This document shows positions 1-64,000 of a DNA stretch of 64,000 bases, in pieces. The position numbers and the translations under genes were made by a program. The stretch is from Candidatus Aldehydirespiratoraceae bacterium. GTDB lineage: Bacteria; Actinomycetota; Acidimicrobiia; Acidimicrobiales; Aldehydirespiratoraceae. The notes below the pieces were generated by a model. That model was not told the origin of the DNA, ran no database searches, and was given only the letters and a program-made list of their open reading frames with translations. The stretch is taken from positions 1,209,420 to 1,273,419 of the forward strand of contig OZ244898.1 in the NCBI GenBank assembly GCA_965221585.1, read 5' to 3'. Every line of letters begins with the position of its first letter. Position 1 is the first letter of the stretch.

Positions 1-83
1 TCGACGGGGCCTACGCTGCTGCGTTCCTTCATCGGGTCAAAGAGATTATCGAGACTCGCGACTGGGAGGCGGAGGTCCACTGA
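1..83 (+). CDS. C-terminal end of a 2-oxoacid dehydrogenase E2 acyltransferase (partial; starts upstream of the window)
   Basis: The frame starting at nt 3 reads DGAYAAAFLHRVKEIIETRDWEAEVH* and ends at TGA 81-83. This resembles the conserved DGAxAAxFLxxxKxxLE C-terminus of E2 catalytic domains. E2 followed by lipB-lipA is the usual actinobacterial order. Confidence 0.5.
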   Translation, partial: DGAYAAAFLHRVKEIIETRDWEAEVH

Positions 84-124
84 GCCGGTCGGTTTCGCCC
101 GAGCGGACTCTGCGGGTCCGCTGG

Positions 125-1849
125 TTGGGACGAGTCTCCTATCGCGATGCGCTGGGATTGCAGCGAGGGTTGTTCGTCAACCGCCGACACGAGTATCTGC
201 TGCTGTTGGAGCATCCCCATGTTGTGACCACCAGCAGGCGCACTCCTTCGGCGCATCTGCTCGCCGATGTCGAGTCGCTCGGGGCAGAGTTGGTCGAGGC
301 GGACCGGGGCGGTGACGTTACCTACCACGGGCCCGGTCAGCTCGTTGCCTACCCGATTGTCGAGGTGCCGGGACGCCGCGGCGGAGGGATGGCCGACACC
401 GCAGCGTACGTGGCTTCGCTTGAACAGGTGTTGATCGAGACGCTCGGAGACCTCGGCGTGCATTCTGGTCGTCTCCCAGGCTGCACAGGAGTCTGGGTTG
501 GGCCCGAGACGGATAAGCCCAAGAAGATCGCGGCCATCGGGGTGCGGATTGCGCGGGGTCGCTCGATGCATGGGGTTGCACTCAATGTCGACCCGGATCT
601 GAGCTGGTTCAAACGGATCGTCCCCTGTGGCATCACTGACAAGGGGGTCACTTCGTTGGCCGCGCTCGGCGTTGACGTGTCGATGGCTGAGGTGGTCGGG
701 GTGTTCACACGACGAGCGGTGGCGACCTTCGCACCGCACGGGTCGGTCGATCGCGCGGGGGTGGGGTTCAGGACCAGACCCGTAGATCTGGCGCCGTTCA
801 CTCGAGGGGAGGGTCCTGGCACACCTGTTGGACGTTCAGGAGCCGGACACGGAGAGGAACAACCGGCGCTGGCCCTGTCTGGACAGGCACCGTCCGGGGA
901 GTTCTCGCAGCAGGCGGACGGCACCTCGTTGAGGCTGCTGGGCCGCCTCGCTCAAGCGGGGGCAACCGACCATGACCCTGTGCGATTGCGAGCCCGCAAA
1001 CCTGCCTGGATGCGGGTGAAGTTCGATCCTGGCCCTGAGTATCGCCGGGTGAGGTCCACGATGCGGGAACTGGGACTGGTGACGGTGTGCGAAGAAGCGG
1101 GCTGCCCGAATATTTCCGAGTGCTGGAACGACGGCACGGCAACGTTCATGATCCTCGGGGATCGCTGCACCCGAGCCTGTGGGTTCTGCCTGATCGACAC
1201 CCGACATCCCGAGGCGCCGGATCCCGATGAAGCGACCCGAGTGGCAAAGGCCGTTGAGTTCATGGGCCTACGCCACGCGGTCGTCACGATGGCCGCTCGA
1301 GACGACCTCGAAGACGGTGGGTCAACTGCTGTGGTTGACGTGATCGAGGCGATCCGCGAACGCACCCCGCAGTGTCGGGTGGAGACCCTGGTTTCGGACT
1401 TCAAGGGCCGCGACGAATCGCTCCAAAAGGTATTCGACGCTCGACCCGACGTGTTCAGCCACAACGTCGAGACAGTCGCCCGGCTGCAACGTGCGGTGCG
1501 CCCGTCGGCAGGCTATGCGCGCAGTCTCTCGGTCCTGGCCCGGGCCAAAGCGGCCGGTTTGACGACCAAGTCGTCAATCATCGTGGGGATGGGGGAGAGC
1601 GACGATGAGATTCGCCAGACCCTCACGGACCTGGCCGCAGTCGGCGTCGACATCGTCACGATCGGGCAGTACCTGCGTCCGACGTCGCACCATCTACCCG
1701 TGGCCCAGTGGTGGCAGCCGGAGTGCTTCGAGGAATGGAAGCGCTTCGGGGAGTCGGCTGGAATCGGGCATGTGGAGTCGTCCCCGCTGACCCGTTCGAG
1801 TTACCACGCCGGCCAGTCGGTGGATCGATTGGCAGGCAACCGCCGATGA
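125..1849 (+). CDS. lipB-lipA: Fused octanoyltransferase LipB / lipoyl synthase LipA (single 574-aa ORF)
   Basis: The N-terminal ~210 aa carry LipB motifs (LLLLEHPHVVTTSRR, RGGDVTYHGPGQLVAYPIV, KIAAIGVRI). The C-terminal ~310 aa is radical-SAM LipA (CEEAGCPNISECW, CTRACGFCLIDT). There is no stop codon between the two parts. The TTG start at 125 is uncertain. Confidence 0.85.
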   Translation: MGRVSYRDALGLQRGLFVNRRHEYLLLLEHPHVVTTSRRTPSAHLLADVESLGAELVEADRGGDVTYHGPGQLVAYPIVEVPGRRGGGMADTAAYVASLEQVLIETLGDLGVHSGRLPGCTGVWVGPETDKPKKIAAIGVRIARGRSMHGVALNVDPDLSWFKRIVPCGITDKGVTSLAALGVDVSMAEVVGVFTRRAVATFAPHGSVDRAGVGFRTRPVDLAPFTRGEGPGTPVGRSGAGHGEEQPALALSGQAPSGEFSQQADGTSLRLLGRLAQAGATDHDPVRLRARKPAWMRVKFDPGPEYRRVRSTMRELGLVTVCEEAGCPNISECWNDGTATFMILGDRCTRACGFCLIDTRHPEAPDPDEATRVAKAVEFMGLRHAVVTMAARDDLEDGGSTAVVDVIEAIRERTPQCRVETLVSDFKGRDESLQKVFDARPDVFSHNVETVARLQRAVRPSAGYARSLSVLARAKAAGLTTKSSIIVGMGESDDEIRQTLTDLAAVGVDIVTIGQYLRPTSHHLPVAQWWQPECFEEWKRFGESAGIGHVESSPLTRSSYHAGQSVDRLAGNRR

Positions 1850-1877
1850 CCGGGTTGTATACCTACTATGGGCCACG

Positions 1878-3053
1878 ATGGGTATCGGAGCCATGGGTAT
1901 CGATACCGTGGGAACTGTGAGCACCGAGCACCAGACGAGCGCCCAGTTCGCGCAGCGGCTCGACCGGGCCCGAGCCAAAATGACCGCGCAGGGAGTTGAC
2001 GTGCTGCTCCTGTCGGTCGGAGCCGACCTCCCTTACTTCTGTGGGTACGAGGCGATGCCTCTGGAGCGCATCACAATGCTGGTGGTGCCCCGCGACGGTG
2101 ACGCCACGCTGGTCGTCCCCGGACTGGAAGCTCCGCGGGTCGTGCCGCGTCCTGAGGTGTTCTCGGTAAAGCCGTGGTCTGAGACCCAGGATCCGATCTC
2201 CTTGATCGCCTCGCTGATGGGTCCTGCGTCTACTGCTGCGGTTGGTGATCAGATGTGGTCCGGGTTCCTCGTCGATCTGATGTCTGTGCAACCGAACACG
2301 GTGTTCCGTCGTGCCAGTTCGGTCACAGGAGCGATCCGGGCGATCAAGGACGACGCAGAGATCCAGCGGCTGCGAGCGGCCAGCCGCGCGGTGGATGCGA
2401 TCGCCGAGCGTCTTCAGGGCGGAGAGATTCCGCTTGTCGGCCGCACCGAAGCGGAGGTGTCGGCAGAACTGGGGCGCCAGATCATTGCTGAGGGCCATGA
2501 TCGGGTCAACTTCGCCATCGTGGCGACAGGAGAGAATGCCGCGAGCCCCCACCACGAGGCGGGTTCCAGGGTGATCTCTGAGGGCGAGGCGCTGCTCTGC
2601 GACTTCGGTGGGACGATGATCGGGGACGACGGCGTCGGTTACTGCTCGGACATCACCCGGTGTGTCTGGGTGGGTGCGCGACCGGATCGCGAGTATCTGG
2701 AGGCCTATGCAGTCCTGCACGAGGCACAGGCCGCGGCGGTCACAGCGGCCGAGGTCGGAACCCCGGCACAAGAGGTCGACCGAACCGCACGCGAGCGTAT
2801 CGCTGCGGCCGGATTCGGCAGTTACTTCGTTCACCGAACCGGCCACGGGATCGGCGTTGAGGCTCATGAGGACCCCTACATCGTCGAGGGCAATGAAGTA
2901 CCGCTGGCGGCGGGCAACGCCTTCTCGATCGAACCGGGCATCTATGTCCCGAACCGCTGGGGAATGCGCCTCGAGGACATTGTTGTCGCGACCTCCTCGG
3001 GCCCCGAGTCGTTGAACCTCGTAGACCATCATCTCGCAGTCGTGGAGGCATAG
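1878..3053 (+). CDS. M24 family Xaa-Pro aminopeptidase/dipeptidase
   Basis: Has a creatinase-like N-terminal domain. Carries the M24 metal-ligand motifs DFGGTM...YCSDITR, HRTGHGIGVEAHEDPY and FSIEPGIY...RLEDIV. The start codon is uncertain. Confidence 0.85.
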   Translation: MGIGAMGIDTVGTVSTEHQTSAQFAQRLDRARAKMTAQGVDVLLLSVGADLPYFCGYEAMPLERITMLVVPRDGDATLVVPGLEAPRVVPRPEVFSVKPWSETQDPISLIASLMGPASTAAVGDQMWSGFLVDLMSVQPNTVFRRASSVTGAIRAIKDDAEIQRLRAASRAVDAIAERLQGGEIPLVGRTEAEVSAELGRQIIAEGHDRVNFAIVATGENAASPHHEAGSRVISEGEALLCDFGGTMIGDDGVGYCSDITRCVWVGARPDREYLEAYAVLHEAQAAAVTAAEVGTPAQEVDRTARERIAAAGFGSYFVHRTGHGIGVEAHEDPYIVEGNEVPLAAGNAFSIEPGIYVPNRWGMRLEDIVVATSSGPESLNLVDHHLAVVEA

Positions 3054-3135
3054 TCGCGGCATAGACGCCGGGTCGTCTCAGGACGTCCAGCGGGGCCGCC
3101 GCTGAGACCCGTGGCGTAAGCGGTAGCTTGACTCG

Positions 3136-3990
3136 GTGATCCGCATTGACGCCGCCACGGTCCTTCTGCAGTGGGGGGCGGGTGGCTGGGTATTCTTGTG
3201 GGTCACGACACGGCGCCGCGAAGTCGGGCTCGGCTACGGCTGGTTGCAGCGAGCGATTTTCCTGCTGATGGGGGCGGGTTCGCTGGTCGCAGCGTTGGTG
3301 ACGGAATTCGTCTGGACACGAGAGGCGGCCACTCTTGTGTTCATGGCCGCGGGTGGTGTTGCGCTGGTTGTGTCGATCGCCCGCCGCTCAGCTGGTGTCT
3401 CAGGCCAGCGGGAACTTCGCGAACGGCGTTCCGAGCGCGTCGCGGAAATGACTGGTATTGATCGTGCCGAACCGTCATTCGATGATTCTGCGGCGGAGTT
3501 CCCCCCGAGTCTGGATCTGGTCGCGGCGGCGATCGGTATGGTCGCGGTCCTGTTCGCCTCGATCCACGCAGGCGACCCGGTGGTCTTGTCGATCGCCCGC
3601 GGCTTGGTCAGCGCCCTGTTCCTCGGTGTGGTGTCCGACGCCATGCTCCTCGGTCATTGGTACCTGGTGCAGCCGGGTCTGGCGAGGGGACCGATCCTGG
3701 AACTGGTCCGCTGGACCGGCATTGTCTGGGTGCCAGAGACCGTATTGATGCTCTGGCCCGTGGGAATGGTCTCCGTGCTCAATGGCACGATCGACGACGC
3801 CTACAACGGACTGCTCGGGTGGTTCTGGGCAGCGTGCGTGGTGACCACCATCGGGCTTGTGGGAGTGACCCGTGCGGCGCTTACCGAACGGGCCTATTCA
3901 GCTGTCATGGCCGCCACCGGTCTGATGTATCTCGCCATCCTCACGGCATTCGGCCAGGATCTGGTCGCCCGCATCCTGCTCGCGGGCTGA
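3136..3990 (+). CDS. Polytopic membrane protein, function unknown
   Basis: Long ORF with 7-8 hydrophobic segments. I recognise no family motif. Confidence 0.5.
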   Translation: MIRIDAATVLLQWGAGGWVFLWVTTRRREVGLGYGWLQRAIFLLMGAGSLVAALVTEFVWTREAATLVFMAAGGVALVVSIARRSAGVSGQRELRERRSERVAEMTGIDRAEPSFDDSAAEFPPSLDLVAAAIGMVAVLFASIHAGDPVVLSIARGLVSALFLGVVSDAMLLGHWYLVQPGLARGPILELVRWTGIVWVPETVLMLWPVGMVSVLNGTIDDAYNGLLGWFWAACVVTTIGLVGVTRAALTERAYSAVMAATGLMYLAILTAFGQDLVARILLAG

Positions 3991-3992
3991 AT

Positions 3993-4061
3993 CTCGCCGG
4001 GCGTAGCCGGAGCCGCGGGGTGTTGTTGCGGTGTCTTTGCCGGGCGTAGCCGGAGCCGCGG
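3993..4061. repeat. Two copies of a dispersed GC-rich intergenic repeat (core GCCGGGCGTAGCCGGAGCCGCGG)
   Basis: CTCGCCGGGCGTAGCCGGAGCCGCGG at 3993-4018 recurs as TTTGCCGGGCGTAGCCGGAGCCGCGG at 4036-4061. Related copies lie at 24901-24999 and 25746-25776. Confidence 0.7.
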
Positions 4062-4102
4062 TCCCTGTCACCGGAACCGTGTACTGCATCTAGACTAAGA
4101 CC

Positions 4103-5011
4103 GTGCCCAGAGCGTTTTGGAGCGGAAGCATCAGCTTCGGACTGGTCAACATTCCGGTGCGCCTGTTCGCCGCGGTCCGACGCAAGACCGTCCGGTTCAA
4201 CCAGATCGACTCGTCCACGGGAGCGCGCGTCAAACAGAAACTGGTCTCGTCGGAGGACGGTGAAGAAGTCCCCAGGGAACGGATAGTGAAGGGGTATTCG
4301 CTCGAAGACGGCAGCTACGTGACCATCTCCGAAGAAGAGATGACAGCGCTCGACCCAGAGATGGCACGAACCATCAACATTGACGAGTTCATCGACCTGG
4401 TCGACATCGACCCGATCTTCTACGACAACGCCTACTATCTGGCCCCGGCCGATCAGGCCGCGAAGCCTTACAAACTGTTGGCCACCGCCATGGAGCAGGC
4501 GGGAAAGGTCGGAATCTGCCATTTCGTGATGCGTTCAAAACGCTATCTGGCCGCGGTGCGGCCTGTCGAAGGGCGGCTGTTGTTGTCGACGATGCTGTAT
4601 CACGACGAGATCGTCGACCACTCTGAGATAGACGGCTTCGACCTGCTGGCGGAGACTGACATCGACGAGCGGGAACAGGCGATGGCCGAACAGTTGATAG
4701 CGACGCTCAATGCGACCTTCGACCCGACCCGCCACAACGACACCTACCGGGAAGCGGTTCTGGAATTGATCGAACGCAAAGCCGCGGGGGAGCGGAGCGA
4801 CGATCTGCTGAGAGCGCCCGCTCCCAGCTCCGACAAGGTCATTGATCTGATGGCGGCCCTCGAAGCCTCCGTGAACGAGGCCAAGAAATCGCGTCAACGC
4901 TCGTCGTCCGAGACCAAGGCTGGAACCAAAATCGGAACCAAGAACAGAAGCAAGGGCGGCAAACGCAAACCCGCAGACGTTTCGGTTGAGCCGTCCGAAC
5001 GCTCGGCGTGA
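4103..5011 (+). CDS. ku: Non-homologous end-joining protein Ku
   Basis: Has the typical bacterial Ku N-terminus MPRAFWSGSISFGLVNIPVRLFAA and a Lys-rich basic C-terminal tail. A LigD-type polymerase gene follows 10 nt downstream. Confidence 0.95.
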   Translation: MPRAFWSGSISFGLVNIPVRLFAAVRRKTVRFNQIDSSTGARVKQKLVSSEDGEEVPRERIVKGYSLEDGSYVTISEEEMTALDPEMARTINIDEFIDLVDIDPIFYDNAYYLAPADQAAKPYKLLATAMEQAGKVGICHFVMRSKRYLAAVRPVEGRLLLSTMLYHDEIVDHSEIDGFDLLAETDIDEREQAMAEQLIATLNATFDPTRHNDTYREAVLELIERKAAGERSDDLLRAPAPSSDKVIDLMAALEASVNEAKKSRQRSSSETKAGTKIGTKNRSKGGKRKPADVSVEPSERSA

Positions 5012-5020
5012 CCTCGGCCG

Positions 5021-5929
5021 ATGGCTGAGGCAGAGCGCGTCCAGGTCACAGTCGGCGGCCACCGGTTGTCGGTCAGCAACCTCGACAAGGTCCTGTATCC
5101 GTTGGTCGGGTTCACCAAGGCCCAGGTGATCGACTACTACGTCAGGGTCGCGCCGTGGCTGCTGCCACACATCGAGGATCGCGGCGTCACCCTGCGACGT
5201 TGGCCTGACGGGGTCACAGCGCAGTCCTTCTTCGAGAAGCGCTGTCCTTCTCATCGGCCCGGTTGGGTGAGCACCTGTACCGGTCCCGGCGACCGCCGGG
5301 GCGGCATCGACTACTGCCGACTGGACTCAGTCGCGGCGCTGGCTTGGACCGCGAATCTGGCAGCGCTTGAGATTCACTCACCTATGGCTCGCTGCGGCGA
5401 CATCGAGTCACCGTCAATGCTCGTGTTCGATCTCGACCCGGGTGATCCGGCGACGATCGTCGAGTGCTGCCAGGTGGCTCTGGAGATCCAGTCGGTGTTG
5501 AAGAGCGTGGATCTGGTGGCCTGCGCCAAGAGTTCCGGAAACAAGGGTCTGCAACTGTATGTGCCACTCAATTCACCGCACACGCATGCAGACGCGTCCG
5601 ATTTCGCCTTGGCTGTGGCGCAGGTCCTCGAACAGAGATCCCCGGATTCCATCTTGTCCAACATGAACCGCAAGCGCCGCGCCGGCAAGGTCTTCATCGA
5701 CTGGAGCCAGAACTCGCGCCACAAGACGACGATCGCCCCCTATTCCCTGCGTGGTGGTGACCGGCCGACGGTGTCGACTCCGCTGAGCTGGGACGAGGTT
5801 GCTGACGGCGCCGATGGCGAGCCGCTCATCTTTGAAGCCGCCGAGGTGCTCGAACGCGTCGAGTCTCTGGGTGATCTGTTTGCCGACACCATCACGGTGC
5901 AGCAGCAACTCCCGACCGCGGGCGCCTGA
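5021..5929 (+). CDS. ligD: Stand-alone LigD polymerase/primase (PolDom) NHEJ protein
   Basis: Motifs LSNLDKVLYP...TKAQVIDYY, FFEKR and LVFDLDPG...KSSGNKGLQLYVPL match the LigD primase-polymerase domain. No ligase domain is attached. Confidence 0.9.
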   Translation: MAEAERVQVTVGGHRLSVSNLDKVLYPLVGFTKAQVIDYYVRVAPWLLPHIEDRGVTLRRWPDGVTAQSFFEKRCPSHRPGWVSTCTGPGDRRGGIDYCRLDSVAALAWTANLAALEIHSPMARCGDIESPSMLVFDLDPGDPATIVECCQVALEIQSVLKSVDLVACAKSSGNKGLQLYVPLNSPHTHADASDFALAVAQVLEQRSPDSILSNMNRKRRAGKVFIDWSQNSRHKTTIAPYSLRGGDRPTVSTPLSWDEVADGADGEPLIFEAAEVLERVESLGDLFADTITVQQQLPTAGA

Positions 5930-5987
5930 CGCAGCCCGTCGGTCCGAGCCGTTGGTCTCGATCTCGTCGATGACGCCGGCCATGAAT

Positions 5988-6160
5988 CCGTGCGGGTCCG
6001 GGGCCTCGGCGAGAAAGCGGGTGGGAGCAGATCTTCCCAAGCAGCGGGATCGGTCTCCCTCAGAACCTCATGGGGGATGTAGGTGGAAGCGTCGCGGTCG
6101 TACTCGCTGAGACGTTCACGCACGACCGGTTCGAGGCCGGCCTTCACCACGGTCATCGGT
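5988..6160 (+). repeat. Left direct repeat: internally deleted remnant of a tyrosine-integrase gene
   Basis: 6034-6140 matches 18476-18582 with 4 mismatches in 107 bp by eye; 5988-6033 matches 18428-18475 more loosely. 6143-6159 (TTCACCACGGTCATCGG, encoding FTTVIG) matches 18716-18732. The left copy therefore lacks the 133 bp present in the right copy. Confidence 0.8.
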
Positions 6161-6351
6161 ATGAAACGTCAACCGACTGTTGTTGCTGTGTCGTTGCTAA
6201 TGCTGTCGCGGGAGTATCAGCTGATGACAGCGAGGTTAGGGGCCTTGGGGGGTTAGTTCATGCGTTGGAGTGTGATACTGAAGTTGCCTTCGCGGGTGGG
6301 TGTTGAACCAGGGCTGCGGTACCAGCATCGACGAGGTATTGATTGTGTCAG

Positions 6352-6372
6352 ATATTTCTGATATATTTCTGA
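6352..6372. promoter_or_regulatory. Tandem 10-bp direct repeat ATATTTCTGA x2 in an AT-rich patch upstream of abiEi (candidate operator/promoter)
   Basis: Copies lie at 6352-6361 and 6363-6372, about 45 nt upstream of the GTG start at 6417. AbiEi antitoxins are known autorepressors. Confidence 0.3.
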
Positions 6373-6416
6373 CTACACACCGTGTTCATCTCACCACACA
6401 CGAAGGGAGGGCAACC

Positions 6417-7040
6417 GTGGCATCTGTGGCGGACAAGATTACGCAGGCGGTTACCGAGCGCGGACCGGGGGCATGGGTATGCACCCCCGGGGACTTTCTG
6501 GGCCTGGGGAGCCGTGAGGCGGTCGACCAGGCACTGTCGCGCTTGACCAAGGCCGGCAAGCTGCGCCGGATCGGGCATGGCCTGTATGACATGCCGCGGT
6601 TCAGCAGCGTGCTGGGCCGGTCTGCGCCGGCCGACATGGACGCCGTCGTGGCGGCGTTGGCGAGGCGGGACGGCGTGCGGATCATGGCCGACGGGCTGGT
6701 AGCCGCTAATCGGCTGGGCCTCACCAATGCGGTGCCGGCAAGGGCCAGCTACCTCACCGACGGCGCCTCCAGGACGCTTCGGATCGACGGCAGAACCGTT
6801 CGGTTCCGACACGGCAGGCCCAGAATCATGCAGTGGGCCGGCAGGCCAGCAGCACCGGTGGTTCAGGCGCTGGACTGGCTCGGCCCCGACGCCGCCGCCG
6901 ATGCCCAGGTCGTCGAGATGCTCAGGCGCAGCCTTCCTGTTGACGTGAAGCACGATCTCAAGCAGAACATAAGCGACGTCCCCGGCTGGGCGGCACCGCT
7001 CGTGCGCAGCATCGTGGCCGATCAAAAAGCCGTCGCGTGA
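6417..7040 (+). CDS. abiEi: AbiEi-family type IV toxin-antitoxin antitoxin (wHTH)
   Basis: Has a wHTH-like region SREAVDQALSRLTKAGKLRRIGHGLY. It overlaps the downstream AbiEii gene by 4 nt (GTGA). GTG 6417 is preceded by GGGAGGG; the ORF is open from 6300. Confidence 0.75.
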   Translation: MASVADKITQAVTERGPGAWVCTPGDFLGLGSREAVDQALSRLTKAGKLRRIGHGLYDMPRFSSVLGRSAPADMDAVVAALARRDGVRIMADGLVAANRLGLTNAVPARASYLTDGASRTLRIDGRTVRFRHGRPRIMQWAGRPAAPVVQALDWLGPDAAADAQVVEMLRRSLPVDVKHDLKQNISDVPGWAAPLVRSIVADQKAVA

Positions 7041-8074
7041 ACGCAGCATTCGCAGCGTTCCTCGGCCTCGCTGAGCAAGACCGGCGCGACGTAATCGAAT
7101 CGGCCGCTGGCCGTCTTGACACGCTGCCCACCTATGTCGAAAAGGACCTCTGGGTCTGCGTCGTTCTGGACGCGATCTTCAACGGACTGCCCGATGGCCA
7201 CCCTCGCCTGCTCTTCAAGGGCGGAACCTCGCTGTCGAAGGTGTTCAGGCTGATCGACCGGTTCTCCGAAGACATCGATCTCGTCGTGTACCGAGACGAC
7301 TTGGGTTTCGGAGGAGATCGAGACCCGACCGCGGCGAGCGCCCTGTCGAAGAAAAAGCGAGCTGCGCTCTTCAAGACTCTCACCAGCGAGTGCAGCAGTT
7401 ACGTACTCGGGGACTTGCGGACAGCGTTGGCTGACGCGATCGGTGAGGCCAGCGAAGAATGCCTCATCGTCCCTAACACCGACGATCCGCAGTCGCTGTT
7501 GGTTGAGTACCCCACGCTGTACCCGGTCAGCGACACTGCCTACGTCGCGCCGAGCGTGAAGATCGAAGCCGGCGCGAGATCGGCTCTCGATCCCAACCAG
7601 TCCAGCGGCGTCACGGCATTCATTGACGACGAACTGCACAACGCCTCGCTCGACGTAGCCAACATCAGAGTGCTCTCGCCGCAGAGGACATACTGGGAAA
7701 AGCTGCTGATCCTGCACGGCGCCCACTGCGGGCACCGAGACCAAGGGCGAATCCCGGAGGACAGGAACCGGATCTCACGCCACTACTACGACGCCGCAAT
7801 GATCACGGCGACCGAGACGGGCGCGTCGGCCCTGTCAGACCTTGACCTTCTTGACGCAGTACGCAGCCACAACCTCATGGCCTTCAAGCAAGCATGGAAG
7901 CGCTTCGAAGAGGCCACCCCCGGTTCGGTGAAACTGGTGCCCCAACCCGGACTGCGCGAAGCAATCGAACGGGACTATGCGGCCATGCAGAGCATGATCC
8001 TCGGCGATGCTCCCGAATTCGAATGGATCAACGAACGACTGCAGGACGCCGAGAACGTCATCAATCACAGCTAG
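7037..8074 (+). CDS. abiEii: AbiEii/AbiGii-family nucleotidyltransferase toxin (DUF1814)
   Basis: The N-terminal region VEKDLWVCVVLDAIF...LLFKGGTSLSKVFRLIDRFSEDIDLVV is the characteristic AbiEii NTase core. Confidence 0.9.
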   Translation: MNAAFAAFLGLAEQDRRDVIESAAGRLDTLPTYVEKDLWVCVVLDAIFNGLPDGHPRLLFKGGTSLSKVFRLIDRFSEDIDLVVYRDDLGFGGDRDPTAASALSKKKRAALFKTLTSECSSYVLGDLRTALADAIGEASEECLIVPNTDDPQSLLVEYPTLYPVSDTAYVAPSVKIEAGARSALDPNQSSGVTAFIDDELHNASLDVANIRVLSPQRTYWEKLLILHGAHCGHRDQGRIPEDRNRISRHYYDAAMITATETGASALSDLDLLDAVRSHNLMAFKQAWKRFEEATPGSVKLVPQPGLREAIERDYAAMQSMILGDAPEFEWINERLQDAENVINHS

Positions 8075-8457
8075 CGGCCATCAGGCTGAACGAGCACACG
8101 GTGTGCCGGATCGGTGCGGGCGCCGGTGTCGGCGTCGAACGTGGCCCACAGCTGCAAGCAGTTAGGTTGTAGTTATCGAAGTTCCTTGATCATGTCCCCC
8201 AATTCGTCAAGCCTGTCCATCAGAATGCAGTGAGAAACGACAGTCCAGTACGTTTTGTTCGTCTCAGCGCCCCTCAACGCCTGCCCTCCGGGATGGCCTG
8301 GGTTAGTGAGCTGTGGCCGTGTCGGTCCGCCCCGCCTCAAGCGAATCGCACCCCCCTCTGGCAGCACTCTCAAATCCCTTTGATGGTCAGCGAAATTACA
8401 AGTACGTTGTTTCGGGCCCCTTGCTGGATGGGCAGCAGGCGGCGAAAGGGGTATGCG

Positions 8458-8622
8458 ATGGACAAGAAGCCAGGGATCCACACCGTCAAGCATGGCGGCG
8501 GTTGGGCCAACCGTCGTGCAGGGTCAGACCCGGTAAGCAAGGGCTACCCGACGAAGAAGGAATCTCAGCAGGCGGGCGCGTCTGCCTTGGTCAAAGGCGC
8601 TTTGGCGGCGGGGTGGACCTAG
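8458..8622 (+). CDS. Small DUF2188-like ORF, probably C-terminally truncated
   Basis: MDKKPGIHTVKHGGGWANRRAGSDPVSKGYPTKKESQQAG resembles the DUF2188 N-terminal half (hV.p..gGW.v...g..r....f.tk.eA...a). It lacks the usual C-terminal strand region. Confidence 0.3.
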   Translation: MDKKPGIHTVKHGGGWANRRAGSDPVSKGYPTKKESQQAGASALVKGALAAGWT

Positions 8623-8684
8623 TGGTGTGGAGGACGGCGAAATTGCCTCACTTCCCCACATCCCGTCTGGAGGGCTGAAGGCCC

Positions 8685-9677
8685 ATGACAGAAGCCCACG
8701 CAGAAGGCGGTGTTGATGACCATTCCGATAGTGGAGATGCCGGGTCTACGCCGTCGGACATTGACTCCTTGAACAGACAGTTCTACCAGGAGCACGGACC
8801 TCCGGGGTATCTTCACATGCGCCTCCGAACTCTCTGTGTGGTCGGTGGTGCCTACGAGCAGTTCAAGGGGATTCTCGCTGAGGGGATCGAGGTCGCCGAC
8901 TTCTCCATGAAGCTCAGCGCAGCAGATGGGGACGATGACGTTGCTATGAAGTCCGACATGGCGTTCAGGGAGCAGTACATGAGCATCGAGGCTCATCATC
9001 TCAAGCATCTGGCTGCGGAAACACTCATACGCATGTTCTTGGGCCATCGAGGGTCTCCGCACTGTCCCTGGTGGGAGATATCGAGAGAGACGAACTTCGC
9101 CACGTTCAAGGAGACAGTCAGCAGCCAAATTCTTCGGGTTGCTGGGCAGAGGTTGATGTCCGATGTGGGCGATGTGTTTCTTGGCCTGCCGACGGATCCT
9201 TCATCTCTGTCTGAAGAACAGTTGGATGTTGTTGACAATCTCGCCAGCTTCTTGCGGGTTTTTGCGAGAGAGTGGTTAGACGAGTCAAAGTCCTACAATG
9301 CCACCAAACATGGGTTGACCGCAGTTCCCTGCGACACCGCTCTGGCCGTCGGCACACACGACAGCAGAATGCTCGCAGTGGGAAGCGGCAAGAGTCTGGC
9401 CCATTTGACGCATAAGCGGCGGCAGAACGGTGAAAGAGAATGGCATCTGACGACTCGGTGGATTCGCTTAGAGCAAGCTTTAGTGGCGACTGATTTGATT
9501 TGCCGAATGCTCGCATCTTTGTGGAGTGTTGCGCGAGCGAGATACGGCATTACGAATCAATACCTTCCGTTCATGCTGCCTTCATCAGCTTTCTCCACAA
9601 AAGAGCTTCAACAGATGGGAGCTAGAGGTGCCAGAGAGATGTCGTGGTACCAGTTCACCGAGATAAATCGACATTGA
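8685..9677 (+). CDS. Hypothetical protein (330 aa), island cargo
   Basis: Protein-like composition with lower GC. Contains HHLKHLAAETLIRMF and SYNATKHGL motifs. I recognise no family. Confidence 0.6.
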   Translation: MTEAHAEGGVDDHSDSGDAGSTPSDIDSLNRQFYQEHGPPGYLHMRLRTLCVVGGAYEQFKGILAEGIEVADFSMKLSAADGDDDVAMKSDMAFREQYMSIEAHHLKHLAAETLIRMFLGHRGSPHCPWWEISRETNFATFKETVSSQILRVAGQRLMSDVGDVFLGLPTDPSSLSEEQLDVVDNLASFLRVFAREWLDESKSYNATKHGLTAVPCDTALAVGTHDSRMLAVGSGKSLAHLTHKRRQNGEREWHLTTRWIRLEQALVATDLICRMLASLWSVARARYGITNQYLPFMLPSSAFSTKELQQMGARGAREMSWYQFTEINRH

Positions 9678-10148
9678 GACATCTGGAGCTCACCGCCTCC
9701 CAGTCGCTTGTTTCACCTGCTCAGCCTCCGATTAGCAGGTTGGTTTGTCGCGATTGCGCGTCATCTCCTGCTTGCAGGGCTATGGAAATCAACGTCTGTT
9801 GGGGACCAGTCGATCTCAACAAACCGGAGGTGCCCGACTGTGTACCGCTGCCACGGGGACCCCTCATTATGACTTCGTGCTCGATCCCGGCTCGTCTGAA
9901 GACGACTGGAGTGCTCTAGAGCCGCCACCCGTGGCGTCTACCCGACGGCTGTTGCGACCATGCGCATGGAACTTGTCGAGGGCCGCTAAAGCCGTGATCT
10001 CGTCATTGTTAGGTCACCGTGGTAGAAGCCCGCGTGCACCTCGCGACCACAAGTCGGCGGTTCACCTGCCACCAATGACGGGCGGGCCACAGCGGCACGG
10101 AGCCGGGCGTGGGGTTCGTTAGGCGGCAGTCAATTCGCTGACGAATCG

Positions 10149-11624
10149 CTATGTCACGTCGAGGTTCAGCGGGTAGGACTCGATTCGTCCGGCGTGCCAT
10201 GAGTAGAACGCCTGTCGGAAGTCGAACTCGGTGCGTCCGGCTGTCTGGCACTTTTTCTTGATCAGGTCGATGATCGCGATCTTGTCGTTGTCGGTCGTGT
10301 CGATGCCGAAGATGATGCCCTTGAGCGCTGAGAAGTCGTAGGTCAGCGTGCGGGCTGCGTTCGGCAGCGTGTCGTCGAGCAGTGTGAAGTTCACGAGCCG
10401 ATGTTCCCGCTCGAACTCCCACTCTTTGGTCTTGGTGCAGATGTCGCGCCAGTATTCGGACCACAGAGCGTCTCGCCATGCATTGATGTCGGCGTCGGGT
10501 GCCATGTGCGCGGCTCTCGACGAAGTGTTGCCCTCGGCGTCGGTGAACCAGACGGCTCGCGTCGAGGTTTCTGGCAGTCTGCTGATCCGATCGAAGAAAT
10601 CGACCTCTTCGAGAGCCTCCACGTACTGCACCTTTTCGAAACGGAACTTCCGTGACGAACGCGAGCGGCGGATCATGGGTTCGTTGTTGCGGCCCCCCAC
10701 AACATCCTCGTGCAAGATAAGTCCGGGTCCGTGCTCGTCGTTGTCCACATCGAAGATGAGACACGCACCGGTGTGCCCGTCCGCATAGCTGCCCCATTGC
10801 GTCGTGTTGCTGTAGCTCTCGGTGAAGGATGCGGCGTACCAGACAGGTCCGACAGCGCGGGACAGCTCCCGCACGTAGGCGTGGGGGAAGTCGGCAAAGA
10901 AGAAGCTGCGCTTTTGCTGAGGCACGCTGTCGATAGGACGAAACGTCGTCATCTTCGACAAGACTCGACGCCTGACCGTCATCTGCTGCATCGCTTCGAA
11001 GCCCAGCTCGATGAAGCTGACATCACCCTCGAGCTGATCGAAGAGGTCGAATATGCGCGGGAACACCTCAGCCGGTTTTGAGGGCCGCTCCAGCAACGCT
11101 TGCGAAGGGTCTTCGGAACCACGTGCGACGTGTGCACGTCCGATCGCCGCGACAGCGGAAAGGTGCAGGAACGTCAGGTAACCCTCGACCTCTGCACTGC
11201 GCGCCTTGTGTCCGAGCGCTTCCAGTCGGGATGCGACTCGTGCGAGATCGAACTGCTGATTGAGGTCGCTCCAGATCTCAGACAAGAGGTCCGCGTAGGG
11301 TTCAGATGGCGGATCGTCCCAGCGCATGTTGATCGGGATGTCGCCTGGACCTACAGGATCGTCCTGCTCCCTCATCCGCAGCAGCAAGTAGATGTGGTGC
11401 AGGCAGTTCACGTAATGGCGGAACAGATTGGTCCAGACGATCCTATCTCCCTGCCACACAAGATCCCGGATCACCTCCGCCGGGTCGTTCAGTTTGGACG
11501 CCTCAGCAAAGTAGATGGTCTGGCCTTGCAGTTCACCGGCGTCGTTAGGGCAGTCAGAGCCGAGCAGGCGGTTGATCGAGCGGAATCGGTAGATCTCATC
11601 CATGCTGAACAGTCTGTGCGTCAA
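10149..11624 (-). CDS. DUF2971-like protein (491 aa)
   Basis: The N-terminus IYRFRSINRLLG...ELQGQTIYFAEASKLNDPAE fits the DUF2971 signature (YhY.s...l..il.n..l.fs....lNDP.E). Confidence 0.7.
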   Translation of the reverse strand: MTHRLFSMDEIYRFRSINRLLGSDCPNDAGELQGQTIYFAEASKLNDPAEVIRDLVWQGDRIVWTNLFRHYVNCLHHIYLLLRMREQDDPVGPGDIPINMRWDDPPSEPYADLLSEIWSDLNQQFDLARVASRLEALGHKARSAEVEGYLTFLHLSAVAAIGRAHVARGSEDPSQALLERPSKPAEVFPRIFDLFDQLEGDVSFIELGFEAMQQMTVRRRVLSKMTTFRPIDSVPQQKRSFFFADFPHAYVRELSRAVGPVWYAASFTESYSNTTQWGSYADGHTGACLIFDVDNDEHGPGLILHEDVVGGRNNEPMIRRSRSSRKFRFEKVQYVEALEEVDFFDRISRLPETSTRAVWFTDAEGNTSSRAAHMAPDADINAWRDALWSEYWRDICTKTKEWEFEREHRLVNFTLLDDTLPNAARTLTYDFSALKGIIFGIDTTDNDKIAIIDLIKKKCQTAGRTEFDFRQAFYSWHAGRIESYPLNLDVT

Positions 11625-12585
11625 TTATGTCGGATGGTGCAATCGAAGCGATCGATGTGACCTTCGGGCCCGTCAGCACCATCGCGGTATGACCGATCGC
11701 GGGCACGCGAACGGTCGTCGGGGTGTCCTAGCTCTGAAACTGACCGAGGTTGTTGACGACTACCACGACCATCTGCCGCGTGTGCGTTGCCGGCCAGAAG
11801 ACTGCCCTTTGCGAATCGATGTCGAGCTGCTTCAAGCCAAGATTCAGTCGTGTCAGGGGAAGATCGGGACTACCGTCCCAGCGTCGCGGGCGCGACCCAC
11901 CCGTACTTTATGACGCCGCTAAGAAAGTATCCGAGGCGGGCACCGTTGCTGTCGATCCATTGTCGGACCGTCGCAATCCTGCCATATACGTATCAAAGAC
12001 AAGGTCGAACGCTTCGGCGGCGACACCGGAGTCGAGGAATCCGTCATGAACTGCGGCGGGCCCGAGGTTGCGGCTGTTCTGACTGTGTCGGCGGTTAGAA
12101 AGGCTCAGTTGGGCCGTGACCACAGCGACTTCAGGTCCATAGAACACACGACTTCGGTTCCAGACTTGACCCGTCGGACAACGCCCTCCCGCCGCTGGGC
12201 AAGCTACGTGAGTTCTTCCGCTGCCCACTGAACTCCCGAACCCCCACGTTGTAGGAAACCCCTCCCGAGCGATCAAGAAGCCAACAGAACTAGGGACAGC
12301 GAACCGTTCTCACCGAACTCCGGCAGACCGCGACCGACACCTGCTCGGACGTTCACGTTTGCGGCTCATCGCACTCCCATGCCTTGTCCTGAACGTCAAC
12401 AGAACAGCGTTTGGGTTGTGTCGTCGTGGGAACAGCTGTCGAAGTGGGCTTCGATATCGGTTCGAGGTTTGGCGGTGTCGGCGCTGGTCGCTGTGTTTCT
12501 GTAACCGCTTCGAGTCTTCGCGGTGATGTGTGGGGTTGCTCAGCCCGACACTTTCACCTCGCCGAATTAATGTCAGGACGACATT

Positions 12586-13455
12586 TTGGGCGGGCACAAT
12601 GATGATGTGACCCCAGAAGACTTCTTTGAGGACGGTGTCGTCGTTGAGGACGGTTACCCCGTGCAACAACGGGTACTCAACCACGATCTGCTGGAACGCA
12701 TACGCGCCAACACCTACACCGACCGGCCTAATGTTGAGGTCGCGACCGCGTTGCTGCGTTTGGCGCATGACGAGCTTTTGGCCTTCGGCACGGACCGTTC
12801 TCAGCGTACCGACGACGAGGACATGCGGCTCATTCTGAGAACGGCTCGGCGGCTCGCTAAACGGTTGGAGGTCGCCTTTCAACTGCCGTTCAGCGACTAT
12901 GGCTCGTTTCACGCCTACTGGGAGGAGAACAACTGTTATGGCAGTTGGGCTGCTCGTCGTGCCGTACTGAGAAACTTGTTTGAGCCAGTGTATCGCGACC
13001 TTGAGGATCGTGAAGACGATGAGCTTGAGGCAAGCCTCGCCCAACCGATTACAAGCCATTCTGGTACGGGATGGCCAGAAGTCGATATAGCGATCAAGGA
13101 TCTACGGCGGCACTTCCGAGATGCCCGCAGCCCTCTGGATTACCGAAACATCGGAAACGACTGCGATGCCGTTCTCGAACGGCTCAGCGTGACCTTGTTC
13201 GACGCGAAACTTCATCTCAAAGAGGGCGAACAAGAGCCATCCGTCTCACAAACGAAGAACCGGATCGGCAGGTTCGTAGAAGTCGCTGCTCCCGACGGGC
13301 GCACGAATGAGAAGATCAGAAAGCTCGCCAACGCAACGATTGATCTGGCCCAGGCCGTCAAACACAACCAAGAGGGGACTCGGAGGAATGCCGGGATCGC
13401 CGCAGACTCAGTGATTCTGCTTGCGAGTCTGCTCCGCTGGTTTGCTGAGGAATGA
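12586..13455 (+). CDS. Hypothetical protein (289 aa), island cargo
   Basis: Has protein-like composition, unlike the Arg/Pro-rich antisense ORF 12310-13059. I recognise no family with confidence. Confidence 0.6.
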   Translation: MGGHNDDVTPEDFFEDGVVVEDGYPVQQRVLNHDLLERIRANTYTDRPNVEVATALLRLAHDELLAFGTDRSQRTDDEDMRLILRTARRLAKRLEVAFQLPFSDYGSFHAYWEENNCYGSWAARRAVLRNLFEPVYRDLEDREDDELEASLAQPITSHSGTGWPEVDIAIKDLRRHFRDARSPLDYRNIGNDCDAVLERLSVTLFDAKLHLKEGEQEPSVSQTKNRIGRFVEVAAPDGRTNEKIRKLANATIDLAQAVKHNQEGTRRNAGIAADSVILLASLLRWFAEE

Positions 13456-13934
13456 GTGTCGGTCGTGTCGACGTCACCCGGCGACGAGCAAACTGCTGTT
13501 GAAGCGATCGGGTGTTGGGGGTAACTCGGCAGGTCGTGAGACGGACGGCGGTCGTAAACCGCTCTTGAAACGCGTGACAGAACGGATCGGGGCTCGCCAA
13601 CCTCCGTCGGAGTCGCCGGCCGCCCAGTACGCTGGCGGAAGCTTCCATGAAGCTAGGGATAGGCGGGCGACTTGCTCCAACGGCAACCTGTTGGACCGTA
13701 GACACTGTTACCCGGGACTGATGCCGAGAATACGTGCGATGCTTGCGGCTGGACGCTTCCGGCGCGATCGCTGGGTGGACTGGTCAGTCGGTGAGGTGCG
13801 AGACCTGCGTGTTCCCTGAGACCACCTGCGTGTCCAAGACTCGATGCCACATAGCCCCGTCCCCATCGAGAACCTCACACCCTGCGAACACCAAATGCCC
13901 TGTCGTCGCATGACTCGGTTCACGGCAGACTGAG

Positions 13935-15193
13935 TTGGTGTTCGACAACGACCGTCACCTCTCAGAGGGCTTCTTCGCCAATCTCGGTACTCGACTACGG
14001 TCCTATCTGACAGGAAATCGCCAGGTAAAGAAGTACTTGAAGATGCATCGTCGCGCGACCGAGGAGTATCTCGCGCATGCAATTGCTCGACCTCGTGAGA
14101 TACTCAGCGGAGAGTCAGGTCTGCGCGCTGGCTTCGAAGCACGCTTGGAAGCCAGGTGGGGCCATGGTCTTGATTTGGCCGATCTCGTGGTCCATGAGGG
14201 CTTCGAGTCTGGTAGGTGGTCGAACGACCTTCTGCAGCAGCAAACTTCACCTCATAAGGACCGGAAGTTCGAAGCGCTCGTAAGGCTCCACGGGAAAGCT
14301 ATAATGACCACCCGCGAGGTTTTGCTCCTGCTCCGAAGCGGGTACTCATCGGGCGGGCTAGCTCGCTGGCGGACGGTACACGAGGTCTGGGTTGTTTTTT
14401 CGCTGTTGGCAGACGCCGACTCGGAGTTGAGCCGGCGTTATCTCGCTCACGACGCCATCGAGGCCAGCAAAGGACAGGAAGACTACGAACAGACTTGGGA
14501 GGCACTTGGATTCGAACCACCCGACTGGACATCAGCTGAACGCGAAAGGACCCGAACAGCTTTGTCCGACGAGTACGGTGACAGCTTCTTGCGCGACTAC
14601 GGGTGGGCGGCACCGCTGTTCAATGGACGCGCACCAAGGTTCAACAGTTGCAGGAACGAGCCGAGTTAGACCACTGGAGAGGCTTCTACCGCATGGCATC
14701 GCATGGTACCCATGCCAACCCAACGGGAATCACGTGGAACATCCAGGACCCCGACATGACAGACCGAGTTTGGGCAGGGCCATCCAACGCAGGACTAGTC
14801 GACCCGGCACAGTGCTCGCTCATTGCGCTCACAAATATCACAGGCCGCCTGATCGCTTACACCATCGACCAACTTGCTGAACCAGACGAAATTGAAACCC
14901 TTGAACACCAGAGCTTCGCGCTCGCGCAACTGCAAAAACTCCCGGCCCTAATGGAGCACGCGATCCAGACACTCGCCGCAGTGCACGCTCAGCAAGAAAG
15001 CGAGGAGCAGGCCAAAGCCGAACTTGTAAATCGAGTAGTGGAGTTCCTGCAAGCGACAGCACCCATGAAGGCGGAGGATCTGTCAGCGCGACTCGACATT
15101 GACCTTCAGGATCTCACGGAAGCACTTGACGAGGCAGTCTCGCGCGGTTTGTTGATCCAAGAGACCCACTATCGCACCGAGGTTGCCGGGTAA
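13935..15193 (+). pseudogene. DUF5677-like gene split by a frameshift near 14620-14650
   Basis: ORF 13935-14669 and ORF 14603-15193 overlap in different frames. Joined, they read ...DYGWAAPLFNGRAPRF / QQLQERAELDHWRGFYRMASHGTHANP. The DUF5677 assignment is from memory of the family pattern (medium certainty). Confidence 0.55.
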
Positions 15194-15346
15194 GCGAACA
15201 GAGAACAAACTCATCAGACAACTCTCAGCCTGCACGACCAGTCTCGGTAGGCAAACCACCGCGACAGCCTTATCAGCAGAGACCGGGCGAAGGCATTTCC
15301 GGTGCCAAACGGTCAACTGAAGGCACTGTGCTCTTCGCTCGCCTTG

Positions 15347-18139
15347 TCAGCCTGCGGGTCTCGAGGCGGGTTTGCGCCTGCGCTGCCTCGCCGGCTTCTC
15401 GGCCAGCTGTCCTGTCATCGTGATGTAGCGGTCGAACAGGACTCTGAGGCGTGCTTGGTCCTGTTCGAGGTTGGAGCGGGGTGCGAAGGCAGCGTCGACT
15501 GCTTTGTCGAGCGCGTCGTGGGAGCCGACGAGGTTCTTCGGCATGGACAGGGGGTTGTAGAGGTCGGCGAGGGTCGCTTCGGGAAACTCCGCGCGGGCGT
15601 CGAGCACCGCTTTGGCGCGGCCCTCGATGCGCTGTTGCTGCTGAGCGGTCAGGTTCGGGAACGGGAACGTGTTGTATACGCTGCCCGGCGAGATCCTGGG
15701 GTCGCTTTTGAGGCGGCCGCCGACGGTGCGGGTCCACAGGGTGAACATCGCCGATTGGAGCACTCCGAACAGCCACAGCGGGGCGCTTTCTATGGTGTAG
15801 AGCTGGTTGGTGGCGATGTCGTCGGCGCCGAGGTAGGCCATGGGGGCGACCCGGTAGTTCTCGCTGCTCACTTCGGGGACGGCGAGGTATCCGCCGGCGG
15901 GCTGCTTGTTGTTCCAGAACAGCGCCGGTGTGGCAGCCGTTTCCTGTGTCTGGGCGCTGTCCGAGGACAAGCGGTGGTCGCGGACCTTGGCGAGCCGCTC
16001 TGTCAGCTCTGGCCATTGTCTGAGCTCGGTGGGCGTGGCTTCTGCGAGCCACAAGCACCAGCGCTCCACGCCTTGGAGGAGTTCTTTGGACCCGTACAGG
16101 CTGCGGACGAACTTCTTTCTGAGGTCTTTTGGCAGAGCGCTGCGTTCTTTGGGGGTGAGTATTAGGTTGCCGCCGTCATTCGGTTTGCTCCCGATGCTCA
16201 GCTCGGGGACGCCTCCGAGCGGGGTGCTCCGTTTCGCCACGCCGACCATCGGGCTGTCGACGAGGTAGACGTTGATCTCCCGGGCGGACTCCTCGATGCC
16301 TTCGGCGTGCAGATCCGGGTAGAAGTACAGCCTGCGCTTCCGTCCGGGAGTTTTGGCGAAGCCCACGATCACGACGTGCACGTGGGCTCTGCCGCGGGCT
16401 TCGCTGGTCCACGCGAATGTGCGGTGGGCGAATTCGATGGTCGCTCCGCGCCGCTCCAACAGAGAGTGCAGTGCCGACGCCTGCTCACCCTGGGTGATCG
16501 AGTTAGTGGACACGAAAGCACAGCGGGTGCGCGGGCCGATGTAGTCGACAGCCTTCGCGTACCAGCCCAGCACGTAGTCGATCCGCTTGGGGGTGCCTGT
16601 GGGCATGACCCGCTCCATGTCGGCTTTCTGCTCGTCTGTTCGGAGCCGGAACCCGACAAAGGGCGGGTTGCCGTACACGTAGTCGGCCCGGTCGGATGGC
16701 AGGAGGCTGTTCCAGTCTGTGTCCAGCGCGTTGGCGATCAAGATGTGTGGGCTGGACTGGATCGGGAACCGGACGAAGTATCGGCCGAACTCGGACGACG
16801 CCTCCCGGTTGGCGATGTGGTCGGCAAGGTAGAGCGCCGTGGAAGCGATGCGAGCCGGGAACTCCTCGCTCTCGATGCCGTAGAACTGCGAAACGTTCAC
16901 CTTCAACATCAGATCCAAGTCCATCACTCGCTGGCCAGGCTGCTCACCTGCCGTGCCCCGGCGAGTGGCGCGCTTTTTGGAGATCGCCTTGAGAGTCTCG
17001 GTTTCCAGCCGGCGTAACTCCCGGTAGGCGATTACGAGGAAGTTCCCGCATCCCGCCGCCGGGTCGAAGAACGTCAAAGAGGCGAGTTTCGCGTGGAACG
17101 CCTCCAGCTTCGGCAGGCTGTCGGCCCGGGCCAGTTCCTTTTCGAGGTCCTCGAGGAACAGAGGGCGGATGACCCGCATGATGTTCTCCTCGGTCGTGTA
17201 GTGGGCGCCGATCTCGCGGCGCTCCGCCGGGGTCATCACCTCTTGGAACAAAGAGCCGAAGATCGCCGGTGAGATCGCCGCCCAGTTGAACCTGCACACC
17301 TCTAGCAGCGCCTTTCGGGCCGCGGAAGTGCAGTGAGCTATCGGTATCTGCTCGGCGAACAGGTCGCCGTTGATGTAGGCGAAATGCGCCAGGTGGTCGT
17401 CGATGGCGGGGCTGCGCTGGTCTGCTGGTTTGTCGAGCTCTTGGAACAGCGTGGCGATGCGGGCGCCGAGGTCCTTGCCGTCTTGGCGGCTCTGCGCCAC
17501 GTAGGAGGCGAACAGGCCGCTTTCCCACACTGCTGTGCTGTCCGCAAAGACGCAGAACAACACCCTCGTCAACCACACACGCCTTGCGTGATCGTCGTAG
17601 CTGGCGCGTTCTAGCTCATCGTGGAGGTCGCGCATCAGCATCGTCGCGGCGAGATTCAGCTCCTCCGTCGAGGCAAAGTCGGCCTTTTGGTCGTGCCCGG
17701 CCAACCACCAGAACCGCTCGACGTTGTCGGGAAGCTCGCTGAGGGAGAACACGCCCTCGGCGCGGGTATCGTAGTCGTGGAACTTGAAGCGGGCGAAGTC
17801 GCAAGCCACAGCCATTCTCGGGGCCTCCTCGTCGGGGATCGAAGGCAGATAGTCGAGCAGCTGCCTCATGGCTCCCTCCAAGTCCTTGCCCGCCGACTTG
17901 TGCTCCACCGCCAGTTTCTGGGGCACGAACAGGTCTATCCGCCCTTTCTCTCCCGTCGACAGCCGCTCCGCGTGCTTCTCGTACTGGCCCACCAACTTGC
18001 GGTCGATGTCGAAGATGCCGAAGAACTCGTCCCAGAATGAGTGCGACTCCGCCCGCTCGCTCTCGGCGCCCTCCCATCTTTTGGAGAATCGTGCGGCCGC
18101 ATCTCGGATCTCATCCTTCGTCACCGCAACAGCCTCCAT
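15347..18139 (-). CDS. MmeI-family Type IIL (IIG) restriction-modification enzyme, with nuclease and N6-adenine methyltransferase in one polypeptide
   Basis: Appears collinear with MmeI as I recall its sequence; no alignment was run. Shared blocks include FSKRWEGA, the PD-ExK-like IDLF...LAVEHKSAGKDL, and LFCVFADSTAVWE. Further blocks are ISPAIFGSLFQEVM, GAHYTTEENI, FFDPAAGCGNFLV, YGNPPFVG, AFVSTNSITQGEQ and VGGRLKSDPRISPGSVYNTFPFP. Confidence 0.92.
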   Translation of the reverse strand: MEAVAVTKDEIRDAAARFSKRWEGAESERAESHSFWDEFFGIFDIDRKLVGQYEKHAERLSTGEKGRIDLFVPQKLAVEHKSAGKDLEGAMRQLLDYLPSIPDEEAPRMAVACDFARFKFHDYDTRAEGVFSLSELPDNVERFWWLAGHDQKADFASTEELNLAATMLMRDLHDELERASYDDHARRVWLTRVLFCVFADSTAVWESGLFASYVAQSRQDGKDLGARIATLFQELDKPADQRSPAIDDHLAHFAYINGDLFAEQIPIAHCTSAARKALLEVCRFNWAAISPAIFGSLFQEVMTPAERREIGAHYTTEENIMRVIRPLFLEDLEKELARADSLPKLEAFHAKLASLTFFDPAAGCGNFLVIAYRELRRLETETLKAISKKRATRRGTAGEQPGQRVMDLDLMLKVNVSQFYGIESEEFPARIASTALYLADHIANREASSEFGRYFVRFPIQSSPHILIANALDTDWNSLLPSDRADYVYGNPPFVGFRLRTDEQKADMERVMPTGTPKRIDYVLGWYAKAVDYIGPRTRCAFVSTNSITQGEQASALHSLLERRGATIEFAHRTFAWTSEARGRAHVHVVIVGFAKTPGRKRRLYFYPDLHAEGIEESAREINVYLVDSPMVGVAKRSTPLGGVPELSIGSKPNDGGNLILTPKERSALPKDLRKKFVRSLYGSKELLQGVERWCLWLAEATPTELRQWPELTERLAKVRDHRLSSDSAQTQETAATPALFWNNKQPAGGYLAVPEVSSENYRVAPMAYLGADDIATNQLYTIESAPLWLFGVLQSAMFTLWTRTVGGRLKSDPRISPGSVYNTFPFPNLTAQQQQRIEGRAKAVLDARAEFPEATLADLYNPLSMPKNLVGSHDALDKAVDAAFAPRSNLEQDQARLRVLFDRYITMTGQLAEKPARQRRRKPASRPAG

Positions 18140-18427
18140 GGCCGACGATTATCTCACATCGGGAGCAGAGGCGCGTATGCCGCAGACCGCAACCCGAGGA
18201 TCCGACCAGGACCGGCTGTCGGCTCGGGCCAACACCCGACTCCACGAATCAGAAACAGCGTTACGTGCGAAACGAGCGGCCGGGACGCTGGCGGTGGTTT
18301 CTGACGGTGTCGGCGATGTCGGCGCCGACCGCCGCACGATCCGCAGCAACTACGACCGCGACGCCCGGATAGGGCACCGTTCAGCAACCAGCAAACAAAA
18401 TGCCGGGTTCGGGTTCGGCTACGACCT

Positions 18428-18582
18428 CCGTGCGTGTCCGGGGCACCGGCGGGAAAGTGAGTGGTGAGCAGGTGTTTCCCAAGCAGCGGGATCGGTCTCC
18501 CTCAGAACCTCGTGGGGGACGTAGGTGGAAGCGTCACGGTCGTATTCGCTGAGACGTTCACGCACGACCGGTTCGAGGCCGG
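18428..18582 (+). repeat. Right direct repeat (partner of 5988-6140)
   Basis: See the left-repeat entry. This copy is the 5' part of the integrase pseudogene. Confidence 0.8.
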
Positions 18583-19078
18583 TGGCAGCCGCGAGCAGCT
18601 CAGCGGTCTGGCGCGCGAGCCGCATCGGGCTGCTGTAGGGTGTCCGCTGGCACCGCGAGCTGCAGGTTGAGGCGGCCGACCTCGTAGGGGAGGCGTGGCG
18701 CAAAACGGCTACTTCTTCACCACGGTCATCGGAACCCACACTCATCTCGACAACGTTGGCAAGTGCTTCACCGAACTCGTGCGAGCCTCCAACGTCCCGT
18801 ACTTCACGATGCACGGCCTTCGACACACCCACGCCACGCACCTACTCTCGATGGGCCAGAACCACAGGATGGTCAGCGCACGCCTTGGCCATCCCGACAT
18901 CGTCTTCACGCTCTAGGTCTACGGCCACGTCTTGCCCGGTCACCAGCGAGAAGTCGCGGAGGCCGCTGCGGGGCTGGTGGACTGGGCTGCCGACATCTAC
19001 TGGAGATCCACTGGAATAGCCCTCCAGTCCAGTAAGGTTCCAGTATGTCCAAGACAACAGACACCAGCAGCGTCCTGA
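18428..19078 (+). pseudogene. Tyrosine recombinase/integrase pseudogene (N-terminally truncated, frameshifted, in-frame TAG)
   Basis: GYFFTTVIGTH...FTMHGLRHTHATHLLSMGQNHRMVSARLGHPDIVFTL-TAG(18914-18916)-VYGHVLPG holds the catalytic HxLRHT / LGH / Y-GH boxes. The upstream part (RWHRELQVEAADLVGEAW) is in another frame. Confidence 0.8.
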
Positions 19079-19159
19079 AGCAAGCGCTCGCGGCTGTCGA
19101 CGAGGCGGGGTTGCCTGACAATCTCCCGCGAAGCCGGGTTCCAAGCAGCCATCGGGCTA

Positions 19160-19651
19160 TTGCGCGCCGACAGCGAGACAGCGTCGCGCACACGTCGCGT
19201 CGCGAATCAGCCCAAGTCGACTGAACGGGATAGCGGCGAGGAGCTCGACCACGCAGACACCACGGGCAAGCTGTCAGCGGTCGCTACTTCGTTCGGTGTT
19301 GCCGACGACCAGATCGACCGGATCTTCGACGACCACGATGGTGTGCTGCAGTTCTGCGGCGATGTGGGGAAACTGGGCGAGAACAAGTCGGCGAGAGTAA
19401 AGACCCTGGCCCTACTCCTCATGGTGGCCCGGCAGGCCGGCGGGTACGACGAGCAGCGGACCGATGATGCAGTCATACGCGCTGAGGTCGACCGCCATGG
19501 GCTGCTCGATTCGTCGAACTACACCAAGCACACCAAGCCGCTCAAGAAGTTCGCAAACGTGAACGGGGCCGGAAAGACGGCGACCTACAAGGTCAAGTTC
19601 GAGGGCCGCGAGGAGGCCAAGGAATTCGTCGCGACGCTCTTAGCGGACTGA
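19160..19651 (+). CDS. Hypothetical protein, first gene of a two-gene cassette
   Basis: Its stop lies 1 nt before the next start. An ATG at 19045 opens MSKTTDTSSVLKQALAAVDEAGLPDNL in the adjacent frame. This could join the ORF by a 1-nt shift near the CCC run at 19124-19127, so the true N-terminus is uncertain. Confidence 0.55.
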   Translation: MRADSETASRTRRVANQPKSTERDSGEELDHADTTGKLSAVATSFGVADDQIDRIFDDHDGVLQFCGDVGKLGENKSARVKTLALLLMVARQAGGYDEQRTDDAVIRAEVDRHGLLDSSNYTKHTKPLKKFANVNGAGKTATYKVKFEGREEAKEFVATLLAD

Positions 19652-19652
19652 C

Positions 19653-20498
19653 TTGTCCCAGCGATTTGGCCTTCAACTGCAGGCGCTGTCGAGCGCTGCG
19701 GATCAGGTGCTCGTACTTGGCGACCTGCTTGCTCGTCGAACACCGGAGGGGCAGTTCACGGCCGCCCAGATCACGAGCGCCTTCTACGACTTGAGCGTTC
19801 CGCCACCCGGAAACGTGGGCACGATGCTGGGTGCCCTTCGGAAGCGTGGGCACGTTTTGCGGCATCCGGTCGGTCTTTGGGGGCTGACTCCTTTGGGCGC
19901 AGAGGCTGTTCTCGACCTCGGTCTTGAGGTCGCCTCGGAGGTCGAGCGGCACACTGTGCCCCAGGACGGCGCTGAGTTTGCACATGTCGATCACACCGTG
20001 ATCCCGAGCTGGGCGGCTCCGCCTCGGTGGCTCCCCGGGATTCGTCGGCTCCAGGAGCGCCATCCTTTCGAGCAGAACGTGTTCTGCATGACGCGGTTTC
20101 CGAGCGAGGGCGACATCCCGGATCCGGTTGCCGACGCCATCGAGGTTGCGCGTGAAGTCCTGGCGGGCTACTCCCTCACGTTGCATCTGGCGTCGGATGC
20201 AATCGTCGAAGACGACCTGCTCGGGAACGTGGGTGCCTATATGTGGGCCTGTCGGTACGGCTTGGCAATCGTCGAGGATCGCGTGGGACGCGACCTCAAC
20301 TACAACGCCGTCATCGAGGTCGGCGGCATGATCGTCACCGGCCGTCGCTGCACGATCCTGAAAGACCACTCAGCACCGAGCCTGCCGACAGACTTGGCGG
20401 GTCAGATCTACCGCGCAGTGGACCTCGATGACCTCGACACAGTCAGTGCAAGCCTGCACGACTGGGCGGGTTCCGATCTGGGCCTCTCTTCGCGATAG
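19653..20498 (+). CDS. Winged-helix plus TIR / nucleoside-2-deoxyribosyltransferase-like Rossmannoid domain protein (281 aa)
   Basis: The N-terminal part GNVGTMLGALRKRGHVLRHPVGLWGLTPLG is wHTH-like. The C-terminal part is NVFCMTRFP...ADAIEVAREVL...DLNYNAVIEVGGMIVTGRRCTILKD...LPTDLAGQIYR. It follows the beta-alpha pattern of NDT/TIR-like domains (vF.m.pF ... N.NV..ElG.a...gk.v..l ... lP.Dl). This is pattern recognition only. Confidence 0.55.
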   Translation: MSQRFGLQLQALSSAADQVLVLGDLLARRTPEGQFTAAQITSAFYDLSVPPPGNVGTMLGALRKRGHVLRHPVGLWGLTPLGAEAVLDLGLEVASEVERHTVPQDGAEFAHVDHTVIPSWAAPPRWLPGIRRLQERHPFEQNVFCMTRFPSEGDIPDPVADAIEVAREVLAGYSLTLHLASDAIVEDDLLGNVGAYMWACRYGLAIVEDRVGRDLNYNAVIEVGGMIVTGRRCTILKDHSAPSLPTDLAGQIYRAVDLDDLDTVSASLHDWAGSDLGLSSR

Positions 20499-20872
20499 CC
20501 GCAGTCTCCGGTCGCAGCTTCCGCGGTCGTCATGAGGAGGGACGGCGGATCTGTTGTGACCTCCGTGTGACCACGGGCGTAATTCACGCCCGAATGTCGA
20601 AACCTCAGGCCAGTAGCAAACATGCTCTGACCTAGGGGTTTCTCGTTGTGGGGGATTAGCCACCTGCCTCAACCTGCACAGTTGCACGGTCGCTCCAGAG
20701 GATTCCACATTTTGGCAGGGGGGCATTTCACATTTTTTGTTGCCCACCACCTGGGAATAACTCTGCACCCCGGCCCCCACGCCGTCGGCAACCAAAAAGT
20801 CCACGAATCAACTATCCGTTGTGCAAGGGGTAACGGCGACCTGAGGACAGTGTTTCTGCCCAGTTCTCAACT

Positions 20873-21064
20873 GTCATCGCAGCATTCGCGAAGCCGACTT
20901 TCGAACGGTTTCGGCGCATGCGCCACGCTGCCCAGTATTTCGATCCCGACGATCCTGGGGTGGCCCTGGAAGACGCTCAGTGGGCGATAGCGACAGCAAA
21001 GGCTGCGATCGGGGGGATTCGCAGCTTCAATGAGCGGGGAGATTTGGCTCTGTTTGTTCTCTAG
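20873..21064 (+). pseudogene. Possible C-terminal HEPN fragment (contains an Rx4-6H-like RFRRMRH motif)
   Basis: This frame reads VIAAFAKPTFERFRRMRHAAQYFDPDDPGVALEDAQWAIATAKAAIGGIRSFNERGDLALFVL*. The only canonical in-frame start is the internal ATG at 20918 (48 codons). About 60 aa of a normal HEPN N-terminus are missing. It overlaps the convergent NTase gene stop (CTAG). Confidence 0.25.
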
Positions 21065-21636
21065 ATCTCCACAAGCGGTCGTTGTGTGACTGTGGCGTGG
21101 AAGTTGCCGGTCCCAACGGCGAGCCAAGCAGCGGGCCGTATGGTGGCCTGAACGGGTCGCCCGAGTCTCTGCTCGGCGGTGGAGAGCGCCTCGTAGAGGG
21201 CATCACGGTCTGGGGAGCCGAGGAGCAGCAAGTCGATGTCTCCGACAGGACGCTCGTTGTCATCGCCTGTGAGACTCGCGGCCCACGACCCGAATATGTA
21301 GGCAGATTCAATTCCGTCCACGGGGGACAGAGCCTCGGCGAGGACTTGCGGCGGTCCGAACGCCTTGATGAGCACCTCTGCGAGACCCTTGAAGTACGGG
21401 CTCTCCATATTGGCCCGCACAAGCCTGGTGTTGCCGATCTTGCGGCTCTCCACCAGACCCGCCGATTCGGCACGCTCGATCTCGCGGTGGACGGAACTCA
21501 CTGGCATACTCAACTGGGCAGCGAGATCGGTCAGGCTGGACTCGATATCTGTATTGCCGAGGACCAACGTGAGCAATTCAGCCTGTTGCCGCGATCGAAA
21601 GATCGGCAGCAGACTCGGCGTTGATCCTTTTTCCAT
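21061..21636 (-). CDS. wHTH (ArsR/MarR-like) fused to a minimal nucleotidyltransferase (MNT) domain
   Basis: The N-terminal part RSRQQAELLTLVL...LTDLAAQLSMPVSSVHREIERAESAGLVESRKIGNTRL is wHTH. The C-terminal part AYIFGSWAA...GDIDLLLLG is the GS-x-DxD NTase motif. Confidence 0.8.
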   Translation of the reverse strand: MEKGSTPSLLPIFRSRQQAELLTLVLGNTDIESSLTDLAAQLSMPVSSVHREIERAESAGLVESRKIGNTRLVRANMESPYFKGLAEVLIKAFGPPQVLAEALSPVDGIESAYIFGSWAASLTGDDNERPVGDIDLLLLGSPDRDALYEALSTAEQRLGRPVQATIRPAAWLAVGTGNFHATVTQRPLVEI

Positions 21637-21641
21637 AAATA

Positions 21642-21672
21642 TGAAAGTATATTCCAGAATGTAGAACTTTCA
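21642..21672. promoter_or_regulatory. 7-bp inverted repeat TGAAAGT-N17-ACTTTCA in the AT-rich leader of the wHTH-NTase gene (candidate operator/promoter)
   Basis: Arms lie at 21642-21648 and 21666-21672, immediately upstream of the start at 21636. The local sequence is unusually AT-rich for this genome. Confidence 0.3.
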
Positions 21673-21720
21673 AACGTGTGGACGATGGAATCCGCCGACT
21701 GTCGGAGCAACGGCGTGTTG

Positions 21721-22851
21721 CTAGTGGTTGTACCAGCCGGTGCCGAAGATGATGTCGCCTTGGCGGAAGCCGCGAATGCGCATGGATGTGGGACCGGTGC
21801 CTTCGGGGTTGTCTTCGTGGGTGATCCATGCGGGTATGGCCCCGGCGTCGAGGATTGCGGGTCCGAGCAGGTCGGTGATGTCGGCGCCGATGTAGGAGAC
21901 GTCGTTGTGGAAGACGATGGTCCCGTCGGGCTCGGCATAGAACCCCAGCCACGTTCCCGCAGCGGCGTCGGCGGCGTTGTTGTAGTACTCGACGGTCTGC
22001 TGGAGGCCGCCGGACAGATTCTGGGAGTCCGTGAAGTAGGAGATGGTCTCCTCGAGGCTCGTGGAGCCCAGCCGGTCCGCGATCTCGGCGACGAGGTCGA
22101 CGATGAAGTCGTCGACGTTGATGTACCAGCCCGACCCGAACAGCAGCCCGTCGTGGCGCACCACCCAGGCGTTCTTGAGCTCGAAGTCGCTGGTGCTGTC
22201 CTCGCCGATGCTGCCGCTGGCCGGGTTGCGGTACACGTACCCGACCCACTTGCCCGCCTCGGTGGCTTCGAGCATGTCCGGGCCGAACTCGTACCCGTTG
22301 GCGTCGGTGCCGACCCAGCCGTTCAAGTCCAGGCCCAGCCGGTCGGACTCGTAGTGGCCGATCAAGGTGTCCTCAGCATCGACGACGAACACGTACCACT
22401 GCCCCTCCACGTTCGCGGGGTCGTTCACATGCTCCAACAGCGCTTCCAGGCCCGCCTGCCGGTACAGCTCGATGGCCTCGTTGACCACCACCTGGGTGTA
22501 GGCTGCGGGATCGGCTTGGGGATCGGTCCCCGGATCCTCCTGCTCGGGGCCGACGCTCCCGGTCTCGTCGGCGATGGCTATGGCGTCGCGAATCGCCTCT
22601 TGCACCTGCTCCATCGTTACCCCGTCCGGCCTGGAATCCAGCTCCTCCGACGCGGCCCGGATCGCCGCTTCCATTTCGGCCGCGGAGATGCCCGTCCCCG
22701 AGTCTGGCATGTCCGCGATCGCCTCTTCGACCACCTGCTCTACCTCGGCCCTCGACAGGCCGTTGTCACCGCCGCAGCCGGATACCACAAGACCCACGCA
22801 TGCGACCACACCGGCCCAAACCGCGCCTCGTCTCAGCACTCGACGCCCCAT
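21721..22851 (-). CDS. Lipoprotein with two Cache-like (PDC) extracellular sensor domains
   Basis: Has a lipoprotein signal MGRRVLRRGAVWAGVVACVGLVVSGC. Two repeats of a Cache-type module end in ...WYVFVVD...GWYI/GWYNH. The ORF is open to 22938, so longer starts are possible. Confidence 0.7.
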   Translation of the reverse strand: MGRRVLRRGAVWAGVVACVGLVVSGCGGDNGLSRAEVEQVVEEAIADMPDSGTGISAAEMEAAIRAASEELDSRPDGVTMEQVQEAIRDAIAIADETGSVGPEQEDPGTDPQADPAAYTQVVVNEAIELYRQAGLEALLEHVNDPANVEGQWYVFVVDAEDTLIGHYESDRLGLDLNGWVGTDANGYEFGPDMLEATEAGKWVGYVYRNPASGSIGEDSTSDFELKNAWVVRHDGLLFGSGWYINVDDFIVDLVAEIADRLGSTSLEETISYFTDSQNLSGGLQQTVEYYNNAADAAAGTWLGFYAEPDGTIVFHNDVSYIGADITDLLGPAILDAGAIPAWITHEDNPEGTGPTSMRIRGFRQGDIIFGTGWYNH

Positions 22852-23056
22852 GGCGTGCCAAGCAACCGTCGCAACCGACCCCAAAGGGAGCGAGCCGATA
22901 CCAACACCAAGAGCACTTCCTCTGCGCATGGGGGCCAACTATATACGAGGCATCCCTCATGTTATGCAGGCGGACCCTCCCGTTTCCAGGGTGGTGACGT
23001 TTCCAGGGCGTTCAGCGGGCGATGGCGGCCCGGCGGGTGCCACGAAGGCGGCGGGG

Positions 23057-24298
23057 TCACATTCCTCCGGGGCGGTTTGAGCAGTAGAAGTCCATGGGCT
23101 TGGAATAGGGCTGCCACTGGCCGTCGACCCTGGGCCGGACGCGGACATGGAAAGCGCCCGGGCCCGCGTCTCCGGCGCCGGTAATCGTTCCGGTCAGATA
23201 GTTGACTGTGAGCGTGGCCCCCGCCGCGAGGCCGTAGCGGCCGGTGCTGACCAAGGTCTGGCGGGTTCCGAACTGGATGTTGAATCGGGCGCCGCTGAAC
23301 ACTTTCTTCAGGTTAGACGGTGTATGGATGTGGTAGTCCCACCGGTCGGCGCCGACCACCTCCCAACTGCCTGGACTGCTTTCGGTGCGGTCAATCCAGT
23401 CGACATAGAAGCGAAGGGTCTGGCTGCAATCGTGGTTTCCCAGGGCGTTGCCGATGCCTTGGGGGGGAGTGCTGTTGAAGTTCTCGGTGAAGTACCCCCC
23501 GACTTCGGTGATCACAGGATCTCGGTCCAGGATCGTGGGCTCGCACTTGTTGTCGCGCTCAGGGTCGGTCATGTCGTACACGTAGTCGCTCAAGCTGCCG
23601 TGGGGCGTGTATTGGCCGTCCGTCTCCATGATCTGGCCGTCCTGGTCAAGCCTCACCCGCTGGAAGCTGACCGTGAACGTCTCATCATGCTCGGCGATGT
23701 CGTCGGATTCGATGTAATAGAAGAGTGACCCGACGGCCGCCTCTATGACTTCGCCGGTCGATACCTCGGTGAGGACCACCCTGTCGTCGGCATCGCGCTG
23801 AACGGTCCTTCCAGGGGGAACAATGGGATCACCGCTTGCGTCGAGGTCCGCGGTGTCCCCGTTGTCGAGCACCGCCACCGTCTTGAAGTCGTTACCGGAC
23901 ACACCAGCGACTACAGCAGTCTGGACTAGGCCGTGGTTGGTGCTTAATTCAAGGTCGGCATCGCTCGTCGTTCCGTGCTCCCATGTGACTACCAAGCCCT
24001 CCTTGTAGACACCGCCGTCGCTACCGGTCGGTCCGTGCCCGGTCTGCATGATCGTGATCCGGAATTGTCTCTCACCGCTGGCGGGCTCGTAGAACTCCTC
24101 CTCTTCTGAGCACTCCATCCAATACTTGTAGCCCTCATGGTCGGCGTGCGCCGACGGCGCCGCCTCCAGCCCCAGCCATACACCCAAGCCAGCCGAGGCG
24201 AGCGCCATCACGATCAACGACCGACCGAGGCGAGACAAGGTCACCCCCCTTCTCAGGGACGAATCCCAGTGGATAGCTGGCTTTCGCATCAACAACAC
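23057..24298 (-). CDS. Secreted hypothetical protein (413 aa)
   Basis: Has an N-terminal signal/TM segment LIVMALASAGLGVWLGLEAAPSAHA. I recognise no family. Confidence 0.6.
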   Translation of the reverse strand: MLLMRKPAIHWDSSLRRGVTLSRLGRSLIVMALASAGLGVWLGLEAAPSAHADHEGYKYWMECSEEEEFYEPASGERQFRITIMQTGHGPTGSDGGVYKEGLVVTWEHGTTSDADLELSTNHGLVQTAVVAGVSGNDFKTVAVLDNGDTADLDASGDPIVPPGRTVQRDADDRVVLTEVSTGEVIEAAVGSLFYYIESDDIAEHDETFTVSFQRVRLDQDGQIMETDGQYTPHGSLSDYVYDMTDPERDNKCEPTILDRDPVITEVGGYFTENFNSTPPQGIGNALGNHDCSQTLRFYVDWIDRTESSPGSWEVVGADRWDYHIHTPSNLKKVFSGARFNIQFGTRQTLVSTGRYGLAAGATLTVNYLTGTITGAGDAGPGAFHVRVRPRVDGQWQPYSKPMDFYCSNRPGGM

Positions 24299-24552
24299 CT
24301 CCTAGTGAACTCACCAACATCGCCGTGCTGGCCAAAAGCTCAAGACATGAGTGTAACCTCAGTTTCGTCACCCTGGCAACTGTGCAGCGGCCGGGATCGC
24401 CGCGCGCCAACACCCGTGCGACGCTCGCTGACACCTTCAAAGGTGGCGTGAAACGGGCCAAACCCGGTGCAAACCGATCGAAACCACCCGGACACGGCTA
24501 CGGCCAGCTAAATGGCTAACCCAAACCGAAAAAAGTGGCTGACACCCTGTTG

Positions 24553-24626
24553 TACACCCCCTGGGACTCGAACCCAGAACCTGCGGATTAAGAGTCCGTT
24601 GCTCTACCAAATTGAGCTAGAGGTGC
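24553..24626 (-). tRNA. tRNA-Lys (anticodon CTT)
   Basis: Hand-folded cloverleaf: GCACCTC/TA/GCTC..GAGC/ACGGA-CTCTTAA-TCCGC/AGGTT/CTGGG-TTCGAGT-CCCAG/GGGGTGT-A. No encoded CCA. Confidence 0.9.
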
Positions 24627-24652
24627 GCGGAAAAGCCGGAGGCGATTCTACG

Positions 24653-24727
24653 GGTGAACGAGGGGACTCGAACCCCCGACCTCCTGGACCACAACCAGGC
24701 GCTCTAACCAACTGAGCTACGCCCACC
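24653..24727 (-). tRNA. tRNA-His (anticodon GTG) with encoded G-1
   Basis: Hand-folded: G-GTGGGCG/TA/GCTC..GAGC/CCTGG-TTGTGGT-CCAGG/GGGGG-TTCGAGT-CCCCT/CGTTCAC-C. The extra 5' G opposite the C discriminator is typical of tRNA-His. Confidence 0.9.
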
Positions 24728-24815
24728 ATGTCAACCCCGAACCGGGCCGGTGGCCCGTTTCGATGGTCAGACAACGAGTGTACCGGAGTTGTGGTACCCG
24801 GCGTACGATTAATCT

Positions 24816-24889
24816 GCCTCCGTAGCTCAACTGGATAGAGCAGCGAGCTTCTACCTCGCAGGTTGCAGGTTCGAGTCCTGTCGGAGGTG
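24816..24889 (+). tRNA. tRNA-Arg (anticodon TCT)
   Basis: Hand-folded: GCCTCCG/TA/GCTC..GAGC/GCGAG-CTTCTAC-CTCGC/AGGTT/GCAGG-TTCGAGT-CCTGT/CGGAGGT-G. Confidence 0.9.
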
Positions 24890-24900
24890 CTGTGCTGTGC

Positions 24901-24999
24901 TTTCGCCGGGCGCAGCCGGAGCCGCGGTTGCTGTCGCCGGGGTGTGAGGTGGGGCGTAGCCGGAGCCCTGGTTGATTTCGCCGGGCGTGGCCGGTGGTG
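24901..24999. repeat. Three degenerate copies of the GCCGGGCG(T/C)(A/G)GCCGGAGCC repeat directly after tRNA-Arg
   Basis: TTTCGCCGGGCGCAGCCGGAGCCGCGG lies at 24901-24927. GGGGCGTAGCCGGAGCCCTGG lies at about 24951-24971. ATTTCGCCGGGCGTGGCCGGTGGTG lies at 24975-24999. Confidence 0.65.
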
Positions 25000-25047
25000 T
25001 ACGACTCGGTAGAGCAGGCCGGCCCCGTTCGATACGAGCGCGTCCGC

Positions 25048-25344
25048 TCACGCGTGTTGCGGGCGCTCAGCTTCTTTGACGTCTAGGAATCTGCGCAAAG
25101 CCTCGCGGATGATCTCACTTGTCGTCGTGCCGTCGGTCTCAGCACGGGCTTTGACCGCCGCTCGCAGTTCTGGATCGATGCGCACCGGCACCACTTCAGC
25201 CGGCCCCGAGCCGATGGCGGGTCGGCCTCTGCGCCGCTTGCGCAGCGCCTCAACGTCGTAGTCGCTGGTCTCGACTTCTTCGGCGATGGCGTCAAGGTCG
25301 GCCTCGGAGAGGATGCGGCCGGTGTTCGTCTTGTAGGTGGTCAC
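25048..25344 (-). CDS. Ribbon-helix-helix (CopG-like) antitoxin
   Basis: The C-terminal RHH is VVPVRIDPELRAAVKARAETDGTTTSEIIREALRRFL. It overlaps the upstream toxin-like gene by 4 nt. Confidence 0.7.
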   Translation of the reverse strand: MTTYKTNTGRILSEADLDAIAEEVETSDYDVEALRKRRRGRPAIGSGPAEVVPVRIDPELRAAVKARAETDGTTTSEIIREALRRFLDVKEAERPQHA

Positions 25345-25607
25345 GGTTGTTCGCCTTGCGTCGGGAGGAGTGCGTAGAACGTTGGGCGTAGCGGCATTGC
25401 ATGAATCACCATCGCGGGGCCGCCGTCGCGTTCGAGCCAGACGATCTCCAGCAGGTTCCCCGCCCGGTCAGCACCGATGGCGAGGACCCTGGGCGGATCG
25501 GTGGCCGGATCGAGTTCGACAACGGTAAGGGCGTGTTCAAGCCCGTGCAGGATCGCATCGCGGTCGAGGTCGTGCTTGAACGCGGAGCGGTGGAACTCGA
25601 CACGCAT
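25341..25607 (-). CDS. Small toxin-like protein (88 aa) upstream of the RHH antitoxin (BrnT/BrnA-like gene order)
   Basis: SAFKHDLDRDAILHGLEHAL...VLAIGADRAGNLLEIVWLE...VIHAMPLR is a pattern seen in small actinobacterial toxins paired with RHH proteins. The family assignment is tentative. Confidence 0.5.
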   Translation of the reverse strand: MRVEFHRSAFKHDLDRDAILHGLEHALTVVELDPATDPPRVLAIGADRAGNLLEIVWLERDGGPAMVIHAMPLRPTFYALLPTQGEQP

Positions 25608-25745
25608 ATTATTGTAACACGAAACCCTGGGGTAGCGCTCCGGTGCAGGGCGCTCCGTAGTGGTGGCGTCGAACGGTTCGGCTCATGGGCAGACGGTAGG
25701 TGAGAGGTGTGACACGCCTGCGTGGGAATCCTCACCTTGCGTTGC

Positions 25746-25776
25746 TTTCGCCGGGTGTGGGTGGAGCCGGGGTTGG
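25746..25776. repeat. Degenerate copy of the dispersed GC-rich repeat
   Basis: TTTCGCCGGGTGTGGGTGGAGCCGGGGTTGG; compare 24901-24930. Confidence 0.5.
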
Positions 25777-25792
25777 TCGCTAGGGTCGCGGG

Positions 25793-26173
25793 ATGACGAA
25801 TCAGGGATTGCAGATTGACTACGTCGAACTTCCAGCACCGGAGTTCGAGGACACCAAGCGGTTCTACACCCGTGTCTTCAGCTGGGAGTGGACGCAGTAC
25901 GGCCCGGTGTACGCGGCCTACGAGGGAGGCTCAGTCGAGGTCGGGCTCAACGGCGGGGCAACTCCGGCCCCCGCCCACGCCCAGGGAGCAGAAGACTCGA
26001 TCGGCCCGTTGGTGCTGCTCAGCTGCGATGATCTCGAAGCCAGGCAGGCTGAAGTTGTCGCCGCGGGCGGGGTGATCGTGTCGCCGATCTACCCCTACCC
26101 GGGCGGCCGACGGTTCCACTTCGCCGATCCGAGCGGCAATATCTTGGGTTTGTACCAGTCGGACCCGCTATAG
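25793..26173 (+). CDS. VOC/glyoxalase-family protein
   Basis: 126 aa with typical VOC ends: IDYVELPAPEFEDTKRFYTRVFSW near the N-terminus and GGRRFHFADPSGNILGLY near the C-terminus. Confidence 0.75.
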   Translation: MTNQGLQIDYVELPAPEFEDTKRFYTRVFSWEWTQYGPVYAAYEGGSVEVGLNGGATPAPAHAQGAEDSIGPLVLLSCDDLEARQAEVVAAGGVIVSPIYPYPGGRRFHFADPSGNILGLYQSDPL

Positions 26174-26200
26174 CAGAACCGAGAGATTGGAAGACGAGCG

Positions 26201-27382
26201 CTACTCGCCGCCTTCTCGGAGTTCGACCACGATCCGTTCGAAGCCGGAGCCGATCACGTCGACTCCTTGATCGCTCAGGTTCGCGAGCGCCTCTTCAGCG
26301 ATGTCGGTGCGATAGGCGCCGTCATCGGGAGCCGCAGCCAGAATCCCCTCGCTTGTGGCAACCTCAACCGTCTGGGCCCACAGATCCGGGTCCATCACCC
26401 CCGCTCCCAGCGGAGAGGGCCAGATCAAGGAGCTGATCTCATTGAGCTGCCACGCCTGATGCGACTCGCCCAGAGTGGGGACGTTGTTGAGAACGATCTC
26501 CACGCAGGCCTCAGAGTTGTCCCGGCAATGCGCCCAGCCGCGGATCGAAGCCTCAACGAAGCGCACTGCGACATCGCGGTAGTCGGCGTCGGTCTCCAAT
26601 CGGTCAGCGTCGGCCCAGAGGGCGTCCTGGAGCATGGCCGTACCTTCATCGTTCCAGTCGATGACGTTCAGGTCCTCGGGCTGATAGAGCTCGCCCGTAT
26701 CGGGGTTGATCGTCTCCAACACCTGCGCGTACTCGTTGTAGATCATGGCTTGTGCCGCGTCGATGTCACCGTTGATCAGCGCCAGCATGTCGAAGTTCTG
26801 CTGCACGAGCGTCACGTCGGAGTCCGGATCGAGTCCGTTCTTGCGAAGCCCGGCCAGCAACTCGAATTCATTGCCGAATCCCCAGTTGCCCACGGTTCGT
26901 CCTTCAAGGTCGCTGACTGAACTGATCCCGGAATCCGCGAATGACACTTGCAACGTTGCGCTTCGCTGGAAGACCTGGGCAATGTTGGTGATATTGGCGC
27001 CTTCCTCACGTGGTACCAGGCCACGCGGAACCCACGAGACGGCAAAGTCTGCGGCACCAGAATCCAGCACCGAGGCGGGCACGATATCGACTCCTCCTTC
27101 AAGGATCGTCACATCGAGTCCGACATCGTTGTAGAAGCCGAGATCACGGGCCGCGTAGTAGCCCGCGAACTGAGCCTGAGTGAACCACTGCAACTGCAGG
27201 GTTACCGGCGTCAGTTCGGCCGGTTCGGGCTCGTCGGGCTCAGCGGGTTCGACCGCCTCCTCGCTTTCGGCTGTCTCTGGCGCCGATTCCGGTTCAGCGT
27301 CATCGTCGCCGCAGGCTGCGGCCAGCAGACTCAGCGCCAATAACGGCACCAGTATTTTGGTGAACAGGTGATGTACCTTCAT
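26201..27382 (-). CDS. ABC transporter substrate-binding lipoprotein (NMT1/THI5, NitT/TauT-like)
   Basis: Has the lipoprotein signal MKVHHLFTKILVPLLALSLLAAACGDDD with GGAGGA 5 nt upstream of ATG 27382. LQLQWFTQAQFAGYYAA is typical of NMT1-like binding proteins. The upstream ORF extension to 27577 was rejected. Confidence 0.8.
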   Translation of the reverse strand: MKVHHLFTKILVPLLALSLLAAACGDDDAEPESAPETAESEEAVEPAEPDEPEPAELTPVTLQLQWFTQAQFAGYYAARDLGFYNDVGLDVTILEGGVDIVPASVLDSGAADFAVSWVPRGLVPREEGANITNIAQVFQRSATLQVSFADSGISSVSDLEGRTVGNWGFGNEFELLAGLRKNGLDPDSDVTLVQQNFDMLALINGDIDAAQAMIYNEYAQVLETINPDTGELYQPEDLNVIDWNDEGTAMLQDALWADADRLETDADYRDVAVRFVEASIRGWAHCRDNSEACVEIVLNNVPTLGESHQAWQLNEISSLIWPSPLGAGVMDPDLWAQTVEVATSEGILAAAPDDGAYRTDIAEEALANLSDQGVDVIGSGFERIVVELREGGE

Positions 27383-27468
27383 GATTCCTCCAAGATCAGA
27401 TGAAGATCGAAGACCTTGAAGGCCCTGGATCCAACGAACTTGAACGACACCAAGCCGGGTCAGGATCC

Positions 27469-28236
27469 TCAGGTTCTCCTGTCGAGAAAGTACCACGGCA
27501 TTGCGATCCTCTCCAGCAGAACTGCGACGCCGTAGAGTCCGATCCCCATCAGCGAGCCGGCGAGGACCGCGGCCCAAGCATCCGCGTAGCGGGTCAGCCC
27601 CGCGGAATTGGTGATGATGTTGCCGAGCGCATCCTGGCGGCCCCCGAAGTACTCAGCAACGATCGCGGCGATCACAGCCAGTGAGGTGGCCAGTTTCAAC
27701 GCCGTGAAAAAGTACGGCATGGCGTTGGGGATGCGCACCTCACGAATGATGCGCCACTTGCCGGCACCGTAGGACTCCATCAACTCGATCTGGCTAGGCT
27801 CGACATCGACAAGCCCGCGCGAAGTGTTGATGAAGACGGGAAAGAAGACCAGCGCAACGACCACGGCCTGGTTCGAACGGGGAGACAACAGTCCGAACCA
27901 GGCGTTGAAGATCGGTGCCAGGGCGACGATGGGGATGGCGTTCACCGCGACCGCCAGGGGAGTGAGAGTCTGATTGGCGGTCCTGAACGCGGTCACCAGA
28001 AGAGCGGCGAAGACGCCCAGCAACACACCAGCCAGCAAGCCGCTCACGACGATGAACCCGGTGACCTGAGTAGCCGTCTGGATCGCAGAGGAATTCTCCG
28101 CAACCGCACCAGCAATCTCGGAGGGCGGGGGAAGGACGAAACCGTCGGGTCGGGTCAACCACAACAGCAACTCCCAACCGCCGAACCCGATGACCGCGGC
28201 CATGATTGGCGGGAACAGTTCGTGCAACCGCTTCAT
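27469..28236 (-). CDS. ABC transporter permease (NitT/TauT family)
   Basis: Six hydrophobic segments and an EAA-like loop ELMESYGAGKWRIIREVRIPNAMPY. Confidence 0.85.
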   Translation of the reverse strand: MKRLHELFPPIMAAVIGFGGWELLLWLTRPDGFVLPPPSEIAGAVAENSSAIQTATQVTGFIVVSGLLAGVLLGVFAALLVTAFRTANQTLTPLAVAVNAIPIVALAPIFNAWFGLLSPRSNQAVVVALVFFPVFINTSRGLVDVEPSQIELMESYGAGKWRIIREVRIPNAMPYFFTALKLATSLAVIAAIVAEYFGGRQDALGNIITNSAGLTRYADAWAAVLAGSLMGIGLYGVAVLLERIAMPWYFLDRRT

Positions 28237-29018
28237 TCGGGTTCGCCCGCCCGGAGCACTTTGCGCACGGCGCTGACGTTGGCGAAGAACTGCGGGCTGT
28301 CACGCGCAGAATCGCCTCGCACTCCCAGATCGTTGTCGATCACCGCGGAGATGCGACCGGGCCGGGGCGACATCACCACGACTTTGGTTGACAGGAAGAC
28401 GGCTTCAGAAATCGAGTGGGTCACGAAGATCACGGTGGTTTCCGTCTCGGACCAGATGCGCAACAGCTCGTTCTGCATGTGCTCGCGGGTCATCTCGTCA
28501 AGGGCACCGAACGGCTCGTCCATCAACAGCAGAGCTGGACGAAACGACATGGCCCGGGCGATCGCCACTCTCTGAGCCATGCCCCCGGACAGCTCCAGAG
28601 GATGGTGGTGGGCAAAGTCGACGAGCTTGACAAGTTCGAGCATCTCCGCAGAGCGGCGACGCCGGTCCGCTGCCTTCCAACCCATCAACTCCAGTGGCAG
28701 TTCGATGTTGCGTGAGACGTCGCGCCAGTCGAACAGACCAGCTTTCTGAAAGACCATCGAATAGTCGCGGTCGAGCCGGGCCTGGTCTGCGGTCTTGCCG
28801 TTGACCAGCAGCGTTCCCTCGGTGCAGTCGACGAGCCCGGCGATGAGGCGCAGCAGCGTGCTCTTTCCACATCCGGACGGGCCGATGAGAGTGACGAAAT
28901 CACCGGCCGAGACCGTCAGCTCGATGTCGTCCAGGGCCCGCACCTCGTTGGTGCCCGCAGGGTTGAACACCTTGGACACACCGCGGACCTCCACCGCCGG
29001 GGATGTTTGTGCGGTCAC
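28233..29018 (-). CDS. ABC transporter ATP-binding protein
   Basis: Walker A GPSGCGKST, signature LSGGMAQRVAIARA and Walker B LLLMDEPFGALD. GTG 29018 overlaps the upstream stop (GTGA). Confidence 0.9.
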   Translation of the reverse strand: MTAQTSPAVEVRGVSKVFNPAGTNEVRALDDIELTVSAGDFVTLIGPSGCGKSTLLRLIAGLVDCTEGTLLVNGKTADQARLDRDYSMVFQKAGLFDWRDVSRNIELPLELMGWKAADRRRRSAEMLELVKLVDFAHHHPLELSGGMAQRVAIARAMSFRPALLLMDEPFGALDEMTREHMQNELLRIWSETETTVIFVTHSISEAVFLSTKVVVMSPRPGRISAVIDNDLGVRGDSARDSPQFFANVSAVRKVLRAGEPE

Positions 29019-29911
29019 AGAAGCGCCTCCGTTCCCTTTCGGCGCACCAGCGCATATTCGACCAGTGAGATCGTGAGGAAAACGAAGATCCCGAGCGCAG
29101 CCGCACACAGCACCGCGACATACAGGCGTTCCGGGCCTGTCGTGTAGCGCTGCGCCTCAAGCAGGATTCTGCGGCCCAAGCCACCGGTCACTCCGGCCGA
29201 GATCTCGCCTACGATCGCGCCCACCACACTGGCTGTCGCGGCGATCTTGAAAGCGGAGAACAGGTAGGGCAGCGACGCCGGAAGTCGGAGTCGCCAAAGC
29301 GTCTGACGCCGTCCGGCTGCGTAGGAATCCATGAGTTCGAGGGACTCGGACGACGGAGAGTGCAGCCCTCGAAGGCCGTTGATGGCGACCGGGAAGAAGG
29401 TGAGATAGGTGGCAATGAGCGATACGGACATCCAGTCGTGCCACTCCCAGGGCAGGAAATCCATATTCTTGCGCCCCCAGATCACCACGATCGGGGCGAT
29501 GGCAATCAAGGGGATGGTCTGGCTCGCTATCACATGGGGCACGAGCGCCCGCTCCAACAACTGCGACGACGACAGGACGATGGCGATGCCGAGTCCGACG
29601 ATCACGCCGACTGCGAAGCCGACGGCTGCTTCCCGCAGCGTGAACACCGCTTCGGTGAGGACGATTGAACCGAATGCCTCGTCGAGTCCCCGAGGTTCCG
29701 CGAAGACGCCCGAGATGATCTCGAACACGGAGGGCATGGTCAGATCATCGGTGCGGGGCAGGAATGAACCGACTACTGCCCAGTCAGTCTGGGCGTCGTC
29801 AACCGACTGGCCGAACGCCTTGTACGCCGTGTATCCCCCCATCAACAGAATCACGAAGAGGCTGAACACGATCACCTGACGGAGAGAACCCCTCAGCCGA
29901 TTCGAGTCCAT
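29015..29911 (-). CDS. ABC transporter permease (NitT/TauT family)
   Basis: Polytopic, with the EAA loop LELMDSYAAGRRQTLWRLRLPASLPY. Confidence 0.85.
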   Translation of the reverse strand: MDSNRLRGSLRQVIVFSLFVILLMGGYTAYKAFGQSVDDAQTDWAVVGSFLPRTDDLTMPSVFEIISGVFAEPRGLDEAFGSIVLTEAVFTLREAAVGFAVGVIVGLGIAIVLSSSQLLERALVPHVIASQTIPLIAIAPIVVIWGRKNMDFLPWEWHDWMSVSLIATYLTFFPVAINGLRGLHSPSSESLELMDSYAAGRRQTLWRLRLPASLPYLFSAFKIAATASVVGAIVGEISAGVTGGLGRRILLEAQRYTTGPERLYVAVLCAAALGIFVFLTISLVEYALVRRKGTEALL

Positions 29912-29915
29912 AGCG

Positions 29916-30920
29916 TTATCGGCTGTTCACTGCAGGGATGATCCGCTGACCGTAAGCGTTGAGCGTCTCATCTTGTTGATCATGCATCAGATAGATGGCG
30001 AACTGATCGACGCCGAGGTCGCGCAACTCTTGCAGACGGCTGATGTGGTCCGACTCGTCACCCAGGATGCAGAAGCGGTCGATCACCGCATCTGGAACAA
30101 ACTCGGTGTGGACCGCCCCGGATCGGCCGTGCTCGGCGTAGTCGTAACCCTCGCGGCCGCGGATGTAGTCGGTCAAGGCCGCTGGAACCGCGTCGCCGGC
30201 GTCTCCATAGCGCGCAACCAGATCGGCGACATGGTTGCCGACCATCCCTCCGAACCAGCGGCACTGGTCTCGTTGATGGTCGAGGTTCGAGCCGACGTAG
30301 GCGGGTGCAGCCACGCAGATATAGAGGTCGTCGGGGTCGCGTCCCGCCTCCGCGGCGGCTCTGCGGACCGCCCCGATTGTCCAAGCCGCGATCTGTGGAT
30401 CAGCCAATTGCAGGATGAAGCCGTCGGCCACAGTGCCGCAGAGGTGGAGCGCCTTGGGTCCATAGGCCGCCATCCAGACGTCGAGTCTGCTGTCGCGGCA
30501 CCAAGGAAAGTGCTGGGTGGTGCCGTTGTATTCGACTTCTTGCCCCTCGGCCAGACCCTTGATCACGCCGATCGACTCTCCCAGAGTCGCAAGATTGATG
30601 GGTTTGTTGCCGATTACCCGCAGAGCCGAATCGCCTCGGCCGATACCGCAGACCGTGCGGTTTCCGAACATGTCGTTGAGTGTGGCGAACAGCGACGCGG
30701 TGACGGTCCAGTCGCGTGTGCCGGGGTTGGTCACCATCGGCCCGACCATCATCTTGTTGGTTGCCGACAACATCTGGCTGTATATGACGAACGGCTCCTG
30801 CCACAGGACATGGCTGTCGAAGGTCCAGCCGTGGTTGAAGCCCAGGGTCTCCGCCCGTCGCGCCAGATCGACGACCCTCCAAGCGGGGGGATCAGTTTGC
30901 AGAACAACACCGAAGTCCAT
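29916..30920 (-). CDS. Luciferase-like monooxygenase (LLM) class oxidoreductase, probably F420- or flavin-dependent
   Basis: MDFGVVLQTDPPAWRVVDLARRAETLGFNHGWTFDSHVLWQEP... has the LLM TIM-barrel pattern. It is 334 aa. Confidence 0.8.
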   Translation of the reverse strand: MDFGVVLQTDPPAWRVVDLARRAETLGFNHGWTFDSHVLWQEPFVIYSQMLSATNKMMVGPMVTNPGTRDWTVTASLFATLNDMFGNRTVCGIGRGDSALRVIGNKPINLATLGESIGVIKGLAEGQEVEYNGTTQHFPWCRDSRLDVWMAAYGPKALHLCGTVADGFILQLADPQIAAWTIGAVRRAAAEAGRDPDDLYICVAAPAYVGSNLDHQRDQCRWFGGMVGNHVADLVARYGDAGDAVPAALTDYIRGREGYDYAEHGRSGAVHTEFVPDAVIDRFCILGDESDHISRLQELRDLGVDQFAIYLMHDQQDETLNAYGQRIIPAVNSR

Positions 30921-30943
30921 GAGTGCTCCCAGGTTCTCGACGG

Positions 30944-32353
30944 CTACTGGAGGTACTGGCAGAGGCTGCGGGGCAGGTAACGACCGTCGCCGGGTCGTCC
31001 CAAGTACTGTCCGTTGTCGACTATGACCCTGCCGCGCTGCAGCACGGTGTCGACATGTCCCGTAACGTTGATTCCCTCATAGGCGGAATGGTCCATGTTC
31101 ATGTGGTGGTTCTCGACGCTGATCGTCCAGCGCTTGTCAGGGTCATAGATCACAATGTCTGCGTCGGAACCGGCGGCGATGATGCCCTTGCGCGGGTAGA
31201 GGCCCATCATCCGGGCCGGTGTGGTAGCGCACAGCTCGACCCAACGCGCCAGACCGATCTCGCCGGCGAGCACGCCCTGGTAGATCATGTCCATGCGGTG
31301 CTCCACCCCACCGATGCCGTTCGGAATGGCTCGGAAGTCATCGAGTCCGAGTTCCTTCTGCTCCTTCATGCAGAACGGGCAGTGGTCGGTCGACACGACT
31401 GCCAGGTCGTTGCTGCGCAGCCCCCTCCACAGTTCCTGCTGGTGGTGTTCGTGGTGCGAGCGCAGCGGCGTCGAGCAGACATAGGCGGCACCCTCGAAAC
31501 CGGGCCGGTCCAGGTGCTCCTCCAAGCTGAAGTACAGGTACTGCGGGCAGGTCTCGGCGAACACGTTCATGTCGCGGTCGCGGGCGATGGCCACCTGCTC
31601 GAGCGCCTCGCGGGCTGACAGATGCACGATGTAAAGCGGCGCGGCGCCGACCTTGGCCAGTTGGATGGCGCGGTGGGTCGCCTCGGACTCCAACTCCTTG
31701 CGGCGCACGTATCCATGGTTGACCGGGCTGGTCTCGCCGCGCTCGAAGGCCTGCTCGGCCAGCACATCGATCGCCAGTCCGTTCTCGGCGTGCATCATGA
31801 TGAGTCCGCCGTTGCCCGCCGCCTGCTGCATGGCTCGCAGGATCTGTCCGTCGTCGGAGTAGAACACGCCGGGGTAGGCCATGAACAGCTTGAAGCTGGT
31901 GATGCCTTCGTCGACGAGCAGGTCCATCTCCTTGAGCGAGTCATTGGTGACGTCGCCGATGATCATGTGGAAGCCGTAGTCGACCGCACAGTTGCCTTCG
32001 GCTTTCGCCATCCAGACATCGAGGCTGTCGCGGACCGTCTCGCCGTAGCGCTGCACTGCGAAGTCGACGATTGTGGTGGTGCCTCCCCAGGCCGCGGCCC
32101 GGGTGCCCGATTCGAAGTCGTCGGAGGCCTCCGTGCCCCCGAACGGCAGTTCCATGTGGGTGTGGACGTCGACACCGCCGGGCACCACGAGCTTGCCTTG
32201 GGCGTCAATGACCTGAGCAGTGGATTCGGCGGCCGTGGCGATGTCGCTGCCGGGCTGCAGTACAGCAGCGATCTGTTCGCCGTCGATCAATACTTCGGCG
32301 GGAGCCGCGCCGGTTGAGGCGACAACGGTTCCGCCCTTTATCAGTGTCGTCAT
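30944..32353 (-). CDS. Dihydropyrimidinase / D-hydantoinase
   Basis: Has GGVDVHTHMELPF and SFKLFMAY (carboxylated-Lys motif), plus HAENG and the cyclic-amidohydrolase C-terminal half. Confidence 0.9.
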   Translation of the reverse strand: MTTLIKGGTVVASTGAAPAEVLIDGEQIAAVLQPGSDIATAAESTAQVIDAQGKLVVPGGVDVHTHMELPFGGTEASDDFESGTRAAAWGGTTTIVDFAVQRYGETVRDSLDVWMAKAEGNCAVDYGFHMIIGDVTNDSLKEMDLLVDEGITSFKLFMAYPGVFYSDDGQILRAMQQAAGNGGLIMMHAENGLAIDVLAEQAFERGETSPVNHGYVRRKELESEATHRAIQLAKVGAAPLYIVHLSAREALEQVAIARDRDMNVFAETCPQYLYFSLEEHLDRPGFEGAAYVCSTPLRSHHEHHQQELWRGLRSNDLAVVSTDHCPFCMKEQKELGLDDFRAIPNGIGGVEHRMDMIYQGVLAGEIGLARWVELCATTPARMMGLYPRKGIIAAGSDADIVIYDPDKRWTISVENHHMNMDHSAYEGINVTGHVDTVLQRGRVIVDNGQYLGRPGDGRYLPRSLCQYLQ

Positions 32354-32388
32354 TCTGGTCTCCTAGCGTGTGTCTCGTAGTTCGGCGG

Positions 32389-33231
32389 TCAGGGTGCGGT
32401 CAGGCCTCCATAGAGGTCGGGTCGCCGGTCGCGGTAGAACGCCCACTGGTCGCGGACCTCGGCGATCTGGGCGAGGTCCAGCTCACGCACCACCAGCTCC
32501 TCTGTCTGGTCCGAGGCGGCACCGTCGAGGATCTGACCTCGGGGAGTTGCAAAGTAGGAGGTGCCGTAGAAATCGTTGTCGCCGAGCGGTTCGACCCCGA
32601 CCCGGTTGATGGCACCGACGAAGTACATGTTGGCGACCGCGGCGGAAGTCTGTTCAAGATCCCACAGATAGGCCGAGAGCCCTCTGCTGGTCGCCGAGGG
32701 ATTGAAGACTATCTGCGCACCACCGAGTCCAAGGGCTCTCCAGCCCTCGGGAAAGTGCCGGTCGTAGCAGATGTAGACGCCGACCTTGCCGACGGCCGTG
32801 TCGAAGACCGGGTAACCGAGGTTTCCGGGACGGAAGTAGAACTTCTCCCAGAATCCCTTCACCTGTGGGATATGGGTCTTGCGGTACTTGCCGAGGTAGG
32901 AGCCGTCCGCGTCGATGACGGCGGCGGTGTTGTACAAGAACCCTGCTTGTTCCTCCTCGTACATGGGCAACACGATCACCATCCCGTGCCGGGCGGCCAA
33001 TTCTTGGAAGCGTTTGGTGGTGGGACCATCCGGGACCGCTTCGGCGTACGAGTAGTACTCAGTGTCTTGGACTTGACAGAAGTAGGGCCCGTAGAACAGT
33101 TCTTGAAAGCACATGACCCGAACACCGGCTGCTGCTGCTTCGGTCACGTATTTCTCGTGGACCTCGATCATCGATTCTTTGTCGCCGGTCCATGCGACTT
33201 GGACGATGGCTGCACTGACTTTGTCTGCCAT
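32389..33231 (-). CDS. Nitrilase-superfamily amidohydrolase (beta-ureidopropionase / N-carbamoyl-amino-acid hydrolase-like)
   Basis: Has the Glu-Lys-Cys triad context: CFQELFYGPYFC, YRKTHIP and GVYICYDRHFPE. Confidence 0.8.
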   Translation of the reverse strand: MADKVSAAIVQVAWTGDKESMIEVHEKYVTEAAAAGVRVMCFQELFYGPYFCQVQDTEYYSYAEAVPDGPTTKRFQELAARHGMVIVLPMYEEEQAGFLYNTAAVIDADGSYLGKYRKTHIPQVKGFWEKFYFRPGNLGYPVFDTAVGKVGVYICYDRHFPEGWRALGLGGAQIVFNPSATSRGLSAYLWDLEQTSAAVANMYFVGAINRVGVEPLGDNDFYGTSYFATPRGQILDGAASDQTEELVVRELDLAQIAEVRDQWAFYRDRRPDLYGGLTAP

Positions 33232-33394
33232 GCCGTACCCCTCCTCTGTGCTTTAGGCTCGCACGTCGATCCTGTCCGCGTAGCCGGACTGGCTTCCAGT
33301 CGGCCGGAGGCGACATTGTAGTTCAAGATTCGGCGCCGGTCTTGGGTCGATCCAAGCTCGAGGGCGCGGCTGGCTCGCCGCGCGGTGTTGTTGC

Positions 33395-33455
33395 GCGGCT
33401 CAGTCGCCGCTCATTGCCTCGGCGGCTCAGTCGCCGCTCATTGCCTCGGCGGCTC
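33395..33455. repeat. 27-bp tandem duplication (2.3 copies) spanning the stop codon of the VOC gene
   Basis: GCGGCTCAGTCGCCGCTCATTGCCTCG at 33395-33421 is repeated exactly at 33422-33448, followed by a partial GCGGCTC. Confidence 0.9.
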
Positions 33456-33885
33456 TTTTGGCCATCTCGTCGGGGTCGACGTCCTCGACACGACTGGCCA
33501 CGCCCCAACGGTGGCCCCAAGGGTCGAGGAACTGCCCGGCCCGGTCTCCGTAGAACTGCTCTGTGACGGGACGCAACTCAGTGGCTCCTGCGGCCAACGC
33601 CGCCGCGAACGTGGAGTCCACATCCTCGACGTAGACGTTCAGTGACACGGCTGTCCCGCCCAGGGTCGCGGGGCCGACCACGCCGATTTCGGGGTACTCG
33701 TCTGAGATCATCAACAAAGAACCGTCCAGCTCCAACTCGGCGTGACCGACCTTGCCGGCCTCCTCGAAGCGCAGCCGTTCCTTGGCGCCGAGCACGCCGG
33801 TGTAGAACTCGATAGCGTCACTCGCCCCGTCGACGCAAAGCGCCGGCGTCAGTTTCGGATAGTCGTCCGGTATCGGGTTGGTCAT
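33427..33885 (-). CDS. VOC-family (PhnB-like) protein
   Basis: MTNPIPDDYPKLTPALCVDGASDAIEFYTGVLGA...FYGDRAGQFLDPWGHRWGV is the PhnB/glyoxalase pattern. The internal ATG at 33885 was chosen over the ORF start at 34047. Confidence 0.75.
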   Translation of the reverse strand: MTNPIPDDYPKLTPALCVDGASDAIEFYTGVLGAKERLRFEEAGKVGHAELELDGSLLMISDEYPEIGVVGPATLGGTAVSLNVYVEDVDSTFAAALAAGATELRPVTEQFYGDRAGQFLDPWGHRWGVASRVEDVDPDEMAKRAAEAMSGD

Positions 33886-33967
33886 TGGTGATCTTCCTTT
33901 TGAGTAGGCAAGCGAACGCCGATAGTATCCGCGGCAGTTCAACGATGAACAGCCACGCGGGGGATTA

Positions 33968-35104
33968 GTGCCAGACGCGAAGAGTACGGGACTTGAACTT
34001 CTAGCCAAGGCCGGCGTGACCGTCGGCGGGGATGCTCCCCATGACATTCACATTCACGACGACGGCATCTGGTCGCGCATTCTCAGAGATCGAGAACTCG
34101 GTCTGGGTGAGACGTACATGGACGGCGGCTGGGACGCCAACCGCCTTGATGAGTTCTTGACCGTGGTCCAGACTGCCGACCTTCGATCCTTGGTGACGCC
34201 GAGCCCCCAGTTGCTGGTTTTGGGCGCCAAGTCCAAGATCATGAACCGGCAATCGAAGGCCAGGGCGCGTAGAAATGCGCGAGCCCACTACAACATCGGC
34301 AACGATCTGTACGAGCGCATGCTCGATGAGCGAATGATCTACTCGTGCGCCTACTGGAAAGACATCGATGCGGAGCCGTCGACCGAGGGGGCTCTCGACG
34401 CGGCACAACAAGCCAAGCTGGACCTGATCTGCCGCAAGTTGAAGCTCGAAGCGGGCATGACACTGCTCGACATCGGCTGTGGCTGGGGTGGGTTCGCGCA
34501 GTTCGCGGCGCAGCGTTATCAGGTGGAGGTGACGGGAGTCTCTCCCGCGGAGGAACAGGTCTCTCTGGCGAGGCAGCGCTGCGCGGGTCTGCCGGTGCGG
34601 ATCATCGAGGCCGACTATCGCGATCTCGACGGCAGCTACGACCGCATCACCTCGATTGGAATGATGGAACATGTGGGTCCGAAGAATCTGCCGACCTTCT
34701 TCGACAAGTGCCGTGAACTCCTGGACCCCGATGGGATGATGCTGCACCACACCATCGGTTCGAACGATTGGAGGACCTCCGGCGACCCCTGGTTCGACCG
34801 CTACATCTTTCCGGGTGGGGTGCTTCCCTCACTCGGACAGATTGCCAAGGCTGCCCAGTCCCACTGGACGATCGAGGATGTCCACAACTTCGGCCCCTAC
34901 TACACCAAGACGCTGTTGGCGTGGGACCACAATATTTCGGCTCGATGGGATGAGATCCCACACTACGACGGACGTTTTCGAAGGATGTGGCACTACTACC
35001 TCATGAGCTCGGCCGCGGGTTTCCGGGCACGCGCCATCCAGCTCTGGCAGGTCGTGTTCACCCGCTCGAAACGCCCTCGGCCGATCTGGGTGCCCGTTCG
35101 TTGA
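33968..35104 (+). CDS. cfa: Cyclopropane-fatty-acyl-phospholipid synthase family SAM methyltransferase
   Basis: GETYMDGGWD, AHYNIGNDLYERMLDERMIYSCAYW, the SAM motif LLDIGCGWGG and the C-terminal WHYYLMSSAAGFR. Confidence 0.88.
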   Translation: MPDAKSTGLELLAKAGVTVGGDAPHDIHIHDDGIWSRILRDRELGLGETYMDGGWDANRLDEFLTVVQTADLRSLVTPSPQLLVLGAKSKIMNRQSKARARRNARAHYNIGNDLYERMLDERMIYSCAYWKDIDAEPSTEGALDAAQQAKLDLICRKLKLEAGMTLLDIGCGWGGFAQFAAQRYQVEVTGVSPAEEQVSLARQRCAGLPVRIIEADYRDLDGSYDRITSIGMMEHVGPKNLPTFFDKCRELLDPDGMMLHHTIGSNDWRTSGDPWFDRYIFPGGVLPSLGQIAKAAQSHWTIEDVHNFGPYYTKTLLAWDHNISARWDEIPHYDGRFRRMWHYYLMSSAAGFRARAIQLWQVVFTRSKRPRPIWVPVR

Positions 35105-35116
35105 GTCGCCGAACTC

Positions 35117-36418
35117 TCAGAACTGCTGTTCTTCGGTGCTTCCCTTGAGTGCCAGAGTCGAGGCCTTCCCGCCGGAGATCACCGTGGCCACATCGTCAAA
35201 GTAACCGGCACCGACTTCGCGCTGGTGGCGCGTGGCGGTGTAGCCGTCGGTCTCCATTCCGAATTCCCGTTGCTGCAGGTCCACGTAGGCAGACATGTCT
35301 GAGGCGTTGTAGCCGTGTGCCAACTCGAAGGCAGAGGCGTTGAGCGCATGCCACCCGGCAAGGGTGATGAACTGGAACGCATAACCCATCGAACCCAGCT
35401 CCTTCTGGAACTTGGCGATGGTCGAGTCGTCGAGAGCTGCCGACCAGTTGAACGAGGGGGAGCAATTGTAGGCCAGCAGCTTGTCGGGGAACTCGTTGTG
35501 GATCGCCTCCGCGAATCGGCGGGCTTCATCGAGGTCGGGTGTGGAGGTCTCGCACCAGATCAGGTCGCAGTATGGGGCATAGGCGAGGCTGCGCTTGATG
35601 GGTGTCGCCAAACCGGGCTTGGTGTAGAAGAACCCCTCCGACGAGCGCTCGCCGGTGAGGAACTCCCGGTCGCGTTCATCGACATCGCTGGTTATGAGGC
35701 TGGCACCGAGGGCGTCGGTGCGAGCGACGATGATCGTGTCGACCCCGACCACATCGGCAGCGAGGCGTGCGGCACTCAGGGTTGAAATGTGCTGTTGGGT
35801 GGGGATGAGCACCTTTCCGCCCATATGCCCGCACTTCTTGGCAGAACTCAACTGGTCTTCCCAATGGACCCCTGCAGCGCCCGCCTCGATCATCGACTTC
35901 ATGAGTTCGAATGCGTTGAGCGGCCCGCCGAAACCGGCTTCGGCGTCCGCCACGATCGGCAGGAGGTAGTCGACCTGGGGATGACCGGATGTCTCGGACC
36001 ATTCGATCTGGTCGGCACGGCGCAGAGCGTTGTTGATCCGGGCGACCACGGAGGGCACCGAGTTTGACGGGTACAGGGACTGGTCGGGGTAGACATGGCC
36101 GGAGAGGTTGGCGTCGCCTGCGACCTGCCAGCCCGACAGGTAGATGGCGGGCAGACCGGCCTTCGCGTACTGAATGGCCTGGCCTCCGGTCATTGCGCCC
36201 AGGGCGTGGACATAGTCTTTGCTGTGCAGCTGGTGCCAGAGCTTGGCCGATCCCTGGCGTGCCAGGGTCAGTTCGGGTGTGACCGATCCGCGCAGGCGTA
36301 CCACGTCGGCCGCGCTGTAGTCACGGGTGAGCCCGCGCCAGCGGTCGTTGGAAGCCCAGTCTTGCTCCAGTGCTTTCACCTGCTCATCGAAGCTGGCGTT
36401 CATTGTGTGGCCGGTCAT
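35117..36418 (-). CDS. aceA: Isocitrate lyase
   Basis: Has the signature KKCGHMGGK and an ICL-type N-terminus ([25 protein letters not shown]). AGGAGA lies upstream of the ATG. Confidence 0.95.
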
Positions 36419-36446
36419 CGGATCTCTCCTGATCGTTGTCGTGGGT

Positions 36447-38003
36447 TCACAGCAGCCGGTAGGCGACCGTGGTGAGGAACTCGTGGTAGTCGGCTGTCGA
36501 GGTCAGCGTTCTCAGCAGTTGGCGGGCTTCGCCGAATCGGCCTTCCGACCAGGTCTTCTCGCCGAGTTCGGTGCGCAGATCCTGGGTCTCTTCGGCGATG
36601 AGGCGGTCGAGAAGCTCTCCGTCGAGAAGTAGTCCGTTTGTGAGTTGCACCTGGTGGTGACGCCACTGCCAGAGTTGTGCCCGGCAGACCTCGGCCATTG
36701 CGGTGTCCTCGAGGTGGTCATCGATCGGTACCGCTCCGTTGCCGATGAGCCACTCGCCGAGATAGCGAATCACGATCCGGATGTTCTTGCGGACTCCCGA
36801 TTCCGAAACAGATCCACGGGTGGAGGAGACCGAGAGCAGGTCACCGGCGGTGACATAAACGTCGTCTCGCCGGCGTTCCACTTGGTTTGCCCTGCTGCCC
36901 AGAACTTTGTCGAACTCGGCCGCAGCGGTGGGAACGATCTGGGGAACCGCAATGCGGGTGCCGTCGAAACCGTCGCCTGCCTCGCGTCGTTTGTCGATTG
37001 TTACCTTGTGCAGTGCCTGCTCGGTGCGTGCCGGGTCGTCGACATCGGGTATGACCCCGGACATTCCGCCGATCGCGTGGGCATGACGACGATGACAGGT
37101 CGACACCAACAGCTCGGTGAAGGCACGCATGAACGGGGTCATGACGGTGATCTGTTCACGGTCGGGAAGCAGGAAGTCGGGATTGTGACGGAACGTTCTG
37201 GCCACGCTGAAGAGGTAGTCCCAGTTGCCGGTGTGCAGGCCGGTTATGTGGTCGCGCAACTCGAAGAGGATCTCGTCCATCTCGAACGCGGCCAGGATCG
37301 TTTCGACCAGAACGGTCGCGCGGATGGTTCCGCGCTGCAGCCCGAATCGGTCTTCGGCGTAGTCGAACACTTCATTCCAGAGCTGGGCGTCTCGCTGGCC
37401 TTCGAGTTTGGGAAGGTAGAAGTAGGGTCCACTGCCGTTCTCTATGGCGGTGTGGAAGTTGTGGAAGAAACAGAGTCCGAAGTCGGCGAGCGCGGCGCTG
37501 ATGGGTTCACCCTCGAAGGTGATGTGCGACTCCTCCAGGTGCCATGCTCGGGTTCGCACCATCAGGGTCGCGGGCTCTGAGCCCGCAGTCGTCAGTTCGC
37601 CTGCGTAGGCAGCTTTGACGTTGGCCTGGCCGCTCAGAATATTGTGCCAGGTTGGCGATGTTGCGTCTTCGAAGTCGGCCATGAAGACCTTCGCGCCCGA
37701 ATTGAGCGCTTCGATCATGAACTCGGCGGTGACGGGACCGGTTACCTCGGTACGGCGATCCCGCAGGTCCGCCGGCGGTGGCGCCACGGTCCACTCGCCG
37801 GCGCGAATGTGTGCCGTTTCGGGTCTGAACGCGGGAAGCTCACCGGCGTCGATGCGTTGCTGGCGGAAGACTCGATCTTCGAGCAGTCGTTGTCGTTGAG
37901 ACTCGAAGTTGTGGTGCAGGTCCGAGAGGAAGTCGACTGCCTGCGCGGTGACGATTGCATCCGCCAACGGGTGAGGGGTGACCGCGCAACGAGCCAGTGT
38001 CAT
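36447..38003 (-). CDS. aceB: Malate synthase A
   Basis: About 520 aa with AceB-type blocks ([47 protein letters not shown]). The start is ATG 38003 or GTG 38009. Confidence 0.92.
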
Positions 38004-38040
38004 AACCACAATTCAGTATGAGTCGCAATCGCACAAATAA

Positions 38041-38109
38041 TGCCAGAAATATTGCCCAAAGATACATATCTGAGTTTGCAGGAATCATAAAATCTGGCAA
38101 TATTTGGCA
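38041..38109. promoter_or_regulatory. Inverted repeat TGCCAGAAATATTGCC / GGCAATATTTGGCA in the AT-rich aceB-ramB divergent promoter region
   Basis: The arms are 38041-38056 and 38096-38109, and the right arm ends at the first base of the ramB ATG (38109-38111). Between them, GAGTTTGCAGGA loosely resembles the corynebacterial RamB box A(A/G)AACTTTGCAAA. Confidence 0.4.
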
Positions 38110-39587
38110 TGGCAGATCAATTTGACCTACTTGTTCTGGGCAGCAGAATTCGGCACGCGCGCCGGCGTGCCGATTACACGCTCGCCGAAGTTTCCGCTGT
38201 CGTGAACCGCCCTGCGCCGTATCTGTCACAGCTTGAAACCGGCAAGGTCGAGCCGAAGCTCAGCCTGCTCGGTGAACTGGCGGACATGTTCGGCACCACC
38301 ACGGCCGATCTCCTGTCACCCGAACCCCCCGACCGTCGCGCCCACCTGGAGATCTCTTTGGCGCGGGCCCAGTGCGACCCTGCCTATGAAGCTCTCGGAC
38401 TGCCACACCTCAAGGCGTCGGCCAAGGTCTCAAACGACGTCCTCGAGCATCTTGTAGCGCTCTGGAACGAGCTCAGCCGCCAGGACGGACAGGAGCAACA
38501 GAAGCCCTCGAACAAGGTTCGTTTTGCAGACTTCGCCCGATCGGCCAACATCGCCTTGCGGGCCGAGATGCGCGAACGGGCCAACCACTATCACGAGATC
38601 GAAGCAATAGCCGAGAAAGCTCTGGCCGACGCCAGCTATCCCGGCACGGGACCCATAAGCGAGCGAGTCCTCACCGAACTCGTGGCCGGCCAGGGATTCA
38701 CGATCGAACGGGTCCGTTCCATGCCGCGGACTGCCCGCAGCATCACCGACACCCGCGACAAGATCATCTTCATTCCCGACCGGGGAGGACTCAAGATTCG
38801 CGAGGCCCGCTCGGTGGTGCTGCAGACGCTGGGCCACTTCGCACTCGAACACACCGACACCCGTGACTTCGGGGAGTATCTGCGGCAACGCATCGAATCC
38901 AACTACTTCGCCGCGGCGATCCTGGCTCCCGAGGAACCAGCGGTGGAGTTCCTCCGCGAGGCACAGGCTGCCGACGACATCTCCGTGGAAGATCTCAAGG
39001 AGGTCTTCTACATCTCCTATGAGATGGCGGCACATCGGTTCACCAATCTCGCCACCCACCATCTGGGCATCCCCTGCCACTTCGTGCGCACCGACCGGGA
39101 AGGGGTGATCAACAAGGCGTACGAGAACGACGGGATCCGCTTTCCGGCTGCACCCGACGGGGGTCTGGAAGGCGAACGCGTCCCCCGTCAATGGGGGAGT
39201 CGACAGGCATGGAACGCCTCGGGGAGTTTTCTGCTGCACAGTCAGTTCACGGTCACCGACGGCGGTGAGTACTTCTGCACCACCTACATAGAGACGGAGA
39301 CAGACCGCTGGCCCTACGCCATTACCCTGGGCACGCGCGCCGAGTTCGCTCACTATTTTCGGGGATCGGACACGCTTCGCAAGGAATATTCCAGAGCCTC
39401 GGAGATCGAACCCGACCCCACCCTGGTCGACGAATGGAAGGATGTGACGTGGCCGTCGGCTGCAGAACGCAGCCATGTGCTCTCCGCGCTTCCGCCCTCC
39501 GACCTCGAGTTCAGTCCGTTTCCGGGAATCGACCTGCTCGACGTATACCGGTTCTTGGAACGTCAGCGGCGAGCACGGCGTCCCTAG
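38109..39587 (+). CDS. ramB: XRE-HTH plus ImmA/IrrE-like domain regulator of the glyoxylate shunt (RamB / Rv0465c-like)
   Basis: Has an N-terminal HTH (LGSRIRHARRRADYTLAEVSAVVNRPAPYLSQLETGK) and a long C-terminal domain. It is divergent from aceB-aceA, as in Mycobacterium and Corynebacterium. Confidence 0.85.
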   Translation: MADQFDLLVLGSRIRHARRRADYTLAEVSAVVNRPAPYLSQLETGKVEPKLSLLGELADMFGTTTADLLSPEPPDRRAHLEISLARAQCDPAYEALGLPHLKASAKVSNDVLEHLVALWNELSRQDGQEQQKPSNKVRFADFARSANIALRAEMRERANHYHEIEAIAEKALADASYPGTGPISERVLTELVAGQGFTIERVRSMPRTARSITDTRDKIIFIPDRGGLKIREARSVVLQTLGHFALEHTDTRDFGEYLRQRIESNYFAAAILAPEEPAVEFLREAQAADDISVEDLKEVFYISYEMAAHRFTNLATHHLGIPCHFVRTDREGVINKAYENDGIRFPAAPDGGLEGERVPRQWGSRQAWNASGSFLLHSQFTVTDGGEYFCTTYIETETDRWPYAITLGTRAEFAHYFRGSDTLRKEYSRASEIEPDPTLVDEWKDVTWPSAAERSHVLSALPPSDLEFSPFPGIDLLDVYRFLERQRRARRP

Positions 39588-40159
39588 CGCGCAAGCACCA
39601 CAAGGTGGTCGATCGCCGCGGTCGCGACATGGAGACGATCATCTCGTGGTCGATCGATGTCCACTGCAATCACGTCGGCCCCGGCCGCCTTCAGCAGCCC
39701 GCTGACGCATTCATCGGCGGCCATCACCTCGACCTGGGCTTGATCCGCGGCCAGTTCGTGGATCACGTCCGCGAGGACCGCTGACGGCCGTAGACGCGCC
39801 CCCGTCACGCGGCGTTGAGTTGGTGAGGTGCTGATGGTGGCGATCGAGGCCGTGGGGATCAGAACTTGGTTGTCGTTGTCGTCGCGGACGATCACAAAGT
39901 CGGCGCCGACCGCGGCAATCTGACCGTGACAGCATCGTCCACCTGCGGTTTTAACCGTCACCGGTCGACCCCGTTCGCCCAAATCCAAAAGCACTCCGGT
40001 AATCGTGGACTCCTGCGCGGCCTGTCGTTCGAGCGATCTCTGGCGGGCACGGGCGGCAACGGCCTCGTCGACTCGGCAGTCGGCCAACCAGCGTGACCAG
40101 TCCGCCAAGGGATCGTTGTGGTGGTCTGCGATCGGCTGTCGATAGAGCTTGCTTTTCAT
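39584..40159 (-). CDS. Hypothetical protein (191 aa)
   Basis: Long ORF with protein-like composition, convergent with ramB (4-nt overlap). Confidence 0.5.
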   Translation of the reverse strand: MKSKLYRQPIADHHNDPLADWSRWLADCRVDEAVAARARQRSLERQAAQESTITGVLLDLGERGRPVTVKTAGGRCCHGQIAAVGADFVIVRDDNDNQVLIPTASIATISTSPTQRRVTGARLRPSAVLADVIHELAADQAQVEVMAADECVSGLLKAAGADVIAVDIDRPRDDRLHVATAAIDHLVVLAR

Positions 40160-40195
40160 GAAGCTCCGAGGGTAGCGCTAATATCTAGATGACCG

Positions 40196-41167
40196 ATGAC
40201 TGAACAGACCATCACCCTTCACATCCCTGGCAACCATCTGATGGGGACTCTGCTCGGTGAGTACGATCAGCATCTGCGCCACATAGAGGACGCTTTCCCC
40301 GAAACCACCGTGACAGTCCGAGGCAACGAGGTGCATCTCTCGGGGCCCGATGCCTGGGCTGCGAGGACCACCTTCGAGGAACTCGTGTTGTTGGCCGAGA
40401 ACGGCCAGCGCCTCGATCTCAACACGCTCGACTCGACGATCGACATGGTTCGAGCCGATGAACGACCTTCCAGCCTGTTGAACCATGAAATACTGCGGGC
40501 GGACCGAGGCAGGGTGGTCCGTCCCAAGTCGAGCGGCCAGAAGCGGTACGTCGAAGCGATCGCGGAGAATGTCGTCACCTTCGGGATCGGTCCAGCCGGG
40601 ACGGGGAAGTCCTGGTTGGCGGTGGCAACCGCGGTCGCCGCTCTGCAATCCGAGTCCGTTGACCGAATCATCCTGACCCGCCCCGCGGTCGAGGCCGGAG
40701 AGCGCCTCGGGTTTCTGCCCGGAGACCTGATGGCCAAAGTCGACCCCTATCTTCGCCCGCTGTACGACGCACTCCACGACATGGCGGGTACCGAAGGGGT
40801 TGAGCGGTTGATGGCACGCGGTGTAGTTGAGGTGGCACCGCTGGCATTCATGCGCGGTCGCACGCTCAACTCGTCGTTCATAATCCTCGACGAAGCTCAG
40901 AACACCACCGCGGAACAGATGAAGATGTTCCTGACCCGGATCGGCCACGGATCAAAGGCAGTCGTCACCGGAGACATCACCCAAGTCGACGTAGCAACCG
41001 GCCGCAGTGGCCTCGCCGGTCTGGAACCGATTCTGGGCGGTATCGAGGGGGTTGGATTCGTGTGGCTAACGAAACGGGACGTGGTGCGCCACCGCATCGT
41101 GCAGGAGATCGTCGACGCCTACGAGAAGGCGAAGGACGTCAGTGAAACCCCCGGCGGAGCTACGTGA
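40196..41167 (+). CDS. phoH: PhoH-family ATPase
   Basis: Walker A GPAGTGKS, LTRPAVEAGERLGFLPGDL and ILDEAQNTT...VVTGDITQVD. Confidence 0.93.
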   Translation: MTEQTITLHIPGNHLMGTLLGEYDQHLRHIEDAFPETTVTVRGNEVHLSGPDAWAARTTFEELVLLAENGQRLDLNTLDSTIDMVRADERPSSLLNHEILRADRGRVVRPKSSGQKRYVEAIAENVVTFGIGPAGTGKSWLAVATAVAALQSESVDRIILTRPAVEAGERLGFLPGDLMAKVDPYLRPLYDALHDMAGTEGVERLMARGVVEVAPLAFMRGRTLNSSFIILDEAQNTTAEQMKMFLTRIGHGSKAVVTGDITQVDVATGRSGLAGLEPILGGIEGVGFVWLTKRDVVRHRIVQEIVDAYEKAKDVSETPGGAT

Positions 41168-41640
41168 ACGACTTGGACGGCCCAGTGGTAGTTGTGCTCA
41201 ACGAGCAGGACACCATCGAAATCGATATGGCTCGCTGGCAGCGCCTCGCCGCTCGATCCCTGGAGACTTCGGGGGTGACGAACGGCGAACTCAACCTGAT
41301 CTTTGTCGACGAAACAGCGATGACCGAGCTCAACGCCCAACACCTGGGAGAGAACTACGCCACCGACGTACTGTCGTTTCCCCTCGACGGGTCAGATGCT
41401 GCGCCCTGGGGTCAACCCCTGATCGGTGATGTGGTCGTGTGTCCCGCCCGCGCGGCGGCACAGGCGAGCGACCACGAGGGCCAGGCAGGCCACGACGGGT
41501 CCCTTGACGACGAACTGGCACTGCTGATAGTTCACGGCGTGCTGCACGTGCTCGGCCACGACCATTACGACACCCCGACAACGACTCGGATGCAGTCCTG
41601 TGAGCAGGCTCTGCTGCGTCAACACCACCATCGCGCATGA
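41164..41640 (+). CDS. ybeY: rRNA maturation endoribonuclease YbeY
   Basis: Has the zinc motif HGVLHVLGHDH. Conserved phoH-ybeY order with a 4-nt overlap. Confidence 0.93.
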   Translation: MNDLDGPVVVVLNEQDTIEIDMARWQRLAARSLETSGVTNGELNLIFVDETAMTELNAQHLGENYATDVLSFPLDGSDAAPWGQPLIGDVVVCPARAAAQASDHEGQAGHDGSLDDELALLIVHGVLHVLGHDHYDTPTTTRMQSCEQALLRQHHHRA

Positions 41641-42548
41641 TCTGGATCGTGCTGGCCGTCGTCGTGGCTATGGTAGTCGGGCTCGTCGTCGGAGTCGCGC
41701 TGACGCTCGCCGACCGCATCCCCAAACGGTTGTCGGTCAAGCGCTTCGAGGCTCCGGTTGCTTCTGAGGACGAACTCATTGCGCTCACCGAGGCCGCCGC
41801 TGCTGATGACGTGATTGACGATGAGGAGCGGGAACTGATCGAGTCCGTGTTCGCGCTCGATGACACGATCGTCCGGGAGGTGATGGTGCCCCGCACTGAC
41901 ATGGTCGCGGTGGCGTCGAATCTGGACATAGCCGCGGTCGTCGATCTGGCCATAGACAGGGGGTTGAGTCGACTTCCCGTGTTCGGCGAGGACCTCGACG
42001 ACATCGTGGGCGTGTGCCTGATGAAGGACCTGACTCGTGCGGAGCGGGCGGGACGGGGCGACCAGCACGTGTCGACGCTCATGCGCCGCGCTCGTTTCGT
42101 GCCCGAGACCAAGCAGGCGGGGGTCCTGTTGCGGGAAATGCAGGCCGGCCGCTACCACCTGGCGGTCGCGGTCGACGAATATGGTGGGACTGCCGGTCTG
42201 GTCACGCTCGAGGACGTGGTGGAGGAGTTGGTCGGCGAGATTGTGGACGAGTTCGATGTCGAGGAGCCACTCGTCGAGCCTCTTGCGGGCGGGGAGGTGC
42301 TGGTTCACGGGAGGATGCCGGTCGATCAGCTCAACGCCCTGGTGCGATCCGAACTAGGCGAGGGGGACTGGGACACCGTGGGGGGATTGATCTTCAGCAC
42401 CCTGGGTCATGTTCCGACGGTGGGCGAGGCGATAGAACAGGGCGGTGTGCTCTTGAAGGTCGAACGCATGGAGGGTCGCCGAATCACCAAGGTGCGTCTA
42501 ACGCCGCTTGAACTCCTCGGTCGCGCCGGCACCGCCGATGACCACTGA
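41637..42548 (+). CDS. CBS-pair / CorC_HlyC domain protein with a single N-terminal TM segment
   Basis: E(E)RELIESVFALDDTIVREVMVPRTDM opens the CBS pair and the CorC_HlyC C-terminus is present. It is 303 aa, so most of the DUF21 membrane domain is absent. Confidence 0.8.
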   Translation: MIWIVLAVVVAMVVGLVVGVALTLADRIPKRLSVKRFEAPVASEDELIALTEAAAADDVIDDEERELIESVFALDDTIVREVMVPRTDMVAVASNLDIAAVVDLAIDRGLSRLPVFGEDLDDIVGVCLMKDLTRAERAGRGDQHVSTLMRRARFVPETKQAGVLLREMQAGRYHLAVAVDEYGGTAGLVTLEDVVEELVGEIVDEFDVEEPLVEPLAGGEVLVHGRMPVDQLNALVRSELGEGDWDTVGGLIFSTLGHVPTVGEAIEQGGVLLKVERMEGRRITKVRLTPLELLGRAGTADDH

Positions 42549-43419
42549 GAATTCAGAGACGCGGCACGCTCTGGAAGCCGACGAGCGCTCGGGGTTCGTG
42601 ACGCTGATCGGGCGCCCCAACGCTGGAAAGTCGACCCTGCTCAACAAGATCCTCGGGCTCAAGGTGTCGATCGTCTCCGACAAGCCCCAAACGACCCGCA
42701 CCCAGGTTCGCGGGGTTCTCGAGCGTGGTGGCGCACAACTCGTGTTCGTGGACACTCCCGGTATCCACAAGCCCCGAACTGCCTTGGGTTCCAGCCTCAA
42801 CGCCACCGCCAACCAGGCGAGTTCACAGGTTGACGTCGTGTGCTTCGTTCTCGATGCGACCGCTCGGTACGGCCGCGGCGACGCGGCGATAGCTGAGCGT
42901 CTGCCCAAGGACTCTGTGATCGTTGTGACCAAGTCCGACATCGCATCGCGTCAACAGATCGCCGAGCAGCTTGCGACTACGGCCCATCTGGAAGCGGCCC
43001 AATGGTTCCCGGTGAGCGGGCGAACGGGCGACGGAGTCGAGGACCTGGTCTCGTACCTGATCACAAGGATGCCGTCGGGTCCGCGCCTTTACCCGGAGGG
43101 GACCCTCACCGATGTCGGTGACGAGTTCTGGGTGGCCGAGCTCGTGCGCGAGAAGCTGCTGGCCCTCACCCGTGACGAACTCCCGCACAGTGTCGCCACC
43201 AGGGTCACTGAATGGGAATGGCCCCGGATCCGCTGCGAGATCCTCGTTGAACGAGAGTCCCAGAAACCGATGGTGATCGGGAAGGGTGGAGAGGTGCTAA
43301 AGAAGGTCGGTACGGCGGTTCGTGCCGAGATAGGTGAGGAGGTCTTCATCGAACTCTTCGTGAAGGTCGAGAAGAACTGGCAGCGCCGCCCCGAATTGGT
43401 CCAACGACTCGGCTACTAG
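42538..43419 (+). CDS. era: GTPase Era
   Basis: G1 GRPNAGKST, G3 DTPG, G4 TKSD and a KH domain (VERESQKPMVIGKGG). ATG 42538 overlaps the upstream stop; the ORF is open from 42508. Confidence 0.93.
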   Translation: MTTENSETRHALEADERSGFVTLIGRPNAGKSTLLNKILGLKVSIVSDKPQTTRTQVRGVLERGGAQLVFVDTPGIHKPRTALGSSLNATANQASSQVDVVCFVLDATARYGRGDAAIAERLPKDSVIVVTKSDIASRQQIAEQLATTAHLEAAQWFPVSGRTGDGVEDLVSYLITRMPSGPRLYPEGTLTDVGDEFWVAELVREKLLALTRDELPHSVATRVTEWEWPRIRCEILVERESQKPMVIGKGGEVLKKVGTAVRAEIGEEVFIELFVKVEKNWQRRPELVQRLGY

Positions 43420-45296
43420 CTGTTCTGCAGGGCTCGTAGAAAGCTCTCGGCCTCGAAGCGCTCCTTGGTTCGGCGCATCGGGGGTAGGACCTCGAGCAGT
43501 TGCCAGCGGTAGCTGCGCGAATTCGCGAGACGGGGGTCCAGGACGGCCACCACGCCGCAGTCGGTGGCCGAACGGATCAGCCGGCCCGCTCCCTGGGCGA
43601 GCATGATTGCGGCTCTCGGAAGGTCAACCACCCGGAACGCGTTGGCACCGACCCGCTCGCGGCGTGCCGAGAGCACAGGGTCATCGGGTCGAGGAAAGGG
43701 GAGCCGGTCGATAATCACCAGATTGCAGGTCGAACCGACCGCGTCGATGCCCTGCCAGTAGGACATGGTGGCGAACAGACAGGTTTCGTCGTCCTCTATG
43801 AACTCTTTGAGAAGCTGCGCCTTGGAACCCTCGCCCTGCGTCAAGACCGGCCACGGAACCCGCGACGAGATGCGCGCGGAGGCTTCCTGCATCGCTGCCC
43901 AACTTGTGAACAACGCCAACGTCCTTCCCCCGGCCGCGTTGATCAGAGATTCGATCTCGTGATGCTGTGCCTCCCGATATCCCGGTTCGCGGGGGTCGGG
44001 GAGATCAGCGGCGCAGTACAGCAGAGCGTTCGATTCGTAGTCGAAGGGACTGCCGACATCGACTGTCACAGCGCTGTCGGGAAGCCCGAACTGGGATAGA
44101 GCATCGACGGGCATGGTCGCGGACGTGAGGACGCCGCCGCGGCGCGACCAGAGGTTCTCGGCGAGGATCTTGTTGATCGCCAATGGCGTGGAGCGAAGGC
44201 TGGGATTGTGGGCGGGTCCGTCGACCCACATCACTTCGTCGGGCACTGCCCAGCGAAGAAAGCTGATGTCGTCGAGCAGTGAAGTGACCGACTGGCGTGC
44301 CCGCATGGTCCGGTTCGACACATCGCTGGATGCATCCGCGGGCACTCCGCGAAGCTCCGTCAACAGGTCGGTGACCCGCGCCGAGATGAGGTCGAGTGTG
44401 CTGCCGAGATCCCCTGAGGGGCCGTCGGGAAAGCGGCTCCCCACCAACGGGCCGAGCCGGTCCTTGAGGGCTTCAGCTGCATCGCTGACTCTGGTCGAGG
44501 CGCTTGAGTCGGCGATCACTGCTCTGACCGCCGCTGCCGCGGTCGCCAGCCGGGCGGGACTCAGGTAACGGCCGGCGGCGTCGGCCATGATGTCTTCGAG
44601 TTGGTGTGCCTCATCGATGACAACAGTGTCGTGCTCGGGGAGAACGTCCCCTACGGCGATGTCGATCGCGTACAGATGCAGGTTGACGATCAGCACGTCG
44701 GCGTCGGCGGCGCGGCGCCAGGCCCTCTCTGCAAAGCAGTCGTCGCCTGCGGCGCAGCGGGCGGCACCCGGGCATTCCTCGCGGCTCACGCTCACTTGTT
44801 GCCATGTACGGTCACCGACATCGGCCAGTTCGGATCTGTCGCCGGTGGCGCTCCGGTCGGCGAAGGAGCGGAGTTTCTTGAGGCTCTTCTCATCCAGTCC
44901 CTGCTGGTCAAGCTCCAGGCTGAGGGTCTGGTCCGATTCCGCTTCGCTGAGGCGTTGCAGGCAGAGGTAGTTGGAGCGGCCTTTCAGAACGGCGAAATCG
45001 ATCGGCGCAGAGAATCGGCTTGACACCAGAGGCAGGTCCTTGCCGGCCAGTTGGTCCTGTAGCGCTTTGGTCGCTGTAGCCACCACGACCTTTCGACCCG
45101 ACACGACGATGGGCACCAGATAGGCGAGTGACTTGCCGGTGCCGGTACCCGCCTGGACGACGACATGGCCGTCGCTCGCTAGCGTGGTCGCGACCGCTTC
45201 GGTCATCTCGACCTGTCCAGCACGTTGCTCACCACCGTCGGGCAGGCCGGCGGTGACCTCGGTGAGCAGTTCAACTGCAGTCTCGGCGATGTTCAT
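43416..45296 (-). CDS. dinG: DinG/XPD-family ATP-dependent DNA helicase
   Basis: Motif I AGTGTGKSLAYL, DEAH-box variant IDEAHQL and the C-terminal helicase motifs (FTSW, GVD...DRLPFP, QGAGRLIR). An alternative TTG start lies at 45323. Confidence 0.88.
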   Translation of the reverse strand: MNIAETAVELLTEVTAGLPDGGEQRAGQVEMTEAVATTLASDGHVVVQAGTGTGKSLAYLVPIVVSGRKVVVATATKALQDQLAGKDLPLVSSRFSAPIDFAVLKGRSNYLCLQRLSEAESDQTLSLELDQQGLDEKSLKKLRSFADRSATGDRSELADVGDRTWQQVSVSREECPGAARCAAGDDCFAERAWRRAADADVLIVNLHLYAIDIAVGDVLPEHDTVVIDEAHQLEDIMADAAGRYLSPARLATAAAAVRAVIADSSASTRVSDAAEALKDRLGPLVGSRFPDGPSGDLGSTLDLISARVTDLLTELRGVPADASSDVSNRTMRARQSVTSLLDDISFLRWAVPDEVMWVDGPAHNPSLRSTPLAINKILAENLWSRRGGVLTSATMPVDALSQFGLPDSAVTVDVGSPFDYESNALLYCAADLPDPREPGYREAQHHEIESLINAAGGRTLALFTSWAAMQEASARISSRVPWPVLTQGEGSKAQLLKEFIEDDETCLFATMSYWQGIDAVGSTCNLVIIDRLPFPRPDDPVLSARRERVGANAFRVVDLPRAAIMLAQGAGRLIRSATDCGVVAVLDPRLANSRSYRWQLLEVLPPMRRTKERFEAESFLRALQNS

Positions 45297-45435
45297 GGCA
45301 GGCGGGCTTTCGTGCGATCCCAACAGTCTCAGGTCCCCACCATAGGCACCGCTGTGGACTGTTCTTGAAGAACCGGCCTTCGGGTTCGTTCGACGGTCGA
45401 TAAGCCGGGCGCTTCAACCCGATAGGTTCTACTGC

Positions 45436-46185
45436 GTGCCCGCCGATCTGCTCGATCTGAATCGGATACCGCGTCATATCGCCTGCGTGATGGACGGCAA
45501 CGGCCGGTGGGCTCAGGCGAGGGGTCTGCCTCGCACCGAGGGTCACCGTGCCGGTGAACACTCATTGTTCGATGTCGTCGACGCCTCGCTCGAAATCGGT
45601 GTCGAGTGGCTGACGGTGTATGCCTTCAGCACCGAGAACTGGAGGCGACCCCGTGACGAGGTGAGATTCCTGATCAACTTCAACGAAGAGATCCTGTTGC
45701 GCCGACGTGATGAACTCAACGAGCGGGGTGTGCGTATCCGCTTCGTCGGACGTCGCGACTGGCGGGTTCCCAAGCGTTTGGTACGACGCATGGACGAGGC
45801 GTCGGAGTTGACCGCCAAGAACCGAAAGCTCACCTTCACCATCGCGTTCAACTACGGCGGCCGTGCCGAGATCGTCGACGCAGTGCGTCGAATCGCGGCT
45901 TCGGGAATAGCTCCCGAGAAGATCACCGAATCAACCATCGCCAAGAATCTCTACGACCCCCAGATGCCTGATCCGGACCTGGTCATTCGCACCTCCGGCG
46001 AGTACCGCATCTCCAACTTCCTGTTGTGGGAACTGGCCTACAGCGAGTTGGTGTTCGTCGACACGCCTTGGCCTGAGTTTCAGCGCCGGGAGTTCTTTGC
46101 GGCCATCAGAGAGTTTCAGGACCGGGACCGCCGTTTCGGCGCCGTTGGCGACGGGGGCGGCGGCGGCAGCGACGGCGGCGGCTGA
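45436..46185 (+). CDS. uppS: Isoprenyl transferase (undecaprenyl/decaprenyl diphosphate synthase family)
   Basis: IACVMDGNGRWA, LTVYAFSTENWRRP and IRTSGEYRISNFLLWE. Confidence 0.93.
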   Translation: MPADLLDLNRIPRHIACVMDGNGRWAQARGLPRTEGHRAGEHSLFDVVDASLEIGVEWLTVYAFSTENWRRPRDEVRFLINFNEEILLRRRDELNERGVRIRFVGRRDWRVPKRLVRRMDEASELTAKNRKLTFTIAFNYGGRAEIVDAVRRIAASGIAPEKITESTIAKNLYDPQMPDPDLVIRTSGEYRISNFLLWELAYSELVFVDTPWPEFQRREFFAAIREFQDRDRRFGAVGDGGGGGSDGGG

Positions 46186-46186
46186 G

Positions 46187-46915
46187 ATGAGCCTCTACCG
46201 GGATCAAGCTGTGGTGTTGCGGTCCTGGAAGCTCGGTGAGGCCGACCGGATCGTCAGTCTCCACACTTACGACAACGGCAAGGTCCGCGGCGTTGCCAAA
46301 GGAGTCCGTCGGACGAAATCCAAGTTCGGAGCGCGGCTTGAACCCTTGAGCCACGTTTCGGTCCAGCTGTACAGAGGACGCAGCGATCTCGACACCATCA
46401 CACAGGTGGAGACGATCTCACGGTTTGTTTCGTTGCGCGACGATCCGCAGCGTTTTGCACGTGCCCAGGCGTTGCTTGAGGCGGTCGAGGGGGTAGCCCA
46501 GGATCGGGAACCTGACCGGGCGCTTCATGTCATGTTGGTCAAGGCGCTCAGAACCCTTGCCGAACGCGACAGCGGCCTGGTGGTCGCCGCCTTCTTCCTG
46601 AAGCTCCTGGCCCATGAGGGTCTGCAGCCGCAGCTTGATGCCTGTTACGGGTGCGGCACGCAGAGCGAACTGGTGGCCTTCGATCTTGGAGACGGAGGTG
46701 TGCTCTGCCGACAGTGTCGTCGCGGGCGCCCCGTCTCGACGGAGGCTGTCGGTCTGATGAGGAGGATCCTCAGCGGTGGACTGGGCCGTGTGCTGGCCGA
46801 GGAGTCGACTTCGCCGTCCGGCGCGTCGTCAGAGGTTGAGGCGCTGGCGACGGCTCTGTTGGAGCACCACACCGAGAGGCGGCTGCGCTCCATTGCCGTG
46901 CTGGACCAGACCTGA
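46187..46915 (+). CDS. recO: DNA repair protein RecO
   Basis: MSLYRDQAVVLRSWKLGEADRIVSLHT is the RecO OB-fold N-terminus. A Cys4 zinc motif is present (CYGCG...CRQCR). Confidence 0.9.
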   Translation: MSLYRDQAVVLRSWKLGEADRIVSLHTYDNGKVRGVAKGVRRTKSKFGARLEPLSHVSVQLYRGRSDLDTITQVETISRFVSLRDDPQRFARAQALLEAVEGVAQDREPDRALHVMLVKALRTLAERDSGLVVAAFFLKLLAHEGLQPQLDACYGCGTQSELVAFDLGDGGVLCRQCRRGRPVSTEAVGLMRRILSGGLGRVLAEESTSPSGASSEVEALATALLEHHTERRLRSIAVLDQT

Positions 46916-46939
46916 GCGGCCCGGGGTCGGGCGCACGAG

Positions 46940-47893
46940 TCACTGGCTGATGGGGATCCAGCGGGCCGCAGACTCGTCCCATTCCATCCACGCCTCAAGA
47001 TCGTGGTCCCATTGGATATAGGTGTCGCGCGCCGCGTCCCAGGTTGGGGCGTCCACCCCTGGTTGCGATGCTTGCTGGCCGACACCTCCGGTCTCTGTGA
47101 TCGGTCCGGTCTGATCGGGGTGCCATTCCATTCCAGATTCATCCGAAGCCTCCGGATCAGAGTGGGTGCTGTCAGCGGCGGGAGGCGCGGTTGGTGCAGG
47201 TGGAGCAGGGTCGGTAACCCGTTCCGCGGTGACCGGTGCCTGCGTGGGCGGCGCTTGAACGGGTGGACTCCAAAGGCCCGGGAGCGGTGCGGTCGCGAGC
47301 GCCGCATCGTTGACTCCTCCGACCAGCGTCGGGATCCCGACGTATTTCTTGTCGACTACCAGGGTCTTCGCTGCGAAGTCGGCGACGCGACGGTGCCCTT
47401 TGGAAACCAGGGAGGAGATCAGCCCGGTCAGCGGTACCAGCAAGAACCAGGGGAACGCGTCGACGATCCACAGGATCCAACGCAGCAGATGCTTGTGAAC
47501 TCCAGCTTTGTCGAAGGTGCTCTGGTCGACGACACGGATACCGGCGGCGAGTTTGCCCAGAGAACCACCGGTGAACGCGGCGATGATCACGAGATTCAAG
47601 ACCGAGGCGACGATCACCCATACAGCGATATCGGTGATTTTGCCGTTCTCGAGCACGAAGACGAGAGAATCGCCCTGCAGGCAGATGTCACCGTTGTCGA
47701 GACTGTCGTAGTGGAGACAGATCTGCTCGGCGATCTCGGGATCTTCTACGTCTTCAAAGGTGGACGACGAGAGAAAAGCCATCACGAACACCGCGAACAG
47801 GATGAAGAAGTCGACCGCGGAGGCCACGCAACGGCGGCCGAACACAGCGGTCGGGTCTGCGGGCAGGGGATCGCCGGTTCGCATGGACTCCAT
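46940..47893 (-). CDS. RDD-family membrane protein with a Pro-rich C-terminal tail
   Basis: FGRRCVASAVDFFILF ... RRVADFAAKTLVV is the RDD pattern. The C-terminal ~110 aa are Pro/Ala/Thr-rich. Confidence 0.7.
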   Translation of the reverse strand: MESMRTGDPLPADPTAVFGRRCVASAVDFFILFAVFVMAFLSSSTFEDVEDPEIAEQICLHYDSLDNGDICLQGDSLVFVLENGKITDIAVWVIVASVLNLVIIAAFTGGSLGKLAAGIRVVDQSTFDKAGVHKHLLRWILWIVDAFPWFLLVPLTGLISSLVSKGHRRVADFAAKTLVVDKKYVGIPTLVGGVNDAALATAPLPGLWSPPVQAPPTQAPVTAERVTDPAPPAPTAPPAADSTHSDPEASDESGMEWHPDQTGPITETGGVGQQASQPGVDAPTWDAARDTYIQWDHDLEAWMEWDESAARWIPISQ

Positions 47894-47922
47894 ATCAGCG
47901 CGCCTCCGGTAGCCTCTCGGCC

Positions 47923-49233
47923 ATGGCTGACTCGGAACTGTTCGACAAGATAGTGAACCTATCCAAGCGTCGCGGGTTTATCTTCCAGTCAGCCGAGATC
48001 TACGGTGGTTTCCGTTCCACATACGACTATGGGCCGCTCGGGGTCCTGCTGTTGCGCAACGTCAAGGATGCTTGGTGGCGCTCGATGGTGCAGCACCGCC
48101 ATGACGTGGTCGGTCTCGACGCCTCGATCCTCTCTCCACCCCAGGTCTGGGAGGCGAGCGGTCACCTCGCCAACTTCTCGGATCCACTCGTCGACTGCAC
48201 CAACTGCAACGCCCGTCACCGCCAGGACAAACTCACCGACCCCGAGACCTGCCCAACCTGCGGAACAACCGGGTCCCTCACGGAGGCCCGCCAGTTCAAC
48301 CTGATGTTCAAGACCCACGCCGGTCCGATGGCCGACTCGACCGCGGAGGTCTACCTGCGCCCGGAGACAGCCCAGGGGATTTTCACCAATTTCGCCAACG
48401 TGCTGCAGACCAGCCGCAAGAAGCCACCGTTCGGCATTGCCCAGGTCGGAAAGTCGTTCCGCAACGAGATCACTCCGGGGAACTTCGTCTTCCGAACCCG
48501 CGAATTCGAGCAGATGGAGATGGAGTTCTTCGTTCCACCTGACGAGGCCGACCATTGGTTCAAGTATTGGTGTGATCAGAGGCTGGACTGGTACCTGGAT
48601 CTGGGCATTCCTTCAGCCGATATCCGCCTGCGGCCCCATGATGCCGACGAGCTGAGCCACTATTCGTCGGGAACGTCAGATTTGGAGTATCGGTTCCCGT
48701 GGGGTTGGGACGAACTCGAGGGAATTGCCGATCGAGGTGACTTCGACCTCACCGTCCATGCCGCCCATTCCGGGGAGCGTCTGGAGTATTTCGACCAGGC
48801 GAACAACCGGCATTACGTGCCTCACGTCATCGAACCGGCCGCAGGGGCCACCCGGGCAGCGATGGCCTTCCTGATGGCTGCCTACGACACCGAGACGGTC
48901 AACGACAGCGTCCGAACGGTGCTGCGCCTGGACACCCGGCTGGCGCCGTACAAGGTTGCGGTGCTGCCGCTGTCCAACAAGGACACGCTCACAACCACGG
49001 CCCAGGAGATCTTCGAGATCGTCAAGTTTCGTTGGATGGCCGACTACGACCAGACGCAGTCGATCGGGAAACGCTATGCCCGTCAGGATGAGATCGGCAC
49101 GCCCTATTGCGTGACTGTCGACTTCGACAGTCTCGAGGATCGGGCTGTCACCGTGCGGGAACGAGACACGCGTGAACAACAGCGGGTCTCGATCGATCAG
49201 CTGGAGGGGTTTCTGGCTGAGCGGCTCGGCTGA
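47923..49233 (+). CDS. glyQS: Glycine--tRNA ligase (homodimeric GlyQS type)
   Basis: KRRGFIFQSAEIYGG, YLRPETAQGIF and FRNEITPGNFVFRTREFEQMEMEFF. Confidence 0.95.
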   Translation: MADSELFDKIVNLSKRRGFIFQSAEIYGGFRSTYDYGPLGVLLLRNVKDAWWRSMVQHRHDVVGLDASILSPPQVWEASGHLANFSDPLVDCTNCNARHRQDKLTDPETCPTCGTTGSLTEARQFNLMFKTHAGPMADSTAEVYLRPETAQGIFTNFANVLQTSRKKPPFGIAQVGKSFRNEITPGNFVFRTREFEQMEMEFFVPPDEADHWFKYWCDQRLDWYLDLGIPSADIRLRPHDADELSHYSSGTSDLEYRFPWGWDELEGIADRGDFDLTVHAAHSGERLEYFDQANNRHYVPHVIEPAAGATRAAMAFLMAAYDTETVNDSVRTVLRLDTRLAPYKVAVLPLSNKDTLTTTAQEIFEIVKFRWMADYDQTQSIGKRYARQDEIGTPYCVTVDFDSLEDRAVTVRERDTREQQRVSIDQLEGFLAERLG

Positions 49234-49290
49234 GCCGCCCCTGACTGACCCCTTATCGGGAGGCGGGGGTTTCGGCTAGCTTGCGGATTG

Positions 49291-51120
49291 ATGGGCATTC
49301 ACCACGACGACATCGCCAAGGTACGAACCGCGGCTGATCTTGTCGCGCTGATCGGCGAACACACCGACATCAAGCGCTCAGGCCGCAACTGGATGGCCCG
49401 TTGCCCCCTTCACGGTGAACGTACGCCGTCGCTCTCCGTGAACGCCGAGAAGGGCGTCTACTACTGTTTCGGCTGTCAGCGCAGCGGTGACGCGATCACC
49501 TTCGTTCAAGAGATCGAGAAACTGGACTTTGTGGGGGCGGTCGAGTCTCTTGCGTCCCGCTACGGCATCGGTCTGCGCTATACGACACAGACGGAGGGAA
49601 CCACCCGGGCACGCCGCAGGCTGTTGCTCGACGCGGTGGCCGAGGCGGCGGAGTTCTACCATCAGAGGCTGCTCAATGGGACTGACGCGGGCGCGGCGCG
49701 GGGCTATCTGCGTTCGCGAGGCTATGACCGCGCGGTGGTGTCCAAGTATCGGATCGGCTGGGCACCGGACTCGTTCGACCAGCTAGCCCTGCATTTGAAG
49801 CTCAGCGACAAAGACCTGAGCGACAGTGGTCTGGGCTTCATCAACCGCGCCGAGCGACAACAGGATTTCTTTCGGGCACGGGTGATGTTCCCCATCGTCG
49901 ACGAGAGGGGGGAGCCCGTAGGTTTCGGCGGGAGGGTCCTGCCGGATGGCGAAGGGCCAAAGTACATGAACACCAGCGGAGAGGCGATGGTGTACGACAA
50001 GAACAGACTGCTCTACGGGTTGCACGCCCATCGCGAGGGGATCGTCAAGGAGGGTGAGGCCATCATCTGCGAGGGCTACACCGACGTGATCGGATTCGGC
50101 AACGCAGACATCCTGAGAGCAGTGGCGACCTGTGGCACCGCGCTGACCGAGGAACACATCAAGTTGCTCAAGAGGTTCTCAGCGAATCGTCTGGTGCTGG
50201 CGTTCGACACCGACTCGGCCGGACTCGCAGCCGCCGAACGCGTCTATGAATGGGAACAGCGTTTCGAACTCGATGTGCGAGTCGCCGACCTGCCGCCCGG
50301 TGTCGACCCCGACGATGTCGCCCGAGAAGATCCCGAGAAACTGGTCGCCGCGGTCGGAGACGCCATCCCCTACATGCGGTTCCGAATGAAGCAGGCGCTG
50401 GCAAACGCCGACCTGTCGAGCCCTGAGGGACGGGCGCGCGCCGCAGAGCAGGCGGTCCGAGTCGTGAGCGAGCACCCGAAGGAGCATGTCCGCGACCCTT
50501 ATCTGGTGGAGATCGGAGACCTTTGCCAGGTTGAGCCCCCGAGACTGCGGGATCTCGCCGCTAGATTTCGTTCACAGCCGGCCACCGCCGCGAACCGCGG
50601 TCAGCGCGAACTGCCCAACGCACCCGACGAACCGGTCGATGCTCCCCAGCACCGCCCGAGGCTCGCGGTCCCGGACGCCGCGGCCGCGGAGGACGAAGCG
50701 ATCCGCCTCGTCATAGACCGCCCGGGCGAGGCCTCGCGGCTCCACGCCAATCTCTTCGACCACAGTGTGCGCCAGGAGGCTTTCCAGGCGCTCAGGGACC
50801 ATGGATTCGAGGGGGCAGCACAACGTTGCGGACCGCAGGCCGCCGATCTGCTGAGGCGGTTGGCTGTGGAAGGTTTCGACGCTGATCGCGACGATGTCCT
50901 GGCCGGCATAGCCCGCCTCGCCGGTCGAAGAACACTCGACGGTATCGGCCGTGGCCTGCGTCCACTTGGAGCCACCGACGATTTGGCGGTCGACGTGAGC
51001 CGCTCGGCCACCTGGCTCAAATCTGAGTTGGAGAAGCTCAATGACCCGGCAACGCGCCGAAGCGCGGTCGACGGACTGCTGCCATGGCTGATCAGACACG
51101 CGGAATGGAGGGCGCGCTGA
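49291..51120 (+). CDS. dnaG: DNA primase
   Basis: Zinc ribbon [13 protein letters not shown]...[11 protein letters not shown] and a Toprim domain (EGYTDVI...AFDTDSAG). Confidence 0.95.
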
Positions 51121-51122
51121 GC

Positions 51123-52079
51123 ATGCGTTCCGACGCGGGTTCCGACGTTGGATCGGCTGACGACGCGGTGCGGCTGTACCTTCAGGAGATCGGCCGTGTG
51201 CCCCTGCTGGATCCCGAGCAGGAAGTGCGGATAGCGGCTCGCATCCGGCGTGGGGGAGAGGCTGCCGAGACCCTCGCCGAACTTTCCGTCACGGGCGAGA
51301 AGTTGAGTGCCGAGGCGACCGCGCAACTGGAGCGTCTGGTCGGCGACGGCGAAGCCGCGCGTGATGAACTGACACAAGCGAACCTGCGGTTGGTGGTATC
51401 GATCGCCAAGCGCTATGCGAGCCGCTCAATGGCCCTTCTCGACGTGATACAAGAAGGGAATCTCGGTTTGATACGAGCCGTCGAGAAGTTCGACCACAAC
51501 AAGGGCTTCAAGTTCTCGACCTATGCCACATGGTGGATCCGCCAGTCGATCACCCGTGCGATCGCGGATCAGTCGCGCACCATTCGCATCCCTGTGCACG
51601 TGGCCGAGACCGTCAACCGGGTGAAGCGGGTGCAGTGGCAGATGAGCCAGGAACTGATGCGCGAACCGACAGTCGCCGAACTGGCAGAGAAACTCGATCA
51701 ACCGATCGAGAAGGTCTCAGAGATCCTGCGGATCTCTGAGGACCTGTTGTCGCTCGACTCCCCGATCGGGGAGAGCGAGGACTCGAGCCTGGCCAACCTC
51801 GTAGAGGACCAGAACGCGATCGCCCCGGGTGACGCGGCGACCCTGACGCTGCTGGTGGAGGCGGTTCGAGAGGTACTGGGCGAACTCACCGAGCGGGAGC
51901 AGGAAGTCGTACGGATGCGGTTCGGTCTGGACGAGGACCGACCCCGGACCCTCAAGGAAGTTGGCGAGTCTTTCGGCGTGACCCGCGAACGCATCCGCCA
52001 GATCGAAGCCAAGACGCTGGCGAAGCTGCGCCACCCGAACCGCAGCGAGCAGCTGCGCGATTACCTGGAATCCTTCTGA
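51123..52079 (+). CDS. Sigma-70 family RNA polymerase sigma factor (group 1/2, short N-terminus)
   Basis: Regions 1.2 through 4.2 are present: [37 protein letters not shown] and [19 protein letters not shown]. An in-frame ATG at 51084 is an alternative start that would overlap dnaG. Confidence 0.9.
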
Positions 52080-52136
52080 TCCGAGAATTTAACGAACTCG
52101 AAGAACAACTGGTGGCGGTATCATCTCTAGGACCGG

Positions 52137-52212
52137 TCCGGGGTAGCTCAGCTGGCAGAGCGCTCGGCTGTTAACCGAATTGTCGTGGGTTCGATCCCCA
52201 CCCCCGGAGCCA
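52137..52212 (+). tRNA. tRNA-Asn (anticodon GTT), CCA encoded
   Basis: Hand-folded: TCCGGGG/TA/GCTC..GAGC/CTCGG-CTGTTAA-CCGAA/GTGGG-TTCGATC-CCCAC/CCCCGGA-G-CCA. Confidence 0.9.
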
Positions 52213-52220
52213 ACGGAGCG

Positions 52221-52241
52221 GACCGCACGCAAGGTGCGGTC
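52221..52241 (+). terminator. 8-bp stem-loop after tRNA-Asn
   Basis: GACCGCAC-GCAAG-GTGCGGTC, followed by a weak T-containing tract (GGCTTCGCTGTTTC). Confidence 0.35.
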
Positions 52242-52282
52242 GGCTTCGCTGTTTCAATGGGCTGCAGCGGTAGGGTCTCGTT

Positions 52283-52355
52283 GGGCTCGTAGCTCAGTGG
52301 TTAGAGCAGAGGACTCATAATCCTTCGGTCGTGGGTTCGATCCCCACCGAGCCCA
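52283..52355 (+). tRNA. tRNA-Met, elongator type (anticodon CAT; tRNA-Ile2 not excluded)
   Basis: Hand-folded: GGGCTCG/TA/GCTC..GAGC/GAGGA-CTCATAA-TCCTT/GTGGG-TTCGATC-CCCAC/CGAGCCC-A. A G1-C72 pair and no GGG/CCC anticodon stem argue against an initiator. Confidence 0.85.
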
Positions 52356-52446
52356 CTATAGGCTCCACTGGTCGCTGGCCGTATGGCTAACGGCGATGTT
52401 CAAGGCCTCCCAGAGGCTTCGGATCAAGCCACGAAAGGCACTAACA

Positions 52447-53760
52447 ATGAGTAACGACTGGGGTTTCGAAACCCGCCAAATCCATGCCGGGCAGGAGGCC
52501 GATCCGACTACGGGTGCGCGCGCCGTGCCGATATATCAGACCACGGCGTACCAGTTCCGCGACACCGACCACGCCAAGAACCTGTTCGCCTTGGCCGAGA
52601 TAGGCAACATCTACACCCGGATAATGAACCCGACCCAGGCCGTGGTCGAAGCTCGCCTCGCCAGCCTCGAAGGCGGCACCGACACAGCGGTGGGCATTCC
52701 CGGCGCACTTGCGCTGGCGTCCGGCCAGGCTGCGGAGACCCTGGCGATTCTGAACCTCGCCGAGTCCGGGGATCACATCGTGTCGGCCTCGGCCCTTTAC
52801 GGCGGCACCTACAACCTCTTCCATTACACGCTGCCGAAGATGGGGATCACCTGCACGTTCGTTGACGACGCCGACGATGCCGACGCCTGGCAGGCGGCTA
52901 CGCAGCCCAACACCAAGGCCTACTACTGCGAGTCGATCGGCAACCCGATGAACAATGTCGTCGACATCGCCAAAGTCGCGGAGATCGCCCACGCCAACAA
53001 CGTGCCGTTGATCGTCGACAACACAGTGGCCACTCCTTATCTGATACGCCCCATCGAGCACGGAGCGGACATCGTCGTCCATTCCGCGACGAAGTTCATC
53101 GGTGGCCACGGCACCGCAATCGCGGGAGCGATCGTGGACGGAGGCACTTTCGACTTCGCCGCATCCGGGAAGCATCCGATGTTCACCGAGCCGGATCCCA
53201 GCTATCACGGTCTGGCCTTCTGGCCGGCACTCGGCCCGGGTTCCTACATCATCAAGGCCCGGGTGCAGCTGCTGCGCGATATCGGCGCGGCCATCTCGCC
53301 GGTGAACTCGTTCCTGCTGCTGCAAGGCCTCGAGACGCTGAGTCTGCGGATGGAACGTCACTTCTCCAACGCCAATGCGGTCGTTGAGTACCTCGCGGGC
53401 CACGATCAGGTTGAATCGGTCGCCTTCGCCGGACTGCCCGACTCTCCGTGGCACGCTGTCGCCAACGAGCTCGGCGGCGGAAGGGGCTACGGCTCGGTTC
53501 CCGCCTTTGTGATCAAGGGTGGTCTCGAAGCGGGCAAGAAGTTCGTGGAGGCCCTCGAACTGCACAGCCACCTGGCCAACATCGGCGACGTTCGCAGCCT
53601 GGTGATCCAGCCTGCAGCCACCACCCACTCCCAGTTGACCCCGGAAGAACAGGAATCCACGGGCGTCACCCCGGGTCAGGTGAGGCTGTCGGTGGGACTG
53701 GAGTCGATCGACGACATCATCGCGGATCTCGACAAGGGTTTCGCGGCGGCCGCTTCGTAA
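52447..53760 (+). CDS. metY: O-acetylhomoserine aminocarboxypropyltransferase (sulfhydrylase)
   Basis: FETRQIHAGQEADPTTGARAVPIYQTTAYQF and the PLP-Lys context HSATKFIGGHG. ATG 52447 was chosen within the ORF that opens at 52396. Confidence 0.92.
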   Translation: MSNDWGFETRQIHAGQEADPTTGARAVPIYQTTAYQFRDTDHAKNLFALAEIGNIYTRIMNPTQAVVEARLASLEGGTDTAVGIPGALALASGQAAETLAILNLAESGDHIVSASALYGGTYNLFHYTLPKMGITCTFVDDADDADAWQAATQPNTKAYYCESIGNPMNNVVDIAKVAEIAHANNVPLIVDNTVATPYLIRPIEHGADIVVHSATKFIGGHGTAIAGAIVDGGTFDFAASGKHPMFTEPDPSYHGLAFWPALGPGSYIIKARVQLLRDIGAAISPVNSFLLLQGLETLSLRMERHFSNANAVVEYLAGHDQVESVAFAGLPDSPWHAVANELGGGRGYGSVPAFVIKGGLEAGKKFVEALELHSHLANIGDVRSLVIQPAATTHSQLTPEEQESTGVTPGQVRLSVGLESIDDIIADLDKGFAAAAS

Positions 53761-53779
53761 ACGACGGAGGTGACAATCG

Positions 53780-54241
53780 ATGCTGAGTCAAGGCGAGGTA
53801 GTAGACAACTTCAGCTTGAGTGACCAACACGGCAACTCGGTGAGGTTGGACGAACTGGTCGCAACTGGGCCTTTGGTCCTGTTCTTCTACCTGCGAACCA
53901 ACACGGTCGGTTGAACCCAGGTCAGCTGCACCTTCCGTGATCTGAAGGCGGAGTTCGCTGAACTCAACGCCTCCAGAGTGGGGGTCTGCGCTGATTCGGT
54001 GAATCGGCAGAGAAAATTCGATGAGAAGCACACGCTGGGTTTCCCGCTGCTGTCAGACCGCGGCGGGAAGGTGGCGCGTCTGTTCGGAGTCAAACGCTTC
54101 GCGCCGCTCCCGCCGAAGCGGACCACGTTCGTGATCGACCAGGACCGGCGGATTGTCCGGGCGATCTGCAGCGAGTCGGACATGGCTGTTCACACCGACG
54201 AGGCTCTGGCGGCGTTGCGAGAACTCCAAAGCGGCGCCTGA
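53780..54241 (+). CDS. bcp: Bcp-type peroxiredoxin with in-frame TGA (53912-53914) at the peroxidatic Cys position: candidate selenoprotein, or else a nonsense pseudogene
   Basis: An ATG with GGAGG 10 nt upstream opens a 153-codon frame. It reads ...LVLFFYLRTNTVG-TGA-TQVSCTFRD...KFDEKHTLGFPLLSD...KRTTFVIDQDRRI. The TGA aligns with Cys45 and the downstream C with Cys50 of E. coli Bcp (CTTQAC). The conserved Thr and Arg are retained. Confidence 0.6.
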
Positions 54242-54263
54242 AGCCTGTCCTGGAATCTCGCCC

Positions 54264-54827
54264 TCAGGGTTCGTCAATCCAGGCGGGTGCGCGGTCGAGG
54301 AGGAACTCGGCGACCTTCGAGCAGCGGTCGAGAACGTCGCACAAGACGTCTCGTCCATAGAAGATCCTCGCAAGCTCCACTTGGACCCGGGCGACGATGC
54401 TGATCGCGCGGACCGGGGCGTCGGTGACCGCTGCGAAGCTGTCGAGGGCGCTCACCTCCAGCGGCAATTCGGTGTTGCCGATGCCGGCGAGGTCGGTCGC
54501 CAGAATCAACAGATCCGGTGCTGCCGGCAGCGGTGGGAGGGCGAAGCTGATTGTCAACGGCAGGCGAATGTCGTCGGACGCTTCTTCGCCATCGTCCAAA
54601 CCGAGCAGCTCATCCTCGAACATGATCAGGGCTCGAGCGCCGGCCTCGAGCGCGATGTGCATGTCCAGCGGGCCGTCGCACGCCTGATCGGGGTGCAGGT
54701 CGACCTCCCAGATCTGCCGGTTGGTGTATGTCTCGACGAAATGCCGTTCGTCGTGAACATGGAATCCGTGTTCGACGACATGATCCTTGAGATCGGCAAC
54801 GAATCCCTGTAGGTCGATTACTGCCAT
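54264..54827 (-). CDS. Hypothetical protein (188 aa)
   Basis: The ORF has protein-like composition from MAVIDLQGFVADLK. The upstream extension to 55058 looks non-coding. Confidence 0.5.
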   Translation of the reverse strand: MAVIDLQGFVADLKDHVVEHGFHVHDERHFVETYTNRQIWEVDLHPDQACDGPLDMHIALEAGARALIMFEDELLGLDDGEEASDDIRLPLTISFALPPLPAAPDLLILATDLAGIGNTELPLEVSALDSFAAVTDAPVRAISIVARVQVELARIFYGRDVLCDVLDRCSKVAEFLLDRAPAWIDEP

Positions 54828-54896
54828 TGCCACTAGCTTGCCATGACTTGGCACGTATCGTGTGGGCGATCGACCGTATTGTCTGAATTGTATTTT

Positions 54897-54923
54897 CTGA
54901 ACGAATCTGCCTGAACGAATCTG
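54897..54923. promoter_or_regulatory. Tandem direct repeat CTGAACGAATCTG x2 (14-bp period) in a divergent intergenic region
   Basis: Copies lie at 54897-54909 and 54911-54923, between the hypothetical gene (minus strand) and the IMPase-family gene (plus strand). Confidence 0.25.
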
Positions 54924-54956
54924 ACTGCGCGCCGACGGCGTGGGGAGGTTGACGAG

Positions 54957-55703
54957 ATGAACGCTGATGATGTGCTCACCGTCCTGCACGAGGCCGCCGA
55001 TGCGGTGGTCGACGCGTTCGTCGATCAGCGCGACTGGGGCAAGTCGGGCCTGCGCCACGATCAGTACGTTCCGGACCTTGTCGCGGATGAGGCGGTGCTC
55101 AGGGTGCTCGGCTCGGCCGGCATCCGTGTTCTCAGCGAGGAGAGCGGCCTCGGGCCCGGTACCGGGCCGGTGGCGGTTGTCGACCCTGTCGACGGCTCGA
55201 CCAACGCTTCACTGCCGCTTCCGTGGTTCGCAACGAGCCTGTGTGTGGTGGACGACCAGGGTTTGTGGGTGGCGCTGGTACATGACCACCCCGGTAATCG
55301 GCGCTACACGGCGATCCGCGGTCAGGGCGCGGCCCTTGACGGCGTTGCGTTGACCGAGCCCCCTGCAGTGGAACTCTCCGAAGCGGTCGTAGCGGTGAAC
55401 GGAGTGCCTCCGGCTGAGGCGGGGTGGTGGCAGTTCCGGACCATGGGTTCCTGCGCGTTGGAATTGTGTGCGGTGGCGGACGGACGCTTCGCCGGGTACA
55501 TCGATTTCTCGGGCTCGCTCCATGTCTGGGACTACGCGGGCGCCCTGCTTGTCTGCGCTGAAGTCGGCGTGGTAGCGGCCGATGCCGAGGACCGAGACTT
55601 GACGGTTCTTGACCACGAGGCTGAGCGTTCACCGGTAGTAGCACCAGCGGATTTGATGCCGCAGTTGTTGTCGTTGCGTCATGGTGAGGGTTCAAACCGA
55701 TAA
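54957..55703 (+). CDS. Inositol monophosphatase family protein
   Basis: LSEESG and VVDPVDGSTN are the IMPase metal-binding motifs. WDYAGA is the C-terminal motif. Confidence 0.85.
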   Translation: MNADDVLTVLHEAADAVVDAFVDQRDWGKSGLRHDQYVPDLVADEAVLRVLGSAGIRVLSEESGLGPGTGPVAVVDPVDGSTNASLPLPWFATSLCVVDDQGLWVALVHDHPGNRRYTAIRGQGAALDGVALTEPPAVELSEAVVAVNGVPPAEAGWWQFRTMGSCALELCAVADGRFAGYIDFSGSLHVWDYAGALLVCAEVGVVAADAEDRDLTVLDHEAERSPVVAPADLMPQLLSLRHGEGSNR

Positions 55704-55832
55704 ATGGATGCGACTTGCGGTTGTGCTTGTTGCTGGTTCCGCTAGATTTGTCGCAGTACCACTGACCTGGCCGTGATCCGACGTTGCGCGCCACCGATAC
55801 TGGTCTGGTGACTCTGGAAGGGAACAAAATAA

Positions 55833-56939
55833 ATGAACAAGAACAGTAAATTGCTGCGTTTGCTCGCGGTGTTATTTGCCATCGTCCTTATCGCCGCTGC
55901 TTGTGGCGACGATGACGACTCTGGCGATGACGCCCCGGAGGAAACGGCTGGCGACGACATGGCCGAGGGCGGCGATGATATGGCCGAGGACGAAGGCGGA
56001 CGCCTCGCCGCCGTCATCGACCGCGGCTCAGTGAACTGCGGTGTCAATGACACGCTTCCTGGTTTCGGCAACATCGACGCGAACGGCAACAACGCCGGGT
56101 TCGACATCGACTTCTGTCGGGTCGTGGCAGCCGCCGTGCTCGGCGACGCCGATGCGGTGAACTACACGCCTCTCGACGCATCGCAGCGCTTCCCGACACT
56201 GCAGTCCGGTGAGATCGACCTGTTGGTCCGCAACACCACCTGGACAGCCAGCCGCGACGGCAACGAGCAGGCAAACTTCATGTTCACGACATTCTTCGAC
56301 GGCCAGGGTTTCATGGTCCGCGATGACAGCACGATCCAGTCGATCGAGGACATGGCCAACACCAACATCTGCGTGCTTCAGGGCACCACGACGCTGCTGA
56401 ACCTCAACGCGGTGCTCGGCGACAGGGGCGTCCCCTTCACGGCCGTCGAGTTCCAGTCGAACGACGAGCTCCAGCCGGCCTTCGTTGCCGGCCAGTGCGA
56501 AGTCTGGACCACGGATGCCTCCGGTTTGGCAGCATTCTCGGCGACGCTCGACGTAGGCACGCGCGTGCTCAGTGAGATCATCTCCAAGGAGCCGCTCGGA
56601 CCTGTCGTGCCCGACGGCGACACCGAATGGGCGCAGGTTGTCAACTGGGCCACGATGGCAACGGTGCAGGCCGAAGAATTCGGCATCAGCTCCGCCAACC
56701 TCAGCGACTTCATGGACAGCGAGAGCACCAACATCCGACTCTTCCTCGGTCTTCCCATCGAGGGAGAAGTGGTTGAGGTTGGTCTTGGCCTGCCCGCTGA
56801 CTTTGCGCAGAACATCATCAGCCAGGTCGGCAACTACGGCGAGATCTACGAGCGCAACCTCGCGCCCCTGGGCCTCGAGCGCGGTCCCAACGCGTTGTGG
56901 ACCGACGGCGGCCTCATGTACGTTCCGCCCTTCAGGTAA
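55833..56939 (+). CDS. aapJ: General L-amino-acid ABC transporter substrate-binding lipoprotein (AapJ/BztA-like)
   Basis: Has the lipoprotein signal LLAVLFAIVLIAAACGDDD and family-3 binding-protein blocks (GFDIDFCRVVAAAVLGDA, LLVRNTTWT). It is followed by aapQMP-like genes. Confidence 0.85.
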   Translation: MNKNSKLLRLLAVLFAIVLIAAACGDDDDSGDDAPEETAGDDMAEGGDDMAEDEGGRLAAVIDRGSVNCGVNDTLPGFGNIDANGNNAGFDIDFCRVVAAAVLGDADAVNYTPLDASQRFPTLQSGEIDLLVRNTTWTASRDGNEQANFMFTTFFDGQGFMVRDDSTIQSIEDMANTNICVLQGTTTLLNLNAVLGDRGVPFTAVEFQSNDELQPAFVAGQCEVWTTDASGLAAFSATLDVGTRVLSEIISKEPLGPVVPDGDTEWAQVVNWATMATVQAEEFGISSANLSDFMDSESTNIRLFLGLPIEGEVVEVGLGLPADFAQNIISQVGNYGEIYERNLAPLGLERGPNALWTDGGLMYVPPFR

Positions 56940-56949
56940 ACCCCCCTGC

Positions 56950-56975
56950 GAAACCGCGCTGCCGAGCGCGGTTTC
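56950..56975 (+). terminator. Perfect 11-bp stem-loop just after the binding-protein gene (intra-operon attenuator or mRNA stabiliser)
   Basis: GAAACCGCGCT-GCCG-AGCGCGGTTTC begins 11 nt after the stop. There is no clear U-tract. Confidence 0.45.
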
Positions 56976-57164
56976 CTAGAAAACTCGACAGACGATTCCG
57001 GTCGGCCCTCACAGATGATTCGAGGGTCGCCGGGATCGTCTTTTGCGTTCAGCCCATTTTCCTGAAATACTCCAGTCGTCCGAGGCGCTGGGATACTCTT
57101 CGGGAAGCTGTTCAGAACGTTGCGGTTCAACCGCTGAGTTGAAGAGAAGGGGCGCGAGGAACAG

Positions 57165-58436
57165 ATGCTCGGCAGGCTGCTGGTACTGGTGATCACTTTG
57201 ATGGTGGTAGCAGCAGTTTTTGTTGCCGGACGCTTTGTGATCGACAAGGTCACACGCCGTGACACAACTGATCGTCCTCCGCCTTGGCGAGACCTGAACG
57301 TGCTGTCGCTTGCGGCTCAGGTTCTCGCTCTCGGACTGATCGTTACCGTCGGCTCGTGGTTGTGGGCCAATTTCAGGGACCGGACAGACGATATTGGTCT
57401 TGAACTGAGCTTCGACTTCTTGAGCCAGCCGTCGGGGATCTCCATCGCAGACAACCCCCTCAGCTCGAATGCCGGAATTATCGACGCCCTTCAGCAGGGG
57501 GTCAAGAACACGTTCTTGGTGATCCTTCTGGGCATTCCGTTGTCTGTGCTGTTGGGAACCCTCATCGGCGTAGCACGGTTGTCGACCAACTGGCTGGTCA
57601 GAAAGCTAGCGACCGGTTACGTCGAATTCGTCAGGAATATCCCGCCTCTGTTGGTGATCGTGTTCCTGTGGGGAGCCGTCTTCCTGAGCTTCCCGGTCGC
57701 CGCCGGCCCCACTGCGCCGGATGCGTGGCGCCCGTTCGGCGGATGGATGATCTTCAGCAATAGCCGATTCGCTTTCCCCTCCATCATTGGTCTGGAGAAC
57801 TTCGGGGTCTACCAACTGCTTCTTGCGGCCAGTGTCGTGGCGGCGGTTGGGATTTGGATCTGGCGGACCTGGGTGTTCAACAACACGGGTGCGCCTCACC
57901 GGCGCGCGCTCTGGTCTATCGGGACCCTGGTCGTGTTGGGCGGCGTGTTCTTCTTCGCGCTCGGAGGACCGTTCGAGTTCTCCAAGACGACGATTGAAGA
58001 TCGCCTTTGGTCGGGCGGCCTGCGAATGCAGATGCCCTATGCGGCATTGATGTTGGCGCTCGTCATCTACACGGCCTCACACATTGCCGAGATTGTCAGG
58101 GGCAGCATCCTCGCCGTGCACAAAGGGCAGGTGGAGGCCTCGCATGCTCTGGCCCTCAGCGGCATCCAGCGGTATCGGTTTGTGATACTGCCTCAAGCCT
58201 TCCGCATAGCTTTCCCGCCTTTGATCAACCAGTTCCTCAACTACACCAAGAACTCATCGCTGGGAGTGGCGATCGGGTTCGCGGAGATCACCTCGATAAT
58301 CAGCAACCTGTTCGGGCAGTCTCAACCGGCTCCTCAGCTCCTGTTGATCCTCATGGTGATCTACCTCTGCTTGTCGTTGATTCTCTCGGCAATCGGCAAT
58401 CTGATCAACCGTCGACTTCAACTTAGGGGGGTGTGA
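57165..58436 (+). CDS. aapQ: Amino-acid ABC transporter permease (AapQ-like)
   Basis: Polytopic, with the His/Glu/Gln/Arg-type permease motif ASHIAEIVRGSILAVHKGQVEASHALALS. Confidence 0.85.
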   Translation: MLGRLLVLVITLMVVAAVFVAGRFVIDKVTRRDTTDRPPPWRDLNVLSLAAQVLALGLIVTVGSWLWANFRDRTDDIGLELSFDFLSQPSGISIADNPLSSNAGIIDALQQGVKNTFLVILLGIPLSVLLGTLIGVARLSTNWLVRKLATGYVEFVRNIPPLLVIVFLWGAVFLSFPVAAGPTAPDAWRPFGGWMIFSNSRFAFPSIIGLENFGVYQLLLAASVVAAVGIWIWRTWVFNNTGAPHRRALWSIGTLVVLGGVFFFALGGPFEFSKTTIEDRLWSGGLRMQMPYAALMLALVIYTASHIAEIVRGSILAVHKGQVEASHALALSGIQRYRFVILPQAFRIAFPPLINQFLNYTKNSSLGVAIGFAEITSIISNLFGQSQPAPQLLLILMVIYLCLSLILSAIGNLINRRLQLRGV

Positions 58437-59947
58437 TGTCGGTCACCGACTACGACTCCGGCACCCCGGGCGGCGTTGAGGAGCGCGACGACCTGCCACC
58501 GGCCCAGAGGTTGACAGCAGGCGTTTGGATCAGAACGAACCTGTTCAACAACTGGTACAACTCGGTGATCACCGTGGTTGTGCTCGCCTTTGTGGCCCTC
58601 GCGGTCCTGCGAGCGCTCGACTGGCTGTTCTCCTCGGACTTCCTGATTCTCCGACGCAATCTGACAGTGTTCATGGTCGGTCAGTTCCCTCGCGACGAGT
58701 TGTGGCGACCCTGGGTGTCGGGATACTTGTTGATGGGCGCCTTCGGGATCGGCTCGGGCGTGCTGTGGCGGTCGACCCAGGAGGACGCGGAAGAAAAGGG
58801 ACTGCCGACCGAACCCCATTCGTGGCCCGACCTGCTGCGCCGATTCTGGGCGATCATCGCGATACTGATCTTCTTCGTGTCGTTCGCCCGGACTGTGCCG
58901 CCCTATGTTGCCCTCGCCGGCATCTTTGTGGTGTTCTTCTGCAGCCGGGAACTCGGGCGCCGGTTCAGTGCGGCGATGCGCACCCGCGGCCTGTTCCTTT
59001 CCGGGCTGTTGACGTTGCTCTCCTTGCTGGCTCTCGCCGGGTCGGGCGGTCTTGTCGCGTTGACGGTGGGTGCGTTGCTCGGGTTTTGGGCACTGACTGA
59101 AGTGCGCGTCTACGCCGACAACAGAGGTGTGGGTGGTACCGCGCAACTACCCGCCGGGCAGCGGCGTCGACGCACGGCCATCAGATACCCGTTCAAACGA
59201 CGCGTCGGGGCGGTTGCGGCATCGCGGGTGGCGGGAGTCGCGGTCGCGGTGGGTGTGTGGTACGGGTTGAACTCAATAGACCTGAGCGGATATGGCTGGG
59301 ACAATTGGGGCGGCCTCCATCTGACTCTGTTCGTGACTGTGATCGGTGTCAGCACGGGGTTCCCTGTCGGCATCCTGTTGGCCCTGGGTCGCCAGTCGGA
59401 TCTGCCGGTGATCAAGGGCGCATCGGTGATCTTCATCGAGTTCGTCCGCGGTGTGCCGCTGATATCGCTGTTGCTGTTCTCCAGCTACATGTTGCCGTTG
59501 CTGTTTCCGAGAGACCTCGACATACCCAGTCCGTTGACGCGGGCCATGATCGTGATCACGGCCTTCTCGGCCGCATACATCGCCGAGATCGTCCGCGGAG
59601 GCCTTCAAGCCGTGCCACGGGGTCAGATCGAAGCCGCGCAGGCTGGCGGGATGTCTGCCGGCGCGATCCAGCGCCATATTGTGCTGCCTCAAGCGCTGCG
59701 TGCGGTGATCCCAGCCATGGTCGGCCAGTTCATTTCGTTGTTCAAGGACACGTCCTTGCTCGCCATCCTCAAACTTCTCGAGTTTCTCCATGCTTCGCGT
59801 GTGTCCAACTCGCAGGTTGAGTTCCTGGGACAGGGACTGGTGGACGTCACACTTCCCTTTGTTGCCCTCGGGTATTGGGCGTTCGCCTACACCATGTCCA
59901 AAGAGAGTCGTAGAGTCGAAGAGAGATTAGGAGTCGGAGTGAGATGA
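58433..59947 (+). CDS. aapM: Amino-acid ABC transporter permease (AapM-like) with a long N-terminal membrane extension
   Basis: The C-terminal half holds [29 protein letters not shown]. It has a 4-nt overlap with the neighbouring genes on both sides. Confidence 0.85.
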
Positions 59948-60723
59948 GCGACACAGCCGTCAACGCAGACGCAACCGAGGTCCTCGGTGATGGGGACACG
60001 ATCATCAGCTTGCGTGGAGTCGACAAGTTCTTCGGAGACTTTCAGGCTCTGAGCAACATCAACATGTCAGTCGGGGAGCAGGAGGTGGTGGTGGTCATCG
60101 GGCCCTCGGGCTCGGGCAAGTCCACACTGATCCGCTGCATCAACCGCCTGGAGCGACACGACCGCGGTTCGATCGTGGTGGATGGAGTTGAGCTGTCCGA
60201 CGATATTCGGGCAATCCAGGGCATCCGCCGTGAGACGGGCATGGTGTTCCAGAGCTTCAATCTGTTTCCGCACCTGTCGGTGATGGACAACATCACCTTG
60301 GCGCCGCGCAATGTTCGCAATATTCCCAAGGCGGAAGCTGAGGCGACTGCCATGGAGCTGCTCGAGCGCGTGAAGATCCCGGACCAAGCCCGGAAGTATC
60401 CGGGCCAGCTCTCAGGCGGTCAGCAACAACGTGTGGCGATAGCTCGCTCCTTGGCGATGAAGCCGAAGGTGATGCTCTTCGATGAGCCCACCTCGGCGCT
60501 GGACCCGGAGATGATCAAGGAAGTGCTTGACACCATGAAGGATCTCGCAACAGAGGGCATGACCATGATCTGCGTCACCCACGAGATGGGTTTCGCCCGG
60601 GAGGTCGCGGACCGTGTGGTGTTCATGGCCGACGGCGAGATCGTAGAGGTCGGTCCGCCGGAGCACTTCTTCACGAACCCGACCGAAGAACGCACCAAGC
60701 TGTTCCTCAGCCAGATCCTCTAG
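59944..60723 (+). CDS. aapP: Amino-acid ABC transporter ATP-binding protein (AapP/GlnQ-like)
   Basis: Walker [10 protein letters not shown], signature [14 protein letters not shown], Walker [12 protein letters not shown] and an H-loop (CVTHEMGFA). Confidence 0.93.
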
Positions 60724-60744
60724 CCTCGGACACGGTCCGACATC

Positions 60745-61845
60745 ATGGAGGGAAGGGTGCCCAGACTGTTTGCTAGGTCGTGTGCGTTGATCTGCCTGGC
60801 GGGGCTGGTCGTCGCTGCCTGCGGCACAGGCAGTTCCGGCGACCGAGGCGCGGACGATCCGGCTGAGTCAACCGACCAGCCGACAGCTGTGTCCGTGGCC
60901 TCCGGACGCCTCGACGTCGTCCAGGAGCGCGGCTCGCTCAACTGTGGCGTCAACGACACGATTCCTGGTTTCGGCATAGTCAATCCCGATGGCGACAACC
61001 AAGGTTTCGACGTCGACTTCTGTCGGGTCGTGGCAGCCGCCGTGCTGGGCGACGCGGAGGCCGTCAACTATGTCGCCCTCGACTCGAGCACACGGTTCCC
61101 GACACTGCAATCAGGACAGATCGACGTGTTGATCCGCAACACCACTTGAACCGCCAGCCGTGACGGCAACGAGCAGGCGAACTTCCTGTCGACAACGTTC
61201 TTCGACGGTCAAGACTTCATGGTTCGCGCCGACAGTTCGATTCTTTCGGTCGCCGACATGTCGAACACTTCCATCTGTGTGCTGCAGGGCTCCACCACGC
61301 TGCTGAACCTCAACTCCTTGTTCAACGACCTGGATCTGCCCTTCACGCCGGTTGAATTCGTTGCCAACGATGAGCTCCAACCGGCGTTCGTGGCCGGGCA
61401 GTGCGAGGTCTGGACCTCCGACGCCTCCCAGTTGGCTGCTTTCTCGGCAACGCTTCAGGTACCGACCCGCATTCTCGGCGAGGTCATCTCCAAGGAGCCT
61501 CTCGGTCCGGTGGTATCCGACGGTGACACCCAATGGGCTCAGGTTGTGAACTGGGCCACGATGGCGACCGTGCAGGCGGAAGAGTTCGGTATCACCTCGG
61601 CCAATCTCGGCAACTTCCTGGAGAGCGAGAACACCAACATCCGCTTGTTCCTGGGGTTGCCGATCGAGGGAGAAGTCGTCGAGGTCGGACTGGGTCTCCC
61701 GGCTGATTTCGCCCAGAGGATCATCAGCCAGGTCGGCAACTATGGCGAGATTTACGAGCGCAATCTGGCCCCCTTGGGCCTCGAACGCGGCCCCAACGCG
61801 CTGTGGACCGACGGTGGTTTGATGTACTCTCCGCCGTTTAGATGA
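60745..61845 (+). pseudogene. Second AapJ-like binding-protein gene, interrupted by a single in-frame TGA (61147-61149) replacing Trp
   Basis: ORFs 60745-61149 and 61219-61845 are in the same frame. The paralogue reads LLVRNTTWTASRDGNEQANF, whereas this copy reads VLIRNTT-TGA-TASRDGNEQANF. The C-terminal 110 aa are about 90% identical to aapJ by eye. Confidence 0.8.
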
Positions 61846-61870
61846 ACCGCGGTCTAGCCTTGATTTGCTG

Positions 61871-61944
61871 GGGCGCGTAGCTCAGTTGGCTAGAGCGCTT
61901 CCCTTACAAGGAAGAAGTCGGGGGTTCGAGTCCCTCCGCGCCCA
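61871..61944 (+). tRNA. tRNA-Val (anticodon TAC)
   Basis: Hand-folded: GGGCGCG/TA/GCTC..GAGC/CTTCC-CTTACAA-GGAAG/GGGGG-TTCGAGT-CCCTC/CGCGCCC-A. Confidence 0.9.
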
Positions 61945-62048
61945 CACACGAACTTCGTGAACTGCCGGGTTTGCCCACCGTCGGTTTCGCCAACTACCGA
62001 TATTGGGTGGGCAGGCAGCAGCAAGGGGGATACTTGAGGCTCCAAATC

Positions 62049-62873
62049 ATGGCGGCGCCGGTGCTGGCCGTGGCGCTGATCACCGCATCATGTGGCGGCG
62101 ACGGGCGAGACCGCAGCGTCGGCGTGGCCACCCTGGTCGGCACGGAGTCTACGGCCTCAGACGTGCCCGTGGCCGCTGAGGTCATCACCACGGCCGCCGG
62201 ATCGCAATCCGACGAGGAGAGCATCCCCACCGCCCCGGCCGTGGGCATCGACGCCTCAGTCAGCAGCGGTGGCGCGGAGGCTTCCGGCGCTCAGCCGTCG
62301 GGCACGGAAGCCCCGCCGGAGAGCGTGGTCACCGATGAGACCTCCCAGAGCGATCCCGCTTCGGGCGACGGCGTGCAGCAGGACTCAGCGGACGAGGCGA
62401 TCAGCGACGGGGAACTCAGCGACGAGGAGATGGCGCTGGAGTTCGCCGCCTGCATGAGGGAGAACGGACTTCCCGACTTTCAGGATCCGACCGTCGACGC
62501 CAACGGCAACGTGCAGGCCAATCGGATGTTCGCCGGCCCCGGCGTGCAACTCAACTCCCAGGAGTTTCGCCAGGCGTTCAGCGCATGTCGTCAACACATC
62601 GAGGGGGCCACCTTCGGACAGGCAGGCGGCGGCTTCAACGTGACTGAGATTCAGGACACACTTCTCGGCTTTGCCCGCTGCCTCCGGTTGGAGGGGATAG
62701 AGGTGGACGACCCCGAGCTGTCGAAGCTGGTGACCGGCACCGAGGAAGACATCCCCACGCGCCTTTTCGGAGCGGCCTTCGACGTGACCGATCCCGCTGT
62801 GCAGAACGCCGTTGAGGCCTGCAGGGGTGAACTCGGCGGCCTCGCCAACGCCGGCGCGGGCGCGGGAGGATAG
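62049..62873 (+). CDS. Acidic secreted lipoprotein with two Cys-containing repeats
   Basis: Has the lipobox LITASC after MAAPVLAVA. The C-terminal half holds a duplicated motif ACMRENGLPDFQDP / RCLRLEGIEVDDP. The ORF is open from 61971. Confidence 0.6.
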   Translation: MAAPVLAVALITASCGGDGRDRSVGVATLVGTESTASDVPVAAEVITTAAGSQSDEESIPTAPAVGIDASVSSGGAEASGAQPSGTEAPPESVVTDETSQSDPASGDGVQQDSADEAISDGELSDEEMALEFAACMRENGLPDFQDPTVDANGNVQANRMFAGPGVQLNSQEFRQAFSACRQHIEGATFGQAGGGFNVTEIQDTLLGFARCLRLEGIEVDDPELSKLVTGTEEDIPTRLFGAAFDVTDPAVQNAVEACRGELGGLANAGAGAGG

Positions 62874-62911
62874 GACCGAATAATGACCGAACACCGTGGA
62901 GCGAGACGCCT

Positions 62912-64000
62912 GTGACTGACAACTCAGCCGACCAAACAGCTGCCCCGGAACCACGGCGCAGGCGCCGCTGGCTGCGCTGGACTGTGCTGGGGGTGCTGGT
63001 GCTCGCCGCCGCGGCCGGCACCGTCTGGTACCTGAACGACCAGACCGACACGGCCGACCCCGACTCCGTAGCGGCCTTCAACACCGACGTGATCGAAGTG
63101 CGCGACCTGGCGGAGACGACCAGCATCTCGGGCACGCTGGCCTACGACGACCCGCTTGTGGTCGCCGCTCCCATCAGCGGGGTGGTCGCGTACATCCCCG
63201 CCGACGGCGCGGTGCTGGAACGCGGCGACCGGTTGTTCGCTGTCGACTCGATGGTCACCGACTCACAGTTGACCGCGGCCGAACAGCGGATCGCCTCGGC
63301 GCAGGCATCGTTGGCCAACGCCGAGATCGCGCTGGAGGATCTGGAATCCGGCGCGGCAGCGTCCGACCTTGCATCCGCCGAGGCCGCAGTCGCCCAGGCC
63401 CGGCTGACGCTCGACAGACTGCTTGAGGTGCCCACCCCAGCAGAAGTGGGTGCCGCTGAGGCGGCGGTGGCCCGAGCCCAGCAGGCATACGACGACCTGA
63501 TCAGCGTTCCCACCCCAGCAGAAGTGGGCGCCGCTGAGGCGGCGGTGGCCCGAGCTCGACAGGCATACGACGACCTGATCGCAGAGCTCGACCCGACCGA
63601 CCTCGCCGAGGCCGACACTGCGATACAACAGGCCGAGCAGCGTCTCGGCTCGGCGCGCGCTAGGCGGGACCTGTCCCTCGTGTCGCTGGAGATCACTCAG
63701 GACGAGTATTGCGACTGGACCGACCGGGCGATCTGGTCGCTCTGCGGGGATGTGCCGCTGAGCGAAGCGCAGATGGTGACCCTGACCGACGGCATCGCGG
63801 AGGCACGTGAACTGGCCGAAGAAATCGGGTCGCCGTCGACCGAACAGGACTGGGCAGACCTCTCCGAGGACCTTCTGAACGCCAACCTCGCCTACCTCGC
63901 CGCCGTCTCGGACTACGACTCGGCAGTCGTCGGCCTGGAGGCGGCCTACGATGCCCGCGCCGATCTGTTGGAGGGCCCGTCGTCGGTCGACATAGAGAGC
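62912..64000 (+). CDS. HlyD/MacA-like periplasmic adaptor (membrane fusion) protein, partial; runs off the window end
   Basis: GTG 62912 has GGAG upstream and the frame is open to nt 64000 with no stop (absent from the ORF track for that reason). It has an N-terminal TM segment (WLRWTVLGVLVLAAAAG), then a lipoyl-like beta segment and long Ala-rich coiled coils. Confidence 0.7.
   Translation, partial: MTDNSADQTAAPEPRRRRRWLRWTVLGVLVLAAAAGTVWYLNDQTDTADPDSVAAFNTDVIEVRDLAETTSISGTLAYDDPLVVAAPISGVVAYIPADGAVLERGDRLFAVDSMVTDSQLTAAEQRIASAQASLANAEIALEDLESGAAASDLASAEAAVAQARLTLDRLLEVPTPAEVGAAEAAVARAQQAYDDLISVPTPAEVGAAEAAVARARQAYDDLIAELDPTDLAEADTAIQQAEQRLGSARARRDLSLVSLEITQDEYCDWTDRAIWSLCGDVPLSEAQMVTLTDGIAEARELAEEIGSPSTEQDWADLSEDLLNANLAYLAAVSDYDSAVVGLEAAYDARADLLEGPSSVDIES
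63428..63583 (+). repeat. Tandem 78-bp (26-aa) in-frame duplication inside the adaptor coiled coil
   Basis: VPTPAEVGAAEAAVARAQQAYDDLIS (63428-63505) is followed by VPTPAEVGAAEAAVARARQAYDDLIA (63506-63583). The two copies differ by only a few nucleotides. Confidence 0.85.

Follow-up and report, generated by a model that had tools for sequence, protein, structure and literature searches.

What are the limits of the defence-rich stretch in this genome, and do the solitary genes within it encode immunity? A first-pass annotation of the window (the whole 64,000-nt stretch of DNA analysed here) had described a 12-kb low-GC defence island in which AbiE and an MmeI-type enzyme flank genes of uncertain function. 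The genes it listed (AbiEi/AbiEii, an intact MmeI-type enzyme, 330-aa and 289-aa ORFs, a DUF2971 gene and a frameshifted DUF5677 gene) are all where it placed them. Pfam and PADLOC searches find AbiE and the MmeI-type enzyme to be two complete known systems, and the genes between them are solitary and foreign-looking (Table 1). The 12-kb extent proved too narrow. Our best explanation, which as a whole we consider likely, is that the defence-rich 12 kb form the left two-thirds of an 18.6-kb variable island without an integrase (~5944-24538), that this island occupies a recombination hotspot flanked on one side by the Ku-LigD genes and on the other by the 3' end of tRNA-Lys, and that its content is a mosaic assembled piecemeal from single-gene cassettes moving independently between genomes. 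The host is a Candidatus Aldehydirespiratoraceae-like Acidimicrobiales MAG rather than a cultured actinobacterium.

Table 1. Features of the tRNA-Lys island and its borders (positions in the window).
Feature	Position	Strand	Evidence and remarks
Junction repeat, left copy	5926..5943		Short imperfect direct repeat CTGACGCAGCCCGTCGGT; alignment of both junctions with L011, synteny break
Histidine-phosphatase gene fragment, left copy	5988..6159	-	131-nt internal deletion; one arm of ~150-nt direct repeat
Promoter-like site	6339..6372	+	TTGATT-17-TATATT, upstream of abiEi; overlaps 11-nt tandem repeat ATATTTCTGAT x1.9
abiEi, antitoxin and transcriptional regulator	6417..7040 (longest ORF from 6300)	+	PADLOC AbiEi 1.8e-57 over residues 42-242; Pfam DUF6088 8.7e-30
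abiEii, nucleotidyltransferase toxin	7037..8074	+	PF08843 7.4e-35; PADLOC AbiEii 5.1e-91
DUF2188 gene, 54 aa	8458..8622	+	PF09954 4.4e-6; PADLOC PDC-S16 1.1e-5
Orphan-330, 330 aa	8685..9677	+	No Pfam, PADLOC or NCBIfam match
Long-form DUF2971 protein, 491 aa	10149..11624	-	PF11185; PADLOC PDC-S31 9.4e-18
Orphan-289 cassette	12290..13561		Gene + 317 nt upstream + 106 nt downstream; 91.7% nucleotide identity to L005 9684-10951
Orphan-289, 282 aa from GTG (289 aa longest ORF, start 12586)	12607..13455	+	No match in any library
DUF5677 pseudogene	13935..15193	+	ORFs 13935-14669 and 14603-15193, consecutive parts of PF18928
MmeI cassette	15327..18226		94.9% nucleotide identity over 2900 nt to unrelated contig L094
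MmeI-family Type IIL/IIG restriction-modification enzyme, intact, 930 aa	15347..18139	-	Five of five MmeI Pfam domains; PADLOC REase_MTase_IIG 1011 bits
Histidine-phosphatase gene, truncated, right copy	18419..18841	-	PF00300 1.2e-7; segment 18427-18582 = second repeat arm
Two coupled ORFs, 163 aa + 281 aa	19160..20498	+	High GC3, adjacent stop/start; inside true island
Remnant (C-terminal 73 aa) of 139-aa gene	20843..21061	+	tblastn 90% identity, query residues 67-139 only
wHTH + nucleotidyltransferase-like protein	21061..21636	-	PADLOC PDC-M05A 1.4e-47; same segment adjoins tRNA-Lys in L180
Two ORFs, 405 aa + 413 aa	21721..24298	-	Hydrophobic N-termini; inserted block; absent from L011 and L180
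Junction repeat, right copy	24539..24553		CTGACACCCTGTTGTAC; abuts tRNA-Lys 3' end
tRNA-Lys (CTT)	24552..24626	-	3' end toward island; first gene of Lys/His/Arg tRNA cluster

The limits come from synteny. The closest relative (L011, ~80% nucleotide identity) is collinear with the window up to 5961 and again from 24543, and its tRNA-Lys follows straight after LigD with no island between. Because the two are contiguous there, the block at ~5944-24538 is inserted. The left junction repeat corresponds to the spacer between the LigD stop and tRNA-Lys of island-free L011 and marks the left junction; the repeat is only ~18 nt long and imperfect, which counts against this reading of the limits. The site is hypervariable: at the same tRNA a second relative (L180, 88-93% identity) has other content, comprising only an IS, a 139-aa gene and a PDC-M05A segment, and Ku-LigD is absent from its tRNA-Lys site. 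None of 80 LigD loci carries any of the island proteins tested (AbiE to the 413-aa ORF), and domain searches found no integrase domain in any long ORF of the island.

The earlier 12-kb limits coincide with a ~150-nt direct repeat made of histidine-phosphatase pseudogene pieces (5988-6140 and 18427-18582; the left copy has a 107-nt core that matches 18476-18582 at 96% identity), not with the edges of the insert; an 18-nt exact match also joins 6142-6159 to 18715-18732. The repeat derives from one gene and brackets exactly 6166-18427, so this 12.3-kb segment might be taken for a discrete integrative element in the histidine-phosphatase gene, with the repeats as attL/attR. We regard this as very unlikely. 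Both copies are fragments of the gene's 5' half, the same half in each case, and thus do not represent the two sides of a split target, the left one has lost 131 nt internally, and the gene is absent from the relatives' locus and is therefore part of the inserted DNA. Further, neither the segment nor the DNA adjoining it has an integrase, recombinase or transposase, and homology of single genes inside it to copies elsewhere breaks off sharply at boundaries of their own.

These boundaries lead us back to the mosaic, since copies of the orphan-289 and MmeI genes, 92-95% identical in nucleotide sequence, are found in unrelated contexts. Homology of the MmeI cassette to L094 stops 20 nt and 87 nt outside the gene, with none beyond, and the copy there adjoins Schlafen-AlbA_2 and PIN-TPR genes. 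The orphan-289 cassette (1272 nt) recurs with sharp ends in a different context in another genome (L005-L007), where it adjoins an OLD-TOPRIM/UvrD (Gabija-like) pair. In the right part of the island, the 163-aa and 281-aa ORFs have no Pfam, PADLOC or NCBIfam match, and the 139-aa gene present as a remnant is intact in L180, adjoining the PDC-M05A gene. The products of the 405-aa and 413-aa ORFs are possibly secreted or membrane-anchored; they are not integrases.

GC below that of the flanks, as first described, holds for the 8.1-15.3 kb core: GC is 58.4% across 8075-15346 against a window mean of 62.35% (standard deviation of 1-kb bins 2.3%), and 7 of the 10 lowest-GC 1-kb bins of the window fall in 8-15 kb. 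It does not hold for AbiE (63.0%) and MmeI (63.9%), whose GC is host-like. The region is ~75% coding with genes in mixed orientation, and the long non-coding gaps are real (150-980 nt), except that the one 5' of the 330-aa ORF carries a DUF2188 gene, a homologue of which lies ~2 kb from an orphan-330 homologue in L001.

We infer the biochemical activities, and any phage-resistance phenotype, of the island from its sequence. PADLOC recognised AbiEi, AbiEii, REase_MTase_IIG and PDC-S31 but neither orphan. AbiEii has the motifs KGGTSLSK (residue 61) and EDIDL (residue 78), and abiEii overlaps abiEi by 4 nt (GTGA) and is translationally coupled to it. The promoter-like site and tandem repeat 5' of abiEi are a candidate AbiEi operator; the promoter-like call is a consensus match only, of a kind that occurs in the region at chance frequency. 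The AbiEi antitoxin-repressor would restrain the AbiEii nucleotidyltransferase toxin, and infection would lead to growth arrest. The MmeI-type enzyme (IDLF at 68, VEHK at 78, DPAAGCGNF at 359, NPPF at 491) would methylate host sites and cut unmodified incoming DNA at a distance, all within one polypeptide.

The view that none of the intervening genes could be assigned to a known system fails for the DUF2971 gene, which matches the PADLOC candidate PDC-S31 and has the Pfam domain found in the validated Aristaios system, with a PF11185 score barely above threshold (24.3 bits, cut-off 22). Aristaios, a tested single-gene system, consists of a DUF2971 protein of 316 aa that has an ADP-ribosyltransferase fold and gives an abortive-infection phenotype (PMC11381338), and DUF2971 resembles transferases of the DarT type, with a conserved Tyr and an ExE motif (PMC12522546). 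The window protein has this Pfam domain in common with Aristaios but is 175 aa longer, and bears EWEFE at residue 401. It is a predicted DarT-like ADP-ribosyltransferase and, on the model put forward for Aristaios, would on its own be an abortive-infection toxin. Full-length homologues occur on plasmids, and an orthologue (39% identical) lies 3 kb from an orphan-330 homologue in L093. The DUF5677 gene, earlier counted among the immunity candidates, is a pseudogene: its ORFs cover profile positions 3-124 and 118-159 of PF18928, with a frameshift near 14630-14645, outside any homopolymer. A DUF5677 candidate assayed elsewhere is absent from the ORFs reported active.

Orphan-289 matched no Pfam model and nothing else in the libraries searched, and its family comprises at least 1230 representative clusters (E<=1e-3). 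The protein (AF2 pLDDT 92.5) consists of an N-terminal domain (~28-144) and a C-terminal helical domain (~150-289) in which K259-H260 and several Arg and Asp residues are invariant. Residues 28-144 share 55% identity with the N-terminus of the TIR_2-bearing P0319 (2e-40) and residues 31-143 share 43% with the Abi_C-bearing P0364 (3e-23); the N-domain is thus fused elsewhere to TIR or Abi_C (AbiJ-type HEPN) domains. These swaps fit the AbiJ-NTD logic (PMC3710099). The C-terminal domain has no Rx4-6H motif and by profile comparison does not resemble the Abi_C of P0364 (hhalign probability 0.08%). Its sole fold hint, and the only one that structure searches gave for either orphan, is a local Foldseek match to 1wwp_A (probability 0.80, E 1.6), which we take to be a HEPN-family structure. 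Orphan-289 is a candidate AbiJ-style sensor-effector protein: the N-terminal domain would respond to a phage cue, either sensing it or being restrained by it, and the C-terminal domain would be the toxic effector, its place being held by TIR or Abi_C/HEPN in sister architectures.

The orphan-330 family is rare (99 clusters, in none of which the family's own sequence has a Pfam domain) and has the invariant motifs HHLKH, CPW and NATKHG. The AF2 model is of only moderate confidence (pLDDT 72.5) and has no fold match in the PDB. In only one cluster, P0195, which comes from a 2.6-kb contig, an AbiTii sensor domain (1.3e-20) precedes an orphan-330 domain at 50% identity, and 448-aa forms have a hydrophobic C-terminal extension that is probably membrane-spanning. 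Transposases and/or defence-type genes accompany the gene in all five independent contexts, the neighbours including HsdM, ThsB_TIR, PLDc-SNF2, DUF4145, GmrSD_C, OLD-TOPRIM and long DUF2971. Orphan-330 is a candidate Abi-like effector; as an effector-type domain with His-rich invariant motifs it would be a less secure case than orphan-289.

How far does guilt by association, the original ground for these candidates, carry? Homologues of both orphans do recur beside R-M, Gabija-like, OLD/TOPRIM, TIR and transposase genes. In a crude neighbourhood test, PADLOC families matched 295 (neighbours) against 106 (controls), the control matches being generic ATPases/helicases. The argument is only moderately strong, as one orphan-289 homologue, in a Sinomonas isolate (L092), has no defence-like genes around it and plasmid homologues adjoin replication/partition genes.

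The orphans might instead be mobile-element cargo for plasmid establishment, maintenance or anti-restriction, found in variable islands because foreign DNA accumulates there. The L092 context would suit this, as would the 20 actinobacterial plasmids bearing orphan-289 beside replication, partition and mobilisation genes (DnaB-like helicase and SSB in Rhodococcus; ParA-like ATPase and orphan DNA methylase in Arthrobacter; resolvase, relaxase and MobC in P. equi) and the three Rhodococcus plasmids with orphan-330 near FtsK/SpoIIIE and IS21 genes. Orphan-289 homologues are also found in type I R-M operons or next to them (L008-L010, L091), a place that would equally suit an R-M regulator or anti-restriction factor; of 43 metagenome loci of at least 6 kb, only 2 have type I R-M neighbours. 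We nevertheless think cargo rather unlikely. The orphan-289 N-domain is swapped onto TIR and Abi_C/HEPN, typical suicide effectors, and a search of 50,697 phage genomes and 2.9 million viral contigs, in which anti-defence genes abound, found neither family. Chromosomal orphan-289 homologues sit between hsdM and hsdS/hsdR, like the Abi-type proteins embedded in R-M operons in a HEPN survey (PMC3710099). A serine recombinase immediately upstream is a proposed marker of defence genes (PMC12632615), and one adjoins the orphan-289 homologue on P. equi pRErm46; in four metagenome loci the distance is 0.7-4.5 kb.

Somewhat less probable still is that only AbiE and MmeI are maintained and that the genes between them are functionless, decaying remnants of old insertions. 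The island is partly decaying: DUF5677 is frameshifted, histidine phosphatase is present as two fragments and the 139-aa gene is truncated, and ~25% of the region is non-coding. GC3 is 0.61-0.64 in the orphans and DUF5677 against 0.77-0.84 in the other, host-like genes. Each orphan departs from its family at 9 of ~100 highly conserved columns, including R100S in the RIExHHLKH motif of orphan-330 (Arg in 43 of 45 homologues). Against this, both orphans are full-length, uninterrupted and align end to end with their families, and the long DUF2971 gene is host-like in GC3 (0.77) and, judged by its plasmid homologues, full length. Orphan-289 is under purifying selection (dN/dS 0.24, range 0.22-0.28, against a 92%-identical copy), and its 317-nt upstream region (8.5% divergent) is better kept than its synonymous sites (dS 0.20).

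Returning to the mosaic island, its independent modules would together give layered anti-phage immunity. On this evidence the locus appears to be an ordinary kind of defence hotspot that holds two credible new Abi-like candidates.

The stretch between LigD and tRNA-Lys is probably best read as a layered modular immunity locus in which the MmeI-type enzyme would provide restriction, AbiE growth arrest and the DUF2971 protein DNA ADP-ribosylation. A 289-aa and a 330-aa ORF (orphan-289 and orphan-330) would be further solitary genes built like Abi sensor-effector proteins. We infer the activities and phenotypes of all of these modules; what the data themselves establish are the domain assignments, the limits of the island, the mobility of its cassettes, selection and the domain swaps. 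An ORF listing and profile searches recovered each gene that the first-pass annotation had named here, from AbiEi/AbiEii to the MmeI-type enzyme, and these are collected in the table with the other features of the locus.

Features of the locus and its flanks, with positions in the window
Feature	Position	Strand	Profile matches and remarks
574-aa ORF	125-1849	+	LipB/LplA-type lipoyl/octanoyl transferase catalytic domain + LipA radical-SAM lipoyl synthase
GCCGGGCGTAGCCGGAGCCGCGG, three copies	3996-4018, 4039-4061, 24905-24927		23-nt REP-like element
Ku-LigD	4103-5929		
Spacer repeat, left and right	5926-5943, 24539-24553		imperfect
Inserted block	~5944-24538		18.6 kb
Direct repeat, ~150 nt	5988-6140, 18427-18582		107-nt core 96% identical
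Histidine-phosphatase fragment, left	5988-6159	-	131-nt internal deletion
AbiEi	6300/6417-7040	+	PADLOC 1.8e-57; Pfam DUF6088 8.7e-30
AbiEii	7037-8074	+	PF08843 7.4e-35; PADLOC 5.1e-91
Low-GC core	8075-15346		58.4% GC
DUF2188 gene, 54 aa	8458-8622	+	PADLOC PDC-S16 1.1e-5
330-aa ORF (orphan-330)	8685-9677	+	no match
DUF2971 protein, 491 aa	10149-11624	-	PF11185 24.3 bits (cut-off 22); PADLOC PDC-S31 9.4e-18
Orphan-289 cassette	12290-13561		gene + 317 nt upstream and 106 nt downstream
Orphan-289 upstream region, 317 nt	12290-12606		
289-aa ORF (orphan-289)	12586-13455	+	no match
DUF5677, split	13935-14669 and 14603-15193	+	profile positions 3-124 and 118-159
MmeI cassette	15327-18226		
MmeI-type enzyme, 930 aa	15347-18139	-	five MmeI Pfam domains; PADLOC 1011 bits
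Histidine-phosphatase fragment, right	18419-18841	-	
163-aa + 281-aa ORFs	19160-20498	+	no Pfam, PADLOC or NCBIfam match
139-aa gene, last 73 codons	20843-21061	+	
PDC-M05A-type protein	21061-21636	-	PADLOC 1.4e-47
405-aa + 413-aa ORFs	21721-24298	-	405-aa: weak Cache-like matches; 413-aa: none
98-aa ORF	25048-25344	-	96% identical to a gene with a weak RHH_1 match

The low GC attributed to the whole stretch was found in the core between AbiE and the MmeI gene, which holds 7 of the 10 lowest 1-kb GC bins in the window (mean 62.35%, sd 2.3% per kb), but not in AbiE (63.0%) or the MmeI gene (63.9%), which are both host-like. GC3 is 0.61-0.64 in the orphans and DUF5677 as against 0.77-0.84 in other genes. 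The long gaps, described at first as non-coding, include one that contains the DUF2188 gene, which ends 62 nt before orphan-330. When 5.5-25.5 kb was scanned with Rfam, three tRNAs were the sole non-coding RNAs detected. At the left end of the window we also observed a 574-aa ORF that fuses two consecutive steps of lipoate synthesis.

The limits of the island were set by synteny, for which one genome per species was scanned with the adjacent LigD primase-polymerase, giving 80 loci. The closest of these comes from a MAG of Candidatus Aldehydirespiratoraceae (L011). Its sequence runs parallel to the window over positions 1-5961 and then resumes at 24543, with the tRNA-Lys/His/Arg cluster directly after LigD. 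The ~18-nt spacer that separates the LigD stop from tRNA-Lys in L011 recurs imperfectly at both junctions, and the island proteins tested, from AbiE through the 413-aa ORF, are absent from all 80 loci. Together these results delimit an inserted block that also takes in the right histidine-phosphatase fragment, the 163-aa/281-aa pair, the PDC-M05A-type protein and the 405-aa and 413-aa ORFs. The limits first drawn, 6166-18427, correspond instead to a direct repeat, both copies of which are fragments of the same 5' half of one histidine-phosphatase gene. A discrete 12.3-kb integrative element bracketed by this repeat is a less likely explanation than a layered immunity locus.

Domain searches of the ORFs in the inserted block turned up no integrase, recombinase or transposase. 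We rejected an integrase-mobilised tRNA island on two counts: no recombinase domain was found, and the junctions carry just a ~15-18-nt imperfect spacer repeat, not tRNA 3'-end repeats. The block shares with tRNA-adjacent islands and defence hotspots its position at a tRNA 3' end, its short junction repeats, its richness in defence genes and a content that differs in relatives, but it lacks an integrase, its genes seem to be exchanged one at a time, and a 23-nt REP-like element stands on either side of the larger variable segment. A tRNA-side defence hotspot is an ordinary kind of feature, here with sharper limits than those of the first-pass annotation.

Catalogues of defence genes already include AbiE, MmeI-type enzymes and DUF2971 proteins. 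In GTGA (7037-7040) the stop of abiEi overlaps the start of abiEii on the same strand, so that the two form a coupled bicistronic operon, and AbiEii (DUF1814) carries the nucleotidyltransferase motifs (G[GS]...DxD) as KGGTSLSK (at 61) and EDIDL (at 78). This operon structure, the full-length matches to AbiEi and AbiEii models and the motifs are those of AbiE type IV toxin-antitoxin/Abi systems, and by family, operon and motifs we regard AbiE here as a candidate type IV toxin-antitoxin or abortive infection system. A further likeness is the AT-rich, repeat-bearing promoter region upstream of abiEi. It contains an 11-nt direct tandem repeat, the sole tandem repeat found in the region, whereas AbiEi operators in Streptococcus agalactiae are inverted repeats.

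In the MmeI-type enzyme PF20464, PF20465, PF20473, PF20466 and PF20467 all score above their cut-offs, and the PADLOC model REase_MTase_IIG spans residues 6-911. Its catalytic motifs are intact: IDLF (at 68) and VEHK (at 78), which we take to be the D...ExK nuclease of MmeI, and DPAAGCGNF (at 359) and NPPF (at 491), presumably motif I (xDPxxGxGxF) and motif IV (NPPF/Y). As in MmeI-family Type IIL (IIG) enzymes, a single polypeptide comprises an N-terminal nuclease, a helical spacer, a gamma-class N6-adenine methyltransferase, a TRD and a C-terminal domain; the window gene differs in travelling as a stand-alone cassette, with a 95%-identical copy in a different context.

Two of the four genes previously considered assignable to no known system lose that status. 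The DUF5677 gene, correctly called frameshifted, is dead: two frames cover consecutive stretches of the profile, and an intact gene was rejected given a stop after residue 244 of the first ORF and profile segments in different frames. The frameshift lies near 14630-14645 and not in a homopolymer. In Enterococcus, a DUF5677 ORF was included among tested candidates associated with serine recombinases, but the five ORFs reported active do not include it (PMC12632615).

The second, the DUF2971 gene, shares its domain with a tested system. It matches PADLOC single-gene candidate PDC-S31 and, marginally, the Pfam family. The DUF2971 protein Aristaios, a 316-aa product of a Lactococcus plasmid, confers abortive-infection-type phage resistance experimentally and is modelled as an ADP-ribosyltransferase (PMC11381338), and an independent survey places DUF2971 with DarT-like DNA ADP-ribosyltransferases with Tyr and ExE as conserved features (PMC12522546). 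In the window protein, EWEFE at residue 401 fits the ExE part of the (H)-Y-ExE catalytic set. Like Aristaios and PDC-S31, it is a solitary gene with a DUF2971 domain and ExE-type motif in a defence or mobile context, but at 491 aa it is far longer than Aristaios and the domain does not make up most of the protein: DUF2971 and PDC-S31 match only within residues ~265-462, outside a ~260-aa N-terminal extension. Plasmids of Zymomonas, Arcobacter, Clostridium and others carry this long form (~470-490 aa) with conservation over its full length, annotated as DUF2971, and the Zymomonas copy is flanked by IS5, a tyrosine recombinase and type I R-M genes.

Neither of the two orphans has a model. Orphan-289 lacks any Pfam, NCBIfam or PADLOC model, PDB sequence profiles gave nothing, and a Pfam search at E<=1 over 44 members revealed no recurrent family. 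The family is nonetheless large: clustering at 90% identity gives at least 235 clusters, and at E<=1e-3 the representative clusters number at least 1230. It extends over Acidimicrobiia, Chloroflexota, Nocardia, Sinomonas and 20 actinobacterial plasmids. Decaying junk is a less likely explanation for the locus than layered immunity; it would accommodate the dead DUF5677 gene, while a dN/dS of 0.22-0.28 against three homologues identifies orphan-289 as a real, selected gene. The 317-nt stretch ahead of orphan-289 shares 91.5% identity with the L005 copy (a locus in another genome) and is thus better conserved than the synonymous sites of the gene (dS 0.20). No ORF was found in this region, and its RNA fold is no stabler than shuffles (z = -1.2); it may be a constrained promoter or leader.

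The decisive result is the domain architecture of orphan-289. Residues ~28-144 are 55% identical (2e-40) to the region that precedes TIR_2 in another protein (P0319; also P0321), and its N-terminal domain is 43% identical (3e-23) to the region that precedes Abi_C, an AbiJ-family HEPN, in a third (P0364). In profile searches the three TIR_2/Abi_C proteins match with E values of 6.7e-44 to 4.3e-33. Judged by sequence, this is the same pattern as in AbiJ N-terminal domains, where a variable sensor/inhibitor domain is joined to alternative suicide effectors (Anantharaman et al. 2013, PMC3710099). The likeness to AbiJ-type proteins includes an N-terminal domain common to TIR_2/Abi_C proteins, homologues embedded in R-M loci and a single ~280-aa gene, but the orphan-289 N-terminal domain does not match the Pfam AbiJ_NTD models tested (AbiJ_NTD3-5).

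The AlphaFold model of orphan-289 is confident (pLDDT 92.5) and consists of an N-terminal beta-hairpin followed by helices, and Foldseek found no match at E<=0.001 in the PDB and nothing among viral structures. There was just a local match of the C-terminal domain to 1wwp_A (probability 0.80, target TM 0.56, E 1.6), a HEPN-family structure. A HEPN motif was rejected: there is no Rx4-6H, the invariant K259-H260, which is accompanied by several Arg and Asp, has no Arg 4-6 residues upstream, and R174-R175-H176 are contiguous. Nor did hhalign detect similarity to the one Abi_C domain compared, that of P0364 (probability 0.08%). Given the missing motif and the lack of Abi_C similarity, we treat the C-terminal domain as a candidate effector of unknown chemistry.

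The genomic contexts agree with the AbiJ-like pattern in part. Homologues of orphan-289 lie between or beside hsdM, hsdS and hsdR in four loci (L008-L010, L091), with Mrr, Dcm, Fic and RelA/SpoT nearby, and beside Gabija-like genes in two (L005/L006). A serine recombinase directly precedes the P. equi pRErm46 homologue, and four metagenome loci have one at a distance of 0.7-4.5 kb. A rule that the gene always sits inside type I R-M operons was rejected; it is true of the four ENA loci (L008-L010, L091) and fails in metagenome loci of at least 6 kb, of which just 2/43 place the gene near a type I R-M system. In Sinomonas the context offers no defence genes, and Rhodococcus and Arthrobacter plasmid copies are near DnaB/SSB or ParA genes. 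In a PADLOC scan, which counts per HMM and not per protein and so allows a crude comparison only, 150 neighbour proteins matched 295 models, including strong type II, III and IIG methyltransferases, and 140 control proteins matched 106, generic ATPases and helicases. Mobile-element cargo, like anti-defence functions, is a less likely explanation than layered immunity; neither orphan family was found in phage genomes or IMG/VR contigs, which argues against a phage-borne anti-defence role.

Orphan-330 is unrelated to orphan-289 by hhalign and belongs to a rare family, with 99 clusters in 5.8 billion, mostly from one ENA metagenome series that includes Candidatus Poriferisodalis genomes. Its members share the invariant motifs HHLKH, CPW and NATKHG. 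Foldseek against the PDB found nothing at E<=0.001, PDB sequence profiles and NCBIfam gave nothing, and Pfam at E<=1 over 45 members gave nothing recurrent. The moderately confident model (pLDDT 72.5) predicts a helical bundle with a beta-sheet.

Each of the five independent contexts of orphan-330 has transposases, defence-type genes or both: HsdM together with a group II intron and IS21; ThsB_TIR together with PLDc-SNF2 and AAA_14; DUF4145; and GmrSD_C together with OLD-TOPRIM and a long DUF2971 of 39% identity. In one protein (P0195, a single cluster on a short contig) an N-terminal AbiTii domain (1.3e-20) precedes an orphan-330 domain at the C-terminal position, and 448-aa forms have a hydrophobic C-terminal extension. 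AbiTii domains are elsewhere fused to C-terminal HEPN effectors, as in the c2405 and Ymh families (PMC3710099). The orphan-330 domain of P0195 likewise occupies the effector position and the family has conserved His, but it has no sequence or fold link to HEPN and its predicted fold is not a simple four-helix one. R-x4-H spacing is present in 43/45 members, with Ser in place of Arg in the window copy and its 88%-identical relative.

Two-gene systems of DUF2188 or DUF2971 with orphan-330 were rejected, since each pair occurs in just one other locus and at variable distance. A DUF2188 homologue (74.6% nucleotide identity over 201 nt) lies at ~11040-11192 in one locus (L001), ~2 kb from the orphan-330 homologue; the four remaining contexts lack this pairing. 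We also observed two diverged orphan-330 paralogues 4 kb apart on a 172-kb metagenome contig (L004), of 321 aa (2952-3917) and 449 aa (8001-9350), the latter with the C-terminal extension, among IS elements, ThsB_TIR and a PLDc-SNF2 helicase.

Comparison with other loci reveals gene-by-gene turnover of defence cassettes at this hotspot without an integrase. The orphan-289 cassette is 91.7% identical to part of another contig of 3.0 Mb, where it adjoins an OLD-TOPRIM/UvrD (Gabija-like) pair, and has no convincing terminal inverted repeats at its ends. The MmeI cassette is 94.9% identical to a segment elsewhere whose neighbours are Schlafen-AlbA_2 and PIN-TPR-GreABC genes. Each of the two genes has its own sharp homology limits elsewhere. 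These separate cassette histories, together with mixed orientation and the absence of conserved pairing, indicate that the modules are independent.

A second relative (L180, 88-93% nucleotide identity) has the PDC-M05A segment, the 139-aa gene and an IS adjoining the same tRNA-Lys. Next to these comes a 284-aa gene, which in the window is located upstream of Ku and in L180 is joined almost directly to island sequence. L180 lacks everything else of the window island at tRNA-Lys as well as Ku-LigD, which is present in the window and L011 and hence variable at this locus. The 139-aa gene, intact in L180, is truncated in the window, and it was the sole remnant found when neighbour genes of the L093 and L005 loci were sought there. 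The PDC-M05A-type protein, a wHTH + nucleotidyltransferase-like protein, matches a multi-gene candidate; no partner gene was recognised at the window locus, and in L180 the 139-aa gene is its convergent neighbour.

The element GCCGGGCGTAGCCGGAGCCGCGG, for which chance would predict no copies, has two copies in the interval from the 284-aa gene to Ku and a third immediately right of tRNA-Arg. It thereby brackets the whole variable segment, and it is multi-copy beside the tRNA cluster in L180 (~2591-5480). It may be a REP-like recombination substrate for rearrangements. Among the other genes here, the coupled 163-aa and 281-aa ORFs, with host-like GC3, may be another uncharacterised module. The 405-aa and 413-aa ORFs separate the defence genes from tRNA-Lys; their N-termini are hydrophobic, and both ORFs are absent from L011 and L180. 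Right of the tRNA cluster, the 98-aa ORF, whose close relative is in L180, may be a solitary antitoxin or regulator.

Replacement of a protein's own C-terminus by TIR or HEPN is a domain-swap signature that has earlier predicted real abortive-infection proteins, and it makes orphan-289 a good candidate for a new single-gene abortive-infection protein. A broader proposal, which we put forward tentatively and at somewhat less than an even chance, is that orphan-289 and orphan-330 are founders of two undescribed single-gene abortive-infection families. Orphan-289 would carry an unnamed sensor domain that can be joined to TIR, to AbiJ-type HEPN or to a new helical toxin domain whose catalytic pair is K-H. 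Orphan-330 would be a His-rich effector of new fold, with AbiTii or a membrane-spanning tail as optional partners. As autonomous cassettes of ~1.3 kb, the two would enter R-M operons and hotspots next to tRNAs with no recombinase of their own.

Defence islands beside tRNAs are routine, and the value of this one lies in two conserved families that match no Pfam, NCBIfam or PADLOC model and no PDB fold. Cassette turnover without an integrase is in addition a pointer to how defence islands assemble. If confirmed, orphan-289 would extend the known repertoire by one sensor domain and one toxin domain, both new and from little-studied uncultured lineages of the Acidimicrobiales.

Follow-up and report, generated by a model that had tools for sequence, protein, structure and literature searches.

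A probable selenocysteine form of a BcpB-like peroxiredoxin in Acidimicrobiales, with an extended RNA structure downstream of its in-frame UGA

Peroxiredoxins (Prx) that carry selenocysteine (Sec) in a TxxU motif form an established and widespread selenoprotein family (PMC13188914, PMC2398784, PMC5029168), examples of which are PrxU of Eubacterium acidaminophilum (Sohling et al. 2001) and the Prx selenoproteins of marine metagenomes. The protein described here resembles them in its AhpC/TSA fold (PF00578), in the inferred replacement of the peroxidatic Cys by Sec in T-x-x-U, in the abundance of its Cys homologues and in its occurrence in marine and host-associated bacteria; it differs from the clostridial PrxU in that it is not an orthologue but belongs to the BCP/PrxQ (BcpB-like) branch, in Acidimicrobiales. 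Since the TxxU peroxiredoxins are already recognized as selenoproteins, the present gene would add a member to the family, with a non-canonical SECIS. In the searchable literature no paper was found that describes PrxQ or BCP with Sec; sequences of this kind may already be included in the published 'Prx' class.

The gene lies in a 64,000-nt stretch of DNA from a Candidatus Aldehydirespiratoraceae bacterium, referred to here as the window; bcp and the features mapped in and around it are on the plus strand. A complete BCP/PrxQ (BcpB-like) open reading frame of 153 codons runs through an internal TGA from 53780 to 54241, ending in a TGA of its own (54239-54241). Its translation (MLSQ...TNTVG-stop-TQVSCTFRD...KRTTFVID...SGA) is interrupted by that one internal stop only, at codon 45 (53912-53914), in the peroxidatic position of TxxU. 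The initial annotation had placed the TGA at the peroxidatic Cys site of an otherwise intact Bcp, and the translation, the Pfam match and the structural alignment agreed on this point: with Cys written at codon 45, residues 5-126 matched AhpC/TSA (PF00578) at an E-value of 6.4e-29 (Redoxin matched too), and residues 3-152 aligned end to end with a solved peroxiredoxin, 5epf_A (E 3.9e-41), codon 45 falling on the Cys of TPGCT. A Shine-Dalgarno-like GGAGG, noted previously as a good ribosome-binding site, was read directly at 53766-53770, 9 nt 5' of the ATG. Nineteen nucleotides before bcp ends a gene of the Cys_Met_Meta_PP family (52396-53760), which we take from its family to be an O-acetylhomoserine sulfhydrylase; it is syntenic with bcp in relatives, and the two are probably co-transcribed.

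Thr42, Cys50 and Arg114 were present, as had been stated. Thr42 of the PxxxTxxC/U motif (53903-53905) is invariant in the alignment, as is Arg114 of KRTTFVID (54119-54121; alignment A2), which aligns with the KRTTFVID of 5epf_A. Cys50 (53927-53929), the putative resolving Cys five residues past the Sec codon, occurs in the window protein and in 28 of the 30 scored sequences; two TGA-form orthologues (L033 and L037) have lost it. In the window the motif Pro is replaced by Leu, as the translation bore out, and in close relatives by Gln, whereas more distant TGA forms retain YPKAMTPG-TGA. The closest solved structure, 5epf_A, presumably the BcpB of Mycobacterium tuberculosis, has in common with the window protein the TPGCT...C...FRDL region, FPLLSD and KRTTFVID; it and the actinobacterial BcpB proteins differ from the window protein in that their peroxidatic residue is Cys (encoded by TGC or TGT), that the downstream RNA structure is missing and that the motif Pro is not replaced by Leu. 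The window protein did not reach the NCBIfam equivalog cut-offs for Bcp (PRK09437, 80.5 bits against 140), PrxQ (PerredPrxQDein, 72.6 against 260) or peroxi_PrxU (NF040737, 23.3 against 270). Its closest named homologues are called 'putative peroxidoxin BcpB', and the nearest relative in a collection of species representatives is 90% identical. Judged by sequence, it is thus a divergent BcpB-like branch and not an equivalog of E. coli Bcp.

Orthologues of the window bcp have an identical architecture. Codon 45 was TGA in all 51 distinct TGA-form orthologues, drawn from 25 species-representative Acidimicrobiales genomes and from metagenome contigs, and TAA or TAG in none; in the 89 Cys homologues the same column held TGC or TGT without exception. 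The TGA forms span approximately 50-90% protein identity, often with preserved gene order, syntenic metagenome contigs included, and each of the 51 has 104-111 open codons 3' of the TGA. Values of dN/dS were 0.07-0.58 upstream of the TGA and 0.09-0.40 downstream, so that the relaxed selection which the initial annotation had expected of a pseudogene was not seen in the downstream part. Amino acids in the stretch that separates the TGA from the next possible restart are kept through synonymous variation; Leu+10 and Ala+19 are each encoded by four different codons. Because the UGA is conserved and the sequence 3' of it is under selection at the protein level, we conclude that the UGA is translated. 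That 51 distinct orthologues carry it at one and the same codon is far beyond chance and likewise bears out the earlier argument that a TGA on the catalytic Cys is not a random nonsense hit. Reassignment of the genetic code was considered and rejected: TGA is the normal terminator in this genome, closing 24 of 38 ORFs that are 200 aa or longer, and it also ends 31 of the 51 genes of the TGA form. The G+C content of the window is 62%, at which a generic scan for same-frame ORF pairs parted by one stop was uninformative. In a neighbour-joining tree the TGA forms group together; statistics that compare TGA with Cys forms are consequently pseudo-replicated, and the independent evidence is only that of compensatory changes within the TGA group.

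To this group belongs a bipartite RNA element, a long hairpin followed by a short one, downstream of the UGA. A small stem, H1 (53908-53928; 53908-53912 pairs with 53924-53928), encloses the UGA and is 94.5% paired with no pair changed on both sides, that is, conserved without compensatory changes. A long imperfect hairpin (53928-53989), obtained from RNAalifold with 26 and with 51 sequences and from the single-sequence fold, starts 13 nt past the UGA; its base pairs 53928-53929 with 53988-53989, its stem H2 pairs 53932-53938 with 53978-53984 (95% paired, 3 covarying pairs), and its apical stem H3 pairs 53951-53956 with 53960-53965 around the triloop GCU at 53957-53959 (95% paired, 2 covarying pairs). 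Directly after it stands H4 (53991-54007), a 7-bp hairpin in which 53991-53997 pairs with 54001-54007 and the triloop at 53998-54000 is GGU. H4 is 96.6% paired, 5 of its 7 pairs have changed on both sides, and the triloop is nearly invariant (GGU in 47/51 TGA forms); all 23 TGA forms from the metagenome scan form 6-7 of the 7 pairs, against at most 5 in Cys forms. For the element as a whole, pairing reaches 95.5% and 10 pairs carry changes on both sides, a result equalled by none of 500 shuffles. In the window it folds at -37.3 kcal/mol (z = -3.1); orthologues share this fold, whereas Cys controls do not. TGA forms make 23.9 of the 25 pairs on average and Cys forms 13.1 (Mann-Whitney p = 3e-23, a value uncorrected for phylogeny).

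The codons chosen within this region differ accordingly between the two forms. In 41/51 TGA forms, but in only 5/55 Cys forms, the Gly that precedes codon 45 is encoded by GGT, and where both forms specify the same amino acid, Asp is GAT in 49/51 TGA forms and GAC in 49/55 Cys forms, Arg is CGG in 45/51 against 5/55, and Glu is GAA in 37/51 against 0/55. Synonymous codons are thus switched in the TGA forms in the direction that builds the predicted RNA structure. Together these comparisons show that an extended RNA structure, exclusive to the UGA forms, follows the UGA closely within the coding region.

This is not the hairpin that had first been put forward. The initial annotation described a SECIS-like fold at 53921-53963, with a lower stem of GUCAGC (53921-53926) and GCUGAAC (53957-53963), an upper stem of CCUUC (53931-53935) and GAAGG (53944-53948), and a loop 21 nt past the UGA. 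These coordinates are exact, but conservation does not extend to this fold: in 26 orthologues only 63% of its cells were paired, a level matched by 40 of 500 shuffles and thus not above that of shuffled sequences, its upper stem reaches only -4.0 kcal/mol in the window, and it is mutually exclusive with H2. Alignment of orthologues, which had been suggested as a check, therefore upheld the pairing of TGA with Cys at codon 45 while transferring the conserved structure to the bipartite element.

The element was also compared with known bacterial SECIS elements. Those of E. coli fdhF and fdnG, and the bSECISearch model, likewise have a stem-loop in the coding region that closely follows the Sec-UGA, with the base of the hairpin some 11-14 nt from the UGA, at which distance it would sit at the mRNA entrance; bacterial SECIS elements also share with the window element a small apical loop that opens with G and continues with G or U, which in the window element is the GGU of H4. 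The bSECIS consensus requires a loop of 3-9 nt, located 16-37 nt from the UGA, with G as its first or second nucleotide, and dG <= -7.5. The loops of the window element depart from this spacing: the apical loop of the long hairpin, the sequence of which is variable, lies 42 nt past the UGA, and the GGU loop of H4 lies 83 nt past it in primary sequence, a distance that would shrink to about 21 nt if the long hairpin were counted as a closed insertion. Hairpins within the canonical bSECIS limits were not enriched in TGA forms (4/51, versus 9/89 Cys forms). Rfam, at the gathering threshold, returned nothing besides tRNAs in the window, and a scan of 53850-54080 by E-value gave only weak, irrelevant matches.

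The comparative evidence (the conserved pairing of TGA with Cys, purifying selection on both sides of the codon and an RNA structure that only the TGA forms have) lends strong support to the candidate put forward in the initial annotation: the gene very probably encodes a full-length, thioredoxin-dependent BCP/PrxQ (BcpB-like) peroxiredoxin of approximately 17 kDa in which the peroxidatic residue is Sec at UGA codon 45. As part of that reading, the cis element in all likelihood acts as a bacterial SECIS whose geometry falls outside the consensus bSECIS model. While the UGA occupies the A site of the ribosome, the long hairpin would have its base, 13 nt further on, at the mRNA entrance; SelB with GTP and Sec-tRNA(Sec) would be recruited by H4 with its GGU loop, or else by the apical part of the long hairpin, and this complex would outcompete RF2 at the UGA. 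In the finished enzyme, the selenolate at position 45 would attack the peroxide, giving a selenenic acid that Cys50 would resolve and thioredoxin would reduce. More tentatively, the recoding signal might represent a distinct class of bacterial SECIS, in which a 62-nt rod-like hairpin serves as a spacer or ribosome-entrance element and an abutting 7-bp hairpin binds SelB through its GGU triloop. Were this so, the SelB determinant would be 83 nt from the UGA in sequence and near it in space, the signal would accompany the divergent SelB reported for Acidimicrobiia, and SECIS-based selenoprotein finders would systematically miss such genes.

The comparative data show recoding and an RNA element, not the amino acid inserted, and the UGA might accordingly be read as something other than Sec: as Cys, through a tRNA-Sec-like tRNA-Cys(UCA) and a SelB paralogue, or as Cys, Trp or Arg by structure-stimulated near-cognate readthrough. 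The misfit of the element to the canonical bSECIS model is compatible with such a reading, as is the failure to find Sec machinery in the sequence at hand. In agreement with what had been noted of the window, Pfam detected no sel genes among the 20 largest ORFs of its first 48 kb; selA, selB and selD were not seen in the window or in 174 related loci (1.78 Mb in total), and ARAGORN found no tRNA-Sec in the window, in 36 related loci or subsequently in all 174, which make up a small part of each genome. ARAGORN may miss tRNA-Sec of the 8/4 type, a type reported for Actinobacteria. Indirect support comes from the literature on the class Acidimicrobiia, where Sec machinery is reported for all 84 complete Actinomarinales genomes (bioRxiv 10.64898/2026.04.03.716425), and SelA, SelB and SelD are reported for the sponge-derived bin76 (PMC5649159 Table S4); a literature search for selenocysteine in Microthrix found nothing specific. 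A selC* tRNA-Cys(UCA) with SelB* and CysRS* does exist in some bacteria, but reports of such systems are confined to anaerobic Firmicutes, Thermodesulfobacteria, Nitrospirae and Proteobacteria, where a complete Sec machinery invariably accompanied them (PMC5389517). It would moreover be hard to explain why so costly a site should be maintained merely to insert Cys when TGC does the job in 89 homologues, and a peroxidatic Trp or Arg would inactivate an enzyme whose whole length is under purifying selection. Sec at exactly this position of Prx is, by comparison, a known and widespread solution, and we regard recoding to another amino acid as unlikely.

Two further readings deny that the UGA is translated at all, and both can appeal to the way in which gene callers divide the locus: in relatives, the read-through bcp is split into pieces of 44 aa and 85-87 aa, and a collection of 5.8 billion proteins holds all TGA forms only as such pieces. 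Automatic annotation of all relatives thus describes two small proteins, an N-terminal peptide of 44 aa and a C-terminal protein of 85-87 aa restarting at a GTG, which is indeed present at 53978, with untranslated RNA between them. The 21 codons from the TGA to the GTG, however, hold the most conserved peroxiredoxin residues (Thr+1, Ser+4, Cys+5, Phe+7, Arg+8 and Asp+9), several of them kept through synonymous codon changes, and this stretch aligns residue for residue with the Cys-form proteins and with 5epf_A. Neither fragment alone would hold a complete thioredoxin fold or active site, and a two-protein arrangement appears highly improbable. The same split could reflect a pseudogene, or a sequencing or assembly error, in an ordinary Cys-type bcp, a concern to which the initial annotation had lent weight by pointing to a second gene in the window (60745-61845) with a plain Trp-to-TGA change. 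That gene exists, with its TGA at 61147-61149, but it has no bearing on bcp: it is an extra paralogue, not seen in the examined flanks of 14 related loci and most simply a pseudogene, and the worry that it raised about the bcp TGA is therefore not relevant. In bcp, other stops and frameshifts are absent, the part beyond the TGA has a dN/dS well under 1, and the RNA structure co-evolves with the TGA. That TGA recurs in 51 distinct sequences, which come from separate assemblies and different sequencing technologies and reach down to approximately 50% protein identity. A shared artefact across ENA, JGI, NCBI and Logan assemblies is implausible, and the comparative data already refute decay or error, to which we assign only a minute probability.

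The established picture, in which peroxiredoxins can use Sec, is unchanged by a Sec-containing BcpB-like enzyme. The 51 TGA and 89 Cys forms of a single protein constitute a clean natural experiment, from which the RNA features that co-evolve with the Sec codon can be read; the standard bSECIS model on which prediction tools rely does not describe them. The UGA with the approximately 95 nt that follow it offers a compact construct for asking how actinobacterial SelB reads its signal. For the organisms themselves, an antioxidant enzyme that is widespread in marine, sponge-associated and wastewater Acidimicrobiales appears in public gene calls as two nameless fragments, and, because the TGA forms of bcp are broken up in this way, selenium dependence in this abundant lineage would be under-reported.

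The bcp reading frame comprises 153 codons (53780-54241, plus strand), and on translation its sole internal stop is the TGA at 53912-53914, codon 45. When cysteine was placed at this codon, the protein matched the Pfam AhpC/TSA family (E = 6e-29), and residues 3-152 aligned with the solved peroxiredoxin structure 5epf_A (E = 3.9e-41) such that codon 45 fell on the cysteine of TPGCT. The active-site residues Thr42, Cys50 and Arg114 (KRTTFVID) are all intact, and GGAGG lies 9 nt upstream of the ATG. The proline of the PxxxTxxC motif (codon 38, 53891-53893) is leucine in the window and in the related loci L015 and L016 and glutamine in the next relatives (the site was noted in L001, L003, L006 and L015-L025); more distant homologues with the in-frame TGA (TGA forms) retain YPKAMTPG-U. 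Replacement of this proline, otherwise universally conserved in peroxiredoxins, is an unusual active-site change within one Sec-using subgroup. What the initial annotation had described, namely a TGA at the peroxidatic cysteine, intact Thr, Cys50 and Arg, a ribosome-binding site and a Pro-to-Leu change, was confirmed in every detail. The product is a BcpB-like peroxiredoxin of the BCP/PrxQ type; its NCBIfam scores were too low for the equivalogs E. coli-type Bcp and Deinococcus PrxQ, and at 23 bits against an NCBIfam cut-off of 270 it is clearly no orthologue of PrxU.

Searching 5.8 billion proteins gave Cys-type homologues of full length, at no more than about 60% identity, along with nameless C-terminal fragments of 85-87 aa, at 65-99% identity. 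The contigs encoding these fragments are syntenic with the window, sharing the order Cys_Met_Meta_PP gene, 44-aa ORF, 85-aa ORF, 187-aa unknown on the opposite strand, Inositol_P gene and SBP_bac_3 gene; with the TGA read through, each fragment locus proved to encode an intact peroxiredoxin, its TGA in the equivalent position. Among genomes scanned at one per species, 25 carried the TGA form, 52-90% identical to the protein encoded in the window; their labels are Acidimicrobiales, Acidimicrobiaceae, Ca. Aldehydirespiratoraceae or Ca. Microthrix, and several are sponge MAGs of Ca. Aldehydirespiratoraceae. With Cys forms as seeds, a scan of metagenomes contributed another 23 TGA forms and roughly 55 close Cys forms. 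Alignment with orthologues, proposed in the initial annotation, showed that the 51 distinct TGA-form sequences share the position of the TGA (TAA 0, TAG 0), where 89 distinct Cys forms have a cysteine codon (TGC 70, TGT 19). In a neighbour-joining tree the TGA forms grouped together, with one Cys form interspersed.

In public gene calls, every TGA-form gene is split into two nameless pieces, one of 44 aa and the other of 85-97 aa (hits P0001, P0067, P0079, P0085, P0102, P0107 and P0111 in the protein collection, and their loci), a systematic selenoprotein misannotation across Acidimicrobiales assemblies. One related locus, L031 (CAXMSE010000107.1), carries an Acidimicrobiales-type TGA-containing bcp with its usual adjacent tRNA-Val; the MAG that includes this contig bears the label 'uncultured Gammaproteobacteria bacterium', probably through a binning error.

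Downstream of the TGA, an open frame of 104-111 codons was present in 51 of 51 TGA forms, and pairwise dN/dS was 0.09-0.40 over the downstream codons and 0.07-0.58 over the 30 codons upstream. The stretch from the TGA to the earliest possible restart (21 codons) encodes the peroxiredoxin residues that are most conserved, and several of these are kept through synonymous change. TGA is the usual terminator of this genome (24 of 38 ORFs with a length of 200 aa or more) and closes 31 of the 51 TGA-form genes, which shows that the genetic code is not reassigned. The open frames, the dN/dS values, the conserved residues past the TGA and the stop usage together exclude a pseudogene, a sequencing error and a split gene, and the bcp UGA is almost certainly recoded in translation.

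The initial annotation had cautioned that a second gene in the window (60745-61845) also carries a TGG-to-TGA change. A TGA is indeed present there, at 61147-61149, where the paralogue has Trp, but it has no bearing on bcp: the gene is an extra copy (72% identity) of an SBP_bac_3 substrate-binding protein gene, located at 55833-56939, and the fetched flanks of 14 related loci show a single copy. It is most simply a lineage-specific duplicate turned pseudogene, the alternative being a strain-specific nonsense change. Elsewhere in the window, an ORF of 187-189 aa (54264-54827, minus strand) is convergent with bcp and adjoins it also in L001-L010 and L012; no NCBIfam model matched it, and no Pfam family is recorded for it. 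A single 574-aa ORF (125-1849, plus strand) joins an LplA-B_cat lipoyl ligase/transferase domain to a radical-SAM lipoyl synthase and appears to be a LipB-LipA fusion. Repair and defence genes, clustered at 4103-8074 and 15347-18139, encode Ku (4103-5011), a LigD primase-polymerase (5021-5929), an AbiEii toxin (7037-8074) and a complete MmeI-type restriction-modification enzyme (15347-18139, minus strand), with several adjoining ORFs of 405-491 aa that lack a Pfam family.

The SECIS hairpin first proposed downstream of the UGA (53921-53963) has exact coordinates, but it is not conserved: only 63% of cells were paired in 26 orthologues, a value equalled by 40 of 500 shuffles. In the window its upper stem reaches only -4.0 kcal/mol. 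The hairpin was dropped on these grounds, and RNAalifold identified another structure. A small stem, H1 (53908-53912 with 53924-53928), encloses the UGA without compensatory support. A long hairpin starts 13 nt after the UGA (base 53928-53929 with 53988-53989), contains H2 (53932-53938 with 53978-53984) and ends at its apex in H3 (53951-53956 with 53960-53965, GAGUUC-GCU-GAACUC); it is followed by H4 (53991-53997 with 54001-54007), whose loop is GGU (53998-54000). Across the 51 sequences 95.5% of cells were paired and ten pairs had changes on both sides, values matched by none of 500 shuffles; when the 3' partners were shifted by one to three columns, pairing was only 25-56%. Five of the seven H4 pairs covary, and several of these covariations change the protein in a coupled manner, Ser...Asn (UCG...AAU) exchanging with Pro...Asp (CCG...GAU); GAC...GGU was also seen. 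In L033 (1589-1690) and L037 (1718-1819), two TGA-form orthologues that lack the resolving cysteine (SRHF, not SCHF), FRD has become FSE in H2, and the C-to-A change is offset by G-to-U (GUG to GUU) 44 nt downstream, keeping the pair. The window sequence 53926-54010 folds as exactly these two adjacent hairpins (-37.3 kcal/mol, z = -3.1), as do five of six divergent TGA-form orthologues, the minimum-energy fold of L106 being different; neither of two Cys-form controls did so. This well-supported two-hairpin structure supplants the hairpin proposed initially.

Over the same columns, TGA forms made a mean of 23.9 of 25 pairs and Cys forms 13.1 (Mann-Whitney p = 3e-23; the 50 closest Cys forms averaged 13.8, maximum 20), although these points are not independent, since the TGA forms cluster in the tree. 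The independent evidence for the RNA element is the compensatory changes within the TGA group. The difference in pairing arises by synonymous choice at identical residues: Asp is GAT in 49/51 TGA forms and GAC in 49/55 Cys forms, and the TGA forms favour CGG for Arg (45/51 versus 5/55, with AAG in 35 and CGC in 12), GAA for Glu (37/51 versus 0/55) and CTC for Leu (44/51 versus 7/55). The H4 loop is GGU in 47/51 and 32/55, respectively. The Gly codon preceding the TGA (53909-53911), which pairs within H1, is GGT in 41/51 TGA forms and 5/55 Cys forms; this bias may stem from H1, from an influence of P-site codon context on Sec insertion, or from another cause.

The minimal E. coli SECIS hairpin begins about 11 nt from the UGA. 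The bacterial consensus calls for an apical loop of 3-9 nt with G within its first two nucleotides, a UGA-to-loop distance of 16-37 nt, and a dG of -7.5 kcal/mol or below, and some selenoprotein genes fall outside it (PMC13188914). Simple hairpins within these limits occurred in 4/51 TGA forms and 9/89 Cys forms. The conserved structure departs from the consensus in that the long hairpin has its loop, variable in sequence, at a distance of 42 nt from the UGA, whereas the near-invariant GGU loop of H4 obeys the G[G/U] rule, yet lies 83 nt downstream. With the UGA in the A site, the long hairpin would have its base at the mRNA entrance; H4 abuts this base, and its loop would be about 21 nt from the UGA when counted around the closed rod. 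For this reason H4 is the preferred candidate for SelB binding, and the rod would be a spacer or stabiliser; alternatively, the long hairpin itself could be the SECIS, its spacing stretched.

The residue inserted at the UGA is probably Sec, with delivery by a SelB-type mechanism. Sec has the best support, given the peroxidatic cysteine site, a codon that is always UGA, the known TxxU peroxiredoxin family and the sel machinery reported in other members of the class. Peroxiredoxins with TxxU are established and abundant, with 78 organisms in one survey (PMC5029168) and 253 sequences in the GOS survey (PMC2398784), and a 2026 review lists the family, citing PrxU work of 2001 (PMC13188914). Within Acidimicrobiia, all 84 complete Actinomarina genomes are reported to have selA, selC and selD together with a divergent selB (bioRxiv 10.64898/2026.04.03.716425), and the sponge-metagenome bin76 has SelA, SelB and SelD, sponge symbionts being generally enriched in SelA and SelB (PMC5649159, Table S4). 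None of the six tRNAs in the window is tRNA-Sec, and Rfam gave no non-tRNA family there. Recoding as something other than Sec, by a Cys-inserting selC*/SelB* system of the kind described in some bacteria (PMC5389517) or by structure-stimulated near-cognate readthrough, seems improbable. The initial reading of bcp as a candidate selenocysteine peroxiredoxin is supported by a TGA kept in 51 sequences, translation downstream and a TGA-specific RNA structure.

In the literature searched, no description specific to a Sec-containing PrxQ or BCP was found; such sequences may already be included in the broad 'Prx, TxxU' class that has been published. The bcp finding is real, and it joins an established group of Sec-containing peroxiredoxins with TxxU; its most interesting aspect is the non-canonical, bipartite recoding element, which lies outside the canonical model.
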